NCBI RefSeq assembly: GCF_054482595.1
Contig: NZ_CM137008.1
Reading direction: 5' to 3' (one strand)
DNA length: 64,000 nt
Part shown: positions 1-64,000 of the stretch, in pieces
How the letters are laid out: the number at the start of each line of letters is the position of its first letter
How positions within the stretch are numbered: the first letter of the stretch is position 1
Translations under genes and position numbers: made by a program
Notes under the pieces: generated by a model
Database searches by the model: none
Told to the model about the DNA's origin: nothing
What the model saw: only the letters and a program-made list of their open reading frames with translations

Positions 1-744
1 GAGAAAGAACTGAATAAAAAATATCTGGAAGAGCGTCTCAGCGATCAGCAGGATTATTATGCAAAGGCTGATGCTTTACGCAGTAACTGGAATGCCGGAC
101 TCCAGGAGGGGCTGACGAACTGGGCAGACAGTGCCACTGATTATGCTTCGCAGGCGGCAGATGCTGTCGTTTCCACTATGGACGGGCTGGTATCAAATAT
201 TTCCGATGCACTGGCCGGAAATGTTGTGGACTGGAGAAACTGGGGGAGTTCAATTCTCCAGGAAGTTTCAAAAATTCTGATGAACGCTGCCATCGTTAAC
301 GGGCTGAAGTCACTTTCCAAAAGCATGTCCGGTGCCGGAGGATGGCTTGGTACAGTCGGCGACTGGCTGTCCGGTGCAGTGGCAAACGCAAAAGGTGGTG
401 TTTATACATCGGCAAATCTGAGTGCTTACAGTAACACTATTGTGGATACACCGACGTATTTTGCTTTTGCGAAAGGTGCCGGGTTGATGGGCGAGGCCGG
501 GCCTGAAGCAATCATGCCACTGACACGGGCAGCGGACGGCTCTCTTGGGGTCAGGGCCATTGGAAATGTGAATGGTGGCGGTGGATTTGTTTATTCTCCC
601 GTGTATCACATCAGCATTCAGAATCAAGGGAGCAATGGCGAGATAGATGCGCGCTCAGCCAGGGGACTGGTGGATCTGATCGACAGCAGGGTTGTGTCAA
701 TTATGCAGTCATCACGTCGGGACGGAGGATTATGCAGTGCCTGA
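1..744 (+). CDS. H: Tail tape-measure protein, C-terminal part (lambda gpH-like); 5' end lies outside the window
   Basis: Frame 1 is open from position 1 to the stop at 742..744; the translation resembles the lambda H C-terminus; followed by M, L, K, I, J in lambda order. Confidence 0.8.
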   Translation, partial: EKELNKKYLEERLSDQQDYYAKADALRSNWNAGLQEGLTNWADSATDYASQAADAVVSTMDGLVSNISDALAGNVVDWRNWGSSILQEVSKILMNAAIVNGLKSLSKSMSGAGGWLGTVGDWLSGAVANAKGGVYTSANLSAYSNTIVDTPTYFAFAKGAGLMGEAGPEAIMPLTRAADGSLGVRAIGNVNGGGGFVYSPVYHISIQNQGSNGEIDARSARGLVDLIDSRVVSIMQSSRRDGGLCSA

Positions 745-1078
745 GTCTGAAGTTTTTAACTGGATCCCCCGCGAGGGGATGGAGACGACACGAAAGCCAT
801 CTGTTATTACGGTAAAGTTCGGTGACGGATATGAACAGCGACGGGCTGGTGGTCTGAATGCAGATCTGAAAACGTTTAAACCGGTATTTCGTGTCACGGA
901 TGAATATTCCCGTGCCGCGCTGGACAGTTTTTTATCCCGTCATGCCGGGGTTCGTGCTTTTTTGTGGCGTCCGCCAAAACACAACAGGACTGTCCGGGTT
1001 GTCTGCAGGGAGTGGAGCATTTCGGATAATGCCATGTATACCGATTTTAACTGTACCTTTGAAGAGGTCACTCACTGA
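737..1078 (+). CDS. M: Minor tail protein M
   Basis: Translation resembles lambda gpM; a GTG at 737 with GGAGG 8 nt upstream overlaps the H stop; the ATG at 692 in the ORF track would add an N-terminal extension inside H. Confidence 0.8.
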   Translation: MPESEVFNWIPREGMETTRKPSVITVKFGDGYEQRRAGGLNADLKTFKPVFRVTDEYSRAALDSFLSRHAGVRAFLWRPPKHNRTVRVVCREWSISDNAMYTDFNCTFEEVTH

Positions 1079-1776
1079 TGCAGGATATACAGCAGGAAAC
1101 ACTCAATGAGTGCACTAAAACGGAGCAATCCGCGCTGGTCGTGCTCTGGGAAATTGATCTGACAGAGGTCGGCGGAGATCGTTATTTCTTCTGTAATGAG
1201 CAGAACGAAAAAGGTGAACCAGTCACCTGGCAGGGGCGGCAGTATCAGGCCTATCCCATTCAGGGAAGTGGATTTGAGATGAACGGCAAAGGAGCCAGTG
1301 CAAGGCCAACGCTGAAAGTCTCTAATCTGCACGGCATGGTCACCGGGATGGCGGAAGACCTGCAGAGTCTGGTCGGCGGAACGGTGGTCAGGCGTAAGGT
1401 TTACGCCCGTTTTCTGGATGTGGTGAACTTCGTCAACGGAAACAGCGAAGCCGATCCGGAGCAGGAGGTGATCAGCCGCTGGCGCATCGAGCAGTGCAGC
1501 GAACTGAGCGCGGTGAGTGCCTCTTTTGTACTGTCCACGCCGACGGAAACGGATGGTGCTGTTTTTCCGGGACGTACCATGCTGGCCAACACCTGCACCT
1601 GGACCTATCGCGGTGATGAGTGCGGTTATCACGGTCCGGCGGTTGCGGATGAATATGACCAGCCGACGTCCGATATCACGAAGGATAAATGCAGCAAATG
1701 CCTGAGTGGTTGTAAGTTCCGCAATAACGTCGGCAACTTTGGCGGCTTCCTTTCCATTAACAAACTTTCGCAGTAA
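1078..1776 (+). CDS. L: Minor tail protein L
   Basis: 232-aa ORF resembling lambda gpL; its ATG overlaps the M stop (TGATG). Confidence 0.9.
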   Translation: MQDIQQETLNECTKTEQSALVVLWEIDLTEVGGDRYFFCNEQNEKGEPVTWQGRQYQAYPIQGSGFEMNGKGASARPTLKVSNLHGMVTGMAEDLQSLVGGTVVRRKVYARFLDVVNFVNGNSEADPEQEVISRWRIEQCSELSAVSASFVLSTPTETDGAVFPGRTMLANTCTWTYRGDECGYHGPAVADEYDQPTSDITKDKCSKCLSGCKFRNNVGNFGGFLSINKLSQ

Positions 1777-1781
1777 ATCCC

Positions 1782-2525
1782 ATGACAGAGACAGAATCAG
1801 CGATTCTGGCGCACGCCCGGCGATGTGCGCCAGCGGAGTCGTGCGGCTTCGTGGTGAGAACGCCGGAGGGGGAAAGATATTTTCCCTGCGTGAATATCTC
1901 CGGTGAGCCGGAGGATTATTTCCGGATGTCGCCTGAGGACTGGCTGCAGGCAGAGATGCAGGGTGAGATTGTGGCGCTGGTCCACAGCCACCCCGGTGGT
2001 CTGCCCTGGCTGAGTGAGGCTGACCGGCGGCTGCAGGTGCAGAGTGATTTGCCGTGGTGGCTGGTCTGCCGGGGTGAGATTCATAAATTCCGCTGTGTGC
2101 CGCATCTCACCGGGCGGCGCTTTGAGCACGGGGTGACGGACTGTTACACGCTGTTCCGGGATGCTTACCATCTGGCGGGGATTGAGATGCCGGATTTTCA
2201 TCGTGAGGATGACTGGTGGCGTAACGGCCAGAATCTCTATCTTGACAATATGGAGGCGACTGGTTTTTACCGTGTCGCACTGACAGAGGCGCAGCCGGGC
2301 GATGTGCTGCTGTGCTGTTTTGGTTCATCGGTGCCGAATCATGCCGCCATTTACTGCGGCGACGGCGAGCTGCTGCACCATATTCCTGAACAACTGAGCA
2401 AACGAGAGAGGTATACCGACAAATGGCAGCGACGCACACACTCCCTCTGGCGTCACCGGGCATGGCACGCATCTGCCTTTACGGGAATTTACAACGATTT
2501 GGCCGCCGCATCGACCTTCGTGTGA
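1782..2525 (+). CDS. K: Tail tip assembly protein K (predicted peptidase fold)
   Basis: 247-aa ORF resembling lambda gpK, including an HSHP motif. Confidence 0.9.
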   Translation: MTETESAILAHARRCAPAESCGFVVRTPEGERYFPCVNISGEPEDYFRMSPEDWLQAEMQGEIVALVHSHPGGLPWLSEADRRLQVQSDLPWWLVCRGEIHKFRCVPHLTGRRFEHGVTDCYTLFRDAYHLAGIEMPDFHREDDWWRNGQNLYLDNMEATGFYRVALTEAQPGDVLLCCFGSSVPNHAAIYCGDGELLHHIPEQLSKRERYTDKWQRRTHSLWRHRAWHASAFTGIYNDLAAASTFV

Positions 2526-3070
2526 AAACGGGGGCCGAAGCCATCCGGGCGCTGGCCATGCAGATCCCGGCGTTTCGTCAGAAACTGAGTGACGGCTGGT
2601 ATCAGGTACGGATTGCCGGGCGTGATGCAGGTGAAACCGAATTGTCTGCCCGTCTTAATGAGCCGCTGGCAAATGGTGCCGTGATCCACATCGTTCCGCG
2701 TCTGGAGGGGGCCAAAAGTGGCGGTGTGTTTCAGGCGGTGCTGGGTGCGGCGCTGATTGCGGTGGCATGGTGGAACCCTGTGGGCTGGCTGGGGGCCGCG
2801 GCTGTATCGGGTATGTATGCAGCAGGGGCCAGTATGATCCTGGGTGGTGTGGCGCAGATGCTGGCACCGAAAGCCAGGACGCCCACGGCAGCCAGTACAG
2901 ATAACGGCAAACAGAACACGTATTTCTCGTCACTGGATAACATGGTTGCCCAGGGCAATGTTCTGCCCGTTCTGTACGGTGAAATGCGTGTGGGGTCGCG
3001 GGTGGTATCTCAGGAGATCAGCACGGCAGATGAAGGTGATGGTGGTCAGGTTGTGGTGATTGGTCGCTGA
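2423..3070 (+). CDS. I: Tail tip assembly protein I
   Basis: 215-aa ORF resembling lambda gpI (MAATHTLPLASPGMARICLYG...); overlaps the 3' end of K in another frame. Confidence 0.85.
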   Translation: MAATHTLPLASPGMARICLYGNLQRFGRRIDLRVKTGAEAIRALAMQIPAFRQKLSDGWYQVRIAGRDAGETELSARLNEPLANGAVIHIVPRLEGAKSGGVFQAVLGAALIAVAWWNPVGWLGAAAVSGMYAAGASMILGGVAQMLAPKARTPTAASTDNGKQNTYFSSLDNMVAQGNVLPVLYGEMRVGSRVVSQEISTADEGDGGQVVVIGR

Positions 3071-3089
3071 TGAAAAATGTTTTATGTGA

Positions 3090-3118
3090 AACCGCCTCCG
3101 GGCGGTTTTGTCGTTTAT
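3090..3118 (+). terminator. Hairpin with interrupted T-tract between I and J; possible partial terminator
   Basis: ccgcc-tccg-ggcgg stem-loop followed by ttttgtcgttt. Confidence 0.35.
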
Positions 3119-3130
3119 GGAGCGTGAGGA

Positions 3131-6100
3131 ATGGGTAAAGGCAGCAGTAAGGGGCATACCCCGCGCGAAGCGAAGGACAACCTGAAGTCCACGCAGTTGC
3201 TGAGTGTGATTGATGCCATCAGCGAAGGTCCGGTTGAAGGTCCGGTGGATGGATTAAAAAGCGTGCTGCTGAACAGTACGCCGGTGCTGGACAGCGAGGG
3301 GAATACCAATATCTCCGGCGTCACGGTGGTGTTCCGGGCAGGCGAGCAGGAGCAGACACCGCCGGAGGGATTTGAATCCTCCGGCTCCGAGACGGTGCTG
3401 GGTACGGAAGTGAAATATGACACGCCGATCACCCGGACCATCACGTCTGCAAACATCGACCGTCTGCGTTTTACCTTCGGCGTGCAGGCACTGGTGGAAA
3501 CCACCTCAAAGGGGGACAGGAATCCGTCGGAAGTCCGCCTGCTGGTTCAGATCCAGCGTAATGGTGGCTGGGTGACGGAAAAAGACATCACCATTAAGGG
3601 CAAAACCACCTCGCAGTATCTGGCCTCGGTGGTGGTGGGTAACCTGCCGCCGCGCCCGTTTAATATCCGGATGCGCAGGATGACGCCGGACAGCACCACA
3701 GACCAGCTGCAGAACAAAACGCTCTGGTCGTCATACACCGAAATCATCGATGTGAAACAGTGCTACCCGAACACGGCACTGGTCGGCGTGCAGGTGGATT
3801 CGGAGCAGTTCGGCAGCCAGCAGGTGAGCCGTAATTATCATCTTCGCGGGCGCATTCTGCAGGTGCCGTCGAACTATAACCCGCAGACGCGGCAATACAG
3901 CGGTATCTGGGACGGAACGTTAAAACCGGCATACAGCAACAACATGGCCTGGTGTCTGTGGGATATGCTGACCCACCCGCGCTACGGCATGGGGAAACGT
4001 CTTGGTGCGGCGGATGTGGATAAATGGGCGCTGTATGTCATCGGCCAGTACTGCGACCAGTCAGTGCCGGACGGCTTTGGCGGCACGGAGCCGCGCATCA
4101 CCTGTAATGCGTACCTGACCACACAGCGCAAGGCGTGGGATGTGCTCAGTGATTTCTGCTCGGCGATGCGCTGTATGCCGGTATGGAACGGGCAGACGCT
4201 GACGTTCGTGCAGGACCGACCGTCGGATAAGGTGTGGACCTATAACCGCAGTAATGTGGTGATGCCGGATGATGGCGCGCCGTTCCGCTACAGCTTCAGC
4301 GCCCTGAAGGACCGCCATAATGCCGTTGAGGTGAACTGGATTGACCCGGACAACGGTTGGGAGACAGCGACAGAGCTTGTGGAGGACACACAGGCCATTG
4401 CCCGTTACGGTCGTAACGTCACGAAGATGGATGCCTTTGGCTGTACCAGCCGTGGGCAGGCGCACCGCGCCGGGCTGTGGCTGATTAAAACGGAACTGCT
4501 GGAGACGCAGACCGTGGATTTCAGCGTGGGTGCTGAAGGGCTTCGCCATGTACCGGGCGATGTCATTGAAATCTGCGATGATGACTATGCCGGTATCAGC
4601 ACCGGTGGTCGCGTGCTGGCGGTGAACAGCCAGACCCGGACGCTGACGCTCGACCGTGAAATCACGCTGCCATCCTCCGGTACCACGCTGATAAGCCTGG
4701 TTGACGGAAGTGGTAATCCGGTCAGCGTGGAGGTCCAGTCCGTCACCGACGGCGTGAAGGTGAAAGTGAGCCGGGTTCCTGACGGCGTTGCCGAATACAG
4801 CGTGTGGGGACTGAAGCTGCCGACGCTGCGCCAGCGCCTGTTCCGCTGTGTGAGTATCCGTGAGAATGACGACGGTACGTATGCCATCACCGCCGTGCAG
4901 CATGTACCGGCAAAAGAGGCCATCGTGGATAACGGGGCGCACTTTGACGGCGACCAGAGCGGAACGGTAAACGGTGTCACGCCGCCAGCAGTACAGCACC
5001 TGACCGCAGAAGTCACCACAGACAGCGGGGAATATCAGGTGCTGGCGCGCTGGGACACGCCGAAGGTGGTGAAGGGCGTGAGCTTCCTGCTTCGCCTGAC
5101 CGTGGCAGCGGATGACGGCAGTGAGCGGCTGGTCAGCACGGCCCGGACGACGGAAACCACATACCGCTTCACGCAGCTGGCGCTGGGGAATTACAGGCTG
5201 ACAGTCCGGGCGGTAAATGCGTGGGGACAGCAGGGCGATCCGGCATCGGTATCGTTCCGGATTGCCGCACCGGCAGCACCGTCGCGGATTGAGCTGACGC
5301 CGGGCTATTTTCAGATAACCGCCACGCCGCATCTTGCGGTTTATGATCCGACGGTACAGTTTGAGTTCTGGTTCTCGGAAAAACGGATTGCTGATATCAG
5401 GCAGGTTGAAACCAGCGCGCGTTATCTTGGTACGGCGCTGTACTGGATAGCCGCCAGTATCAATATCAAACCGGGCCATGATTATTATTTTTACGTTCGC
5501 AGTGTGAACACCGTTGGCAAATCGCCATTCGTGGAGGCTGTTGGTCAGCCGAGTGATGATGCGTCCGGCTATCTGGATTTTTTCAAAGGAGAGATAGGGA
5601 AAACCCATCTGGCTCAGGAGCTGTGGACGCAGATTGATAACGGTCAGCTTGCGCCTGACCTGACTGAAATCAGGACGTCCATAACGGATGTCAGCAATGA
5701 AATCACCCAGACCGTTAACAAGAAACTGGAAGACCAGAGTGCAGCGATCCAGCAGATACAGAAGGTTCAGGTTGATACAAATAATAACCTGAACAGCATG
5801 TGGGCAGTGAAGCTGCAGCAGATGCAGGACGGACGCCTTTATATTGCGGGTATCGGTGCCGGTATTGAGAACACCCCCGACGGCATGCAGAGTCAGGTGC
5901 TGCTGGCTGCAGACCGGGTGGCATTTATTAACCCGGCGAATGGTAACACCACTCCTGCACTGGTCACACAGGGCGGACAGACGTTTATTAATGAGGCGCT
6001 GATCAAGTTCCTTATTGCTCCCACGATTACCAGTGGTGGCAATCCTCCGGCATTCTCCCTGACACCTGACGGAAAGCTGACTGCTAAAAATGCGGATATC

Positions 6101-6607
6101 AGTGGCAGTGTGAATGCGAACGCCGGGGCGCTCAACAACGTCACGATTAATGAGAGCTGTACTATTAAGGGGATGCTTGATGCTAACCAGGTGCGTGGTG
6201 ATTTTGTAAAAACGACAGGGCATCGATTTCCGCACCCCGGAGAATACCCACAGGGTTCACTTACCGTTCATATTAAGGACGATCATGCCTTTGACAGGCA
6301 GATTATAATTCAACCAATCATGTACGGTGCACCACCATATTTTAGTAAAAATGATGGCGCTAATATCTACGATACCTGCAGATTAATTGTGCGCAAAAAT
6401 GGCAATGTAATCTATGACAAATCCACTAGTGGTTCGAAAAGGACAACAGTCGTGTACAGCAATATCATTGATATGCCAGTGGGGGACGGAGATGTAATAT
6501 TAACATTTGAAGTTCAGTCGAGCGGCAGTGGAGATCCCAGAACATGGATCAGTGATTTAATGGTCTCGGTAACGAAAAAAGCCGCATCCGGTATCAGTAT
6601 CAGTTGA
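3131..6607 (+). CDS. J: Tail tip host-specificity protein J with a divergent C-terminal receptor-binding region
   Basis: 1158-aa ORF resembling lambda gpJ over most of its length; the last ~120 codons are visibly AT-rich and unlike lambda J as I recall it. Confidence 0.9.
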
Positions 6608-6626
6608 AATTTTTATAACCCCAATA

Positions 6627-6653
6627 CGGGCGCCAGAAATGGCGCCTTTTTTA
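6627..6653 (+). terminator. Rho-independent terminator downstream of J
   Basis: gggcgcc-agaaat-ggcgcc hairpin followed by tttttt. Confidence 0.65.
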
Positions 6654-6676
6654 TTGCAGAAAAGCGAGAGGTAATT

Positions 6677-7276
6677 ATGCGTAAAGTTTGTGCAGCCATT
6701 TTTTCCGCAGCCATCTGTCTGGCCGTATCCGGTGCGCCTGCATGGGCGTCTGAACATCAGTCCACACTGAGCGCAGGGTATCTTCATGCCCGTACGAACG
6801 CACCCGGCAGCGATAATCTGAACGGGATTAACGTGAAATACCGTTATGAGTTTACGGACACACTGGGGCTGGTGACGTCATTCAGCTATGCAGGAGACAA
6901 GAATCGCCAGCTTACCCGTTACAGCGATACCCGCTGGCATGAAGATTCAGTGCGTAACCGCTGGTTCAGCGTGATGGCGGGGCCCTCTGTGCGCGTGAAT
7001 GAATGGTTCAGTGCGTATGCGATGGCGGGCGTGGCTTACAGCCGTGTGTCGACTTTTTCCGGGGATTATCTGCAGGTGACCGACAGCAAGGGGAAAACGC
7101 ACGATGTGCTGACCGGCAGTGATGACGGTCGCCACAGCAACACGTCTCTGGCGTGGGGGGCTGGCGTGCAGTTTAACCCGACCGAATCCGTGGCCATTGA
7201 TATTGCTTATGAAGGCTCCGGCAGTGGCGACTGGCGCACTGACGGTTTCATCGTGGGCGTCGGTTATAAGTTCTGA
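6677..7276 (+). CDS. lom: Lom outer-membrane protein (Ail/Lom family; prophage accessory gene)
   Basis: 199-aa ORF with signal peptide, resembling lambda Lom; RBS gagagg upstream. Confidence 0.9.
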
Positions 7277-7301
7277 TTAGCCAGGTAACACAGTGTTATG
7301 A

Positions 7302-7331
7302 CAGCCCGCCGGTTCAGGCGGGCTTTTTTGT
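7302..7331 (+). terminator. Rho-independent terminator downstream of lom
   Basis: agcccgcc-ggttcag-gcgggct hairpin followed by tttttt. Confidence 0.65.
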
Positions 7332-7334
7332 GGG

Positions 7335-10259
7335 GTGAATATGGCAGTAAAGATTTCAGGTGTACTGAAAGACGGCACAGGAAAACCGGTTCAGAACTGC
7401 ACAATCCAGCTGAAAGCAAAACGTAACAGCACCACGGTGGTGGTGAACACGCTGGCCTCAGAAAATCCGGATGAAGCCGGGCGTTACAGCATGGACGTTG
7501 AGTACGGTCAGTACAGCGTTATTCTGTTGGTGGAAGGATTCCCGCCGTCACATGCCGGGACCATCACCGTGTATGAAGATTCCCAACCCGGTACGCTGAA
7601 TGATTTTCTCGGTGCCATGACGGAGGATGATGCCCGTCCGGAGGCTCTGCGCCGTTTTGAACTGATGGTGGAAGAGGTGACGCGTAACGCGTCCGCGGTG
7701 GCACAGAACACGGCAGCCGCGAAGAAGTCAGCCAGTGATGCCGGCACATCTGCCCGTGAGGCGGCAACCCATGCGACTGATGCTGCAGGCTCAGCGCGTG
7801 CAGCCAGCACGTCAGCCGGACAGGCCGCGACTTCGGCTCAGGAGGCGTCTTCCAGCGCAGGAACGGCATCAACAAAGGCCACTGAAGCATCAAAAAGTGC
7901 TGCCGCTGCAGAGTCCTCAAAAAGCGCGGCGGCCACCAGTGCCGGTGCGGCGAAAACGTCAGAAACGAATGCTGCAGCGTCACAAAAATCAGCAGCCACT
8001 TCTGCATCCACTGCGACGACGAAAGCGTCAGAAGCCGCCACTTCAGCCAGAGATGCGGCGGCCTCCAAAGAGGCGGCAAAATCATCAGAAACGAACGCCT
8101 CCACAAGCGCCAGCAGTGCAGCCTCCTCGGCAACGGCGGCAGGAAATTCCGTGAAGGCGGCAAAAACGTCCGAGACGAATGCCAGGTCTTCTGAAACGGC
8201 AGCGGAACAGAGCGCCTCAGCTGCGGCAGACTCTGAGACAGCAGCTGCATCATCGGCCCGTGAGGCGTCCATTAAGGCAGAGGAGGCAGCAGTCAGTGCC
8301 ACCGCCGCCGGAAAATCGGCAGAAAGCGCCGCATCATCCGCTTCAACAGCCACAACGAAGGCTGGCGAAGCCACTGAACAGGCCAGCGCAGCAGCGAGGT
8401 CTGCTTCCGCAGCGAAGACATCCGAAACGAACGCGAAAGCGTCGGAAACCAGCGCAGAATCCTCAAAAACGGCTGCCGCATCGTCCGCCAGTTCGGCGGC
8501 GTCATCGGCATCATCTGCGTCTGCTTCAAAAGATGAGGCGACCAGACAGGCGTCAGCAGCGAGGGGCAGCGCCACGACGGCATCCACGAAGGCGACAGAG
8601 GCTGCTGGCAGTGCGGCAGCGGCAGCACAGAGCAAAAGTACGGCGGAATCCGCGGCAACGCGCGCCGAGACAGCAGCAAAACGGGCAGAGGATATTGCAT
8701 CCGCCGTGGCGCTTGAGGATGCGAGCACGACGAAAAAGGGGATAGTACAGCTCAGCAGTGCGACCAACAGCACTTCCGAGTCACAGGCGGCAACGCCAAA
8801 AGCCGTTAAGGCCGCGTATGACCTGGCTAACGGGAAATACACCGCACAGGATGCAACGACAGCACAGAAAGGGATAGTTCAGCTCAGCAGTGCGACTAAC
8901 AGCACTTCCGAGTCACAGGCGGCAACGCCAAAAGCCGTTAAGGCCGCGTATGACCTGGCTAACGGGAAATACACCGCACAGGACGCTACGACAGCACAAA
9001 AAGGAATTGTCCAGCTCAGTAGTGCAACCAACAGCACATCTGAAACGCTTGCTGCGACACCGAAAGCAGTGAAAGCAGCTAATGACAATGCGAATGGTCG
9101 GGTACCTTCTGCCCGTAAGGTGAATGGTAAGGCGCTTTCAGCGGATATAACACTGACGCCGAAAGATATTGGTACGCTTAACTCAACAACAATGTCATTC
9201 AGCGGTGGTGCTGGTTGGTTCAAATTAGCAACGGTAACCATGCCACAGGCGAGTTCTGTTGTTTCAATTACGTTGATTGGTGGCGCTGGATTTAACGTGG
9301 GGTCACCTCAACAGGCAGGTATATCTGAACTTGTTTTACGTGCAGGTAATGGTAATCCGAAGGGGATTACTGGTGCTTTATGGCAGCGCACATCGACAGG
9401 GTTTACAAATTTTGCCTGGGTCAATACATCTGGTGATACTTACGATATTTACGTTGCAATCGGAAATTATGCGACTGGTGTAAATATTCAATGGGATTAT
9501 ACCAGTAATGCCAGCGTGACGATTCATACGTCACCAGCATATTCTGCTAATAAGCCGGAAGGGTTAACGGACGGTACAGTTTATTCACTCTATACGCCAT
9601 CAGAGCAGTTTTATCCGCCTGGCGCACCAATCCCGTGGCCATCAGATACCGTTCCGTCTGGCTATGCCCTGATGCAGGGGCAGACTTTTGACAAATCTGC
9701 CTACCCGAAACTTGCAGCCGCTTATCCGTCAGGCGTGATCCCTGATATGCGTGGCTGGACGATTAAGGGCAAGCCCGCCAGTGGTCGTGCCGTATTATCT
9801 CAGGAACAGGACGGCATTAAATCGCATACCCACAGTGCCAGTGCATCCAGTACGGATTTGGGGACGAAAACCACATCGTCGTTTGATTACGGCACTAAAT
9901 CCACGAATAACACCGGAGCGCACACCCATAGTGTCAGTGGTACGGCTGCTTCTGCAGGGGCACATACACACACGGTTGCCTGTTACCCATCTGGCAATAC
10001 CGAGCAGGGCGATAAAGCCCTCAAAGGTGCGTCTCGTGCAGGCTCGAGTACTGGCACATCGTCAGCCGGAGCGCATACCCACCCGGTGTCAGGTACTGCT
10101 GCAAGTGCAGGTGCACACGCGCATACTGTCGGTATTGGTGCTCATACGCACTCCGTTGCGATTGGCTCACACGGACACACCATCACCGTTAACGCTGCTG
10201 GTAACGCGGAAAACACCGTCAAAAACATCGCATTTAACTATATTGTGAGGCTTGCATAA
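7335..10259 (+). CDS. stf: Side tail fibre protein (Stf-like) with Ala/Ser/Thr-rich shaft, 44-aa tandem repeats and His-rich C-terminal repeats
   Basis: 974-aa ORF; N-terminus resembles lambda Stf; long low-complexity A/S/T region; three 44-aa repeats; C-terminal GAHTHxV repeats. Confidence 0.85.
8739..9134 (+). repeat. Three tandem copies of a 132-bp (44-codon) unit inside stf; copies 1 and 2 nearly identical, copy 3 diverged
   Basis: Units begin at 8741, 8873 and 9005 (gatagtacagctcagcagtg... / gatagttcagctcagcagtg... / gaattgtccagctcagtagtg...); each encodes [25 protein letters not shown]. Confidence 0.85.
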
Positions 10260-10843
10260 TGGCATTCAGAATGAGTGAACAACCACGGACCATAACAATT
10301 TATAATCTGCTGGCCGGAACTAATGAATTTATTGGTGAAGGTGACGCATACATTCCGCCTCATACAGGTCTGCCAGCAAACAGTACCGATATTGCACCGC
10401 CAGATATTCCGGCTGGCTTCGTGGCTGTTTTCAACAGTGATGAGGCATCGTGGCATCTTGTTGAAGACCATCGGGGTAAAACAGTTTATGACGTGGCATC
10501 AGGGAACGCGTTATTTATTTCTGAACTCGGCTCATTACCGGAAAATGTTACCTGGTTATCCCCGGCAGGGGAGTTTCAGAAGTGGAACGGCACAGCCTGG
10601 GTGAAGGATACGGAAGCAGAAAAACTGTTCCGGATCCGGGAGGCGGAAGAAACAAAAAACAGCCTGATGCAGGTAGCCAGTGAGCATATAGCGCCGCTTC
10701 AGGATGCTGTAGATCTGGAGATCGCAACGGAGGAAGAAAACTCGTTGCTGGAAGCCTGGAAAAAGTATCGGGTGTTGCTGAACCGTGTTGACACATCAAC
10801 TGCACCTGATATTGAGTGGCCGGAAGAACCAGACACAATGTAA
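10259..10843 (+). CDS. tfa: Tail fibre assembly protein (Tfa)
   Basis: 194-aa ORF resembling lambda Tfa; its ATG overlaps the stf stop (TAATG). Confidence 0.9.
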
Positions 10844-11189
10844 GCGAAAAAGAAAAACCGCAGACACGACGTATGCAGGACGTGCTGCGGTTGGCTGGTG
10901 AACTTTCGATAGTGCGAGTATTGAATGATTTCCAGCCGTTACCGATTTTATATAACTGCAGTGGAATTATTCAACACACAGGCAAAACGGAATAAGCTGA
11001 GAAAAAAGCGTGCTTTCCCAATCTGGGGCAAATCACGTCTGAATGACACCTGAAAACAGGTGGTGGACTCAAGACGGCTTGGAATATTCTTCTTTAATGT
11101 TATGTAATTCATTGATTTTTCGTGTACGATTTTAAGACATTTATTCCAAGAAAAATTTTTAACTCTTTGATTTTTCGACTCTGTATCAT

Positions 11190-11251
11190 CGGTCTCGAAA
11201 ACCGGAGTAGGGGCAACTCTACCGGGGGTTCAAATCCCCCTCTCTCCGCCA
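11190..11251 (+). other. serU: 3' fragment (62 nt) of a tRNA-Ser gene: anticodon arm, variable arm, T-arm and 3' acceptor strand ending CCA; read as the prophage attR core
   Basis: cggtctcgaaaaccggagtaggggcaactctaccgggggttcaaatccccctctctccgcca matches the 3' two-thirds of E. coli tRNA-Ser(CGA) as I recall it; the upstream sequence does not match the 5' acceptor/D-arm. Confidence 0.8.
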
Positions 11252-11820
11252 CTTTATCAATGACTTATCTCCCGACTTCCCGCCTTGCTTTTCCTAAACA
11301 GAACAATCGTAGAATATTCTTGAAGGGTTAGATCGTCACTGTTTTCTGTTCGATACTGTGACATTCAGCACTTGATTCGCTATGGATCTGACAGGAAGCT
11401 TTCGAGCGAAAATGTGCAGTTATTCAGTCGTTTTCTTATCGCTCACCATTATTCTTTTAGACATTCATCCTATGAAACTGCCGCAAAGTTGGTGGTGGGA
11501 ACTGAAGTTGCGTAGAGAAGGGTTCAATAATTGAGTCAAAAAAGGAACGCGGCCGTCAGATTAAAGCCGCGGGACAAAGTCCATAATTTCCAAGAGTTGT
11601 TGAATTTCCCAGCTTTTTTGAAAGCCTTTGTATCATACTAACAAGTAAAAAAGGTTTAAATACCAAAATTAACCTGTATTTTTGATAAGTCTTACCATTG
11701 TACGATTTACACAGTTTCTGCTCCTCCTTGTTGATAGTGGAAAGGGTGCATTGTGCACTTGCGTAAACATTTATGACGCGTTGATGTCCATGGTTCACAT
11801 TTCCTTGTCAGGGGATCGAC

Positions 11821-12351
11821 TTATTTGCGGCGAGGCATCATTCGTAACAGAGTATTATCTTTCTGAATGTAGTGATGAAAGAGTGCTGCGCCAGCGTGAG
11901 CTGCGATTAAAAAGTAACCTATATTTGCCCAGGTTTCGTGAATATTTTTTATCAGTGCTTTAATTTCGCTGTTTGGGGTAACAAAGGGAGACACATTGAA
12001 ACCAAGGAAACTCCACGATTTTCCACTGTAAGCCATCAAAGCAATCCCCAGCAGAGGAAGTGCAAGGAAGGTTATATAAAGCATGATGTGCATTAGCGAA
12101 GCCGCTTTCATTTGCCAGGCAGGTGGCGGTGGCACAATAGAAGGATCACTATAACGGTGTTTTATAATCAGGCGTGAAAACATTAACACCCAAACGAATA
12201 TACCCGCATTGTAATGTGTTTCTCGCATCAGCAGATAAGTACTACTACCTTTAGGAAACCAGCCACGGAGTTCCATCGCGGCATAGGTTATTGCAACGAA
12301 AAGCAGCGTTATCCAATGTAAATAAATTTGAGTTTTTGAGAATCGGTTCAT
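11821..12351 (-). CDS. yodB: Cytochrome b561 family protein
   Basis: Translation from the internal ATG (MNRFSKTQIYLHW...) gives 176 aa; caggag RBS upstream; multiple TM segments with conserved His. Confidence 0.85.
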   Translation of the reverse strand: MNRFSKTQIYLHWITLLFVAITYAAMELRGWFPKGSSTYLLMRETHYNAGIFVWVLMFSRLIIKHRYSDPSIVPPPPAWQMKAASLMHIMLYITFLALPLLGIALMAYSGKSWSFLGFNVSPFVTPNSEIKALIKNIHETWANIGYFLIAAHAGAALFHHYIQKDNTLLRMMPRRK

Positions 12352-12693
12352 TTTTGTAGCTCCTGTAATTTTTACAGTCAAGCTATCCCACGAACCTTAA
12401 AAATTCCTTATACAGATGTGGTTTTAAGAATTTGTTATTTAAAAAATTGATAGTGCACATTGTAACCAGCCAATATAAGCAATGGCGTGAGCACAGGTAT
12501 CTTTCTCTGTTGGCCGTATTGTGTATGGAATCCGTTATTGGTTAACTCAATGCGGGTTAGCTTATTAATATACAGACACGTCATAGTGATGAGCGTGTCT
12601 GTAGCTAGCTTGCGTTCAGTGGCGTTTGTGGATGGACCAGTGGCAGTTATGATGACTTACTAAAGCGGCATCGAGGCGTTATCATGAGAATAC

Positions 12694-13344
12694 TCAATGA
12701 GACATCATTTCCTCGACCACTTCTTCGCTACTCAACTGATATGGATAATACGTTGGCCAGTTTTCCATTTCATTTAATAAAGATTGCTGTGAATCATTAC
12801 CCATAAAAATGTGAAAATGAGATGATTTTCGTGGTGCAATTATATGATCGCTAAATTGTATATATTTAGGGGCTTTGCTTTCAGGATCTTTACATTCGAA
12901 TAAGTAACGAACGCCTTTCTTGCCTGATTTATAGGTGAGTATTTTGTATCCATCGTAATCATATTTACAGGATGTTGTTTCATTATTTCTATGGAATTCA
13001 ACAATGCCGTCCTCAATGCCAATCATCTCGATATCTGTTGCATAACCTTTGTGATAATAATCTTTAATTTCAGCAAATGTTTTAGTTTTATCTGCATCCG
13101 CTTTCTTCTGAAAGACGGGGTCAAGTTTGCCACTTTGCAGTAAAGGATAAACGGATTGCCAGACTCCATCCCAGTCACTGAGCGTTCGGTTTTGTACATT
13201 GGCATCATCAAAAACACCATTAGCAGCTTTTTGTTCGACCTCTGTTAAGGGTTTGCCGTGTGAGTGATGACCATGCGAAAAGGCAGGAGCGCTAACAATA
13301 AAGACACCTAAAGCAACAGCCAGTTTGTGAAGACGAATCGCCAA
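12694..13344 (-). CDS. zinT: Periplasmic zinc/cadmium-binding protein ZinT
   Basis: His-rich N-terminus after the signal peptide (HGHHSHG); likely TTG start with GGAGG 7 nt upstream gives 216 aa; the ORF-track ATG at 13365 adds 7 residues. Confidence 0.9.
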
Positions 13345-13376
13345 AACAGTTTCCTCCAGAGTCATTGTATATGATG

Positions 13377-13400
13377 TGTAATGTTATATTGTAACATATG
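13377..13400. promoter_or_regulatory. Candidate Zur box in the zinT promoter
   Basis: Palindrome ATGTTATATTGTAACAT about 35-55 bp upstream of the zinT start; fits the Zur operator pattern as I recall it. Confidence 0.5.
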
Positions 13401-13530
13401 GCAAAATGCAACAACTCTTAGGAGATGAGAGCATAGTTTTCTCAGGTGTACTTATCTATCTTATTGAAATAAAATGAATTATATTGATAATTTGAGGTTG
13501 ATGACAAACGAAACATAATCTGATGTGATC

Positions 13531-13572
13531 TGCGTAGGCCGGATAGGGCGCTCGCGCCGCATCCGGCAGGGA
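13531..13572. repeat. REP-type extragenic palindrome
   Basis: gtaggccggatagggcgctcgcgccgcatccggca in the zinT-msrQ intergenic region. Confidence 0.6.
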
Positions 13573-13600
13573 TAACGCGTACTTTGTCGGCAATATGAAG

Positions 13601-14236
13601 TTATACAGATAATTTGTTGTGAACCTGCTTGCGTAACCGGTTAAAAAGGGAACGCAACTTCTTATACCGTAAGGCTAAAAGCAGTACAGCCAGCCCAGCG
13701 TAGATGAGCGGCTGCGGTGAAATAATCTTCACTGACCACAGATAATGTATTGGGGCCAGGATCGCGACAAGATAGACGAAATTATGCAACTGTTGCCAGT
13801 GCTTGCCGAGTTTTCGCTGCATCGCCTGGGTTGAAGTAAACGCTAAAGCAAGCAAAATAACCCAGCTGATAATTCCTAACGTTAAATAAGGCCGGGTAAT
13901 TAACTCCTTGCCTAATAACGCCAGATTATTCACGCCCAGCTCCAGCAATGCGTAACTGGTTAAATGCAGTGTCGCCCAGGCAAAGCACCATAAGCCTAAC
14001 AGGCGGCGAGTGCGTATCAATAACGGCTGTTTTGCGTAGCGTGCCAGAGGTGTGATTAACAAGGTCGCCAGCAAAAATTTCAGTGCAGTGCGACCGGTAA
14101 AATGCTGAATATCTTTCACCGGATCGGCACCCAGTCCACCGTGATTGATCGCCCAGACCAGCCAGAGAAACGGCAACAATCCGGCAAGATGCAGGCTAAC
14201 TTTCAGCCATGTCACCTGTTTTGCTGTCAGACGCAT
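13601..14236 (-). CDS. msrQ: Methionine sulfoxide reductase haem-binding membrane subunit MsrQ
   Basis: 211-aa multi-TM ORF immediately downstream of msrP in the same operon. Confidence 0.9.
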
Positions 14237-15247
<1,011 letters not shown>

Positions 15248-15349
15248 TCACACTTTTTTGTCGTTAGCCAGCAAGAGCCGTTTACTGTTAATCTGTCAGG
15301 GAGTGTCCTCCCTAACAGTAGCAGAGATCTGCTTTTACATATTTATGCA

Positions 15350-15763
15350 TTAACTGCCACGATAGGTTGAATACCCATATTGGCTAAGTAATAAAGGCAC
15401 ATGATAATGCTCGTTCACTTTATTAATATGAAATTCAACGGGGATCTCAGGGAAGAAACTTTCAAGATTTTGTTTCTTGAAATAGTCCCCGGTTTTAAAT
15501 ACGACACGGTAATCGCCCGTAGTTGCAGTTTGCTCGGGCCACAGTGCCTTAATTCGTCCATCCTTATCTGTTTTGGCGGTATTAAGTTGTAACCAGCCGT
15601 TGTCCGCTTTCTTTTCAAGAGTGACTGTCACGTCGGCAGCGGGTTTTCCTGTTTGCTGGTTCAAAATGTGCACACTAAGAATGTTTTGTTGTGCAGCATA
15701 GACCAAAGAAGGTAATGAAAATGCAGCCGTTACTACGGAGAGTACTAAATAACGCTTTAACAT
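15350..15763 (-). CDS. hiuH: 5-hydroxyisourate hydrolase (transthyretin-like periplasmic protein)
   Basis: 137-aa ORF with signal peptide and C-terminal YRGS motif. Confidence 0.9.
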
Positions 15764-15895
15764 GTTTATATCCTTGTCATGTGAATGAGTTTTGAGGATA
15801 GCGAAAAAGCGTCCACGGTAACCTTACAGCAGCATTACAATTTTGTAATGAACCAGGTTGTTTCTATAACATATGATTTATGGCATATTATTTTC

Positions 15896-16567
15896 ATGAA
15901 GATTTTACTTATTGAAGATAATCAAAGGACCCAGGAGTGGGTAACGCAGGGGCTTTCCGAAGCGGGTTATGTCATTGATGCCGTTTCTGATGGCAGAGAT
16001 GGGCTCTATCTTGCGCTTAAGGATGATTATGCATTGATCATTCTGGATATTATGCTTCCGGGTATGGATGGCTGGCAGATCTTACAAACGTTAAGAACAG
16101 CAAAGCAAACTCCTGTTATTTGCCTTACTGCAAGAGATTCTGTCGATGACAGAGTCAGAGGGCTGGACAGTGGGGCAAATGATTATCTGGTAAAACCTTT
16201 TTCATTTTCTGAGTTGCTGGCAAGGGTTCGGGCACAATTAAGGCAACATCACGCTTTGAATTCAACATTAGAAATCAGTGGCTTAAGAATGGACTCTGTT
16301 AGTCAAAGTGTGAGCAGGGACAATATCAGTATTACACTGACGCGCAAGGAGTTTCAGTTACTTTGGCTACTGGCCTCCAGAGCTGGCGAGATTATCCCCA
16401 GAACGGTTATTGCGAGTGAAATTTGGGGAATCAACTTTGATAGTGATACCAATACGGTGGACGTCGCCATTCGCAGGCTCCGCGCAAAAGTTGATGATCC
16501 TTTTCCTGAAAAGCTAATCGCCACAATCCGGGGGATGGGCTATTCATTCGTAACGGTAAAAAAATAA
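15896..16567 (+). CDS. hprR: OmpR-family response regulator HprR
   Basis: Internal ATG (MKILLIEDNQ...) gives 223 aa; receiver plus winged-helix domains; the ORF-track start at 15785 is probably an upstream extension. Confidence 0.9.
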   Translation: MKILLIEDNQRTQEWVTQGLSEAGYVIDAVSDGRDGLYLALKDDYALIILDIMLPGMDGWQILQTLRTAKQTPVICLTARDSVDDRVRGLDSGANDYLVKPFSFSELLARVRAQLRQHHALNSTLEISGLRMDSVSQSVSRDNISITLTRKEFQLLWLLASRAGEIIPRTVIASEIWGINFDSDTNTVDVAIRRLRAKVDDPFPEKLIATIRGMGYSFVTVKK

Positions 16568-17925
16568 TGAAAAGATTATCTATAACCGTCCGTTTAACCT
16601 TGCTTTTTATATTGCTGCTGTCTGTTGCTGGCGTTGGAATTGTATGGACTCTCTATAATGGCTTGGCAAGTGAGTTGAAATGGCGCGATGATACAACACT
16701 CATTAACCGGACAGCGCAGATCAAGCAGTTGTTAATTGATGGGGTAAATCCAGATACGTTACCTGTGTACTTTAACCGGATGATGGATGTTAGTCAGGAT
16801 ATCTTGATCATTCATGGTGATAGCATCAACAAAATTGTTAACCGGACGAATGTCAGTGATGACATGTTAAATAACATACCTGCTACTGAGACAATCAGCG
16901 CAGCTGGCATTTACAGAAGCATTATTAATGATACAGAGATAGATGCTTTACGAATTAATATTGATGAAGTTTCGCCATCATTAACGGTTACTGTGGCTAA
17001 ATTGGCTTCAGCCAGACATAACATGCTTGAACAGTATAAAATTAATAGCATTATAATTTGCATTGTCGCCATTGTACTTTGCTCAGTATTAAGTCCGCTG
17101 TTAATCAGAACGGGATTACGAGAGATCAAAAAGTTGAGTGGTGTAACGGAAGCGCTGAATTATAACGATAGCCGGGAGCCTGTTGAGGTTAGCGCATTAC
17201 CGAGAGAACTAAAACCTCTTGGGCAGGCGTTGAATAAAATGCATCATGCTTTAGTCAAAGATTTTGAGCGTCTAAGTCAGTTTGCTGACGATCTCGCTCA
17301 TGAACTTAGAACGCCCATTAATGCATTACTGGGTCAGAATCAGGTTACGCTCAGTCAAACCAGAAGTATCGCTGAATATAAAAAAACAATTGCCGGTAAC
17401 ATTGAAGAGCTGGAAAATATTTCGCGGTTAACAGAGAACATACTGTTTCTTGCCCGGGCAGATAAAAACAATGTTTTGGTGAAACTGGACTCACTTTTTC
17501 TCAATAAGGAAGTCGAAAATTTGTTGGATTATCTTGAATACCTTTCAGACGAGAAAGAGATTTGCTTTAAGGTCGAGTGCAATCAGCAAATCTTTGCGGA
17601 TAAAATTTTACTGCAACGAATGTTATCGAATCTTATTGTTAATGCCATTAGATATTCACCAGAAAAATCGCGCATTCATATAACCAGTTTTCTTGATACC
17701 AACGGCTATCTTAATATTGATATCGCCAGTCCTGGAACGAAAATTAATGAGCCTGAAAAACTCTTCCGTAGATTTTGGCGGGGAGATAATTCGCGTCATT
17801 CCGAAGGTCAGGGACTTGGTCTTTCTTTAGTCAAAGCGATTGCCGAATTGCATGGGGGAAGTGCTACGTATCACTATTTTAATAAGCATAATGTGTTCCG
17901 AATTACGTTACCGCAAAGAAATTAA
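16567..17925 (+). CDS. hprS: Sensor histidine kinase HprS
   Basis: 452-aa ORF with two TM segments and H-box (ELRTPINAL); start overlaps the hprR stop. Confidence 0.9.
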   Translation: MKRLSITVRLTLLFILLLSVAGVGIVWTLYNGLASELKWRDDTTLINRTAQIKQLLIDGVNPDTLPVYFNRMMDVSQDILIIHGDSINKIVNRTNVSDDMLNNIPATETISAAGIYRSIINDTEIDALRINIDEVSPSLTVTVAKLASARHNMLEQYKINSIIICIVAIVLCSVLSPLLIRTGLREIKKLSGVTEALNYNDSREPVEVSALPRELKPLGQALNKMHHALVKDFERLSQFADDLAHELRTPINALLGQNQVTLSQTRSIAEYKKTIAGNIEELENISRLTENILFLARADKNNVLVKLDSLFLNKEVENLLDYLEYLSDEKEICFKVECNQQIFADKILLQRMLSNLIVNAIRYSPEKSRIHITSFLDTNGYLNIDIASPGTKINEPEKLFRRFWRGDNSRHSEGQGLGLSLVKAIAELHGGSATYHYFNKHNVFRITLPQRN

Positions 17926-17959
17926 CATAGGGCTTCAGTACGCCATAAATCAACCATGA

Positions 17960-18000
17960 AAAAACGCAGCCACGTCGTGAGTATTAACGTGGCTGCGATT
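17960..18000. terminator. Hairpin between convergent hprS and hchA
   Basis: gcagccacg...cgtggctgc inverted repeat. Confidence 0.4.
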
Positions 18001-18032
18001 GATTATGCGCTTACATTCATACGTAACAGGGA

Positions 18033-18884
18033 TTAACCCGCATAAGCTGCCAGCATTTCCTGCGCCGCCAGTTTACCCAACGCAATCGCTGCGAAAGGAC
18101 TGTCGCCGGTGAGAACTTTACGGTCCTTATGTACTCGCCCGGTGATGTCGTCATTAATAATGTTCATGCCCATTTTCTTCAGCTCTTCGCCGAAGTACCA
18201 GGTGAGATGACCCGGCATATAGCCTATCTCTGGCGTTTGTTTGTCTGCGGCGTCTGGGAATGCGCAAATGGAATAACCATTCAGTGGGTTATCGCCGTGG
18301 CGAAGCGCCAGAAAAGCCGCCGGGCCGTGGCAAAGGGAGATAACAAAACGGTCATTTTTGATTGCCCACTGTAAAGCGGCAGCTACGTCCTGGCTTTCTG
18401 GTAAACCAATAAGTGCGCCATGACCACCAGGAACAAAGATTGCTGCATATTCGCTATCAGCGTTGAGGCTGGCAACAACATCCGCGAGTTTCTTCGGATT
18501 GCGGAACAACGATTTATGCTGCTCAAAGAATGGCATTACTTTTTCATCTTTGTGCGGCATAGCCCAGTATTCAAACTTGGTCATCAGACCGGAAATGGTC
18601 GCCACTTCGAATTCGAAACCTGCAGCATGGAGATGATACAACGGCAGCAACGTTTCAATCGGATGGTTACCGGTCGAGAACAGTTTTCCGTTATCGGTCG
18701 GCAAATAACGTTCGTCCGCGGCGATCACCAGAATTTTATGTTTACCGCGATAAGGTTTTGGATAGTCCACGCCATCAAGATCAGAGACAGGACTGGTATA
18801 TTGGCTAAGCGAATATTCTGAAGGGAAGAATGCATTATCTTCAGCAATATCGACCTGCGGATTTTTACTTGTTTGAACAGTCAT
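18033..18884 (-). CDS. hchA: Hsp31 glyoxalase III / protein deglycase (DJ-1/PfpI family)
   Basis: 283-aa ORF recognisably Hsp31 (MTVQTSKNPQVDIAEDNAFFPSEYSLSQYTSPVSDLDG...). Confidence 0.9.
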   Translation of the reverse strand: MTVQTSKNPQVDIAEDNAFFPSEYSLSQYTSPVSDLDGVDYPKPYRGKHKILVIAADERYLPTDNGKLFSTGNHPIETLLPLYHLHAAGFEFEVATISGLMTKFEYWAMPHKDEKVMPFFEQHKSLFRNPKKLADVVASLNADSEYAAIFVPGGHGALIGLPESQDVAAALQWAIKNDRFVISLCHGPAAFLALRHGDNPLNGYSICAFPDAADKQTPEIGYMPGHLTWYFGEELKKMGMNIINDDITGRVHKDRKVLTGDSPFAAIALGKLAAQEMLAAYAG

Positions 18885-19394
18885 AGTGTATTCCTTATTG
18901 TTGCTTAGTTAGGGTAGTCACTATATTTGCGACTGAGCTGGTCGCTATTTTTAACCAGGCTGGAAAATTGAGTCAATATATCGAAAGCGGTAGTCGGCGG
19001 GTGTAAGTATGTAATGATGATGCTGCACTGGTGTTGAATATTATTCACGCCAAATTTTCCTTATTGAGTAACGTCGTCGCAAGTGGCCTCAATGATTTTA
19101 GACCATTATCAGAGGTACGGGGTGGCTGGGAGAGATTTAGTGCTGTGGAATATTGTGGTGCTGATGAATATTTATATCGCGGATTGGTAGAGAAAAATCT
19201 TATTTCATGCACTATTTTTGCAAATATTTCTATATGGGAAGCGTGTTTGTTATGGATTAATTCATAAAGAAATGCATTTGGGTGTTGGCTTGAAGAGTCG
19301 CTGGTTGATGTTGTTGTGCCAGGAGGGGCAGGGTAAGGTGCTGTATCGATATGCTTCGGCAATTGCGTGTGCCGCAGATGGAGATGAAATGTCA

Positions 19395-19433
19395 ATAAAA
19401 AAGCCTGAGTTCGATGAGGGACGAACTCAGGCT
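19395..19433 (-). terminator. Rho-independent terminator of the porin gene
   Basis: agcctgagttcg-(loop)-cgaactcaggct hairpin; on the minus strand it is followed by a T-run (A-run 19397..19402 on the plus strand). Confidence 0.6.
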
Positions 19434-19475
19434 AGTGTTCAGTTTTACAGTAACACGCCGCGGCGCGTTGGCTGA

Positions 19476-20663
19476 TTAGAACTGGTAGACTAAGCCCACA
19501 GCCACGATATCATCGGTAGCGATGCCGTTTTCTTTGTAGAAGTCGTCGTCGTTGTCCAGCAGGTTGATTTTGTAATCAACATAAGTGGACATGTTTTTGT
19601 TGAAGTAGTAGGTCATACCAATATCAACATATTTAACCAGATCTTTGTTGGTGTAATGATGATTACCCTGGCTGTCGAAGTTATCACTATTTACACCGCC
19701 TAAATCCTTACCTTTAGATTGCAGGTAAGCGATGGACGGGCGCAGGCCAAAGTCGAACTGATACTGAGCAACAACTTCAAAGTTTTGGGTTTTGTTAGCG
19801 ATGGCATCAGCATCACCGTAACCAGTCATGTTACGGGTTTCAGCATACATAGCTGCTAAGTAAACGTTATTAGCGTCATATTTAGCACCAACGGTCCATG
19901 CTTCTGCTGTTTCACCGCCAGCAGTTGCATCGAAGCGATCTCCATAACGAATGTTATGCAAACCTTTGTGAACCTGATTGTCAGTACGGTCAGAATTAGA
20001 ATATGCAGCACCCAGACTTAAACCGAAGTCGAAGTCATAGGAAGTGGACATACCGAAGCCGTCGCCGTTCTCTTTAGCTAACTTACGGCCATTACCGTTA
20101 CCAGAACCTTCCTGACCGAATAATCCATCATCTTCATTATTACCCTGATATTGCAAAGCAAAGTTCAAGCCATCGACCTGACCAAAGAAGCCATTGTTAC
20201 GGTAGGTTGCAACACCATTAGCACGACCGTTCATGAAGTTGTCAGCGCCAGCATAGGTATCGCCACCAAATTCTGGCAGCATATCGGTCCATGCTTCTAC
20301 GTCATATACGACACCGTAGTTACGACCATAGTCGAAAGTACCATTCTGACCAAAGCCTAAACCTGCAAATGCCAGACGCGTTGCGGTATTACCCTTGTCG
20401 CTTTCAGGACCGTTTGCGCCAATGTTAAATTCCCACTGACCATAACCAGTGAATTGATCAGCGATCTGAGTTTCACCTTTGAAACCGATACGGGCATATG
20501 ACATGTCGCCATCGCTGCCAGAATCATCAGAGAAGTAGTGCAGACCCACTACTTTTCCGTACAAATCCAGTTTATTACCATCTTTATTATAGACTTCAGC
20601 CGCATTTGCTGCGCCAGCAACTAATAATGCCGGGACCAGCATTGCCAGAACTTTTCTTTTCAT
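19476..20663 (-). CDS. yedS: General-diffusion porin (OmpC/OmpF family), intact
   Basis: Signal peptide [37 protein letters not shown] start and terminal F typical of porins; position next to hchA matches yedS; the ORF-track start at 20693 is an upstream extension. Confidence 0.8.
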
Positions 20664-21292
20664 TATGTATTCCCTTGTGATTATAATCTTCATGAATATA
20701 TCAATAAGTGCCGTTATCCAAAAAAAAGCACATTTGGATACTATTCTATGAAGTTCATTTTATTTTAAAGATTACATGTAACAAATGTATTTAAAAGATT
20801 TCAAAATGTTTCTAATCTATTTAATATAATTTAGAATTATGAATTCTAAATATAAATATTCATGAAAATTATAAATGTATATCAATATGTTATGAGTTGA
20901 GCGGAAGCATAGGGGGTATCAATGATTGTTGCGCCAAACGGCTGGTGTGATCACGCGCACATTAATGAAGGCATAAAAAAAAGCCGGCATCATGCCGGCC
21001 CAAAAAATATAAACAAGACGATAAAAGGCTAATAACGGAGGCATCATGACACAGAAAAATAAAAAGGTATAATTGTATTCAGTGCTAATATATTGATTAA
21101 ATGAATTAATAAAGCCGATCTCAAAGATAAATAAAATCGCTCAAAACGATTTTTCCTGTATTCACTGCCGTTGCGCAAAAATTATCTATTTGTTCAAAAA
21201 ATGAGTGAGTCTTGACTGGCTCATCCAATGTGGAAAAATGTGACTTTTATCACATAATAGTACTAAGTCTGAATTTTCCGGGTTATCTCAAA

Positions 21293-21616
21293 ATGGAATA
21301 CGGTTCGACAAAGATGGAAGAGAGACTCTCTCGCAGCCCTGGTGGCAAACTGGCTTTGTGGGCTTTCTATACATGGTGTGGCTATTTCGTCTGGGCAATG
21401 GCGCGTTACATCTGGGCAATGGCGCGTTACATCTGGGTGATGAGCCGGATCCCCGATGCCCCCGTGTCGGGATTTGAAAGCGATTTAGGCTCTACCGCGG
21501 GAAAGTGGTTAGGGGCACTGGTCGGATTTTTATTTATGGCTCTGGTCGGGGCATTGTTAGGCAGCATTGCCTGGTACACCCGACCTCGTCCCGCACGTAG
21601 CAGACGCTATGAATAA
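21293..21616 (+). CDS. yedR: Small inner-membrane protein YedR; carries a 21-bp in-frame tandem duplication
   Basis: ORF containing MEYGSTKMEERLSRSPGGKLALWAFYTWCGYFVWAMARYIWAMARYIWVMSRIP...; start codon uncertain (ORF track begins at 21212). Confidence 0.7.
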   Translation: MEYGSTKMEERLSRSPGGKLALWAFYTWCGYFVWAMARYIWAMARYIWVMSRIPDAPVSGFESDLGSTAGKWLGALVGFLFMALVGALLGSIAWYTRPRPARSRRYE

Positions 21617-21655
21617 AAACTGCTAAGGTGGCGACTCTTTGGCAACGGAGCGCGT

Positions 21656-22351
21656 ATGGACTTACAACACTGGCAGGCACAGTTCGAAAACTGGTTGAAA
21701 AACCATCATCAGCACCAGGACGCGGCCCATGACGTGTGTCATTTTCGCCGCGTCTGGGCTACGGCACAGAAGCTGGCGGCAGATGACGATGTCGATATGC
21801 TGGTGATTTTAACCGCCTGTTATTTTCACGATATTGTGAGCCTGGCGAAAAATCATCCGCAAAGGCAGCGTTCTTCAATCCTGGCGGCAGAAGAGACGCG
21901 TCGCCTGCTCCGTGAAGAGTTCGAGCAATTTCCGGCGGAGAAAATCGAGGCCGTTTGTCATGCCATTGCCGCTCACAGTTTCAGCGCGCAAATCGCCCCC
22001 TTAACAACGGAAGCTAAAATTGTCCAGGATGCGGATCGGCTGGAAGCCCTGGGGGCGATTGGCCTGGCGCGCGTGTTTGCCGTTTCAGGGGCATTGGGCG
22101 TGGCGCTGTTTGATGGTGAAGATCCGTTCGCACAGCATCGCCCGCTTGATGATAAACGCTACGCGCTGGATCATTTCCAGACTAAGTTGCTGAAGCTACC
22201 GCAAACCATGCAAACCGCAAGAGGCAAGCAGCTGGCGCAGCACAACGCGCATTTTTTAGTCGAGTTTATGGCGAAGCTCAGTGCCGAACTGGCGGGGGAG
22301 AATGAAGGTGTCGATCACAAGGTGATAGATGCGTTTTCACCCGCGGGATAA
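21656..22351 (+). CDS. yedJ: HD-domain phosphohydrolase
   Basis: 231-aa ORF with an HD motif (YFHDIV). Confidence 0.85.
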
Positions 22352-22417
22352 GCGCGTGGCCCTAAATGGCTGTAATTATGTTAACCTGTCGGCCATCTCA
22401 GATGGCCGGTTAAATCT

Positions 22418-23836
22418 ATGCAGGAAAATATATCAGTAACCGATTCATACAGCACCGGGAATGCCGCACAGGCAATGCTGGAGAAACTGCTGCAAATTTA
22501 TGATGTTAAAACGCTGGTGGCGCAGCTTAATGGTGTGGGTGAGAATCACTGGAGCGCGGCAATTTTAAAACGTGCGCTGGCGAATGACTCGGCATGGCAC
22601 CGTTTAAGTGAGAAAGAGTTCGCCCATCTGCAAACGTTGTTACCCAAACCACCGGCACATCATCCGCATTATGCGTTTCGCTTTATCGATCTATTTGCCG
22701 GAATTGGCGGCATCCGTCGCGGTTTTGAATCGATTGGCGGACAATGCGTGTTTACCAGCGAATGGAACAAACATGCGGTACGCACTTATAAAGCCAACCA
22801 TTATTGCGATCCGGCGACGCATCATTTTAATGAAGATATCCGCGACATCACCCTCAGCCATAAAGAAGGCGTGAGTGATGAGGCGGCGGCGGAACATATT
22901 CGTAAACACATTCCTGAACACGATGTTTTACTGGCCGGTTTCCCTTGTCAGCCATTTTCGCTGGCTGGCGTATCGAAAAAGAACTCGCTCGGGCGGGCGC
23001 ACGGTTTTGCCTGCGATACCCAGGGCACGCTGTTTTTTGATGTGGTACGCATTATCGACGCGCGTCGTCCGGCGATGTTTGTGCTCGAAAACGTCAAAAA
23101 CCTGAAAAGTCACGACCAGGGTAAAACGTTCCGCATCATCATGCAGACGCTGGACGAACTGGGCTATGACGTGGCTGATGCAGAAGATAATGGGCCAGAC
23201 GATCCGAAAATCATCGACGGTAAACATTTTCTGCCGCAGCACCGTGAACGCATCGTGCTGGTGGGTTTTCGTCGCGATCTGAATCTGAAAGCCGATTTTA
23301 CCCTGCGTGAGATCAGCGAATGTTTCCCTTCACAGCGAGTGACACTGGCGCAGTTACTGGACCCGATGGTCGAGGCGAAATATATCCTGACGCCGGTGCT
23401 GTGGAAGTACCTCTATCGTTATGCGAAAAAACATCAGGCGCGCGGTAACGGCTTCGGTTATGGAATGGTTTATCCGAACAATCCGCAAAGCGTCACGCGT
23501 ACGCTGTCTGCGCGTTATTACAAAGATGGCGCGGAAATTTTAATCGATCGCGGCTGGGATATGGCCAAAGGTGAGAAAGACTTTGACGATCCGCAGAATC
23601 AGCAACATCGTCCACGTCGGTTAACGCCTCGTGAATGCGCGCGCTTAATGGGTTTTGAAGCGCCGGGAGAAGCGAAATTCCGCATTCCGGTTTCGGACAC
23701 TCAGGCCTATCGCCAGTTCGGTAACTCGGTGGTCGTGCCGGTCTTTGCCGCGGTGGCAAAACTGCTTGAGCCAAAAATCAAACAGGCGGTGGCGTTGCGT
23801 CAGCAAGAGGCACAACATGGCCGACGTTCACGATAA
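22418..23836 (+). CDS. dcm: DNA-cytosine C5 methyltransferase Dcm
   Basis: 472-aa ORF with FAGIGG and PCQ motifs. Confidence 0.95.
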
Positions 23837-24287
23837 GGCCACTCGCAGCAAAAATATGCGCGCGATTGCCACGCGTGATACGGCGATTGAGAAGCGCCTC
23901 GCCAGTCTGTTAACCGGGCAGGGCCTGGCGTTTCGCGTTCAGGACGCCAGTCTGCCCGGTCGCCCGGATTTTGTCGTTGATGAATATCGTTGCGTGATAT
24001 TTACCCACGGCTGCTTCTGGCACCATCATCACTGCTATCTGTTTAAAGTGCCTGCGACTCGAACCGAGTTCTGGCTGGAGAAGATAGGTAAAAATGTTGA
24101 GCGCGATCGCCGCGATATCAGTCGCTTGCAGGAGCTTGGCTGGCGCGTACTGATTGTCTGGGAGTGTGCGTTACGCGGGCGCGAAAAATTGACGGATGCG
24201 GCACTTACCGAGCGTCTGGAAGAGTGGATCTGCGGCGAAGGTGCCAGCGCGCAGATCGACACGCAGGGGATTCATTTACTCGCTTGA
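23817..24287 (+). CDS. vsr: Very-short-patch repair endonuclease Vsr
   Basis: Internal ATG ([16 protein letters not shown]...) gives 156 aa and overlaps the dcm 3' end; the ORF-track start at 23655 lies inside dcm. Confidence 0.95.
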
Positions 24288-25196
24288 TGCGTCCTGAATA
24301 ACTGGCGCAATAACGGGTTTTGCCGGGAAAAGATATTTTCCTAACGTGACCAGTACCACCGCGAAGACAATCACGCCGAGCGCCAGCCATTCAATCTTAG
24401 ACAGCGTCTCTCCGCCCACTCCCGTACCCAGCAAGACCGCGACCACCGGGTTAACGTAGGCGTAGCTGGTGGCGAGAGCCGGACTGACGTTGCGGATTAA
24501 ATACATATAAGCGTTAATGGCGATAATCGAACCAAACAGCGCCAGATAGCCGACCGCAAGGAAGCCTGAAAGGGAAGGGATCGCCGTCAGTTTTTCACCT
24601 GCAATCATCGACGCGATAATTAACACCACGCCTGCCGCCAGCATCTCAATCGCACCCGCCATCATTCCTACAGGTAAGGTAATGCGCGAGCCATAAACCG
24701 AGCCAAACGCCCAGCTAATCGAGCCGATTAAAATAAGAATCGCGCCCCACGGATTGCCGCTTAAATTTCCACCGCTATTGAGCATGATGATTCCGGCAAG
24801 CCCAATGGCGATACCCACCCATTCCAGTTTGCGCGTTTTAATGCCAAACAGGCGGCTGAAGCACAGGGTAAAGAGGGGCACGGTTGCAACCACAACGGCG
24901 GCGATGCCGGAAGGAACATTTTGATGCTCGGCAACCGTCACCATGCCATTACCGACAGCCAGCAATAACAGGCCAATCAGCGCGGCATTGAGCAGCGGAC
25001 GTAGCGGGGGGAGTTTGTGTCCGCGCAGTAGCAAAAATGCCAGCAATAAAATACCGGCTGCCAGGAATCGAACGCCCGCCATCATTAACGGAGGCCAGCT
25101 TTCCACGCCAATCCGAATGACAAAATAGGTTGAGCCCCAAATGATATACAACGCAAACAGCGCGCCAAAAAGCGGTAACAACTGGCGGAAACGCAT
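24276..25196 (-). CDS. yedA: EamA/DMT-family inner-membrane transporter
   Basis: 306-aa polytopic membrane ORF. Confidence 0.9.
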   Translation of the reverse strand: MRFRQLLPLFGALFALYIIWGSTYFVIRIGVESWPPLMMAGVRFLAAGILLLAFLLLRGHKLPPLRPLLNAALIGLLLLAVGNGMVTVAEHQNVPSGIAAVVVATVPLFTLCFSRLFGIKTRKLEWVGIAIGLAGIIMLNSGGNLSGNPWGAILILIGSISWAFGSVYGSRITLPVGMMAGAIEMLAAGVVLIIASMIAGEKLTAIPSLSGFLAVGYLALFGSIIAINAYMYLIRNVSPALATSYAYVNPVVAVLLGTGVGGETLSKIEWLALGVIVFAVVLVTLGKYLFPAKPVIAPVIQDASSE

Positions 25197-25368
25197 AATC
25201 CCTCACGGTGGAAATAAAAAGGTGGTTCATAGTAAACGTGAAAATCATTCTGCTGGCGAGAGATATAATTGCACTTGATTGTTAAAAAAATGTTGACCTG
25301 TGAAGCAAGTATCAGAGCTGCCGTTTTTGCTTCATACTTACACCCTTCAACAATAAAAATGAGAGGGA

Positions 25369-26286
25369 ATGCTTTTGGCCGGGAGTAGTTTACTGACGTT
25401 GCTCGATGATATCGCCACACTGCTGGACGATATCTCCGTGATGGGCAAACTGGCGGCGAAGAAAACCGCCGGTGTATTAGGGGATGACTTATCGCTCAAT
25501 GCGCAACAAGTTTCAGGCGTGCGGGCCAACCGGGAACTTCCCGTGGTCTGGGGCGTGGCGAAAGGATCGCTGATTAATAAAGTGATTCTGGTGCCGCTGG
25601 CGCTGATCATCAGTGCGTTTATCCCGTGGGCGATTACGCCTCTGTTGATGATTGGTGGCGCGTTTCTCTGCTTTGAAGGAGTAGAGAAAGTGCTGCATAT
25701 GCTGGAGGCGCGTAAACATAAAGAAGATCCGGCGCAGAGCCAGCAGCGTCTGGAGAAGCTGGCGGCGCAGGATCCGCTGAAGTTTGAAAAGGACAAAATA
25801 AAAGGGGCGATTCGTACCGATTTTATATTGTCTGCCGAAATCGTCGCCATCACGCTGGGGATTGTGGCCGAAGCGCCGTTGCTTAATCAGGTGCTGGTGC
25901 TTTCAGGCATCGCGCTGGTAGTGACCGTGGGCGTCTACGGTCTGGTAGGGGTTATCGTTAAGATTGATGACCTGGGGTATTGGCTGGCGGAAAAATCCAG
26001 CGCGCTGATGCAGGCATTAGGTAAAGGGTTATTGATCATTGCGCCCTGGTTGATGAAGGCGTTATCGATTGTCGGCACGCTGGCGATGTTCCTCGTCGGC
26101 GGCGGGATTGTGGTACATGGTATTGCGCCGCTGCATCACGCCATTGAACATTTCGCCGGGCAGCAAAGTGCAGTGGTGGCGATGATATTACCGACTGTTT
26201 TAAATCTGATTCTTGGATTTATCATCGGCGGCATCGTGGTGCTGGGAGTGAAAGCCGTAGCGAAAATACGCGGTCAGGCACATTAA
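25369..26286 (+). CDS. yedI: DUF808 inner-membrane protein
   Basis: 305-aa membrane ORF ([21 protein letters not shown]...). Confidence 0.85.
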
Positions 26287-26364
26287 TACTCGCACAGGCT
26301 ATTATGCAAAATTCGCCATCTTCAACTAAGGTGAACAAGTTTCACTCGAAAAAAGGAGGCGAGT

Positions 26365-26547
26365 ATGAGCTTTATGGTTAGTGAGGAAGTTACGGTTAAA
26401 GAGGGCGGCCCGCGGATGATTGTCACCGGATACTCCAGCGGTATGGTTGAGTGTCGTTGGTATGACGGTTACGGGGTCAAGCGGGAAGCTTTTCATGAAA
26501 CCGAGCTTGTTCCGGGGGAGGGGAGTCGTCCTGCGGAAGAAGTTTGA
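26365..26547 (+). CDS. yodC: Small protein YodC (DUF2158)
   Basis: 60-aa ORF with ggagg RBS; sequence recognised as YodC. Confidence 0.85.
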   Translation: MSFMVSEEVTVKEGGPRMIVTGYSSGMVECRWYDGYGVKREAFHETELVPGEGSRPAEEV

Positions 26548-26717
26548 AAGAGTATCATTAACATCAGGCCGGATCACATCCGGCCTGATGTGCTAATGCC
26601 TGCAATGAATGATAGTCGCGTCTTATCATGCCACCATTATAAAATTATCGCTGTTTTGCGGTACGCTATCGCCAGGTTATGCCAGAATCATAAAAAAGCA
26701 GGTTGGGAGTCGTCAGG

Positions 26718-29241
<2,524 letters not shown>

Positions 29242-29387
29242 TTACCAGGATGTTTCTCAAAACAGCACAAATAATCAAAGATGATTTTTTCGGGAGCGAT
29301 CCCGTTGACGTCAGAGCCACCAAGGGGTGACGCGCGTCACATTTCTATTCATAAGTAGCGTTAATCATTCATATCACGAATATTTTC

Positions 29388-29416
29388 TTGTCAGCGAAAA
29401 AAATTGCGGATAAGGT
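29388..29416 (+). promoter_or_regulatory. Candidate sigma-70 promoter of dsrA
   Basis: ttgtca (-35) and taaggt (-10) with 17-bp spacing, ending 5 nt before the DsrA 5' end. Confidence 0.45.
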
Positions 29417-29420
29417 GATG

Positions 29421-29508
29421 AACACATCAGATTTCCTGGTGTAACGAATTTTTTAAGTGCTTCTTGCTTAAGCAAGTTTAATCCCGACCCCCTCAGGGTC
29501 GGGATTTT
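29421..29508 (+). ncRNA. dsrA: DsrA small regulatory RNA (Hfq-dependent; activates rpoS translation, antagonises hns)
   Basis: aacacatcagatttcctggtgtaacgaattttttaagtgcttcttgcttaagcaagttt.atcccgaccccctcagggtcgggattt matches DsrA as I recall it (one possible mismatch); ends in a GC hairpin plus U-tract. Confidence 0.9.
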
Positions 29509-29520
29509 TTTATTGTGCAT

Positions 29521-29748
29521 TCAACGATTCACTTCAGAGACGCTGAAGTCATGAATATCCAGTTCGAAGGCATCCGCCAATTCACGCCATGTATGATATT
29601 CACGTCCATCGACACTAACGTGTTCAGGATCGTGCTGGCTGCGATGAACTTCGCTTTCGCTAATTTCATTGATCGCCGCCAGCAGGGCATCGACATCGAC
29701 ACTGACCTCACGTTTTGCGGTATCGCTGTACTCTTTTGCGGTTTTCAT
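29521..29748 (-). CDS. yodD: Stress-induced small protein YodD
   Basis: Internal ATG (MKTAKEYSDTAKREVSVDVDALLAAINEISE...) gives 75 aa. Confidence 0.85.
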   Translation of the reverse strand: MKTAKEYSDTAKREVSVDVDALLAAINEISESEVHRSQHDPEHVSVDGREYHTWRELADAFELDIHDFSVSEVNR

Positions 29749-29819
29749 CATCTTTCCTCGCAACCGTTACTCTGTTGTTGCCGCCAGTCGTTAAGTCCGC
29801 TGGCATCTCTTAAGTATAG

Positions 29820-30098
<279 letters not shown>

Positions 30099-30141
30099 TC
30101 TAATTCAGCCTGACTGGTGGGAAACCACCAGTCAGAATGTG

Positions 30142-30765
30142 TTAGCGCATGTTGACAAAAATACCATTAGTCACATTATCCGTCAGTCGGACGACATGGT
30201 AGATAACCTGTTTATTATGCGTTTTGATCTTACGTTTAATATTACCTTTATGCGATGAAACGGTCTTGGCTTTGATATTCATTTGGTCGGAGATTTGAAT
30301 GGTTCCCTGACCTGCCATCCACATTCGCAACATACTCGATTCGGTTCGGCTCAATGATAACGTCGGCATATTTAAAAACGAGGTTATCGTTGTCTCTTTT
30401 TTCAGAATATCGCCAAGGATATCGTCGAGAGATTCCGGTTTAATCGATTTAGAACTGATCAATAAATTTTTTCTGACCAATAGATATTCATCAAAATGAA
30501 CATTGGCAATTGCCATAAAAACGATAAATAACGTATTGGGATGTTGATTAATGATGAGCTTGATACGCTGACTGTTAGAAGCATCGTGGATGAAACAGTC
30601 CTCATTAATAAACACCACTGAAGGGCGCTGTGAATCACAAGCTATGGCAAGGTCATCAACGGTTTCAATGTCGTTGATTTCTCTTTTTTTAACCCCTCTG
30701 CTCAACAGATACCCGGTTAAACCTAGTCGGGTGTAACTACATAAATCCATAATAATCGTTGACAT
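30142..30765 (-). CDS. rcsA: RcsA, LuxR-type auxiliary regulator of capsule synthesis
   Basis: 207-aa ORF with C-terminal LuxR-type HTH; AT-rich upstream region. Confidence 0.95.
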
Positions 30766-31054
30766 GGCATACCCTCACTCAATGCGTAACGATAATTCCC
30801 CTTACCTGAATATTTCATCATGACTAAACGGAACAACATGGGTCACCTAATGCGCCACTCTCGCGATTTTTCAGGCGGACTTACTATCCCGTAAAGTGTT
30901 GTATAATTTGCCTGGAATTGTCTTAAAGTAAAGTAAATGTTGCGATATGTGAGTGAGGTTAAAACAAATATTTCGCCACAGGAGTATCCTGGAAGATGTT
31001 CGTGGGTATTATTTTTCAGATAATCCTTAGGATAACAAGATAAACATTAGGGAA

Positions 31055-31840
31055 TCATATTACAGGTAATTCGCTGATAATATCTGCCAGCAAATTAAAA
31101 ATTTCACTGAATAAATGTTCGCAAAAAGGAGCAATTAACGGCATTAATGCCGCCATTAATGAGATACCGACAGTCAGAGTTAATGGAAATCCAATAACAA
31201 AAATGGATAATTGCGGGGCCATACGATTCAGTAAACCTAATGCCAGATTCAGTGTCAGCAGCAGAGTAATGAGCGGTAACGCCAGCATCAGTCCATTGAG
31301 GAAAATCAAACTCCCTGCTTTGGTGAGTGCCAGAAACGCATTGCTATTTAGCGGCTCGCCACCAATAGGCAGGGTGTGAAAGGTATCCACCAGCAGTGAA
31401 ATCAGCCATAAATGACCGTTAAATGTCAGGAACAGCAGTAACGCCAGCATATCCATGATGCGCGCTAAAACGGGCATATTGAGATGGCTGCCCGGATCGA
31501 CAAACGTCGCAAATGACAGTCCCATTTGCAGACCGATAATTTCGCCAGCGGTTCGCACAGCGGCAAAAGCAAACTGCATGGTAAAACCAAGCGCAATGCC
31601 GATCAGGATCTGCTGCACGGCCAGCCACAGAGCAAAGAACGAAAAAACAGGAACATCGTTGGCAGGTAAGGATGGGGCAATGGCGAACGTGATCATCATT
31701 GCCAGACCCAGTTTGACCCGTTTCGGCACGCTACGTTCGCTCAGAATTGGCGCGGTAGAAATGAGCGCCAGCACGCGCAGTAACGGCCAGAAGTACAGGC
31801 TCAACCAAGAAAGCCATTGATCGCTTGTCACCTGCAACAT
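31055..31840 (-). CDS. fliR: Flagellar export apparatus protein FliR
   Basis: 261-aa polytopic membrane ORF; last gene of the fliL-R operon. Confidence 0.95.
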
Positions 31841-31848
31841 TATACGGG

Positions 31849-32118
31849 CTACCCGATGATATACGGCAGGTTAGTGAACAAGGTACGGACGTAATCCAGC
31901 AACAGATTGAGCATCCACGGTCCGGCAATAATAATGGCGATAAATACGGCGATGATTTTCGGAATAAACGACAGCGTCATTTCATTAATCTGCGTGGCGG
32001 CCTGCAAAATACTGATGATAAGGCCCGTGACCAACGCCACCAGCAACAGCGGGGCAGCCAGCGCCAGCGCAACTTTCATCGCTTCAGTCCCCATCATCAT
32101 GACCGATTCAGGTGTCAT
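31849..32118 (-). CDS. fliQ: Flagellar export apparatus protein FliQ
   Basis: 89-aa membrane ORF. Confidence 0.95.
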
Positions 32119-32127
32119 TTTGCCTCT

Positions 32128-32865
32128 CTAGCTGTAAAAGCTCTGCGCCAGCGAACCGACCAGCAATTGCCAGCCATCCACCAGTACAAACAGCATCAGT
32201 TTAAAGGGCAGAGCAATGGTGGCCGGGGGCACCATCATCATCCCCAATGCCATCAGTACGCTGGCAATCACGAGGTCGATAATCAAAAAAGGAATGAAAA
32301 TCGTGAAGCCTATCTGAAATGCGGTTTTCAGCTCGCTGGTCACGTAGGCCGGGAGCAAAATGCGCATTGGGACGGCTTCAGGTCCCTGCAACGGGCCGGT
32401 ATTCGCCAGTCTGGCAAACAACCCTAAATCTGCCTCGCGGGTCTGACGCAGCATAAACTCACGCAGCGGCTGCGCCCCTTTTTCCAGCGCCTCCTGCATT
32501 GAGATTTTCTCTTCGCTGAACGGCTGGTATGCATCGACATAAATTTTGTCGATCACCGGCGACATTATAAAAAAGGTCAAAAACAGTGCCAGCCCCAGCA
32601 ATACCTGGTTCGGGGGGGCGGAGGGCGTGCCCAGCGCGTTTCGCAATAATCCAAAAACAATGATGATACGGGTGAAACTGGTCATCATCAGTAAAATCGC
32701 TGGAATAAACGTCAACGAGGTAATGAACACCAGCGTCTGCACCGGGAGGGACCAACTTTGTCCACCGCCAGGCAGCGGCTGGCTGGTGATACCCGGCAGT
32801 TGCGCGAAGGCGAGGGGCGTAACCAGCCAGAGAAGGACAGGTGCGACAGACAACAAACGACGCAT
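32128..32865 (-). CDS. fliP: Flagellar export apparatus protein FliP
   Basis: 245-aa ORF with signal peptide and TM segments. Confidence 0.95.
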
Positions 32866-33230
32866 CAGGATCTCCCGCTACGCTTAAGCAAGTTTTTCAT
32901 GACCGACTGAAAATCGGCCTGCGGTATCTCTTCCGTTGGCGCAGAAGGGGGAAGTTTATGCAGCAGATTGATTTGCCCTGCGGTAACGCCGAGCACCAAC
33001 CGTGCATCTTCCACATCGACTACCACGACCCGTTCACGCGCGCCCAGCGAAGCACTGGCGCTAATTTTCAGACCGTTAACGCCAGTTCGTTTGGGGGCAA
33101 ATCCCAGCCGTTTTACCAGCCAGGCAGCAGCGAGGATCAGGGCAATAATGGCGATCAGTGCGCCGCTCACCTGCAGCAGCGGCGCAGCAGAAACCGGCGC
33201 GGACGGTTGCACAGTAGCGTGGTTATTCAT
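32865..33230 (-). CDS. fliO: Flagellar protein FliO
   Basis: 121-aa ORF with a single TM segment; 1-nt overlap with fliP. Confidence 0.9.
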
Positions 33231-33232
33231 CG

Positions 33233-33646
33233 CTAACGGCTCAGGCGGCGCATTCGCTCAGACGGAGTAATGATATCGGTGATCCGCACGCCATATTTAT
33301 CGGCAACGACCACCACTTCGCCCTGGGCGATTAAATAACCGTTGATCAGAATATCCAGCGGTTCGCCTGCCAGGCCGTCCAGCGCTACGACTGACCCTTG
33401 TGTCAGGCGCAACAGCTCTTTGATGGTCATCCGAGTGCGGCCCAGTTCGACGGTCAGCTTAACCGGAATATCCATAATCAGGTCGATATCCTGCAACGTT
33501 CCGCTGACATCACCGCCGCCAAATTGCTGGAATACCGCGTCTGCAGCGCTTTTACTGCTGGTTGATTTTTGTTCGCTCAACGCTTCAGCCCACAGATCGT
33601 CCATTGCGCCGTTGTTATCATCGGCCGGATTATTCAAGTCACTCAT
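33233..33646 (-). CDS. fliN: Flagellar motor switch protein FliN
   Basis: 137-aa ORF. Confidence 0.95.
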   Translation of the reverse strand: MSDLNNPADDNNGAMDDLWAEALSEQKSTSSKSAADAVFQQFGGGDVSGTLQDIDLIMDIPVKLTVELGRTRMTIKELLRLTQGSVVALDGLAGEPLDILINGYLIAQGEVVVVADKYGVRITDIITPSERMRRLSR

Positions 33647-34647
33647 TTGGGCTGTTCCTCGTTCAGAGAATTCAAAATCGGGTTAATCAAATGTTCAATC
33701 CGTAACGCATACTGGCCGTTGAGGGTGCCGTACTGGCTGGTCAGCACCGGAACGCCGTCAACATGGGCGATGATGCGATCGGGTTTTTCTATCGGCAGGA
33801 CGTCGCCGGGTTTCAGTTTTAAAATCTGCGACAGACGCAGCGATATATCGGCAAAGTTAGCGACCAGCTCCAGCTGTGAGTGCTGCACCTGACGCACCAG
33901 GTTATCGCGCCAGTTCTGATCTTCATTTCGTGAGTTTTCCAGCGGCGGGTTAACCAACAATTCCCGTAGCGGCTCGATCATGCTGAATGGCAGGCAGATA
34001 TTAAATTCGCCGGTCAGGTTGCCAATCTCCACATGGAACGGTGTGTTAACCACGATGTCGTTCGGCGAGGTGGTGATATTGGTAAATTTCACCTGCATTT
34101 CCGAACGCACGTACTCGACATCCAGCGGATTAATTGCCTTCCAGGCGTCGCTATAGCCTTCCAGCGCCAGCTTCAACATACGGTTGATGACGCGCTGTTC
34201 AGTATGGGTAAACTCGCGACCTTCCACTTTAGTTGGGAAGCGTCCATCGCCGCCAAACAGGTTATCCACGGCGATAAACACCAGACTCGGCGAGAACACC
34301 ACCAGCCCTGTGCCGCGTAGCGGTTTCAGGTGGATTAGGTTCAGGTTGGTCGGCACCGGCAGGTTGCGGGCAAACTCATGGTACGGCTGAATGCGGATGG
34401 CCCCGACGGTAATGTCCGGACTACGGCGCAATAGGTTGAACAGCCCCATACGGAAATGGCGGGCAAAACGCTCATTAATGATTTCCAGCGCCTGCAAACG
34501 TTCGCGTACAACCCGTCGTTGGGTATTCGGATCGTACGGACGAATGTCACTATCGCCGCTAACACTGGCCATCGGTTCGTCTTTGACTTCGCTGTCACCA
34601 TTCAACAGCGCATCAATTTCAGCTTGAGAAAGAATACTATCGCCCAT
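33643..34647 (-). CDS. fliM: Flagellar motor switch protein FliM
   Basis: Internal ATG (MGDSILSQAEIDALLN...) gives 334 aa; the ORF-track start at 34749 is an extension. Confidence 0.95.
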   Translation of the reverse strand: MGDSILSQAEIDALLNGDSEVKDEPMASVSGDSDIRPYDPNTQRRVVRERLQALEIINERFARHFRMGLFNLLRRSPDITVGAIRIQPYHEFARNLPVPTNLNLIHLKPLRGTGLVVFSPSLVFIAVDNLFGGDGRFPTKVEGREFTHTEQRVINRMLKLALEGYSDAWKAINPLDVEYVRSEMQVKFTNITTSPNDIVVNTPFHVEIGNLTGEFNICLPFSMIEPLRELLVNPPLENSRNEDQNWRDNLVRQVQHSQLELVANFADISLRLSQILKLKPGDVLPIEKPDRIIAHVDGVPVLTSQYGTLNGQYALRIEHLINPILNSLNEEQPK

Positions 34648-34651
34648 GTCG

Positions 34652-35116
34652 TTATCGCAGAATGAAAGCGGTATACAGCACGTCGGTGACATCCTGTTTC
34701 GGTTGCCCGGCAACAAGCGGGGTGGAAAGTGTGGCTTTAATCTCAGCAATCAGGCTTTTCTTGCCTTCTTCTGTCGCCAGTACGGCAGCATCCTGACGCG
34801 AAAACAGTAACAGCAAGCGGCTACGGACTTCCGGCAAATACTCACTTAGCCGCGAGCGGGTAGCTTCATCTTTTAGCCGCAGAGTTATGCCGATATAAAG
34901 CACGCGATCCGCATCACCCAAATTGACCGTAAAGGTATCCAGCGCATAGAAGACCGGGGAGGGCACGACGCGTTGCTGCGCTTTGTCGTCAGCGGCAACC
35001 TGATGCGAATGCCAGTAGCTGTAACCTGCGCTGGCACAGGCCGCGAGGGTAATGAATACCAGAATCGGGATCCAAAGCGATCGCTTGCTTTTCTTGCTTA
35101 TCGCGTAATCAGTCAT
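34652..35116 (-). CDS. fliL: Flagellar basal-body-associated protein FliL
   Basis: 154-aa ORF with one TM segment. Confidence 0.95.
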
Positions 35117-35220
35117 GTGTTGCGGTCTTCCTGTGTCGCTACTGCTTATCGGCTAATTATCCTGCGTCTTGAACGCAACAAAGCGGGGAAAAGACGCGGA
35201 TTACGGTGCTACCTCTGACG

Positions 35221-36348
35221 TTAGGCGAAAATATCAACGCCACTGTTGCCTGTTACGCGCCCTTGTAAAGAGACGGGAACCGGAAGCGCATCGTCGTCTT
35301 CACCCGCCAGAGGTTCATGATTTGCTGTGCTCTGGCTTTGCTGTTGCTGTGAAGCGGCCTGTTGCTGACCACTAAAGCTTTCGCCACTGATGTTGCTTTG
35401 CCCTAACTGAATGCCACTTTCTGCCAGCTGCGTACGCAGTACCGGTAGCGCAGCTTCCAGCGCGGCGCGTACGTGCTGATGCGGTGACACCATCTGGATT
35501 TGCGCCTGGCTATCATCCACTTTGAGGGAGATTTGTACTTCACCTAAATCCTGCGGGTGCAGACGCAACTCTGCGCTTTGTTGCCCCTGGCGGGTAAACA
35601 GCGAAATATGCTGGCTTAATGATTGTTGCCATTCGTGAGAACCCAGCGGCGCACTCAAAACAGGTGCTGCGACGGTGGGCAGCGGCTGTGTCTGGTGCGG
35701 AGTGATGAGCGGGCTGACGGCAGCGGTCACCGGCGAAGGTGTGCTGATGACTTCCGCTTTACTCTGGGCCTCTGCTACCAGCGGTGTTACTGGCTGAGCT
35801 TGCGCGTCAGGGGCGTCATCAGGCGGTGCGGTTGTGAATTGCGCCGTAGTCAGTTTTGTGTAGAGAGTTGGTTTCTCTGTCGGTAACACGGTTGACGGCG
35901 CATCAGCCACTTTGGGCGTATTGTCAAAACCCGGCAACATCGCAAAAAGGGCGCTCAGGCTTGCGGTGACGTCTTCATTAAGCTCATCTGCTTTTTCGTC
36001 TTTTGTCGTATTTTTGTCAGCCACCGCAGCCAACGTCATCGTCTGAGCGGTGGTTAACGGTGTTGATGTGGATTGTTCGTCGTTGATGACAGGCGGTATT
36101 TCATCCTCAGGGATCAGTAAATCCGCTTGTTGCACATCGGAAAGAATATCGCTAACCAGCGGCTCACCTTTTGTTGTGGGTTTATCTGTTGCCACCAGCA
36201 ACTGAGGGGCCGCTTTGTCGGTTGTTGTTTCACCTGCTATTGCTCCACTCAACAATGCGAGAAAATCTTGTGCAGCATCGCTGGCTTTACCGCCGGGCAA
36301 TATGGCGGTGTCAACGTCAGCGGTAATCACGGGCGCTAAGCGAATCAT
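35221..36348 (-). CDS. fliK: Flagellar hook-length control protein FliK
   Basis: 375-aa Pro/Gln/Ala-rich ORF. Confidence 0.95.
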
Positions 36349-36788
36349 TCGGGTTTCCTCATGGTGGCACGTTGGGCGAACTCATCCATCTTTTTCTGAT
36401 CGAGACGGTTTTCTGCAAGCAGTGCCGCCGTGGATTGCCGTTCCTGCAGTGTCTGCCAGGCTTGCAAACGTTGTTTCTTTTCTCGCCAGCTGTTCAGGGC
36501 AATGTCAACTTTCTGCGTCCACTGATTAAGTTGCTGGCGATGCTGAGTAATGGCTTTTTCCAGCGCCTGGATAAACTGCTGATAGTTGATCCAGCGGTTA
36601 CTGGTCATCCCGGCACTCATATCGCTGTTGAGGTTATTGCGATATTCATTCTGATAATCGATCAGCATTTTGAGTTGTTCCTCTGCCTGCTGGCATCCGC
36701 GACGCATTTCACCCAGCAGGCGCGCGGCATCTTCTACCTCTTTTTCTGCCAGATCTTTCAGGGTCGCCAGCGCGCCATGTTCTGCCAT
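36345..36788 (-). CDS. fliJ: Flagellar export chaperone/stalk protein FliJ
   Basis: 147-aa coiled-coil ORF. Confidence 0.95.
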
Positions 36789-36809
36789 CTGCCGTTATCT
36801 CCTGCGTTT

Positions 36810-38179
36810 TCACACTGTCGGGAATATGCGCTCCAGCCCCTGGAGAGACTCTTCCCAGTCCGCGCGTTCAAAAATGCCTTGTTGCAAATAGCCCTCCAGC
36901 TGCGGCCACAGAGCGATGGCTTTATCGAGCATTGGATCGCTGCCTTTGGCATACGCGCCGACGCTAACCAGATCGCGGTTACGCTGAAAACTCGACAACA
37001 GCTGTTTGAAGGTGCGCACTCGCGCGTAATGTTGCTCGCTGATCAACGCCGTCATTGCACGGCTGATCGACGCTTCAATATCAATCGCCGGATAGTGTCC
37101 GGCTTCCGCCAGACGACGAGAAAGTACAATGTGACCGTCGAGGATCGCCCGTGCGGAGTCGGCAATCGGGTCCTGCTGGTCATCGCCTTCGGTGAGCACG
37201 GTATAAAACGCCGTAATTGAGCCGCCGCCGCTGATACCGTTACCGGCACGCTCGACCAGCGCCGGTAATTTGGCGAATACCGACGGTGGATAACCTTTGG
37301 TGGCAGGCGGTTCACCAATTGCCAGCGCAATCTCACGCTGGGCCATCGCGTAGCGGGTGAGGGAGTCCATAATCAGCAACACATGCTGACCACGATCGCG
37401 AAAATCTTCGGCAATGCGCGTGGCATAGGCGGCACCTTGCATTCGCAGGAGCGGAGAAACATCCGCTGGAGCGGCAATCACCACGGAGCGTGCACGCCCT
37501 TCGGCACCGAGGATATTCTCAATAAAATCTTTTACTTCGCGCCCACGTTCACCAATCAAACCCACGACAATGACATCGGCGCGGGTGTAACGTGCCATCA
37601 TCCCCAGCAGCACACTTTTACCGACACCAGAACCAGCAAATAGCCCCATACGCTGCCCGCGCCCAACGGTAAGCAGGGCATTGATTGGGCGCACGCCCGT
37701 GTCCAGCACATGTTCAATCGGTGTACGTTGCAAAGGGTTAAAAGGCGGGGTGATCAGCGCACCTGTTTCGGTCGTATCGGGGGAGGGAAGGCCATCAAGC
37801 GGTTTACCGCTGCCATCCAGAACGCGACCTAATAACGCCGGACCGAGTGGCAACTGCTTGCCGCTTTGCAGCCCTTCAGCCGAAATGTGTTTGGCATAAA
37901 CGCGCGCGCCGGGCAGGACACCTTCCACTTCTTCCAGCGGCATTAAAAACAGCCGTTGACCGTTAAATCCAACCACTTCGCTTTCTACTTCATGCGTTTC
38001 CGACCCGTTCTGGCGCTCAATCACACAGGTTGCGCCGAGCGGCAATTGTAATCCGGTAGCCTCCAGCACCAGCCCGGTAGCGCGAGTTAATCGCCCGTAG
38101 CGACGTACCGCAGGCAACTGCGCCATTTTGGCTTCGAAGTTATCCAGCGTGGTTAGCCAGTGAGTCAGGCGCGTGGTCA

Positions 38180-38180
<1 letters not shown>
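36810..38180 (-). CDS. fliI: Flagellum-specific ATPase FliI
   Basis: 456-aa ORF with Walker A (GSGVGKS). Confidence 0.95.
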
Positions 38181-41505
<3,325 letters not shown>

Positions 41506-41719
41506 CGCGCACCTCGTGGCTGATTATGGACGGCGTTATTGGCAAAGTGGAACAAGACTCACTCCCGGGTCAGCAAACTCGAAAAATTGACGCTCCCATT
41601 ATTTGTGCTTTCTTTTTTTTCTATCCGCCAATAAACCCGTTTTTTTGTTGCTATTTAGCGCCTTTGTCTTATTGACTTACTGGTAGGCTTTGCTACCAGA
41701 AATTATCCGGGAGATGAAA

Positions 41720-42034
41720 ATGTCAGCGATACAGGGGATTGAAGGGGTTATCAGCCAGTTACAGGCTACGGCGATGAGTGCGCGTGCGCAGGAATCACTA
41801 CCGCAACCGACCATTAGTTTTGCCGGGCAGCTGCATGCCGCGCTCGATCGCATAAGCGATACACAAACCGCCGCCCGCACGCAGGCAGAAAAATTCACCC
41901 TCGGCGAACCCGGCGTGGCGTTAAACGATGTGATGACCGATATGCAAAAAGCCTCAGTTTCAATGCAAATGGGGATTCAGGTGCGTAATAAGCTGGTGGC
42001 GGCGTATCAGGAAGTGATGAGCATGCAGGTGTAA
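41720..42034 (+). CDS. fliE: Flagellar hook-basal body protein FliE
   Basis: ATG 41720 with ggaga RBS gives 104 aa ([15 protein letters not shown]...); divergent from fliF. Confidence 0.95.
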
Positions 42035-42367
42035 GTTGTGTAACCTGTTGTTGATTACATCCGATCTCACCGCGTGGGGCATGGATGGGGCAAACACACT
42101 CAATTTCTGGTTTAAAATGGAAACCTGATTCTGAAAGTTTTCTGCCATCCACGATCTGTAAACGCGATAACATGTTTTGTCTTCGCTTTGCTCATAGGAA
42201 GAGTGAACTCTTTCGTTAGCCCTGGGTTCCTTCTGATCATTATTGTTCCTGCCTTTATCTCTTGCCACGCCAGAGCCCCCTGGATACACATACACCAGGA
42301 TGAAAACGGTGAGTTGTGTTCAAACTGTAGTACAATTCTCTCCAGTATGAACAGGAAAGAATATGCT

Positions 42368-42700
42368 ATGAACCCTTATATTTATCTTGGTGGCGCAATA
42401 CTTGCAGAGGTCATTGGTACAACCTTAATGAAGTTTTCAGAGGGGTTTACACGGTTATGGCCCTCTGTTGGCACAATTATTTGTTATTGTGCATCATTCT
42501 GGTTATTAGCTCAGACGCTGGCTTATATACCTACAGGGATTGCTTATGCTATCTGGTCAGGAGTCGGTATCGTTCTGATTGGTTTGCTTTCCTGGGGATT
42601 TTTTGGCCAACGACTGGACCTGCCAGCCATCATAGGCATGATGTTAATTTGTGCCGGTGTGTTAGTCATTAACTTGTTGTCACGAAGTGCACCGCATTAA
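42368..42700 (+). CDS. emrE: Small multidrug resistance (SMR) efflux transporter EmrE
   Basis: 110-aa four-TM ORF (MNPYIYLGGAILAEVIGTTLMKFSEGF...) essentially matching EmrE as I recall it; aggaaaga RBS. Confidence 0.9.
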   Translation: MNPYIYLGGAILAEVIGTTLMKFSEGFTRLWPSVGTIICYCASFWLLAQTLAYIPTGIAYAIWSGVGIVLIGLLSWGFFGQRLDLPAIIGMMLICAGVLVINLLSRSAPH

Positions 42701-42868
42701 AAAATAATTATCCTTGAGACAACAGGAATGTAATTTGTGCATATTATGGCTAATGCTGAGGGCAACTTTATAATTATGATTGCATTTGCACGATCATTGC
42801 GCCTTTATGCATAATGAGAGCAAGGCACATCAAATAAAATAACGATAGGTCACAACAAAGAGGTTTTT

Positions 42869-43420
42869 ATGAAAAAGCTTATCGTTTCAAGTGTATTGGC
42901 ATTCATAACATTTTCTGCGCAGGCCGCAGCATTTCAGGTCACTAGTAATGAAATAAAAACAGGAGAGCAACTTACAACGTCTCATGTATTTTCTGGATTT
43001 GGGTGTGAGGGGGGTAATACATCGCCCTCATTAACCTGGTCTGGTGCTCCAGAAGGCACCAAAAGCTTTGCCGTAACTGTGTATGATCCAGATGCGCCTA
43101 CAGGCAGTGGATGGTGGCACTGGACTGTTGCTAATATTCCAGCAACGGTAACATATTTGCCCGCTGATGCAGGAAGACGTGATGGTACAAAACTTCCGAC
43201 TGGTGCTGTCCAAGGCCGAAATGATTTTGGCTATGCAGGATTTGGTGGAGCATGTCCTCCCAAAGGAGATAAACCCCATCATTACCAGTTTAAAGTATGG
43301 GCTCTAAAAACTGATAAGATTCCTGTAGATTCTAATTCCAGCGGAGCGTTAGTTGGTTATATGCTTAATGCCAATAAAATTGCAACCGCTGAGATAACAC
43401 CAGTTTATGAGGTAAAGTAG
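42869..43420 (+). CDS. ybcL: Periplasmic PEBP/RKIP-family protein YbcL
   Basis: 183-aa ORF with signal peptide; resembles DLP12 YbcL. Confidence 0.85.
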   Translation: MKKLIVSSVLAFITFSAQAAAFQVTSNEIKTGEQLTTSHVFSGFGCEGGNTSPSLTWSGAPEGTKSFAVTVYDPDAPTGSGWWHWTVANIPATVTYLPADAGRRDGTKLPTGAVQGRNDFGYAGFGGACPPKGDKPHHYQFKVWALKTDKIPVDSNSSGALVGYMLNANKIATAEITPVYEVK

Positions 43421-43429
43421 GGTAAGAGT

Positions 43430-44227
43430 ATGCTGGCAAAAGATAGGACTAACCTAAAGATTGAAGAAATACGGATGCATAAACATCATGAGATTCACAG
43501 GGTTAAGCCTCTTATGCCAGCTTTATGTCGTATCCGTCAGGGAAAAAAAGTTATCAATTGGGAAACGCATAGTCTAACTGTTGATAATAATCAGATAATT
43601 TTATTTCCCTGTGGATATGAATTTTATATTGCGAATTACCCAGAAGCAGGTCTTTATCTTGCAGAAATGCTTTATTATCCCATTGATCTAATTGAAAGGT
43701 TCCAAAAGCTTTATGCGATAACTGATCAAATTCGTAACACGACAGGTTTCTGCTTACCTCAGAATCCCGAGTTAATATATTGTTGGGAGCAACTAAAAAC
43801 ATCTATTTCCCGAGGCTTCTCAACGCAAATTCAGGAACACTTAGCAATGGGCGTTCTACTTTCATTAGGAGCACATCATGTTAATTATTTGCTTTTATCA
43901 GATAGTAAACAATCATTAATAAGTCGTTGTTATAACCTAATGCTATCCGAACCTGGAACAAAATGGACAGCAAACAAAGTAGCGAGATATCTCTACATTT
44001 CTGTTTCCACATTGCATCGCCGTCTGGCAAGCGAGGGAGTAAGTTTTCAAAGTATATTGGACGACGTGAGGTTAAATAATGCGTTGTCTGCTATACAAAC
44101 GACAGTAAAACCCATCAGCGAGATTGCCAGGGAAAATGGTTACAAGTGTCCTTCTCGTTTTACTGAAAGGTTCCATAATCGTTTTAAGATAACACCAAGA
44201 GAGCTAAGAAAAGCGTCCAGAGAGTAA
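43430..44227 (+). CDS. ybcM: AraC-family transcriptional regulator (YbcM-like)
   Basis: 265-aa ORF with C-terminal AraC-type HTH ([12 protein letters not shown]...[12 protein letters not shown]). Confidence 0.75.
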
Positions 44228-45159
44228 AAGTATTTTATGAAGGAGCAACAGCATCGATTTTTATTTTGGAAAATAAATACGGCATACTCAACCTATTGGA
44301 GCCTGAACAATCCGGTGACTTCTGCGCTAATCGGGGACGTTTATAAGCACATATAATTGATACTATCTTCCTCCATCACAATTTCAGAAATGCACGTGTG
44401 ATTTTTTTGCATCCGGCGTTTGGACTATGTGGAGTTCAAGAGTGGGAAAGTTACAAGAGGTTGAGGGGATAATTAAAGGGATGCTTATGACATTAGATAT
44501 CCGGATAGGTACGGATATCGTTGTTATTAAATCTAGTTTATACGTTAAGATGCAGCTACAGCAGAAATTGCCATTGTTAATTTTTTCATCGTGAGCCCTT
44601 TTATTTGTACTATTATTTAAAAATGATGTCACTGCACTACAAATACTCATCTAATCAATGAGATTATTTCAAGATTTAAGTTTTAGTTTCTCATTTAAAT
44701 TGTGAAGTAGATCCCTCCTTTTATCTGAACTGTTTCTATTGCACACAATGCATGACTATTTTGTGAACGAATATAAATTTGGTAATCAAATTATATTAAA
44801 GGTTGTTATTTATGATTGACTCATAATTTATTTTTTTTAATTTAAATAGCCTAAAAATAACCATGGAGATTATTTGCATGATATTTGTTTAGATTTGTTA
44901 ATGTAATTGAGGTGATTTTATTTAATACGCAATATAGCGCCGCTTGATATTAGTTCTATTTTTTTGCGTAAGATAGATGAGACAAACTGAGACGCATAAT
45001 GGTTTGCAAGGCTCTAATACTTTGATGTTGAGGATGTGATGGGGCATGTACGGGGCATAGTACAATGATGTCCATGCAGGTGTAGATAATCTCCAGGCTT
45101 ATCCAGTGCGCCGTAAAACCCCGTCCTTCAGGGCGGGGATATAAGGCTCGGTTTTTCAC

Positions 45160-45591
45160 CTAACCAGGTGTTTGCTGTTGTTCAATGTATTGGCGGATGA
45201 CGGATATTGGCGCACCTCCGCAGCTACTGGCAAAATAGCCGGGACTCCACAAAACGCCTTTGTAGTAATACCTGACTGCAATATCTGGTCGATCTCGTCG
45301 CAGTAATCTACCCGATACGCCTTTGAGGCTGTTTACCAGACTGGATATCGCCAGTTTGGGAGGATAGTTAATTAACAAATGGACGTGATCTGGTTCGCCA
45401 TCCATTTCAACCAGTTCAGCTTCAAAATCAGCACATACATTTGAAAAGTAAGTGCGTAGTTTTTCTGTCGCGTCATGGTCAAAAATCTGACGTCGGTATT
45501 TGGTGACAAAGACCAGGTGAACATGCATCAGGAAAACACAGTGCCTTCCACGCCGGATATCGGTTTCTTTTTTCACAGACCAAAGTATCAT
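45160..45591 (-). CDS. tnpA: IS200-type Y1 (HUH) transposase TnpA
   Basis: HVHLL HUH motif and C-terminal tyrosine region (YYYKGVLWSPGYFASSCGGAPISVIRQYIEQQ); the true start may be an internal Met. Confidence 0.85.
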   Translation of the reverse strand: MILWSVKKETDIRRGRHCVFLMHVHLVFVTKYRRQIFDHDATEKLRTYFSNVCADFEAELVEMDGEPDHVHLLINYPPKLAISSLVNSLKGVSGRLLRRDRPDIAVRYYYKGVLWSPGYFASSCGGAPISVIRQYIEQQQTPG

Positions 45592-45598
45592 TTGGCCT

Positions 45599-46417
45599 GT
45601 GAAACGACTACAAGCATTTAAATTCCAGTTAAGACCCGGTGGTCAACAGGAGCGTGAAATGAGGCGCTTCGCAGGCGCATGTCGTTTCGTTTTCAATCGT
45701 GCTCTGGCGCTTCAGAATGAGAATCATGAGGCCGGTAATAAATACATCCCTTACGGGAAAATGGCTTCCTGGTTGGTTGAGTGGAAAAACGCCACTGAAA
45801 CGCAATGGCTTAAAGATTCGCCCTCACAGCCATTGCAACAGTCACTGAAAGACCTTGAGCGGGCTTACAAAAACTTCTTCCAGAAGCGGGCTGCTTTTCC
45901 CCGATTCAAAACGCGGGGACAGAATGATGCATTCCGCTACCCGCAGGGCGTTAAGCTCGATCAGGAAAACAGCCGTATTTTTCTGCCGAAACTTGGCTGG
46001 ATGCGCTACCGGAATAACCGTCAGGTCACGGGTGTTGTGAAAAATGTCACTGTCAGCCAGCCGGGGCGCAATGTCCGGGCAAAATCAGGTTTAAACCGTT
46101 CGATACTGGATCAGGGCTGGTATGAAATGCGCCGTCAGCTTGAGTACAAGCAGCTCTGGCGTGGCGGTCAGGTGCTTGCTGTTCCGCCAGCGTACACAAG
46201 CCAGCGTTGCGCGTGCTGTGGTCATACAGCGAAAGAAAATCGCCTGTCACAAAGTAAATTCAGATGCCAGGTATGTGGATATACAGCGAACGCCGATGTA
46301 AATGGCGCTCGTAACATTTTAGCGGCGGGGCACGCCGTTCTTGCCTGTGGAGAGATGGTGCAGTCAGGCCGCTCGTTGAAGCAGGAACCCACCGAAATGA
46401 TTCAGGCGACAGCCTGA
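45599..46417 (+). CDS. tnpB: TnpB-like protein with apparent internal deletion of the RuvC-I/RuvC-II core; predicted nuclease-inactive
   Basis: 272 aa versus the usual ~400; N-terminus typical of TnpB (QAFKFQLRP...[15 protein letters not shown]); C-terminus keeps the CxxC..CxxC zinc finger and an ADVNGARNI RuvC-III-like motif; no GxDxG/E segment in between. Confidence 0.7.
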
Positions 46418-46456
46418 ACGTAGCAGGGATCCACGTCCTTCAGGGCGTGGAGGATG

Positions 46457-47128
46457 TCAACAAACAGGTTGAATTAACTCCGCGCCCTGGTTTTTGACAT
46501 TACCTACCGCGCGCGATACCGGGTGCCAGGTGAACTGGTTTGCTGGCACACAGCCACTGGCAGCGATTTCTGAGGCTTCTTTACCACCAATGTCTTGCCG
46601 CATCCATTCCCGCGCAGCTTCTGGCGACAGTACCAGCGGGCGGCGGTCATGAATATCTACCAGACCCTGGTCTGCTGCTGCAGTGACAATTAAAAATCCT
46701 TCGGCTTCGTCACCACGCTCAAACGGTGTGCTACCTATCGCGGCCATAAAAACAGGTTGTCCATCAGCGCGATAGATAAAATAAGGCTGTTTTTTGTCGC
46801 CTTCTTTTTTCCACTCAAACCAGCCATCGGCAAAACAGATTGCCCGACCATGTTGCCAGAGCGGTTTAAACATACGACTGGTTGCCGCAGTTTCTACGCG
46901 GGCGTTAATCAGCGGCGATTTATCCCACCATCCGGGAGCATATCCCCAGAAAACCGGATCCAGATGAAGGTGTTCATCACGTTCACTGAGCAGAAGAACT
47001 TTGGTTCCCGGCGCGACGTTGTATCTGCCAATGGGTTCGGGATCGTAGGGAATATCGCGTTCAATATCTTCCGCGAGAAGCGCAAGGTAATCTTCACGCG
47101 TTTGGGATTGGGCAAAGCGTCCACACAT
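46457..47128 (-). CDS. yedK: SOS-response-associated peptidase (SRAP/HMCES family; abasic-site DNA-protein crosslinking)
   Basis: 223-aa ORF beginning MCGRFAQ with the catalytic Cys at position 2. Confidence 0.9.
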   Translation of the reverse strand: MCGRFAQSQTREDYLALLAEDIERDIPYDPEPIGRYNVAPGTKVLLLSERDEHLHLDPVFWGYAPGWWDKSPLINARVETAATSRMFKPLWQHGRAICFADGWFEWKKEGDKKQPYFIYRADGQPVFMAAIGSTPFERGDEAEGFLIVTAAADQGLVDIHDRRPLVLSPEAAREWMRQDIGGKEASEIAASGCVPANQFTWHPVSRAVGNVKNQGAELIQPVC

Positions 47129-47236
47129 AGCAACCTCCTGAGATCATACTGAAAAGAATAGGAGAGGGGGCGGGTAAAATCTATGTGATACAGAGGTAAC
47201 GATGTTCCCGCTGTGGGACACAGCGGGAAGGAGGGA

Positions 47237-47470
47237 TTATTTCTGAATTAAATAACGAATGGTCGGCCCGTCTTGCTGAATATCCAGCACCGTATAGCCG
47301 TGATTACGCGCATCCAGTGGAATATTATTGATCGACTGCGGACAGTCGCTCACCACTTCCAGGATCTCACCTTTTTTTAATTGCGGCATCGCCTCAAGGG
47401 TTGCGACTGCCGGATAAGGGCAGGGTTCACCCACCATATCAAGGCGGTAATCAGGAACGATATTTTTCAT
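47237..47470 (-). CDS. yedF: TusA-like sulfurtransferase YedF
   Basis: 77-aa ORF with CPYP motif. Confidence 0.9.
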   Translation of the reverse strand: MKNIVPDYRLDMVGEPCPYPAVATLEAMPQLKKGEILEVVSDCPQSINNIPLDARNHGYTVLDIQQDGPTIRYLIQK

Positions 47471-48672
47471 GCGATCTCCTTAGCTGTCTGCGGTGCCGCA
47501 CGGCGGAAGAAGCGTTTTTCCCTGCCGATAATCAACATCAGCGCAGCAAACAGCAGCAAATATGTCACCAGCAGGCCACCCATCGGGCCAAAGGTTTTCA
47601 GGAGGTTGATTTTGTCCCAGTCGGTGGCCAGCGCCGGAGCGAAATCATCCCAGTAATACGCCAGAATCGTTGAGCCGATCACGTTGCCCAGACCGACCCA
47701 CCAGTAGTGCACCTGGCCTTCTACCGCGCGGTACATCCAGCCGGTTTCGCAACCGCCTGCCAGCACGATGCCAAAACCAAACAGTAAACCACCGATTACC
47801 GCGTTCGGCCCCGCCCACATGATTTTGGGTTCAACGCCTAACTGGACGTAACTGAAGATCCCGATGGCACTCACCGCCATACCGATAATGATTGCTTTCG
47901 CCATGTGGGTACGTCCGGTGATCCACATATCGCGGAACGCCGAAGTAAAGCAGATTTGTGCACGTTCAATCAGTAAACCAAAGCCGACGCCAAACAGCAT
48001 TGCCAGCCCCAGTTTTGGTTGGTTCATCGCCGTCAGCAGCGCCCAGCCCAGCATGCCGAAAAAGACCAGCATCCCGAGACGAAAACGACGCCGCGCCTGA
48101 TCCGGTTTTTGCGTCAACGGTGAGGCAGCAGAAACTTTCTGCATTTTCACGGGAATACGGAAGATGGGCAGCAGGGTAAAGCGCGCGCCAAACCATGAAC
48201 CAATGGCAGTGGCGATGGCAAAGAACCAGGCGTGCAGCGAGAACTGTGGAATGCCGGTAAAGAACGCCGCCAGATTACAGCCCATTGCCAGACGTGCGCC
48301 AAAACCAGCGATAATACCGCCAATGATGGCCCGCATAATGCGGATACGGCTGCGCGGCATGCGCAGTTTGACATTGTTGGCCCACAGCGCTGCGGCAAAA
48401 CAGCCGCCAAACATACCGAGGATCATCATGCCGTCGATGCGGGTTAATGGCGATCCTTCCAGATGGATAATTTTAAAATAACCCCACTCTTCAGCATGGA
48501 CGCCGAACAGCTGCAGGAGCTGACCGCCCCAACGGGTAAATTCACCCGTGACAGCCCAAAAGGTGCCAGTGATGCCAAAGTAGTAAGTGGAGAGAATACC
48601 CGCCGCGATGACCGCAGGGATGGGTGCCCAGAATTTAATCAACCAGGCGTGTTTGAATTGCTGCCATGACAT
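47467..48672 (-). CDS. yedE: Selenium/sulfur-compound transporter YedE
   Basis: 401-aa polytopic membrane ORF; overlaps yedF by 4 nt. Confidence 0.9.
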   Translation of the reverse strand: MSWQQFKHAWLIKFWAPIPAVIAAGILSTYYFGITGTFWAVTGEFTRWGGQLLQLFGVHAEEWGYFKIIHLEGSPLTRIDGMMILGMFGGCFAAALWANNVKLRMPRSRIRIMRAIIGGIIAGFGARLAMGCNLAAFFTGIPQFSLHAWFFAIATAIGSWFGARFTLLPIFRIPVKMQKVSAASPLTQKPDQARRRFRLGMLVFFGMLGWALLTAMNQPKLGLAMLFGVGFGLLIERAQICFTSAFRDMWITGRTHMAKAIIIGMAVSAIGIFSYVQLGVEPKIMWAGPNAVIGGLLFGFGIVLAGGCETGWMYRAVEGQVHYWWVGLGNVIGSTILAYYWDDFAPALATDWDKINLLKTFGPMGGLLVTYLLLFAALMLIIGREKRFFRRAAPQTAKEIA

Positions 48673-48855
48673 GTATGTAGCCTCTGAACTCAGAAGGTTT
48701 GAAACAAGAGTCGCGAATCATACATCATGCAAATTTATTTTCGGGGTAATAATTCACAAAAATAATAGTTAGATCAAATTTCTCTCTGAACCTGGAAAGG
48801 CTGGCGACATCAGGGCTTTAATGCCACAATCCTCTTTTCTTCTCATGCAGGACGA

Positions 48856-49272
48856 ATGATGAAAAAACTCGCAATTGCAGGCGCGCTCATGTTGCTGGCG
48901 GGCTGTGCCGAAGTCGAAAACTATAACAATGTCGTGAAAACCCCCGCGCCGGACTGGCTGGCGGGCTACTGGCAGACCAAAGGGCCGCAACGTGCGCTGG
49001 TCAGTCCGGAAGCGATAGGCAGCCTGATTGTCACTAAAGAGGGCGATACCCTGGATTGCCGTCAGTGGCAGCGGGTGATTGCCGTGCCGGGCAAGTTGAC
49101 ATTGATGTCAGATGATCTCACTAACGTTACCGTAAAACGTGAGCTGTACGAGGTTAAGCGTGACGGTAACACCATTGAGTACGATGGTATGACGATGGAG
49201 CGTGTGGATCGCCCGACGGCAGAGTGTGCCGCCGCGCTGGATAAAGCGCCGTTACCGACGCCACTGCCGTAA
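48856..49272 (+). CDS. yedD: Lipoprotein YedD
   Basis: 138-aa ORF with lipobox (LLAGC). Confidence 0.85.
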   Translation: MMKKLAIAGALMLLAGCAEVENYNNVVKTPAPDWLAGYWQTKGPQRALVSPEAIGSLIVTKEGDTLDCRQWQRVIAVPGKLTLMSDDLTNVTVKRELYEVKRDGNTIEYDGMTMERVDRPTAECAAALDKAPLPTPLP

Positions 49273-49275
49273 TGA

Positions 49276-49302
49276 AATCTCCCCGGCTTGCCGCCGGGGA
49301 TG
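49276..49302. terminator. Shared hairpin between convergent yedD and amyA
   Basis: tctccccggc-ttgc-cgccgggga inverted repeat. Confidence 0.5.
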
Positions 49303-49305
49303 AAT

Positions 49306-50793
49306 TTAAATCACCTCTTCGATAACCCACACGCTGACGCTGCCGCCGTTGCAAAAGAAGGTCGCTTCGCCGTTTTCGTCGGTTACTACGCTCTCTTGCC
49401 GGTTCCCCAGAAAATCACGCCAGGTTTTATTGCCGTAATTCTCTCCCAGATGAATGGTTTTTTCGCCATCATCCCCGTTCGACATGACCACCACGCAGCC
49501 GGGATATTCGTCGGTGCCACTGCGGCTAAAGGCAATGCAGTTCGGATGGTCGAAAAATAACGTCTGTACACCGTGGGCGAAACGCTGACGGGCGAGAATT
49601 AACTCATCAAGCTGTTCGATTATTGGCATATCTATTGGATAGGTTTGCCCGTCACCACCGACATCTTCGTAATGCGCACCGTAGAGGTCCGGATAGAACA
49701 CCGAAGGAACGCCATTTTCCCGCAACAAAATTAGAGCATACGCCAGCGGTTTAAACCACGGTTCGACCGGCGCTTCGAGGGCTTGCAACGGTTGGGTGTC
49801 GTGATTGGCAACGAGCGTCACGGCGTGGAAAGGATCGGCTTCCACTAATGTACCCGTGAAAATCTGCGTCATGTCGTAGTCGCGCCCCATGCGCGATGCT
49901 TCATGGAATTTCATCTGCAGCGGCGCATCAAACAGCATGGTTTTGCCTTCCACCTGATCAATATACGTTTGCAGCTTATCAACTTCATGCGACCAGTACT
50001 CCGCCACAATAAACAGCGGCTTTGGCGCAACTTCTTGTACGTGTTCGATCCACTCTTTATAAAACCATGCCGGTATATGTTTGACCGCATCAAGACGAAA
50101 ACCGTCGCATTGCGTTTGTTCCATCACCCAGCGCGCCCAGTATTTAATCTCTTCCGTCACGGCATGATTGCGGAAATCGATATTCTCGCCCATCAGATAA
50201 TCGAAATTACCTAATTCATCATCAACCTGATCGTTCCAGCCTTCGCCGGTGTAGTCGTTAACAATTTTAAATATGCCATCTTCATCAGGGTTTTCGATAT
50301 GGTCGATACCGCTAAAACATTTGAAATCCCAGATAAACTGCGAGTATTGCCCGGCACGAGCGGGGAAGGTGTAACGCGTCCAGCCTTCACACTCAATGAT
50401 TTCTTCGTCAATTTGCGTACGGTCATCAGCATTTACACGCTGCACGCGAATAGCTTCTTTTTCATCCGCGCCCATTTTGTGGTTGACTACCACGTCCAAC
50501 AGCACCGCAATGTCATTACGTTTCAGAGCATCAATGGCGGCCAGCAGTTGTGCTTTATCGCCATATTTAGTGGGGATGCTGCCTTTCTGATCAAACTCGC
50601 CTAAATCAAATAAATCATAGGAGTCGTAGCCGACCGAATACCCGCCCGATGCGCCTTTATAGGCGGGCGGCAACCAGACCATATTGATACCAATATCATT
50701 AAAACCGTCGGCGCGCTCGGCCAGTTCAGGCCAGAGCTTACCGCCTTCCGGGTAATACCAGTGAAAACATTGTAACAGCGTGGGATTACGCAT
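49306..50793 (-). CDS. amyA: Cytoplasmic alpha-amylase AmyA
   Basis: 495-aa GH13 ORF ([18 protein letters not shown]...). Confidence 0.95.
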
Positions 50794-50870
50794 TCTTCGA
50801 CTCCATTCAAGGGGAACATTAGAAGCGTAGCCGTAATCGGATTATTCGCGAGCCATCGACTCATTCAGAT

Positions 50871-51236
50871 TCAAAAGAGGTTATCCTGCGGAGCCAGCAC
50901 AAAGCCGCCCTGATCGCCATAGGCACTTAACACCGATTTTTGCACCGATGACTGACCGACCAGTTTCGCCAGTTCATCCATCCGAATCTGTAATAACTGC
51001 TTTACCTTGCTTTCGTTGTCGAGAATCAGGCGCAGCATCGGGCGGAGCTGCTCCTGCATCGTGGTGGACGGGTCAATCTCTTCAGTCAAATGTGCAATCT
51101 CCTGCACCGCATTAACATACGCCATTTCGCTGGCGATGAGTTCGTCCCATTGTTCTTCCGTTGCCAGGCGTAACATGAGCTGGCTTTTTTCGACGAGTTG
51201 TTGCCAGGCGAAATACAAATGCGGTGCGTGGTTCAT
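50871..51236 (-). CDS. fliT: Flagellar chaperone FliT
   Basis: 121-aa ORF. Confidence 0.9.
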
Positions 51237-51646
51237 CAGACTGGGTCCTGAATCAAAGAAGGGGAGAGTAACGACTCTTTCCAGGCATCGGCAATATTGC
51301 GCATTAATGCTTCCACTTCTTCGACTGCGGAGACATCGTTGCGTAAATTGGCTTGCAGCAAGCGCCTGACCATATAGCTATAAAGAGCAATCAAGTTTTG
51401 GGTTAGTTCGTCTTTGCTCTCTTCATCAAGACTCACCCGCAGTCCGTTCTCAATGATGTTGATCGCTTTTGACAAAGAGACGCCTTTGCCTTGCTGATTG
51501 TTGTCCTGCATAAACAGGCGCGCTCTAACCAGTGCGCTCAGCACTCCATCAAATAGCATGGTGACCAGCTGCTGCTGGCTGGCGCTCATTACGGCGCTTT
51601 CGACGCCAATTTGTGCATAGGCTTTTGAGCCGCTCGCGGTATACAT
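51236..51646 (-). CDS. fliS: Flagellin-specific chaperone FliS
   Basis: 136-aa ORF. Confidence 0.95.
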
Positions 51647-51660
51647 GCTGACCTCCGTGA

Positions 51661-53073
51661 TCAGGAATTACTCATTGCAGTAAATTGTTGGCTGAGATAG
51701 GTACTGGTGTTATTCAGTTTGCTCATCATGGTATCTAATTGCGTAAACTGTGCAGTGTAACGCGCCACGGTGTCATCAATGCTGGCACTGACGGATAGAT
51801 ACTGTTTGGTCAGTTTTTTCAGTGTGGCGTTAATACTGTCCTGTGCGCTATCAATAATGCCATCATCGGCAAGGTAACCTTTTACCTCGGTGGCAATTTT
51901 GGTGGTAATTCCTGTTTCTTTACCATCGCCTACCAGCAATTCACGTACGGATGCTGTATTTTCATTCAGGACTTTTTTGAGTTTATCATCATCAATTTTC
52001 AGCTTACCCGTCGTGCCGTCCTGCTTAATCCCGATCTCGTTTAATGTTTTGAAGGCACTGTCGCTGGCACCGTTTGCAAATTGTGCGCGGATGCCGCTTT
52101 GAATTGTACGTACAACGCTGTCTCCGAGAAGTGCACCATTATTTTTATCTTGTGCTTCAGCACCTGGGTCTACTTCTTTATATTTTGTCAGGGTGTTAAA
52201 GGTGTCAATGAGGGAGTTATATGAATCCACCCAGCCTTTAATTGCTTCGGTTGCTTTATCGTTGCTTTTTGTCACCGTGACCCGGACGTCAGTGACTTTT
52301 TTGGTCAAATCGAGAGTCACTCCCTGAGGAGCATCGGTAATTTTGTTACTTGAACGTTCAATATCGATACCGTTAACGTTTAGCTGTGCATTTTGCGCGT
52401 TAACCAGTTCCTTCATATTCCCGGTGTTGGTCTTGCTGTCATAAGCCAGCAGATCATTTAATTTACTGTCACCCTCAACAGATATGGTCATTTTATTGGC
52501 CAGACCTTCACTGGCGGTCAATACCAATTGATAGTTACCATCTTTGACTTTAACGATACTAGCGGAAATTCCACTATCGGCATCGTTAATGGCTTTGCTG
52601 ATCTCATCCAATGACGTCTGATCTTTATTGAGCTTGATTTCCAGCGGCTCTTTACGACCGTCTTGGGTAATTTTTATTGTGCGTGTATCTGATGACTCAT
52701 CACCCAGTGCATCTTTTGTTGATGCAATGATTGTCGGGGAATCAGTTCGTAAAGATTGCGCCTGCGCCAGTTGGGTTACGCTGATGGTATAGATACCGGG
52801 AGCAGCACCTGCTTCGGTGGAAACTTTAAGGTCTTCATTGCTACTGGTAACGGTAGTGCTTTTGAACAGATCGGCTTTATTTAACGCAGTATTTGCAGTC
52901 TGGAATTTTTCTAATGCACTTTTTAATGTGCCATAGGCTGTCAGACGTGCGGTATTGTCACTCTGTTGCTGAGTAATTGGGTTTAAGCGTTTTTTTTCAG
53001 CGATGGTCAGGTTGTTTAGCAATGTATCCAGCGGCAGATTCGAACCAACGCCAAGAGATGTAAATGAAGCCAT
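51661..53073 (-). CDS. fliD: Flagellar filament cap protein FliD
   Basis: Internal ATG (MASFTSLGVGSNLPL...) with aggaa RBS gives about 470 aa; the ORF-track start at 53151 is an extension. Confidence 0.9.
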   Translation of the reverse strand: MASFTSLGVGSNLPLDTLLNNLTIAEKKRLNPITQQQSDNTARLTAYGTLKSALEKFQTANTALNKADLFKSTTVTSSNEDLKVSTEAGAAPGIYTISVTQLAQAQSLRTDSPTIIASTKDALGDESSDTRTIKITQDGRKEPLEIKLNKDQTSLDEISKAINDADSGISASIVKVKDGNYQLVLTASEGLANKMTISVEGDSKLNDLLAYDSKTNTGNMKELVNAQNAQLNVNGIDIERSSNKITDAPQGVTLDLTKKVTDVRVTVTKSNDKATEAIKGWVDSYNSLIDTFNTLTKYKEVDPGAEAQDKNNGALLGDSVVRTIQSGIRAQFANGASDSAFKTLNEIGIKQDGTTGKLKIDDDKLKKVLNENTASVRELLVGDGKETGITTKIATEVKGYLADDGIIDSAQDSINATLKKLTKQYLSVSASIDDTVARYTAQFTQLDTMMSKLNNTSTYLSQQFTAMSNS

Positions 53074-53111
53074 ACCTAATTCCTTTTGATTGCAAACAGT
53101 AGATAAGCGGG

Positions 53112-53138
53112 TTATCGGCAATTTGTGCGCAAAGTTTA
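53112..53138 (-). promoter_or_regulatory. Sigma-28 (FliA) class-3 promoter of fliDST
   Basis: Minus-strand TAAACTTT-N11-GCCGATAA matches the sigma-28 consensus. Confidence 0.8.
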
Positions 53139-53231
53139 ATAGTTGATTCACGAAGATGATGCGCAGAGTAGAGTTGTATATTACGGATATTTCAGCCGTT
53201 AAGAAAAAACAGGAGAGAAACTAAAATTTTC

Positions 53232-53258
53232 TAAAGTTCGAAATTCAGGTGCCGATAC
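53232..53258 (+). promoter_or_regulatory. Sigma-28 (FliA) class-3 promoter of fliC
   Basis: TAAAGTTC-N11-GCCGATAC about 70 bp upstream of the fliC ATG. Confidence 0.85.
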
Positions 53259-53327
53259 AAGGGGTACGGTGAGAAACCGTGGGCAACAGCCCAATAACAT
53301 CAAGTTGTAATTGATAAGGAAAAGATC

Positions 53328-54893
53328 ATGGCACAAGTCATTAATACAAACAGCCTGTCGCTGTTGACCCAGAATAACCTGAACAAATCTCAGTCTTCTC
53401 TGAGCTCCGCCATTGAACGTCTCTCTTCTGGCCTGCGTATTAACAGTGCTAAAGATGACGCAGCAGGTCAGGCGATTGCTAACCGTTTTACAGCAAATAT
53501 TAAAGGTCTGACTCAGGCTTCCCGTAACGCGAATGATGGTATTTCTGTTGCGCAGACCACTGAAGGTGCGCTTTCTGAAATCAACAATAACTTACAGCGT
53601 ATTCGTGAATTGTCAGTACAGGCCACTAATGGTACAAACTCTGACTCCGACCTGAATTCAATTCAGGATGAAATTACACAACGCCTTAGTGAAATTGATC
53701 GTGTTTCTAACCAGACACAATTTAATGGTGTAAAAGTTCTGGCTTCTGATCAGACTATGAAAATTCAAGTAGGTGCGAACGATGGTGAAACCATTGAGAT
53801 TGCCCTTGATAAAATTGATGCTAAAACCTTGGGGCTTGATAACTTTAGCGTAGCACCAGGAAAAGTTCCAATGTCCTCTGCGGTTGCACTTAAGAGCGAA
53901 GCCGCTCCTGACTTAACTAAGGTAAATGCAACTGATGGTAGTGTGGGAGGTGCTAAAGCATTCGGTAGCAATTATAAAAATGCTGATGTTGAAACTTATT
54001 TTGGTACCGGTAATGTACAAGATACAAAGGATACAACCGGTGCTGCAGGAACAAAAGTTTATCAAGTACAGGTGGAAGGGCAGACTTATTTTGTTGGTCA
54101 AGATAATAATACCAACACGAACGGTTTTACATTATTGAAACAAAACTCTACAGGTTATGAAAAAGTTCAGGTGGGTGGTAAGGATGTTCAGTTAGCAAAC
54201 TTTGGTGGTCGTGTAACTGCATTTGTTGAAGATAATGGTTCTGCCACATCAGTTGATTTAGCTGCGGGTAAAATGGGTAAAGCATTAGCTTATAATGATG
54301 CACCAATGTCTGTTTATTTTGGGGGAAAAAACCTAGATGTCCACCAAGTACAAGATACCCAAGGGAATCCTGTACCTAATTCATTTGCTGCTAAAACATC
54401 AGACGGCACCTACATTGCAGTAAATGTAGATGCCGCTACAGGTAACACGTCTGTTATTACTGATCCTAATGGTAAGGCAGTTGAATGGGCAGTAAAAAAT
54501 GATGGTTCTGCACAGGCAATTATGCGTGAAGATGATAAGGTTTATACAGCCAATATCACGAATAAGACGGCAACCAAAGGTGCTGAACTCAGTGCCTCAG
54601 ATTTGAAAGCCTTAGCAACCACAAATCCATTATCCAAATTAGACGAAGCTTTGGCAAAAGTTGATAAGTTGCGCAGTTCTTTGGGTGCAGTACAAAACCG
54701 TTTCGACTCTGCCATCACCAACCTTGGCAACACCGTAAACAACCTGTCTTCTGCCCGTAGCCGTATAGAAGATGCTGACTACGCAACCGAAGTGTCTAAC
54801 ATGTCTCGTGCGCAGATCCTGCAACAAGCGGGTACCTCTGTTCTGGCACAGGCTAACCAGACCACGCAGAACGTACTGTCTCTGCTGCGTTAA
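53328..54893 (+). CDS. fliC: Flagellin FliC; H-serotype not assignable by eye
   Basis: 521-aa ORF with conserved N- and C-terminal flagellin domains and a variable central region. Confidence 0.95.
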
Positions 54894-54910
54894 TTTACAC
54901 TTATCGCTCA

Positions 54911-54937
54911 AACCCCGCCACCGGCGGGGTTTTTTCT
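54911..54937 (+). terminator. Rho-independent terminator of fliC
   Basis: ccccgcc-accg-gcgggg hairpin followed by tttttt. Confidence 0.8.
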
Positions 54938-55057
54938 GCATGGAATTTACCGGTAACCCCCAAATAACCCCTCATTTCACCCACTAATCGTCCGATTAAA
55001 AACCCTGCAGAAACGGATAATCATGCCGATAACTCATATAACGCAGGGCTGTTTATC

Positions 55058-55777
55058 GTGAATTCACTCTATACCGCTGAAGGTGTAATGGATAAACACT
55101 CGCTGTGGCAGCGTTATGTCCCGCTGGTGCGTCACGAAGCATTGCGCCTGCAGGTTCGACTGCCCGCGAGCGTGGAACTTGACGATCTGCTACAGGCGGG
55201 CGGCATTGGGTTACTTAATGCCGTCGAACGTTATGACGCCCTACAAGGAACGGCATTTACAACTTACGCAGTGCAGCGTATCCGTGGCGCTATGCTGGAT
55301 GAACTTCGCAGCCGTGACTGGGTGCCGCGCAGCGTGCGACGCAACGCGCGTGAAGTGGCACAGGCAATAGGGCAACTGGAGCAGGAACTTGGCCGCAACG
55401 CCACGGAAACTGAGGTAGCGGAACGTTTAGGGATCGATATTGCCGATTATCGCCAAATGTTGCTCGACACCAATAACAGCCAGCTCTTCTCCTACGATGA
55501 GTGGCGCGAAGAGCACGGCGATAGCATCGAACTGGTTACTGATGATCATCAGCGAGAAAACCCGCTACAACAACTGCTGGACAGTAATCTGCGCCAGCGG
55601 GTGATGGAAGCTATCGAAACGTTGCCGGAGCGCGAAAAACTGGTATTAACCCTCTATTACCAGGAAGAGCTGAATCTCAAAGAGATTGGCGCGGTGCTGG
55701 AGGTCGGGGAATCGCGGGTCAGTCAGTTACACAGCCAGGCCATTAAACGGTTACGCACTAAACTGGGTAAGTTATAA
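55058..55777 (+). CDS. fliA: Flagellar sigma factor FliA (sigma-28)
   Basis: 239-aa ORF from a GTG start (MNSLYTAEGVMDKHSL...). Confidence 0.95.
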   Translation: MNSLYTAEGVMDKHSLWQRYVPLVRHEALRLQVRLPASVELDDLLQAGGIGLLNAVERYDALQGTAFTTYAVQRIRGAMLDELRSRDWVPRSVRRNAREVAQAIGQLEQELGRNATETEVAERLGIDIADYRQMLLDTNNSQLFSYDEWREEHGDSIELVTDDHQRENPLQQLLDSNLRQRVMEAIETLPEREKLVLTLYYQEELNLKEIGAVLEVGESRVSQLHSQAIKRLRTKLGKL

Positions 55778-55822
55778 CGTCAGTAAATGCCGCACTTTAA
55801 TTTTGACTACCAGGAGTTCTTA

Positions 55823-56374
55823 ATGATGGTGCAGCACCTGAAAAGACGGCCATTAAGCCGCTATCTTAAAGACTTTAAACACAGCCAGACTCATTGCGCG
55901 CATTGCCGTAAATTACTCGATCGCATTACCCTCGTTCGCGACGGCAAAATAGTGAATAAAATCGAGATTTCCCGCCTGGACGCGCTGCTTGATGAAAATG
56001 GCTGGCAAACGGAACAAAAATCATGGGCGGCATTGTGCCGATTTTGCGGTGATTTACATTGCAAAACGCAGAGTGATTTTTTCGATATTATCGGCTTTAA
56101 GCAATTTCTTTTTGAGCAAACTGAAATGAGCCCAGGTACGGTGCGTGAATATGTCGTTCGTTTGCGCCGTTTGGGGAATCATCTACACGAGCAAAATATT
56201 TCCCTCGATCCGCTGCAGGACGGTTTCCTTGATGAAATCCTCGCCCCGTGGCTGCCCACCACCAGCACCAACAATTACCGCATCGCATTACGGAAGTATC
56301 AACACTATCAGCGCCAAACCTGTACCGGACTTGTGCAGAAATCCTCCAGCCTGCCTGCTTCTGATATATATTAA
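55823..56374 (+). CDS. fliZ: Regulator FliZ
   Basis: Internal ATG (MMVQHLKRRPLSRY...) gives 183 aa. Confidence 0.9.
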   Translation: MMVQHLKRRPLSRYLKDFKHSQTHCAHCRKLLDRITLVRDGKIVNKIEISRLDALLDENGWQTEQKSWAALCRFCGDLHCKTQSDFFDIIGFKQFLFEQTEMSPGTVREYVVRLRRLGNHLHEQNISLDPLQDGFLDEILAPWLPTTSTNNYRIALRKYQHYQRQTCTGLVQKSSSLPASDIY

Positions 56375-56461
56375 ATAAGAATAAGATGTAGCGGAGTTGT
56401 TTTTGTGTTTACAAACAATGGATCTACACTGCAAACAGACATAACAACATTCGGGGTGAAT

Positions 56462-58353
<1,892 letters not shown>

Positions 58354-58367
58354 CTCCGGGAACGCTC

Positions 58368-59036
58368 ATGCAAGAAAGTATACAACTGGTTATTGATTCC
58401 TTGCCGTTCCTGTTGAAAGGGGCTGGGTATACCCTGCAACTCAGTATCGGCGGCATGTTTTTTGGCTTACTACTCGGGTTTATTCTCGCGCTGATGCGCC
58501 TGTCGCCAATCTGGCCCGTGCGCTGGCTGGCGCGTTTTTATATCTCTATTTTTCGTGGTACGCCGCTCATCGCACAACTGTTTATGATCTATTACGGCCT
58601 GCCGCAGTTTGGTATCGAATTAGATCCCATTCCGTCAGCAATGATTGGTCTGTCGCTGAACACTGCCGCCTATGCCGCCGAAACGCTGCGCGCCGCCATT
58701 TCTTCTATTGATAAAGGTCAGTGGGAAGCCGCTGCCAGTATTGGTATGACGCCGTGGCAGACCATGCGTCGCGCGATTTTGCCACAGGCGGCGCGGGTGG
58801 CGTTGCCGCCGCTGTCGAACAGCTTTATCAGTCTGGTAAAAGATACGTCGCTGGCCGCGACAATCCAGGTGCCGGAGCTGTTCCGCCAGGCGCAGTTGAT
58901 TACCTCGCGCACGCTGGAGGTGTTCACCATGTACCTGGCGGCTTCGCTCATCTACTGGATCATGGCGACAGTATTATCGACGTTGCAGAACCATTTTGAG
59001 AATCAACTTAATCGCCAGGAGAGAGAACCAAAATGA
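58368..59036 (+). CDS. tcyL: Cystine ABC transporter permease TcyL (YecS)
   Basis: 222-aa membrane ORF. Confidence 0.9.
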   Translation: MQESIQLVIDSLPFLLKGAGYTLQLSIGGMFFGLLLGFILALMRLSPIWPVRWLARFYISIFRGTPLIAQLFMIYYGLPQFGIELDPIPSAMIGLSLNTAAYAAETLRAAISSIDKGQWEAAASIGMTPWQTMRRAILPQAARVALPPLSNSFISLVKDTSLAATIQVPELFRQAQLITSRTLEVFTMYLAASLIYWIMATVLSTLQNHFENQLNRQEREPK

Positions 59037-59785
59037 GTGCCATTGAAGTTAAGAACCTGGTGAAAAAATTTCACGGTCAGACGGTGCTGCACGGTATCGA
59101 CCTCGAGGTAAAGCCTGGCGAAGTGGTGGCAATTATCGGTCCGAGTGGTTCCGGCAAAACCACGTTGCTACGCAGCATAAATCTGCTGGAACAACCGGAA
59201 GCGGGAACGATCACCGTTGGCGATATCACTATTGATACTGCACGTTCATTAAGTCAGCAAAAATCGCTGATTCGCCAGTTGCGTCAGCACGTCGGGTTTG
59301 TCTTCCAGAACTTTAATTTGTTTCCGCATCGTACGGTGCTGGAAAACATTATTGAAGGGCCGGTGATCGTCAAAGGCGAACCGAAAGAAGAGGCCACGGC
59401 GCGCGCTCGCGAGCTGCTGGCGAAAGTTGGGCTGGCCGGTAAAGAAACCAGCTATCCACGTCGTTTGTCTGGCGGTCAACAGCAGCGTGTTGCGATTGCG
59501 CGTGTGCTGGCAATGCGTCCTGAGGTGATTTTGTTTGACGAGCCAACGTCAGCGCTGGATCCAGAGCTGGTGGGCGAAGTCCTGAACACAATCCGCCAGC
59601 TGGCGCAGGAAAAGCGCACGATGGTGATTGTGACGCACGAAATGAGCTTTGCCCGGGATGTTGCGGACCGGGCGATTTTTATGGACCAGGGGCGGATAGT
59701 CGAGCAGGGGGCAGCAAAAGCGTTATTTGCTGATCCCCAGCAGCCTCGCACCCGCCAGTTCCTTGAGAAGTTTCTGCTGCAATAA
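59033..59785 (+). CDS. tcyN: Cystine ABC transporter ATP-binding protein TcyN (YecC)
   Basis: 250-aa ORF with Walker A (GPSGSGKTT) and LSGGQQQR signature. Confidence 0.9.
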   Translation: MSAIEVKNLVKKFHGQTVLHGIDLEVKPGEVVAIIGPSGSGKTTLLRSINLLEQPEAGTITVGDITIDTARSLSQQKSLIRQLRQHVGFVFQNFNLFPHRTVLENIIEGPVIVKGEPKEEATARARELLAKVGLAGKETSYPRRLSGGQQQRVAIARVLAMRPEVILFDEPTSALDPELVGEVLNTIRQLAQEKRTMVIVTHEMSFARDVADRAIFMDQGRIVEQGAAKALFADPQQPRTRQFLEKFLLQ

Positions 59786-60014
59786 TAAGAAAAAATCAGC
59801 CCCGACGATTCACCTGTCGGGGCGGGACGCCATTTCAAGCGTGATAAAACTGCTTAACAAATCAGCATAACTCATTAATAACATAAGAGAATGCGATGGC
59901 TTGCAAAAGTAATTCATTGCCTGAATAATATAAATTATATATAAATCTTATTTATGTGATAGTTTGAATTATCATTATAAATGATACTCACTCTCAGGGG
60001 CGTTGCGGTTTACT

Positions 60015-60737
60015 ATGCAGGATACGGATTTTTTCAGCTGGCGTCGCACGATGCTGTTGCGTTTTCAGAGGATGGAGGCCGCAGAAGAGGTCTACCATGA
60101 AATAGAGCTTCAGGCTCAGCAGCTGGAGTACGATTACTATTCGTTATGTGTTCGCCACCCGGTACCATTCACGCGACCTAAAGTGGCTTTCTACACCAAT
60201 TACCCTGAGTCGTGGGTTAGTTATTATCAGGCAAAAAATTTTCTCGCAATTGATCCTGTGCTGAACCCTGAAAACTTTAGGCAGGGCCATTTAATGTGGA
60301 ATGATGACTTATTCAGCGAAGCACAGCCATTATGGGAAGCCGCGCACGCACATGGTTTACGCCGCGGTGTCACTCAGTATTTAATGCTGCCAAATCGGGC
60401 GCTGGGCTTTTTGTCCTTTTCCCGTTGCAGCACGCGCGAAATACCCATTCTTAGTGATGAACTGCAATTAAAAATGCAGTTACTGGTGCGCGAAAGTCTG
60501 ATGGCTCTGATGCGTTTAAATGATGAAATAGTGATGACGCCAGAGATGAATTTCAGCAAGCGCGAAAAAGAAATTCTGAAATGGACGGCGGAAGGGAAGA
60601 CATCAGCAGAGATAGCGATGATTTTGTCAATCTCTGAGAATACGGTCAATTTCCATCAGAAAAACATGCAGAAAAAAATCAATGCACCAAATAAGACCCA
60701 GGTGGCCTGTTACGCGGCCGCTACTGGCTTAATTTGA
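60015..60737 (+). CDS. sdiA: LuxR-family quorum-sensing regulator SdiA
   Basis: Internal ATG (MQDTDFFSWRRTMLL...) gives 240 aa. Confidence 0.95.
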   Translation: MQDTDFFSWRRTMLLRFQRMEAAEEVYHEIELQAQQLEYDYYSLCVRHPVPFTRPKVAFYTNYPESWVSYYQAKNFLAIDPVLNPENFRQGHLMWNDDLFSEAQPLWEAAHAHGLRRGVTQYLMLPNRALGFLSFSRCSTREIPILSDELQLKMQLLVRESLMALMRLNDEIVMTPEMNFSKREKEILKWTAEGKTSAEIAMILSISENTVNFHQKNMQKKINAPNKTQVACYAAATGLI

Positions 60738-60764
60738 TCGCTTTTCTTTCTGCGTGCCAGATGC

Positions 60765-60802
60765 AAAAACCGGCTGAAAGGCACGCTCTCAGCCGGTTTT
60801 AT
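60765..60802. terminator. Bidirectional terminator between convergent sdiA and yecF
   Basis: ccggctga-(loop)-tcagccgg hairpin with an A-run before and a T-run after. Confidence 0.7.
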
Positions 60803-60803
60803 A

Positions 60804-61028
60804 TTACTGACGGTAGGCTTGTTTAATTTGCTTAACCGTTTTGGAAAATACTGCAGCCTGGGTTTCGTCTTCGATCAGCGCAAGCTGTTTTTCCATCTTT
60901 AACATCACGCGGCCCGCGTCAGCTTGTCCCATCGCCTGCAGCATCAGCGTCAGCATCGCTTTCAGGCAGGAGACTTCATTTGCCAGTTCTTGATTATTCT
61001 CGGCAGTAGAAAAATCAGGCGTACTCAT
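60804..61028 (-). CDS. yecF: Small protein YecF (DUF2594)
   Basis: 74-aa ORF ([26 protein letters not shown]...). Confidence 0.85.
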
Positions 61029-61486
61029 TTATTTTCCTCGTCATGTTGCAATGAAAATTTGCGGTGAAAAATGTTAAGGCGGCGGAGTATACCATAAGCT
61101 TTGCTAAAAATAGCAGTGGTTGTTTTTTGAGCGTATCGTCAACGGTGCTATTAAATGCGTTAATATAATGACCAATAAATATTTTTATCATGAATGTTTT
61201 TTGCCCGTATTGTTCGGGTTAATTAATGTTACATATTCAGCGGGCTGATTTTCATTTTTGCTGAATAAAGGTAATTTTTGTCACATTTCGTCGCAGGGCT
61301 TACTGTGAAACGATCCGGTAAGCCGTTGGTGACGGGCGTGACCATAACTATGGACAATCGAATTGACAAAAACGAGAGAAAAATCGAATACCCACCATTT
61401 TTAACGTTTCAAAGTTGCAATAAAAACCGCTAATATACGAATGACTAACTATCAGTAGCGTTATCCCTATTTCTGGAGATATTCCT

Positions 61487-62143
61487 TTGATCAACGTTCT
61501 ACTTGTTGATGACCACGAACTGGTGCGCGCAGGGATACGACGCATTCTGGAAGATATAAAGGGTATAAAAGTCGTCGGTGAGGCATCGTGCGGTGAAGAC
61601 GCCGTTAAGTGGTGTCGGGCAAATGCCGTTGACGTGGTGCTAATGGACATGAGTATGCCGGGCATTGGCGGTCTTGAGGCGACGCGTAAAATCGCGCGTT
61701 CCACAGCTGATGTCAAAATCATCATGCTTACCGTCCATACAGAAAACCCTTTACCAGCGAAAGTCATGCAGGCCGGTGCTGCGGGCTACCTCAGCAAAGG
61801 CGCGGCTCCGCAGGAAGTCGTGAGTGCGATTCGTTCTGTCTATTCAGGGCAGCGTTACATTGCTTCTGACATCGCTCAACAAATGGCGTTAAGCCAGATC
61901 GAACCAGAAAAAACAGAAAGCCCATTTGCCAGTTTGTCTGAACGTGAATTGCAGATTATGCTGATGATCACCAAGGGCCAGAAGGTCAATGAGATCTCAG
62001 AACAGCTCAATCTCAGTCCGAAAACGGTGAACAGCTACCGCTATCGTATGTTCAGTAAACTAAACATTCATGGCGATGTTGAGCTGACTCACCTGGCAAT
62101 TCGCCATGGTCTGTGTAATGCGGAGACATTATCAAGTCAGTGA
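61487..62143 (+). CDS. uvrY: Response regulator UvrY (BarA/UvrY two-component system)
   Basis: 218-aa ORF with receiver domain and LuxR-type HTH. Confidence 0.95.
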
Positions 62144-63972
62144 GTGATCAGTTTGACGCAAAAGCGTTTTTAAAAACCGTAACCAGCCAGCCAGGCGTTT
62201 ATCGCATGTACGATGCTGGTGGTACGGTTATCTATGTCGGCAAAGCGAAAGACCTGAAAAAACGGCTTTCCAGCTATTTCCGTAGCAACCTCGCTTCGCG
62301 CAAAACCGAAGCGCTGGTCGCCCAGATCCAGCAAATTGATGTAACGGTTACTCATACAGAAACCGAAGCGCTGTTGCTGGAACACAACTACATCAAACTC
62401 TATCAGCCGCGTTACAACGTTTTGCTACGCGATGATAAATCTTATCCTTTTATCTTCCTGAGTGGCGATACCCACCCGCGTCTGGCGATGCATCGTGGTG
62501 CGAAGCATGCCAAAGGTGAATATTTCGGCCCGTTCCCGAATGGCTATGCCGTACGTGAAACACTGGCGTTACTGCAAAAGATATTCCCCATTCGCCAGTG
62601 CGAAAATAGTGTTTATCGCAATCGCTCGCGTCCGTGTCTGCAATATCAGATAGGGCGCTGTCTGGGGCCGTGCGTTGAAGGACTGGTGAGTGAAGAAGAA
62701 TACGCTCAGCAGGTCGAGTATGTGCGCCTGTTTTTGTCTGGCAAAGATGATCAGGTGCTTACGCAACTCATTAGCCGTATGGAAACTGCCAGCCAGAATC
62801 TGGAGTTTGAAGAAGCGGCACGTATTCGCGACCAAATTCAGGCGGTGCGACGCGTCACCGAAAAACAGTTTGTGTCCAATACCGGCGACGACCTTGACGT
62901 TATTGGTGTGGCGTTCGATGCGGGCATGGCTTGTGTCCACGTATTGTTCATTCGTCAGGGTAAAGTGCTCGGCAGCCGCAGCTATTTCCCGAAAGTGCCG
63001 GGCGGTACGGAACTGAGCGAGGTGGTGGAAACCTTCGTAGGTCAGTTCTATTTACAAGGCAGCCAGATGCGCACCTTACCGGGTGAGATCCTGCTCGATT
63101 TTAATCTTAGCGATAAAACGCTGCTCGCCGATTCCCTTTCAGAACTGGCGGGACGCAAGATTAATGTTCAAACCAAACCTCGCGGCGATCGGGCGCGTTA
63201 TCTGAAACTCGCGCGCACCAATGCGGCGACGGCCTTAACCAGCAAACTTTCGCAGCAATCTACCGTTCACCAGCGACTGACCGCGCTTGCCAGCGTGTTG
63301 AAATTGCCGGAAGTAAAGCGGATGGAGTGCTTTGACATCAGCCATACCATGGGTGAACAAACCGTCGCCTCCTGTGTGGTATTTGATGCTAACGGCCCGC
63401 TGCGTGCGGAGTATCGGCGCTATAACATTACTGGCATCACGCCGGGCGATGATTATGCGGCGATGAATCAGGTGCTGCGTCGGCGTTATGGTAAAGCCAT
63501 CGACGACAGTAAGATCCCGGATGTGATACTTATCGACGGCGGCAAAGGCCAGCTTGCGCAGGCGAAAAATGTCTTCGCCGAACTGGATGTCTCATGGGAT
63601 AAAAATCATCCGCTGCTACTTGGCGTTGCCAAAGGAGTAGATCGTAAGGCTGGGCTGGAAACGCTGTTCTTTGAGCCGGAAGGTGAGGGATTCAGTTTGC
63701 CGCCAGATTCTCCCGCGCTGCATGTTATCCAGCATATTCGCGATGAATCACACGATCACGCGATTGGCGGGCACCGTAAAAAACGGGCGAAGGTCAAAAA
63801 TACCAGTTCCCTGGAAACCATTGAAGGCGTCGGGCCAAAACGCCGGCAAATGTTGTTGAAATATATGGGCGGTTTGCAAGGTTTACGTAACGCCAGCGTC
63901 GAGGAAATTGCAAAAGTGCCGGGTATTTCGCAAGGTCTGGCAGAAAAGATCTTCTGGTCGTTGAAACATTGA
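62140..63972 (+). CDS. uvrC: Excinuclease ABC subunit C (UvrC)
   Basis: 610-aa ORF with N-terminal GIY-YIG motif (GVYRMY...VIYVGKA); overlaps the uvrY stop by 4 nt. Confidence 0.95.
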
Positions 63973-64000
63973 TGTCTCTGTAGCAACATAGGGGTAATCT

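Follow-up and report, generated by a model that had tools for sequence, protein, structure and literature searches.

An IS609 copy with an internal tnpB deletion at the 3' end of yedK: exact ends, TTAT target and subterminal hairpins

Positions 45103-46460 of the DNA analysed here, a 64-kb stretch of contig NZ_CM137008.1 that we call the window, are an ordinary, already annotated copy of IS609, an element of the IS200/IS605 family, and its hairpin ends are typical of that family. We are highly confident of the overall reading, which is that this copy was inserted as a single strand 3' of a TTAT tetranucleotide and split the stop codon of yedK, that its hairpins would be bound by the transposase TnpA, that a guide RNA would be made from its right end, and that its TnpB has lost the catalytic core. 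The identity of the element, its ends, its target, the conversion of the stop codon, the deletion and the covariation of guide and target bases are all seen directly in the comparisons described below. The element is known, and its architecture is that of a textbook family member; the picture of the family is unchanged, and it is the anatomy that is refined. In the searchable literature IS609 appears in annotation lists, and we found there no account of where it ends, what it targets or which TAM it uses. The value of the analysis lies in annotation accuracy: natural empty and filled sites now fix the ends of IS609, its TTAT target (likely also the TAM) and its guide tetranucleotides.

The element is 1358 bp long, against 1748 bp at full length, and its top (active) strand is the plus strand of the window. 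Over the 1358 aligned bases, and leaving aside a gap of 390 bp, it is 97.4-98.1% identical to three 1748-bp copies situated at the yedK, TetR and ydcO loci, one of which carries the RefSeq annotation 'IS609 family transposase'. Matches to the region number in the thousands among complete E. coli genomes, where the annotation is that of an IS200/IS605 family transposase (in some cases 'IS609 family') together with an RNA-guided endonuclease InsQ/TnpB. The window itself has a plus-strand GC skew of +0.04, with 8-kb blocks that differ in sign; although skew measured on only 64 kb indicates the direction of replication weakly, the value would fit a top strand that serves as the lagging-strand template.

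The exact ends come from comparison with an uninterrupted yedK locus, as the earlier note had proposed, and this comparison also gave the TTAT target. The empty locus (L001) reads ...CTCCAGGCTTAT^CAAACAGGTTGAAT..., with the junction at GGCTTAT^CAAACAGG (the caret marks the point of insertion, here and below). Copies at three other loci share the arrangement TTAT^CC(A/G)GTGCGCC...GGAGGATGTCAA^, beyond which their flanks are unrelated, and GGAGGATGTCAA is the right terminus of all copies examined. It is because the empty site and these shared termini agree that we place the element at 45103-46460. The target tetranucleotide TTAT (45099-45102, plus strand), which is the left cleavage site and the predicted TnpB TAM, is thus outside the element, as the empty site demonstrates, and the right cleavage site, TCAA (46457-46460, plus strand), forms its last four nucleotides, 10 nt from the foot of the right hairpin. 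As an independent check, the sequences on either side of the copies at TetR and ydcO were joined at the inferred boundaries, to give virtual empty sites. The virtual TetR site was found contiguous in E. coli genomes, in one piece and with 100% identity over 90 nt; the virtual ydcO site was likewise contiguous, with one mismatch. At yedK, ydcO and the TetR-family gene alike, the filled site shows no target-site duplication relative to the empty one, and a repeat search reported no terminal inverted repeats. The predicted products of excision are a donor joint, GGCTTAT^CAAACAGG, and a circle junction, ...GATGTCAA^CCAGTGCG.

Just inside the two ends are the imperfect palindromes to which the earlier note had drawn attention, and whose sequences and positions are exactly as it quoted them. 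The left one, ccccgtccttcagggcgggg (45119-45138, plus strand), starts 16 nt inside the left end, and has an 8-bp stem, with a T.G pair at stem position 6/15, and a TTCA loop. The right one, ccacgtccttcagggcgtgg (46431-46450, plus strand), lies 10 nt inside the right end. The repeat search returned the two as a 21-nt direct repeat with 90% identity. When the pattern CCNCGTCCTTCAGGGCGNGG is allowed up to three mismatches, it occurs at only two sites in the 64-kb window, both on the plus strand, where 0.03 would be expected from shuffled sequence. As single-stranded DNA, the plus strand can form an uninterrupted stem of eight pairs, including one T.G, closed by a 4-nt loop at each end; the complementary strand has a C.A mismatch where the plus-strand stem has the T.G pair. 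Both ends were also folded and compared with shuffles. The right end in its context is exceptionally stable (z = -3.97, with 0 of 200 shuffles as stable), whereas the left end in a 66-nt context is not (z = -1.03); as its folding energy is unexceptional, the left hairpin draws its support from its match to the right one and from its conservation.

That conservation is extensive. Had the hairpins been absent from other copies, the earlier interpretation would have been in difficulty, but they are present in every other copy examined, and relatives that are about 77% identical, in Klebsiella, Serratia, Erwinia, Providencia and others, have retained them as well. In E. coli, many of the old copies have a stem with a single mismatch; in the window copy both stems are intact. 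At stem position 3/18 the pair is C-G in the left hairpins of the various copies and A-T, C-G or T.G in the right ones, and in the window the left and right hairpins differ there by a compensatory change from C-G to A-T. Within-stem covariation among 20 distinct hairpin variants amounts to this kind of single compensatory pair, and the observed score was reached by 23 of 500 shuffles, so that support from covariation is thin and the stem is supported mainly by its palindromy, position and conservation. The interpretation of these structures as the subterminal hairpins of a Y1 transposase agrees with the membership of the element in the IS200/IS605 family, with the Y1 profile matches of its transposase and with the conserved ends; binding by TnpA, a Y1 HUH enzyme, would involve both plus-strand hairpins in single-stranded DNA, by homology with IS608.

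IS608 is the system from which the likely reactions at the ends can be read across. Its TnpA binds subterminal imperfect palindromes in single-stranded DNA. The left cut falls 3' of TTAC, which lies 19 nt before the left hairpin, and the right cut 3' of TCAA, 10 nt beyond the right hairpin; both cleavage sites are selected by tetranucleotides 5' of the hairpin feet, the left one being AAAG (PMC3201880). We found no biochemical study of IS609 TnpA in the searchable literature, and the cleavage chemistry given here is taken over by homology. The corresponding predicted guides in the window are AAAA on the left (45115-45118, plus strand), 5' of the left foot, and GGAT on the right (46427-46430, plus strand), which lies 5' of the right foot as in IS608 and is GAAT in relatives. 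By analogy, AAAA and GGAT would pick the cleavage sites TTAT^ and TCAA^ respectively through base interactions, the scheme for the right-hand pair being taken from IS608, and the element would then enter the DNA 3' of TTAT through 'peel and paste' transposition of a single strand, leaving the target unduplicated.

For the left-hand pair there is natural variation with which to examine this scheme. A left-end pattern in which the four guide positions were left free was run against genome and metagenome collections, and yielded 55 independent left flanks, 47 of which have TTAT directly 5' of the element. Elements with the guide AAAA are flanked by TTAT at 47 independent sites and by TTTT and TTAC at one each, and those with AAAG by TTAC at three, TCAC at one and TTAT at one. 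The fourth guide base therefore varies with the fourth target base: AAAA goes with T in 48 cases and with C in one, AAAG with C in four and with T in one (Fisher p = 7.8e-5). This natural covariation is direct comparative evidence, at the level of sequence, that IS609-type elements follow the IS608 targeting rule. On a Salmonella plasmid (L007) the TTAC is found one base further out than expected, possibly as a result of a 1-nt insertion in the linker; this site was counted as supportive but imperfect.

The transposase gene tnpA (45160-45591, minus strand) encodes an intact Y1 HUH transposase of 143 residues, with the HUH motif at H69/H71, here HVH, and the tyrosine, Tyr135, within RQYIEQQ. 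The protein matches Pfam Y1_Tnp over residues 18-139 (E = 2e-42) and NCBIfam transpos_IS200 with 148 bits, against a cut-off of 55, and differs from the annotated IS609 TnpA by three substitutions. A stop at codon 96 interrupts tnpA both in the full-length copy at the yedK site (L002) and in the K-12-type copy (L004). IS609 transposition never occurred in K-12 mutation-accumulation lines (PMC5009759), an immobility that fits the nonsense codon of the K-12-type copy. In the window copy, by contrast with these, tnpA and both ends look intact as judged from their sequence.

The same cannot be said of tnpB (45599-46417, plus strand; stop codon at 46415-46417), which has an in-frame deletion of 130 codons, so that it encodes 272 residues instead of 402; the earlier note had not mentioned this. 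Alignment to the full-length copies (L002, L003 and L004) shows that the 390 bp were lost between the two units of a 9-bp direct repeat, GTCAGCCAG, of which one remains, at 46052-46060 (plus strand). The deleted segment holds the GLDAG (Asp) and IEDL (Glu) catalytic motifs, leaving the RuvC catalytic core (D, E, D) incomplete. Pfam OrfB_IS605, which covers residues 162-277 in a 402-residue relative, is absent from the 272-residue product; TnpB matches the guided_TnpB profile. The RuvC core of this copy has been lost through the deletion between the two repeats. With transposase and ends intact and TnpB dead, the allele offers a natural test of the idea that TnpB protects IS200/IS605 elements from loss.

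Among 5426 complete E. coli genomes, the junction of the yedK insertion is found in 667 and that of the 390-bp deletion in 30. There are, in addition, gene-less relatives bounded by TTAT^ and TCAA^: a Providencia element (L010) measures 479 bp, and forms of 46 nt with a single hairpin, which may be mobile or may be scars of deletion in place, occupy 14 sites. No 46-nt single-hairpin scar occurs at the yedK site among the E. coli genomes, so that collapse in place is undocumented at this locus. Strain HH45 (L027) was left out of the analysis: at its ydcO site, TTAT is followed by a stretch of poly-G and then by the final 23 nt of the right end, probably because of an error in assembly or the decay of an older copy.

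The insertion had a precise consequence for the DNA-repair gene yedK (46457-47128, minus strand). Read on the yedK strand, the empty site CCT GTT TGA TAA has become CCT GTT TG^T TGA. The native stop, TG^A, was split by the insertion, and YedK is one cysteine longer, with a TGA that now comes from the terminus of the element. The TTAT target overlapped the yedK stop on the opposite strand (GTT TGA TAA), and the terminal TCAA of the incoming element restores a stop (GTT TGT TGA). The earlier note gave 223 residues for this protein and, tentatively, 222 for that of K-12; the difference is real, because the terminus of the element completes a Cys codon (TGT, codon 223) and then supplies the TGA. 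RefSeq annotates yedK with 669 nt (222 codons) at the empty site and 672 nt at the filled site, and the NCBIfam model PRK09951, which has 222 positions, aligns to residues 1-222 of YedK. The 223-residue YedK of 12% of complete E. coli genomes is therefore a one-residue extension made by an insertion sequence. In K-12-type strains IS609 has converted ydcO likewise, from CGA TAA (NR, stop) to CGA TAT TGA (NRY, stop).

TTAT is the complement of A-TAA, and TCAA that of T-TGA in the same frame, so that a gene on the opposite strand that ends in xxA-TAA keeps its open reading frame. At least 100 open codons end at a TGA supplied by the element at 7 of the 29 independent sites with a readable right flank: yedK, ydcO, L015, L083, L061, L105 and L098. 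Such landings would follow insertion at 3.5% of the TTAT sites in the window, and 7 of 29 is then a marked excess (P = 5e-5), as might be expected if IS609 actively preferred stop codons, rather than landing by chance with survival of the harmless insertions. However, under a survivorship model, in which only insertions outside long open reading frames or at stops survive, 15.6% are expected and the enrichment is gone (P = 0.15); moreover, preservation of the reading frame is automatic, given the TTAT and TCAA motifs. We consider an active preference unlikely and have dropped it, and we read the landings as motif arithmetic together with survivorship. A related proposal, which we regard as rather unlikely, is that the end motifs of IS609-type elements have been selected for harmless insertion at gene ends, yedK and ydcO included, as an evolved 'stop-codon landing pad' strategy. 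Any opposite-strand gene ending in xxA-TAA or in a tandem stop keeps its frame, with at most one residue changed or added, and would come to face the predicted TnpB RNA, converging on its guide segment and complementary to it.

The right end would have a second function. In ISDra2, the guide RNA (reRNA) comprises the 3' end of tnpB and the right end of the element, and its last approximately 16 nt are derived from the flank (PMC8612924). Transferred to the window, this gives a predicted guide-RNA (omega/reRNA) scaffold at 46322-46460 (plus strand), with an uncertain 5' limit, which overlaps the 3' end of tnpB and takes in the right end; beyond it comes a predicted 16-nt guide, CAAACAGGTTGAATTA (46461-46476, plus strand), which is antisense to the last yedK codons. 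The suggestion in the earlier note that the guide would, by family convention, be taken from the yedK terminus holds to this extent. RNAalifold, applied to 10 right ends, returned four stems from about position 46322, three of them with compensatory changes, and the right hairpin as the terminal stem. An Rfam search gave no match at gathering score; three matches to TnpB-associated RNA families at 46290-46473, RAGATH-18 (29.5 bits, threshold 44.9), HgcC (22.3 bits, threshold 50) and sot0042, were all below threshold and are to be taken as hints only. The tnpB deletion lies more than 250 nt upstream of the predicted scaffold, which is thus retained, but since the RuvC core is missing from the element's own TnpB, any guide RNA from the window copy could be used only by a TnpB made elsewhere, in trans. 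In the models for ISDra2 and ISGst, TnpB cuts the empty donor joint beside a TAM that is also the TnpA target (PMC8612924; bioRxiv 10.1101/2023.03.14.532601). TTAT followed by CAAACAGGTTGAATTA is the empty donor joint of L001; the guide at 46461-46476 with the TAM TTAT would, by homology with those models, match only the empty yedK site, in what is termed TnpB 'homing'.

The right hairpin probably doubles as the final stem of the TnpB guide RNA, and it could be argued that both hairpins act mainly at the RNA level, the left as a terminator for tnpA on the minus strand (a stem and then UUUUAC) and the right as the 3' stem of the guide RNA. TTTTAC does follow the left hairpin on the minus strand, and the right hairpin, besides its terminal place in the RNAalifold consensus, can be aligned with the last stem in the HgcC model. 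Against this, the hairpins differ little and point the same way, whereas the two genes, tnpA and tnpB, are divergent; the distances from the hairpins to the cleavage sites are as in IS608; the bases beside the left hairpin covary with the target, which only a role in DNA explains; and a terminator scan of the window calls neither hairpin. An exclusively RNA-level role is accordingly very unlikely, and it is dual use, in DNA and in RNA, that is likely.

A different geometry had been put forward in the earlier note, in which the element spans 45095-46456, ends immediately before a yedK stop codon that is itself unchanged, and has taken the place of the terminator of the gene; although the right hairpin does end 6 nt before that stop, and BLAST matches of other copies start variably at 45093-45099 through chance matches in the flank, we dismiss this arrangement as extremely improbable, because the empty junction TTAT^CAAACAGG makes TCAA part of the element and splits the native stop, the TCAA terminus is identical at every other locus, and at the empty site yedK has 222 codons and no terminator-like structure downstream. 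That span is refuted by the yedK empty site and by the virtual empty sites at ydcO and TetR, and proves to be off by 8 nt on the left and by 4 nt on the right. The present yedK stop (46457-46459, minus strand) does not abut the right end but lies within the element. Nor did we find a terminator for the insertion to have replaced: a scan of the empty site found no terminator-like site 3' of yedK, and the right hairpin, read on the yedK strand, is without a U tract.

With the ends at 45103 and 46460, the element can be set beside the better known members of its family. It shares with IS608 of Helicobacter pylori the palindromes on one strand, the TCAA at 10 nt from the right foot, the guides 5' of the hairpin feet, and insertion 3' of TTAN with no duplication. 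It differs in having TTAT with the left guide AAAA, where IS608 has TTAC with AAAG, in a left linker of 16 nt rather than 19 nt, and in the divergent arrangement of tnpA and tnpB, which we list as a further difference. With ISDra2 and ISGst2 it has in common a tnpB at the right end and, as predicted for IS609, a guide RNA that runs from the 3' part of tnpB through the right end into about 16 nt of flank; the ISGst2 TAM, TTTAT, is close to TTAT of IS609. Unlike the TnpB proteins of those two elements, that of the window copy is without a nuclease core. The gene-less relatives of IS609 resemble PATEs (palindrome-associated transposable elements), which are gene-less derivatives of IS200/IS605 elements, whereas the window copy keeps tnpA and most of tnpB. 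The closest counterpart is the IS609 of K-12 (the ISfinder name; an insQ/tnpA pseudogene next to ydcO), with which the window copy shares 97-98% identity, the ends, the TTAT target and the divergent tnpA and tnpB. The K-12-type element, however, lies in the ydcO stop codon and has a stop at codon 96 of tnpA, whereas the window copy lies at yedK, with tnpA intact and tnpB shorter by 390 bp.

Elements of 46 nt without genes, bounded by the cleavage points that follow TTAT (the target 5' of an IS609-type element) and TCAA (its last four nucleotides), occur among the comparison loci, at 14 of the 31 sites with a readable right flank; the loci listed with them are L022, L023, L029, L052, L053, L061, L065, L081, L083, L084, L092, L095 and L105. 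They are made up of a 16-nt left linker, a single hairpin and a 10-nt right tail. The hairpin of the E. coli-type elements is chimeric, with its 5' arm from the left subterminal hairpin of IS609 and its 3' arm from the right one, which is the product expected of a deletion between two directly repeated hairpins. The same form would fit a minimal mobile element equally well. An E. coli plasmid carries one of the 46-nt elements, and something similar may be present in an O157:H7 chromosome; at the yedK site, none of 5426 E. coli genomes has the 46-nt form. In E. coli HH45 (L027, 145-187), the ydcO site has TTAT, then a poly-G stretch of 18 nt, and of the IS609 right end no more than the final 23 nt; either the assembly is at fault here or the sequence is what remains after extensive deletion.

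Within the window, tnpA (45160-45591) and yedK (46457-47128) have the same orientation, and transcripts reading through from yedK would be antisense across tnpB first and then sense into tnpA. Between the two genes, the minus strand has a hairpin that resembles a terminator (45809-45791), of a type whose number does not exceed that in shuffled sequences. Only 7 nt separate the start codons of tnpA and tnpB, which are divergent genes, and both codons lie within the span (45571-45604) of a 14-nt inverted repeat, TTTCACAGACCAAA / TTTGGCCTGTGAAA, which is 93% complementary with a spacing of 6 nt and may be an operator or a structure controlling translation. Relative to the strain with an empty yedK site (L001), the window lacks, at 44548/44549, a 1222-bp segment (L001 725-1946) located between the ybcM-like regulator and yedK and holding most of an ompC-like porin gene.

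The left end varies in a 77% identical relative on a Klebsiella michiganensis plasmid (L005, 151-190), where ATAT flanks the left hairpin on both sides. The pair adds 4 bp to the stem and takes up the positions of AAAA, the predicted guide tetranucleotide, yet the target flank is still TTAT; the rule by which the fourth guide base covaries with the fourth target base may thus be implemented differently in L005. A Providencia rettgeri plasmid (L010, 151-629) carries a 479-bp derivative that retains both ends and their hairpins and has no intact genes. This derivative is a PATE-like relative of IS609, PATEs being gene-less derivatives of IS200/IS605 elements.

Follow-up and report, generated by a model that had tools for sequence, protein, structure and literature searches.

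A gap between ybcM and an IS200/IS605-family element in Escherichia coli as the probable scar of a decayed DLP12-like prophage

The stretch of DNA that we analysed (64 kb, hereafter the window) is a piece of the E. coli chromosome in which fliE, emrE, ybcL and ybcM are followed by a gap without genes, by an IS200/IS605 element and by yedK, yedF and yedE. The left border of the gap is the stop codon of ybcM at 44227 (gene 43430-44227, plus strand), and no RefSeq feature is annotated within the gap in the identical or near-identical genomes that were inspected. The initial annotation had described the interval 44228-45094, between ybcM and the IS, as devoid of a convincing open reading frame (ORF), and we agree, having found no annotated or conserved ORF in it. 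The same annotation had called the interval far more AT-rich than the flanking genes, a statement that holds for one part of it only. The G+C content of 44228-45094 is 33.3% as against 49.7% for the whole 64-kb window, and the strong AT-richness is restricted to a core of about 340 bp (44590-44928) with 25.1% G+C, which contains the two lowest-G+C 300-bp segments of the window (starting at 44601 and 44611, 24.0% G+C each); with a mean of 49.7% and a standard deviation of 6.9 for 300-bp segments across the 64 kb, the core minimum stands at about -3.7 standard deviations. The first 320 bp (44228-44548), at 35-39% G+C, are no more AT-rich than ybcM itself (37.7%). Elsewhere in the window, 300-bp stretches below 33% G+C occur only at 12761-13090 and 20521-21320, and a perfect CRP-consensus core, TGTGACTTTTATCACA, is seen at 21239-21254. 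The features into which we divide the gap, together with the adjoining IS, are collected in Table 1.

Table 1. Features of the gap and of the adjoining IS, in window coordinates.
Feature	Position	Strand	Basis
ybcM 3' flank	44228-44434	+	homologous to the K-12 DLP12 ybcM-ylcH segment
Q antiterminator (quuD homologue) 3' remnant, about 100 nt	44435-44548	+	K-12 match, BLASTP
20-bp unit CGTTGTTATTAAATCTAGTT within the Q remnant	44519-44538	+	printed sequences
Deletion junction ATACGTTAA/GATGCAGCTAC	44548-44549		comparison with Seattle 1946 (L003)
nmpC/lc-type porin stump, ATG at 44589	44545-44589	-	alignment with porin starts
Porin 5' leader and upstream regulatory region (AT-rich core)	44590-44928	-	81% identity to phage copies
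Island-specific spacer, 41.7% G+C	44929-45103		comparison with L003
IS200/IS605-family element	45104-46460		borders from comparison with the IS-free L003

Alignment with K-12 resolves the DNA from emrE to the end of the core into four blocks. Window 42292-42709 is 92% identical to K-12 emrE; 42727-44434 matches ybcL-ybcM-ylcH at 89.8% (positions 4752-6459 of the K-12 segment used, L006); 44444-44542 matches the 3' end of quuD at 82% (L006 8242-8342); and 44549-44928 matches the start of nmpC together with about 340 bp of upstream sequence at 80.9%. The DLP12 prophage of K-12 keeps the same order, that is emrE, ybcL-ybcM-ylcH, the 3' end of quuD and the 5' and upstream region of nmpC, and a module of the form Q -> porin <- S-R-Rz is present in the lambdoid phages PhiR29_1 and 434 and in one intact prophage. 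On the other side of emrE, window 42035-42171, located 3' of fliE, matches K-12 sequence that runs into the intG pseudogene ("cryptic prophage PR-G"), and a further strain (L010) has an annotated integrase fragment adjoining fliE; this intG-remnant stretch marks the left border of the island. Where K-12 has yedL-yedN-intG', the window has the island (42172-45103), and these comparisons show the whole island to be a compacted remnant of a DLP12-like prophage. The spacer at its right end links the porin upstream region conserved in phages to the yedK stop codon, the site of the IS insertion. Within E. coli its sequence is conserved at the locus (98.9% identity to positions 5380-5555 of the Seattle 1946 sequence), and as to its source we obtained no match in the phage collection and found it absent from the fliE-yedK region of K-12.

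The plus-strand part of the gap holds what is left of two reading frames. The ATG of K-12 ylcH reads ATA in the window and is followed by an early in-frame TGA, as seen in an alignment with K-12 and with the YlcH translation, and neither a conserved start codon nor an open frame for the YlcH small protein is kept. Further on, a 55-aa ORF (44427-44594) follows the frame of the Q stump, and the 35-aa ORF at 44487-44594 that the initial annotation had singled out, with a low rating, lies inside it. The low rating was well judged, as this ORF is the C-terminal remnant of QuuD: in BLASTP, GKLQEVEGIIKGMLMTLDIRIGTDIVVIKS shares 19 of 30 residues (63%, E 4e-11) with the end of that protein. Where Seattle 1946 and strain U12A have TGA as the Q stop codon, the window has TTA, so that the reading frame runs on across the deletion junction described below. 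While K-12 QuuD matches the Pfam family Phage_antitermQ (PF06530) at 3.5e-53 over residues 1-118, the 55-aa ORF gives no Pfam match, and no full-length Phage_antitermQ ORF is found there. The likeness to QuuD and to the phage Q antiterminators of PF06530 thus lies in the homology of 44444-44542 with the last 100 or so nucleotides of quuD; in contrast to QuuD, the window retains only the C-terminal 30 codons or so, lacking the Pfam domain, the start and the promoter, which makes it a pseudogene fragment, and the remainder of ybcN...Q is missing from the window. Within the stump, the 20-bp unit listed in Table 1 is present once in the window, twice in L007 and L008 (at about 2789-2828 in both) and three times in L009 (at about 2789-2848), the copies being in tandem. 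The ORFs that a mechanical search returns in the interval measure 20-88 aa; the three longest have no Pfam match, and none of them is conserved in the homologous intergenic region of K-12. A small ORF conserved between porin and S was also considered; the candidate, a 44-aa ORF of PhiR29_1, was rejected since it has no counterpart in K-12 or in the window. By these comparisons the short ORFs of the interval would be gene stumps or chance products.

What has gone from the locus can be read from strains in which it is intact. In Seattle 1946, CFT073 and VTB96815v a porin gene of 1083 bp occupies the minus strand between ybcM and yedK (L003 3959-5041, annotated as "ompC", Pfam Porin_1 E 1e-153), and ATCC 11775 is identical over a porin query of 1501 bp. 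In pairwise BLAST, window 43430-44548 corresponds to L003 2660-3778 (98.2% identity) and window 44549-45103 to L003 5001-5555 (97.5%). The window therefore lacks L003 3779-5000, namely 1222 bp comprising 1042 bp of the porin coding sequence (CDS) and 180 bp of its 3' flank, and the microhomology at the junction does not exceed 1 nt. The junction is identical in the five alleles of which the sequence was printed (the window, L005, L007, L008 and L009), and two more (L001 and L002) match the window across it; because it is identical in all relic alleles inspected, the alignments show a deletion that would go back to one single old event. A part for the IS in this deletion was considered and is unsupported: the element lies 515 bp from the junction, and no repeat is present there. 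Compared with the intact allele (C_RS11125 in CFT073, probably the old tag c2348 "nmpC precursor"; Seattle 1946; ATCC 11775), the window represents the same locus with flanks that are 97-98% identical, but the intact strains retain the porin gene (1083 bp) with its 3' flank and have no IS200/IS605 element, whereas the window carries the 1222-bp deletion.

The remaining piece of the porin gene is its first 41 nt, which code for part of the signal peptide. This stump reads MKKLTMAISAVAAS (14 codons), with a TAA stop (44547-44545) that was created at the junction, and it aligns with the porin starts of Seattle 1946, DLP12 and PA-2 with one substitution, V6M. No functional porin gene is found under the upstream region, the CDS being gone after nucleotide 41 and interrupted by a stop after codon 14. 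The deleted 3' flank (L003 3779-3958) contains a strong GC hairpin, GGGGCGTTGAAACGCCCC, and two more hairpins, and is 87.6% identical to the quuD-nmpC intergenic region of K-12. We take the small RNA IpeX to map just downstream of nmpC in DLP12, and a late promoter region presumably to be there too; the homologous 180 bp belong to the deleted segment.

The AT-rich core is contiguous with the ATG of this stump (44589, minus strand) and with its signal-peptide coding sequence, and is 80.7-81.7% identical over 371-380 bp to the regions preceding lc of PA-2, nmpC of DLP12 and the corresponding genes of phage 434 and other phages. The 170 nt or so nearest the ATG hardly vary among this locus, DLP12 and PA-2 and include a ribosome-binding site (RBS), AAAGGG, at 44601-44596 on the minus strand. 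In the GenBank record of PA-2 (J02580) a CAP-binding site is annotated as atttgtgaagtagatctctat; its homologue in the window lies at 44698-44718 (TGTGAAGTAGATCCCT / aattgtgaagtagatccctcc) with the TGTGA half-site intact, and the initial annotation had quoted this very homologue, as the string tttaaattgtgaagtag, to illustrate the AT-richness. The motif match alone is no better than chance, so that we assign it as a putative CAP/CRP site by its homology to PA-2. A candidate -35 (TTGAAA, 44672-44667) and a candidate -10 (GAGTAT, 44648-44643), both below the threshold of the consensus scan, may belong to the promoter. That scan, based on the sigma-70 consensus, returned 2 promoter-like sites as against 5.1 +/- 2.8 in shuffled sequences; both are on the minus strand (44907-44878 and 44799-44770) and, being no more than expected by chance, were discarded. 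A consensus scan for intrinsic terminators found none on the minus strand from the stump to ybcM.

Taken together with lc of PA-2 and nmpC of DLP12 (qsr'), the core thus has in common the start codon, the RBS, the beginning of the signal peptide, the annotated CAP site and 81% identity, as well as its position between the Q gene and the lysis side of the module. It departs from them in that the porin CDS is deleted past nucleotide 41, that genes for holin, endolysin and spanin are missing, and that the copy abuts yedK and the IS element at fliE-yedK and not at the DLP12 site. The AT-richness of the core would then simply be that of a phage porin regulatory region. The initial annotation had proposed, among other candidates, a degraded horizontally acquired gene and a BLAST search for its remnants. 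The search did recover two prophage gene fragments, the 3' end of quuD and the 5' end of an nmpC/lc porin, and to this extent the proposal was right; the AT-rich bulk, on the other hand, is the non-coding upstream region of the porin and not decayed coding sequence.

The tnpA of the IS to the right (45160-45591, minus strand, 143 aa) is intact in the window, whereas several other strains have a pseudogene copy interrupted by an internal stop. Its tnpB (45599-46417, plus strand, 272 aa) has undergone an internal deletion of about 380-390 bp relative to the 402-aa copy of strain 510016 (L007), with a junction near 46049-46060, where the two alignments to L007 overlap by 12 bp. The element is inserted within the stop codon of yedK (45100-45104 / 46457-46461), and YedK, which ends in ...ELIQPV* in IS-free strains, ends in ...ELIQPVC* in the window with a new stop supplied by the IS end. 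All relic alleles that we inspected carry the element, whereas the three inspected alleles with an intact porin lack it. Sub-threshold Rfam matches to RAGATH-18 (29.5 bits) and HgcC (22.3 bits) fall at the 3' end of tnpB and the right border of the IS (46344-46473, plus strand), and sot0042 gave a further match below its gathering score at the tnpB 3' end; we take this to be the place expected for the guide (omega/re) RNA of TnpB in such elements.

To see how the relic is distributed, the interval was compared by megablast with 5426 complete E. coli genomes, of which 3767 gave matches of several distinct patterns. The contiguous relic allele is found in about 1032 of the 5426 (about 19%). From even-step sampling of the hit list, the intact porin allele is estimated in roughly 380 genomes, and an allele with a further deletion, as in U12A, in roughly 1000 (11 of 40 evenly spaced rows), the remaining matched genomes having DLP12-type prophage copies only. 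The U12A-type allele lacks window 44574-45219, and with it the whole AT-rich core, and its breakpoints share the 8-mer GCAGCTAC. Independent IS1 insertions are found in or beside the island: at the ybcM 3' end, next to a deletion extending from ybcL into the core, and inside the 867-bp interval (L009 1729-2426; L010 1790-2487; also matches H2-H5).

Substitutions were compared at 343 columns that are invariant in five prophage copies, using seven relic and three intact alleles. The three intact-locus alleles have 44 shared differences and no private ones, a count to be read with the possibility that they are closely related. Over the porin segment of 1501 bp, one of the three is 2.5% different from Seattle 1946. 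Each of the seven relic alleles has 4-9 private changes; the window has nine, among which are an A>G change at 44646 in the candidate -10 and the V6M change in codon 6 of the stump. Between relic alleles, the core diverges by 4-5% as against 1.2% in the coding DNA of ybcL-ybcM. For samples as small as these, the extra substitutions, the insertions and the losses fit a relaxed constraint on the core. The frequency of the relic allele, about 19%, is compatible with neutrality without proving it.

The possibility, raised in the initial annotation, of an H-NS-bound silencing region finds only indirect support, in the homology of the core to a bound region of K-12. The K-12 intergenic region between nmpC (minus strand) and essD (plus strand) is one of 78 "promoter islands" (Panyukov & Ozoline 2013, PMC3661553), and H-NS binds it in all the ChIP data sets compiled in that study (PMC3661553). 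By our own estimated conversion from the older K-12 coordinates of the paper, this island overlaps the segment aligned with window positions 44671-44928 or so. The likeness is that of a homologous AT-rich intergenic region in horizontally acquired DNA; as for the difference, the part of the island with a homologue in the window amounts to only about 256 of its 354 bp, with an identity of about 80%. The label "promoter island" would be carried over to the core of the window by homology only, and the published definition of the islands uses another algorithm than the consensus scan reported above. By analogy with the K-12 homologue, the core is probably coated by H-NS and transcriptionally quiet.

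The explanation that we favour, to which we would give a probability of roughly 0.85, is that the gap represents the scar left by the decay of a DLP12-like lambdoid prophage, and its AT-rich core a stranded, probably H-NS-coated regulatory region that no longer has a selected function. The identities of the fragments and the deletion are plain from the alignments, and from the pattern of decay we infer that the core has lost any selected function. The ancestral order is emrE-ybcL-ybcM-(ylcH')-Q', the porin on the minus strand, the porin upstream region and yedK, as kept in CFT073, Seattle 1946 and ATCC 11775, an arrangement that mirrors the module Q -> porin <- S-R-Rz found in live lambdoid phages. 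A single deletion of 1222 bp then took the porin gene past nucleotide 41 together with its 3' flank and joined the Q stump to the porin start, so that a porin promoter and leader of about 340 bp and 25% G+C was left with nothing to express. At most, a short spurious transcript bearing the 14-codon stump may run from it towards ybcM in antisense. The region would have been drifting since, to judge from the added substitutions, the changes in copy number of the 20-bp unit, the IS1 insertions and the further deletions seen in related strains. Some residual transcription from the core is possible because the proximal promoter, the RBS and the CAP site are still largely intact, and, with no intrinsic terminator on the minus strand before ybcM, the transcript could be antisense to ybcM. 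No publication on this particular allele was found. In kind, the relic exemplifies the ordinary decay of prophages and pseudogenes and is not a new element.

The conservation of the proximal part of the core raises the question of whether the orphan promoter has been put to another use. It might be active and co-opted, yielding a CRP- and temperature-responsive transcript antisense to the 3' end of ybcM that modulates this gene, or else the 14-residue peptide encoded by the stump; we consider this unlikely. Such an RNA would consist of a 14-codon ORF followed by untranslated sequence, a typical target of Rho termination, which counts against it. The private substitutions of the relic alleles, moreover, fall in exactly the promoter region (in the window, one of them in the candidate -10), the region is gone from about 1000 genomes, and in others an IS1 lies inside it. 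Co-option draws its support from the proximal 170 nt, the RBS and the CAP-site homologue being largely kept, from the lack of a predicted minus-strand intrinsic terminator between 44589 and ybcM, and from CFT073, whose porin "nmpC precursor/c2348" is reported to be preferentially and strongly expressed at 37 °C at both the RNA and the protein level (PMC12890032); from gene order, c2348 would be the intact allele at this locus. The H-NS bound to the K-12 homologue (PMC3661553) again speaks for a silent region. Less likely still is that the porin control region has been exapted, whether through a CRP- and temperature-responsive transcript running antisense into ybcM or as a new small RNA; if this were true, the regulation of emrE-ybcL-ybcM would be rewired in about one-fifth of E. 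coli genomes.

One may argue with similarly little likelihood that the core has been selected as an H-NS nucleation site silencing emrE-ybcL-ybcM or the adjacent IS. Its very low G+C content (24-25%) with A/T tracts and the binding of H-NS to the homologous K-12 region in all compiled studies (PMC3661553) would be in keeping with such a role, but base composition alone accounts for H-NS binding and selection is not needed. Besides, many genomes have lost the core and yet keep emrE-ybcL-ybcM, and the divergence of the relic cores, measured against that of the flanking coding DNA, is what unconstrained DNA would give. An unannotated structured non-coding RNA or small protein encoded in the interval, for instance by the 35/55-aa ORF at 44427-44594, is the least credible of the alternatives. 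There are indeed ORFs of 20-88 aa, the 35-aa ORF is preceded by AAAGGG, and the equivalent intergenic region of PhiR29_1 has an annotated hypothetical protein of 44 aa; against this, the 55-aa ORF represents the Q-stump frame, prolonged by a stop-codon mutation that U12A and Seattle 1946 do not have, the PhiR29_1 ORF is without counterpart in the window or K-12, and the longest ORFs of the interval have no Pfam match. The initial annotation had also listed a non-coding RNA locus, to be sought with a covariance-model scan, and this idea did not survive the scan: no Rfam family matched at E<=1 within 44228-45103, nor was any found in the interval of the intact allele. When both strands of the core and of 44929-45103 were folded, the z values against shuffled sequences were 0.06, -0.43, 1.84 and 1.23, i.e., no signal.

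Read as the scar of a decayed prophage, the locus explains an unannotated gap of 0.9 kb in about one-fifth of complete E. coli genomes as the debris of pseudogenes and of a promoter, and the exact deletion junction is usable as a lineage marker. It also shows a porin locus of prophage origin decaying in steps: the intact gene, then the loss of the porin, then the loss of the promoter region as well. Beyond annotation its significance is small, with one word of caution: AT-rich, ORF-free DNA beside prophage cargo genes is often a stranded regulatory region.

What the first reader, a model, noticed from the sequence alone, without database searches (positions are those of the whole stretch)
45599..46417. 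TnpB-like ORF that appears to lack the RuvC-I/RuvC-II catalytic core
The 272-aa ORF opens like a canonical TnpB (QAFKFQLRP...ACRFVFN, then PKLGWMRY...VKNVTV) and closes like one ([16 protein letters not shown], CxxC-x15-CxxC zinc finger, ADVNGARNI RuvC-III-like motif). The text runs straight from ...[11 protein letters not shown] into [11 protein letters not shown]..., so the ~130 residues that normally hold RuvC-I (GxDxG) and RuvC-II (catalytic Glu) seem to be missing in frame. That predicts an RNA- and DNA-binding protein that cannot cleave. It could be a decaying IS copy or a TldR-like exapted RNA-guided DNA binder. The neighbouring tnpA looks intact, which favours a partly decayed but possibly mobilisable element. 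The motif mapping is from my memory of TnpB architecture, not an alignment.
Basis: partly seen in the sequence, partly recalled or inferred. Interest (0 to 1): 0.72.

Follow-up and report, generated by a model that had tools for sequence, protein, structure and literature searches.

The report
Internally deleted IS609 tnpB gene
This is an ordinary decaying copy of the E. coli insertion sequence IS609, whose RNA-guided nuclease gene tnpB lost 130 codons in frame, including two of its three catalytic residues; nothing indicates the remnant has acquired a new function.

Summary
The 272-aa ORF at 45599..46417 is an IS609 (IS200/IS605 family) tnpB with an exact 390-bp (130-codon) in-frame deletion relative to the 402-aa gene found at the same chromosomal site in other E. 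coli. The deletion lies between two copies of a 9-bp direct repeat, GTCAGCCAG, each encoding part of TVSQ. It removes RuvC-I (D183) and RuvC-II (E267), the last WED strands and the RuvC helices that hold the omega RNA. The zinc finger and RuvC-III Asp remain.

The element is otherwise whole:
- target TTAT
- left- and right-end hairpins
- intact HUH/Tyr tnpA
- intact 3' omega-RNA region

It sits in the stop codon of yedK. The same junction occurs once each in 30 of 5426 complete E. coli genomes. All 30 have it at this locus, so there is no sign that the deleted element has moved. All other close relatives are 402 aa with the RuvC Pfam domain.

In a strain identical to the window here, a second IS609 copy has a full-length tnpB and a dead tnpA. 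TldR-like exaptation is not supported. This is routine IS decay by a repeat-mediated deletion. Interest is low.

The parts
45099..45102 (+). TTAT target / TAM-equivalent tetranucleotide immediately 5' of the left end
   Evidence: TTAT(C) precedes the element at three independent IS609 loci whose flanks otherwise differ. The empty site reads ...GGCTTAT|CAAACAGG....
45103..46460 (+). IS609-like IS200/IS605 element, 1358 bp here (1748 bp without the deletion); no terminal inverted repeats and no target duplication
   Evidence: Boundaries come from the empty site in strain 400625 and from the point where the yedK and ydcO copies diverge after ...GATGTCAA. Copies at other loci match query positions 200..1561-1563 of 44900-46500.
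45119..45138 (+). Left-end subterminal imperfect hairpin CCCCGTCC-TTCA-GGGCGGGG
   Evidence: 2 matches in the window against 0.01 expected
45160..45591 (-). tnpA, 143 aa, intact Y1 HUH transposase (DHVHLL; catalytic Tyr in RQYIEQQ)
   Evidence: NCBIfam transpos_IS200 at 148 bits against a cut-off of 55, covering profile positions 2-126 of 126. Near-full-length alignment to IS608 and ISDra2 TnpA structures. Not flagged as a pseudogene in RefSeq.
45599..46417 (+). tnpB with a 130-codon in-frame internal deletion (272 aa instead of 402)
46052..46060 (+). Deletion junction: the single remaining copy of the 9-bp direct repeat GTCAGCCAG. The repeat occurs twice, 390 bp apart, in full-length copies, and each copy lies within codons for TVSQ.
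46208..46276 (+). Retained CxxC-x15-CxxC zinc finger (TNB domain; C204, C207, C223, C226)
   Evidence: Pfam PF07282 at residues 174-240, E 3e-24; alignment to ISDra2
46295..46297 (+). Retained RuvC-III Asp codon (D233, which is D363 of the full-length protein and D361 of ISDra2)
46240..46460 (+). Presumed omega-RNA scaffold region (3' end of tnpB plus the right end), untouched by the deletion
   Evidence: Sub-threshold Rfam matches to HgcC and sot0042 at 46290..46473. RNA fold z = -3.0. Differs at 4 of about 230 nt from the ydcO copy that has a full-length tnpB. The RNA itself is inferred, not shown.
46431..46450 (+). Right-end subterminal imperfect hairpin CCACGTCC-TTCA-GGGCGTGG. The element ends about 10 nt downstream, after TCAA.
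46461..46476 (+). Flank that would act as the 16-nt omega-RNA guide (CAAACAGGTTGAATTA, the 3' end of yedK)
   Evidence: Inferred from TnpB biology. The only match in the window to TTAT plus guide (up to 3 mismatches) is the right-end junction itself, where TCAA stands in place of TTAT.
46457..47128 (-). yedK (SOS response-associated peptidase). Its stop codon was split by the insertion and is now supplied by the IS end, so the product is 223 aa instead of 222 aa (+Cys).

Best explanation
An IS609 copy (IS200/IS605 family) inserted 3' of a TTAT inside the yedK stop codon in an ancestor shared by at least a fifth of sequenced E. coli. In one sub-lineage, slippage or recombination between two 9-bp direct repeats (GTCAGCCAG), 390 bp apart inside tnpB, removed 130 codons in frame. 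The resulting 272-aa protein keeps the N-terminal WED strand, the REC domain, part of the WED domain, the last part of RuvC with its third Asp, and the zinc finger. It lacks D183, E267, the end of the WED barrel, most of the RuvC RNase H core and the helices that clamp the omega RNA. It is therefore a dead nuclease and most likely a non-functional remnant that stays open only because the deletion was a multiple of three.

Shown: the deletion, its repeat-flanked junction, the lost catalytic residues, the intact ends and tnpA, and the single-locus, single-species distribution. Inferred: the slippage mechanism, loss of RNA binding, lack of function, and the possibility that this copy's TnpA and omega RNA work in trans with the full-length TnpB of the second IS609 copy in the same genome.
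For: The deletion is exactly 390 bp and is flanked by the 9-bp repeat in five full-length alleles from three loci; a sixth allele (O157) has GCCAGCCAG at the upstream copy. D183 and E267 fall inside the deletion by alignment to ISDra2 TnpB. The domain map and RNA contacts come from PMC10097598. The Pfam RuvC domain PF01385 is absent here but present in every 402-aa relative. The junction 45-mer occurs in 30 of 5426 genomes, one copy each, and all are next to yedK. The IS sits at this site in at least 1090 genomes. The two deletion haplotypes share three derived synonymous sites, which points to a single origin. Other decay at the same locus is common: tnpA is a pseudogene in STEC276, 2013C-4282 and W. 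The ends, the hairpins and tnpA are intact. Strain 13C1079T has a second copy with a full-length insQ and a dead tnpA.
Against: The truncated ORF has stayed open in at least three haplotypes and is abundant, with the exact sequence on at least 1000 contigs. pN/pS between the two main haplotypes is 0.38, which is not obviously neutral. That figure rests on only 4 non-synonymous and 3 synonymous changes, and it lies within the 0.12-0.57 range of the full-length pairs. No expression, folding or binding data exist, and no structure was predicted.
Confidence: 0.9

Rival explanations
1. TldR-like exaptation: the nuclease-dead protein still loads the omega RNA and acts as an RNA-guided DNA binder or repressor.
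For: Two of the three catalytic residues are gone, while the ORF, the zinc finger and the 3' RNA region are kept. The allele is common in one lineage.
Against: TldRs keep the overall fold and RNA-binding interface and have point mutations or C-terminal truncations. Here an internal block equal to about ISDra2 158-290 is missing, including the omega-RNA contacts. The gene remains inside an IS with both ends and a tnpA. The guide-equivalent sequence is simply the insertion flank in the yedK 3' end, with no other target in the window. No truncated homologues occur outside a single E. coli 90% cluster.
Confidence: 0.03
2. The remnant has an RNA-independent role, for example TAM or DNA binding through REC and the partial WED domain, or modulation of TnpA-mediated transposition, and this role favours its retention.
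For: By alignment to ISDra2 TnpB, the positions equivalent to its TAM-contacting REC/WED residues (Y52, K76, F77, Q80, T123, N124) lie in the retained N-terminal part; their identities were not checked. The ORF is open in several haplotypes.
Against: There is no evidence of selection. Singleton missense variants are scattered along the protein. The WED barrel is incomplete. The allele is present in only 30 of at least 1090 genomes that carry the IS at this site.
Confidence: 0.05
3. This is the normal length for the family, or the gap is a sequencing or assembly artefact.
For: None was found.
Against: The gene is 402 aa at the same locus and at other loci. Clusters of 21309 and 2768 member sequences are 402 aa. 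The identical junction occurs in 30 independently finished genomes.
Confidence: 0.01

Closest known systems
IS609 of Escherichia coli (IS200/IS605 family, divergent tnpA/tnpB; insQ in K-12 nomenclature)
   Same: It is 97-98% identical at the DNA level to copies whose tnpA RefSeq labels as IS609 family. It has the same TTAT target, left- and right-end hairpins, TCAA right end, and a divergent tnpA/tnpB pair only 7 bp apart.
   Different: It carries a 390-bp in-frame deletion inside tnpB, making the element 1358 bp instead of 1748 bp.
ISDra2 TnpB (PDB 8bf8/8exa/8h1j), the characterised RNA-guided nuclease
   Same: The full-length parent aligns over residues 3-376 at E 2.6e-54 with the D/E/D triad and the CCCC finger conserved.
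   Different: The window protein lacks the equivalent of about residues 158-290, which covers the end of WED, RuvC-I, the RNA-binding helices and RuvC-II.
TldR (TnpB-like nuclease-dead repressors; bioRxiv 10.1101/2023.11.30.569447)
   Same: It is a TnpB relative without a complete RuvC triad.
   Different: TldRs keep the fold and RNA interface, have lost the transposon context, sit next to fliC_P or oppF, target promoters, and form conserved clades. None of this holds here.
Other decayed IS609 alleles in E. coli
   Same: They show the same kind of lineage-specific damage. tnpA is a pseudogene at the yedK and ydcO loci. Another tnpB allele carries a 70-aa in-frame tandem duplication.
   Different: Here the damage is in tnpB while tnpA is spared.

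Membership tests
TnpB (IS200/IS605 RNA-guided endonuclease) | Sequence homology to the TnpB profile | tested here: met
   NCBIfam NF040570 guided_TnpB scores 223 bits against a cut-off of 100, but in two separate stretches.
TnpB (IS200/IS605 RNA-guided endonuclease) | Complete RuvC domain with the D-E-D catalytic triad | tested here: not met
   D183 and E267 are deleted and only D363 (D233 here) remains. Pfam PF01385 is absent.
TnpB (IS200/IS605 RNA-guided endonuclease) | CCCC zinc finger (TNB domain) | tested here: met
   PF07282 at E 3e-24; C204, C207, C223 and C226 are present.
TnpB (IS200/IS605 RNA-guided endonuclease) | Omega RNA encoded at the 3' end of the gene and the right end | tested here: inconclusive
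   The region is intact and nearly identical to that of full-length copies. The fold z-score is -3.0. The Rfam matches to HgcC and sot0042 are below the gathering scores. There are no transcript data.
TnpB (IS200/IS605 RNA-guided endonuclease) | RNA-guided, TAM-dependent DNA cleavage | not testable with these tools
   This needs biochemical or plasmid-interference assays. The sequence predicts no activity.
IS200/IS605 family element (IS609) | Y1 HUH transposase TnpA | tested here: met
   NF033573 scores 148 bits against a cut-off of 55. The HUH motif and catalytic Tyr are present, and the protein aligns to IS608 and ISDra2 TnpA structures.
IS200/IS605 family element (IS609) | Subterminal imperfect palindromes at both ends and no terminal inverted repeats | tested here: met
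   Hairpins lie at 45119-45138 and 46431-46450 with the same T.G mismatch.
IS200/IS605 family element (IS609) | Insertion 3' of a specific tetranucleotide without target duplication | tested here: met
   Comparison with the empty site gives TTAT | element | CAAACAGG with no duplication. TTAT is also found at two other loci.
IS200/IS605 family element (IS609) | At least 95% identity to the ISfinder IS609 reference | not testable with these tools
   ISfinder was not available. The assignment rests on RefSeq's 'IS609 family' label on tnpA of copies 97-98% identical to this one.
TldR | Inactivated RuvC with the rest of the fold and the RNA interface preserved | tested here: not met
   The internal deletion removes the WED end, most of the RuvC core and the RNA-contact helices.
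TldR | Loss of transposon context and association with a regulated host or phage gene | tested here: not met
   Both IS ends and tnpA are present. The guide-equivalent is the insertion flank.
TldR | Conserved clade across strains or species | tested here: not met
   The allele forms one 90% cluster of 150 members in E. coli, and all other close relatives are 402 aa.

The most novel reading that the evidence does not exclude
The Delta130 TnpB remnant (REC, partial WED and zinc finger) is a stable protein with a retained role, for example TAM-DNA binding or damping IS609 transposition. Alternatively, the two complementary half-dead IS609 copies in this lineage (tnpA-only at yedK, tnpB-only at ydcO) operate together as one split, still-active element.
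Probability: 0.05. Interest if true: 0.4.

Novelty: already known. Interest (0 to 1): 0.1.

Why it matters
It matters little. The case is a clean example of how a short direct repeat can delete the catalytic core of a TnpB gene in frame, leaving an ORF that annotation pipelines still label 'RNA-guided endonuclease'. That is a caution for surveys that look for nuclease-dead, exapted TnpBs using missing RuvC residues alone. Transposon context, conservation beyond one lineage and integrity of the fold all need checking. If the remnant turned out to be functional, it would be a very young exaptation, but nothing here points that way.

Tried and rejected
- **Rfam scan for a curated omega-RNA family.** Only sub-threshold matches appeared (HgcC 22.3 bits against a gathering score of 50, sot0042 17.1 against 88, RAGATH-18 29.5 against 44.9). 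I used these only as weak support that the 3' region is RNA-like.
- **Selection test.** Nei-Gojobori pN/pS between the two deletion haplotypes is 0.38, from 4 non-synonymous and 3 synonymous changes. This lies inside the spread of the full-length pairs, so it is uninformative.
- **Independent recurrence of the deletion.** I considered this because all 14 differences between the window and the MFDS allele lie upstream of the junction. I rejected it in favour of one origin plus recombination or drift, because both alleles share three derived synonymous sites (codons 5, 59, 309) and an intermediate haplotype exists (P0033).
- **Literature on IS609 TnpB.** Two papers mention both terms; judging from their titles and abstracts, neither concerns this allele.
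- **Structure prediction.** I did not run it. The available homologues are more than 95% identical, so the alignment would be too shallow. I judged the deep searches needed for a better alignment not worth their cost for this question.
- **Artefact and normal-length readings.** Both were rejected.

Full report
**What is there.** The window is E. coli chromosome and is 100% identical over this region to strain 13C1079T. The gene order is fliE-emrE-ybcL-ybcM, then an insertion sequence, then yedK-yedF-yedE-yedD-amyA. The insertion sequence carries two divergent genes separated by 7 bp. One is tnpA (45160..45591, minus strand, 143 aa). The other is the ORF in question (45599..46417, plus strand, 272 aa). 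RefSeq annotates them as an IS200/IS605 family transposase and an 'RNA-guided endonuclease InsQ/TnpB family protein'.

**Checking the observation.** In strain STEC276 the same chromosomal site holds a 1209-bp, 402-aa tnpB. DNA and protein alignments show about 97% identity interrupted by one gap of exactly 390 bp / 130 aa. In full-length copies the sequence GTCAGCCAG occurs twice, 390 bp apart. Each copy lies within codons for Thr-Val-Ser-Gln, at residues 151-154 and 281-284. The window keeps a single copy at 46052..46060, with the upstream context on its left and the downstream context on its right. This is the signature of replication slippage or recombination between short direct repeats, and it explains why the frame is kept.

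The full-length protein aligns with ISDra2 TnpB (PDB 8bf8/8exa) over residues 3-376 at E 2.6e-54. That alignment puts ISDra2 D191/E278/D361 on D183 (GLDAG), E267 (VIEDL) and D363 (NADVNG). D183 and E267 are inside the deletion. D363 survives as D233, and the CCCC finger survives as C204/C207/C223/C226. Pfam finds the N-terminal HTH_OrfB_IS605 domain and the Cas12f1-like TNB domain but no OrfB_IS605 RuvC domain. NCBIfam guided_TnpB matches in two pieces.

**What the deletion removes structurally.** The ISDra2 structure paper gives these domains: WED 1-12 and 117-176, REC 13-116, RuvC 185-326 and 360-375, TNB 327-359. It lists omega-RNA contacts at Q227, R231, R232, R238 and K263, and it reports residues 281-296 as disordered (PMC10097598). 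Through the alignment, the deleted block corresponds to about ISDra2 158-290. That covers the end of the WED barrel, the linker, most of the RuvC RNase H core around D191 and E278, and all of those RNA contacts. The 3' breakpoint falls in the loop that is disordered in ISDra2. The remnant is therefore not just catalytically dead. It lacks most of the RNase H core and much of the RNA-binding surface. This step is inference from homology; I did not predict a structure.

**The element around it.** Strain 400625 has an empty site reading ...GGCTTAT|CAAACAGGTTG.... The yedK and ydcO copies are identical up to ...GGATGTCAA and diverge afterwards. Three copies at different loci all have TTAT(C) immediately before CCRGTGCGCC. 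The element therefore spans 45103..46460 (1358 bp, or 1748 bp without the deletion). It inserted 3' of TTAT without a target duplication.

Subterminal hairpins lie near each end:
- CCCCGTCC-TTCA-GGGCGGGG at 45119-45138
- CCACGTCC-TTCA-GGGCGTGG at 46431-46450

They carry the same T.G mismatch and are the only two matches in the window. TnpA aligns nearly end to end with IS608 and ISDra2 TnpA structures and has the HUH motif and the C-terminal catalytic Tyr.

The 3' 220 nt of tnpB plus the right end fold better than shuffled sequence (z = -3.0). They give sub-threshold Rfam matches to HgcC and sot0042, which from my own knowledge are transcripts overlapping tnpB 3' ends. This region differs at only 4 positions from the copy with a full-length tnpB. 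So the ends, tnpA and the presumed omega-RNA region are intact, and only tnpB is damaged. The insertion split the yedK stop codon (GTT TG|A). The IS end supplies T TGA, so YedK gains one Cys and goes from 222 to 223 aa.

**Distribution.** A 45-nt probe across the junction cannot seed a match on full-length copies. It hits 30 of 5426 complete E. coli genomes, once each. All 30 hits are next to yedK. Of these, 28 are 99.7-100% identical to the window over 2.8 kb. The other two (MFDS strains) are about 98.3% identical and carry a group II intron near the right end. At least 1090 genomes have the IS at this site, and 4311 have a near-complete IS609 somewhere.

In the large protein collection the exact 272-aa sequence was seen on at least 1000 contigs. 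Its 90% cluster has 150 members, and the named ones are almost all labelled E. coli. Other close relatives are 402 aa with PF01385, in clusters of up to 21309 member sequences. Three deletion haplotypes exist: P0001, P0004 and the intermediate P0033. The window and MFDS alleles share three derived synonymous sites that are absent from five full-length alleles, which points to a single origin. pN/pS between them is 0.38 from only seven changes and is not distinguishable from the full-length pairs. The deleted element has not been found at any second locus.

**Same-genome context.** In 13C1079T the ydcL/ydcO locus carries another IS609 copy. It has a full-length insQ (402 aa, with D183 and E267 present) and a tnpA that is frameshifted and has an internal stop. 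At the yedK locus in STEC276, 2013C-4282 and W the pattern is reversed: tnpB is full length and tnpA is a pseudogene. IS609 copies fixed at chromosomal sites are thus decaying in different ways in different lineages. In this lineage the two copies are complementary on paper, with TnpA and an omega RNA from one and TnpB from the other. Whether they cooperate is untested.

**Comparison with known systems.** The element meets the tested IS200/IS605 criteria: Y1 HUH TnpA, subterminal hairpins, and tetranucleotide-specific insertion without duplication. It is 97-98% identical to copies labelled IS609. The protein is a TnpB homologue that fails the defining RuvC D-E-D feature.

It does not fit TldR. 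Those proteins keep the fold and RNA interface, have lost the transposon context, sit next to fliC_P or oppF, and form conserved clades. Here the fold is broken and the transposon context is intact. The guide-equivalent sequence is just the insertion flank, with no other target in the window. The allele is confined to E. coli. Its position near fliE simply reflects normal chromosome order.

**Verdict.** This is a real but ordinary feature: a repeat-mediated, in-frame internal deletion in the tnpB of a fixed IS609 copy. I put about 0.9 on the non-functional remnant reading, about 0.03 on TldR-like exaptation and about 0.05 on some other residual role. Novelty is 'already known' in kind. The element, the family and this exact protein (WP_071597101.1) are already in public databases, although nobody appears to have commented on the allele. 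Interest is about 0.1.

Noticed in passing
window 46457..46462 (yedK 3' end / IS right end); L003:1700-1710: The IS609 insertion lies inside the yedK stop codon. The IS end provides a new TGA, so YedK is 223 aa (…QPVC) instead of 222 aa (…QPV). The yedK gene therefore survives the insertion essentially unchanged.
   Followed up: yes
L009:12266-13909 (NZ_CP019267.1 2842265-2843908, ydcL/ydcO locus): The strain that is 100% identical to the window here has a second IS609 copy with the opposite damage: a full-length insQ/tnpB (402 aa) but a frameshifted tnpA with an internal stop. The two copies are complementary on paper.
   Followed up: partly
L004:2522-4394 (strain MFDS1019527); equivalent to window 46456/46457: In two deletion-carrying strains a group II intron (ltrA) is inserted 4 nt before the IS right end, just 3' of the right-end hairpin. 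Such introns often target sites after hairpins.
   Followed up: partly
protein P0031 / P0032 (E. coli, not in the window): Another IS609 tnpB allele carries a 70-aa in-frame tandem duplication of residues 276-344 (472 aa). It shows that in-frame internal rearrangements recur in this gene.
   Followed up: partly
window 45592..45598: tnpA and tnpB are divergent with only 7 bp between their start codons, so each gene's promoter must lie inside the other's coding sequence. Expression control was not examined.
   Followed up: no
window 42869..45098: emrE, ybcL and ybcM lie between fliE and the IS (from memory, these are DLP12-prophage genes in K-12). They are followed by an AT-rich stretch of about 870 bp with no annotated gene (44228..45098). 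In strain 400625 (L003) an ompC-like porin gene occupies the left side instead, so this is a variable region.
   Followed up: no
L002:3263-3694, L005:967-1392, L006:1007-1432: At the same yedK locus in STEC276, 2013C-4282 and E. coli W, tnpA is annotated as a pseudogene while tnpB is full length. This is the reverse of the window.
   Followed up: partly

Follow-up and report, generated by a model that had tools for sequence, protein, structure and literature searches.

An Escherichia coli fliC gene assigned to flagellar type H16, in a derived short allele

The window, by which we mean the whole 64,000-nucleotide stretch of DNA that was analysed, contains at 53328-54893 on the plus strand an intact fliC open reading frame of 521 codons plus stop, with no interruption (ORF listing). 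The features of this gene and its immediate surroundings are as follows.

53232-53258, plus strand: predicted sigma-28 (FliA) class-3 promoter of fliC, TAAAGTTC - 11 nt - GCCGATAC (read from the sequence).
53328-54893, plus strand: fliC coding sequence, assigned to H16 flagellin, short allele (ORF, Pfam and protein identities).
53340-53753, plus strand: Flagellin_N, residues 5-142, the conserved N-terminal helical region of the filament core D0/D1 (Pfam).
53754-54632, plus strand: central variable region, residues 143-435, H16-specific and surface-exposed, predicted to be all-beta (blastn, model).
54034-54037, plus strand: junction of a 9-bp in-frame deletion, GATACAAC / TGATGCGAC / CGGT (DNA alignment against the common H16 allele).
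54042, plus strand: substitution, G here and A in the common H16 allele, changing Thr to Ala at residue 239 of 521 (alignment, gene position 715).
54633-54887, plus strand: Flagellin_C, residues 436-520, the conserved C-terminal helical region (Pfam).
54910-54935, plus strand: intrinsic terminator of fliC, hairpin AAACCCCGCC-ACC-GGCGGGGUUU followed by a U tract (folding, conservation in K-12).

Both helical flagellin domains score far above their Pfam gathering cut-offs, Flagellin_N (PF00669) at 154.5 bits against 26.6 and Flagellin_C (PF00700) at 108.9 bits against 23, and both ends of the protein are common to many H types, in agreement with the sequence-only reading, which had described conserved N- and C-terminal domains. 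These conserved terminal helices (D0/D1) polymerise to form the core of the flagellar filament and serve as recognition targets for the export chaperone FliS and for TLR5; the middle of flagellin forms exposed outer domains over the filament surface, and it is these that bear the H-antigen epitopes. The segment that had been singled out as the serotype-determining centre, at about residues 160 to 440, corresponds at 53800-54650 to residues 158-441 and sits in, or slightly over, the central variable region. It is rich in G, T, N, D and K, as had been noted by eye (together 44.8% of residues 160-440 versus 32.1% in the termini), and the difference in length from the K-12 flagellin also holds, at 521 versus 498 residues (MG1655 fliC is 1497 bp). 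The G+C content of the central fliC DNA is 40.3%, versus 49.7% for the whole window. The position of the gene is that of fliC, divergent from fliDST and upstream of fliAZ, within a gene order of fliT-fliS-fliD on the minus strand and fliC-fliA-fliZ-tcyJ (fliY)-dcyD on the plus strand that matches both K-12 and strain Santai.

The predicted fliC promoter agrees with the sigma-28 consensus, TAAAGTTT-N11-GCCGATAA, at 7 of 8 positions in each of its two elements, and by its sequence qualifies as a class-3 promoter. A transcript would run from this promoter (53232-53258) to the hairpin at 54910-54935. A scan for consensus terminators did not return a fliC terminator at 54910-54935; folding confirmed a hairpin there (-18.5 kcal/mol, z = -4.4 versus shuffled sequences), and the same hairpin is kept in the K-12 fliC terminator. 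The fliC-fliA spacer (54894-55057) measures 164 bp versus 320 bp in K-12, and beyond the terminator hairpin and the fliA promoter region the two spacers have nothing in common; the roughly 155 bases without a counterpart here come from the K-12 fliC 3' UTR, of which they form the REP-like part, and comprise most of the annotated sRNA FliX (195 nt). Judging from the sequence, a FliX-like sRNA at the window fliC would be much shorter or absent.

The H type had been left as beyond assignment by eye, with a database match expected to settle it; comparison with 5426 complete E. coli genomes led to H16. By megablast the central 851 bases match 137 of these genomes, all at 95% identity or higher, and word-11 blastn of the central region against the same 5426 genomes added none, returning no lower-identity matches and no other H type. 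Because the central region is confined to 137 genomes even with sensitive blastn, the variable region belongs, at the DNA level, to one H type only, which fits its description as the serotype-determining part. It is 100% identical to that of O157:H16 Santai, SM107 and AHM21C2872I, and 99.9% identical to that of three further records; for the large majority of the 137, O157:H16 98-3133 among them, the figure is 98.8%, one 9-bp indel and one SNP making the difference. Among the matching strains seen, those named with a serotype are O6:H16, O25:H16 and O157:H16, with one O25:NM. Searched at full length, the gene finds partial fliC matches in 2381 of the 5426 genomes, mostly over its first 30-46% and through the conserved ends; between its N-terminal part and the fliC genes of many other H types, DNA identity is 78-92%. 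As a whole it is 99.4% DNA-identical to fliC of ETEC TW10598 and of other O6:H16, O25:H16 and O157:H16 strains. Santai has been genoserotyped as O157:H16 and belongs to ST1011 (PMC5039186). With a central region nearly identical to that of H16 strains and distinct from those of all other H types, the window flagellin is typed as H16 on the strength of its sequence and of how database strains are labelled, some of these serotype labels being in-silico calls themselves. We hold it to be nearly certain that the window gene is the fliC of an E. coli chromosome, of the H16 type and in a derived, short H16 allele.

Exactly two DNA differences separate this allele from the common H16 gene (DNA alignment), namely a 9-bp gap and one SNP. 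The gap follows gene position 708 (window 54035/54036), its exact place being ambiguous owing to a 2-nt 'AC' microhomology. At the protein level, DTTDATGTAG in the common form aligns with DTT---GAAG in the window form, the lost residues being T-D-A or D-A-T depending on the alignment, and the Thr-to-Ala change two residues downstream of the deletion is the sole aligned column that is not invariant. The common allele reads GATACAACT GATGCGACC GGT ACT at this site (D-T-T D-A-T G T), an imperfect 9-bp tandem repeat, and the window allele reads GATACAACC GGT GCT. Losing one repeat unit (GATACAACT / GATGCGACC, DTT/DAT) at the 'AC' microhomology yields exactly the window sequence, so that the unit was most likely lost by slipped-strand mispairing during replication or by unequal exchange. 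In the outgroup flagellins (Atlantibacter hermannii and five others) the indel site is always occupied (TTDATG, TTNALG, KTDATG), and the substituted position is usually Thr or Gly; since these flagellins keep the three residues, the 521-residue form is the derived one.

The short allele is found in six complete genomes, two of them apparently of the same strain, and is thus in the minority among the 137 H16-carrying genomes. In the public collection the exact 521-residue protein is present on 298 contigs and listed in 465 blocks, and the 524-residue form is on at least 1000 contigs; clustering at 90% places both forms in a single cluster with 374 members. H typing by length or by PCR should take the short allele into account, as a minor caveat. 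Other length variants were seen in the H16 family, P0001 (467 aa) and P0027 (465 aa), of which P0001 is without about 57 central residues (after residue ~339), in frame. In STEC388 (NZ_CP041425.1) the H16 fliC match is split over two places in the genome, which suggests that its fliC carries an insertion.

Residues 160-440 alone gave no match to PDB sequences at E ≤ 0.01, and the whole protein matches Salmonella and E. coli filament structures with E-values near 1e-120; it is therefore the conserved ends that carry the apparently full-length alignments to Salmonella FliC. Residues 175-435, modelled with AlphaFold from only 8 sequences, come out as all-beta, with a mean pLDDT of 75.2 and a pTM of 0.56. 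The full-length model is poor (pLDDT 61.6, from only 8-9 sequences), and its Foldseek matches were set aside as evidence on the outer domain, the flagellins having been matched through their helices (TM ~0.18). In the model of the central region the deletion lies between strands E56-62 and E68-75 (protein residues 230-236 and 242-249) and can reasonably be placed in a hairpin loop; it would shorten this predicted beta-hairpin loop by three residues, with the Thr-to-Ala change adjacent.

Between 48675 and 64000 the window and Santai disagree over 15.3 kb at just two positions, 49999 and 59505, in a near-identical block that comprises amyA(3')-fliTSD-fliC-fliAZ-tcyJ-dcyD-tcyLN-sdiA-uvrYC; 46447-48674 contains 57 mismatches, and 1-46060 is about 97.1-97.4% identical. 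The identity breakpoint is sharp and lies near amyA/yedD, indicating that the H16 block was recently exchanged by recombination between otherwise distinct lineages; a breakpoint of this kind beside fliC is a routine case of H-antigen exchange by homologous recombination. Among the 5426 complete RefSeq E. coli genomes the best identity is 99.0% for 40000-64000 and 98.8% for 20000-44000, and the left flank has no match in any of four public contigs that carry the exact FliC protein.

Farther from fliC, the window holds the following features.

10602-10800, plus strand: IS009 RNA (Rfam gathering score, 222 bits).
20976-21065, minus strand: RseX (Rfam gathering score, 96.7 bits).
29421-29507, plus strand: DsrA (Rfam gathering score, 102.9 bits).
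45160-45591, minus strand: Y1-transposase ORF, 143 aa (IS200/IS605 remnant).
45599-46417, plus strand: TnpB-like ORF, 272 aa (IS200/IS605 remnant).

The three Rfam matches are sRNAs expected of the core genome here. The two ORFs make up an IS200/IS605-family remnant (45160-46417) between ybcM and yedK; Santai and other strains have a TnpB of 387-406 residues, and relative to Santai about 380 bp of sequence are missing here. The first part of the window (~1-10800) is colinear with lambdoid prophage tail genes of Santai (gpJ, Lom-family, tail fibre and tail-fibre assembly), beside yodB/zinT, and contains an internal 177-bp repeat (8735-8911 / 8868-9043) that is 92% identical to the Santai copies.

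Three other accounts of the gene were weighed. The 9-bp difference might be a sequencing or assembly artefact, the true gene being the common 524-residue H16 allele, and a short imperfect tandem repeat is indeed an error-prone context; but six complete genomes, assembled independently and originating from duck, pig, human and environment, have the identical allele, the exact protein recurs on the 298 contigs and in the 465 collection blocks given above, and the deletion always occurs together with the adjacent SNP, so that this account is effectively refuted and its probability negligible. The loss of three loop residues together with the Thr-to-Ala change could remove an H16 epitope and make this a new or serologically distinct H type, or an H16 subtype. 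The allele change does fall in a variable and presumably exposed region, in a predicted hairpin loop, and the allele is in the minority, 6 of the 137 complete genomes with H16 having it. The difference from the common H16 protein, however, amounts to only 4 of 524 positions, and recognised H types are far more divergent, the central regions of other types being undetectable by blastn. Even H1 and H12, which share 97.5% nucleotide identity, are reported to cross-react strongly (PMC4753304), and Santai, with exactly this allele, was typed H16 (PMC5039186). We consider a distinct H type very unlikely, and the short allele should retain H16 seroreactivity.

Less remote, though still improbable, is that the gene is intact yet cryptic and unexpressed, like the flagellin genes of non-motile lineages such as Shigella. 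H16-type flagellin sequences are on deposit as Shigella sonnei, and the left part of the window reaches only 98.8% in its best complete-genome match. Set against this, fliA, fliZ, fliD, fliS and fliT are full-length ORFs, the predicted sigma-28 promoter and the terminator are intact, window 1-40044 is colinear with the fliF-to-fliR region of Santai at 97.4% identity (flhDC and other flagellar regions lie outside the window), and the sequence deposited for S. sonnei, a long form carrying extra substitutions, is not the window allele. We infer that fliC is expressed from this locus. An origin of the window in S. sonnei was also considered and is unlikely, the H16-like flagellin of that species being the long form plus two extra substitutions and the window being colinear, without interruption, with the Santai fli region.

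Partial flagellins deposited as S. sonnei (P0023-P0028) belong to the 90% cluster that contains the 521- and 524-residue forms; P0028 has the long H16 form plus P177L and N472D (window numbering), from which it follows that flagellin sequences deposited under S. sonnei are H16-like. A Shigella/EIEC study that screened 136 O-untypable isolates found H16 to predominate among their H types (PMC8767346).

The preferred reading thus remains an E. coli fliC of type H16 in its short allele. The gene, its exact allele and its context are already in public databases, and there is nothing new about the allele. Major ETEC (O6:H16, O25:H16), atypical EPEC O157:H16 and STEC O118:H16 lineages have H16 flagella, and the H16 call helps to describe the source strain; its significance is otherwise small.

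The window protein was compared with known flagellins. K-12 FliC (H48, 498 aa) and Salmonella FliC and FljB (PDB 1UCU, 6JY0, 9GNZ) belong to the same family, with the same conserved D0/D1 ends, gene neighbourhood, terminator and fliA promoter region. Beyond the H16 cluster, the only sequences found to be related to the H16 variable domain were P0003 (partial), P0005-P0007, P0009 and P0010. The Atlantibacter hermannii flagellin (P0003), P0005 and P0007 are homologous in the central region over 84-95% of its length at 59-72% identity, and the shorter fragments P0006, P0009 and P0010 over 35-68% of its length at 59-72% identity. The flagellins of the A. hermannii group are too divergent for H16, and they keep the three residues deleted here. 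The N-termini of P0006, P0007, P0009 and P0010 (ENA/Logan contigs) resemble those of E. coli, with near-identity through residue 170, and at the sensitivity of blastn none of the four is present in the complete E. coli genomes; by their sequences they may represent untyped H16-related flagellin types of Escherichia or close relatives.

Closer still is the common 524-residue H16 allele (WP_000079829.1, in O6:H16 M9682-C1, O157:H16 98-3133 and ETEC TW10598), to which the window protein is identical at 520 of 524 positions in the protein alignment; these records have the same locus, the same 164-bp fliC-fliA spacer and the same FliA protein (WP_001087467.1), and the window allele differs from them in the absence of 9 bp (three residues) and in Ala for Thr. 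The match is complete with WP_040234762.1 of O157:H16 Santai (also in SM107, AHM21C2872I, W619 and 2018-10-1CC), at 521 of 521 residues and 1566 of 1566 bases. Outside 48675-64000 the window is only ~97% identical to Santai, so that the strain from which it comes is a different one, carrying the same flagellin allele.
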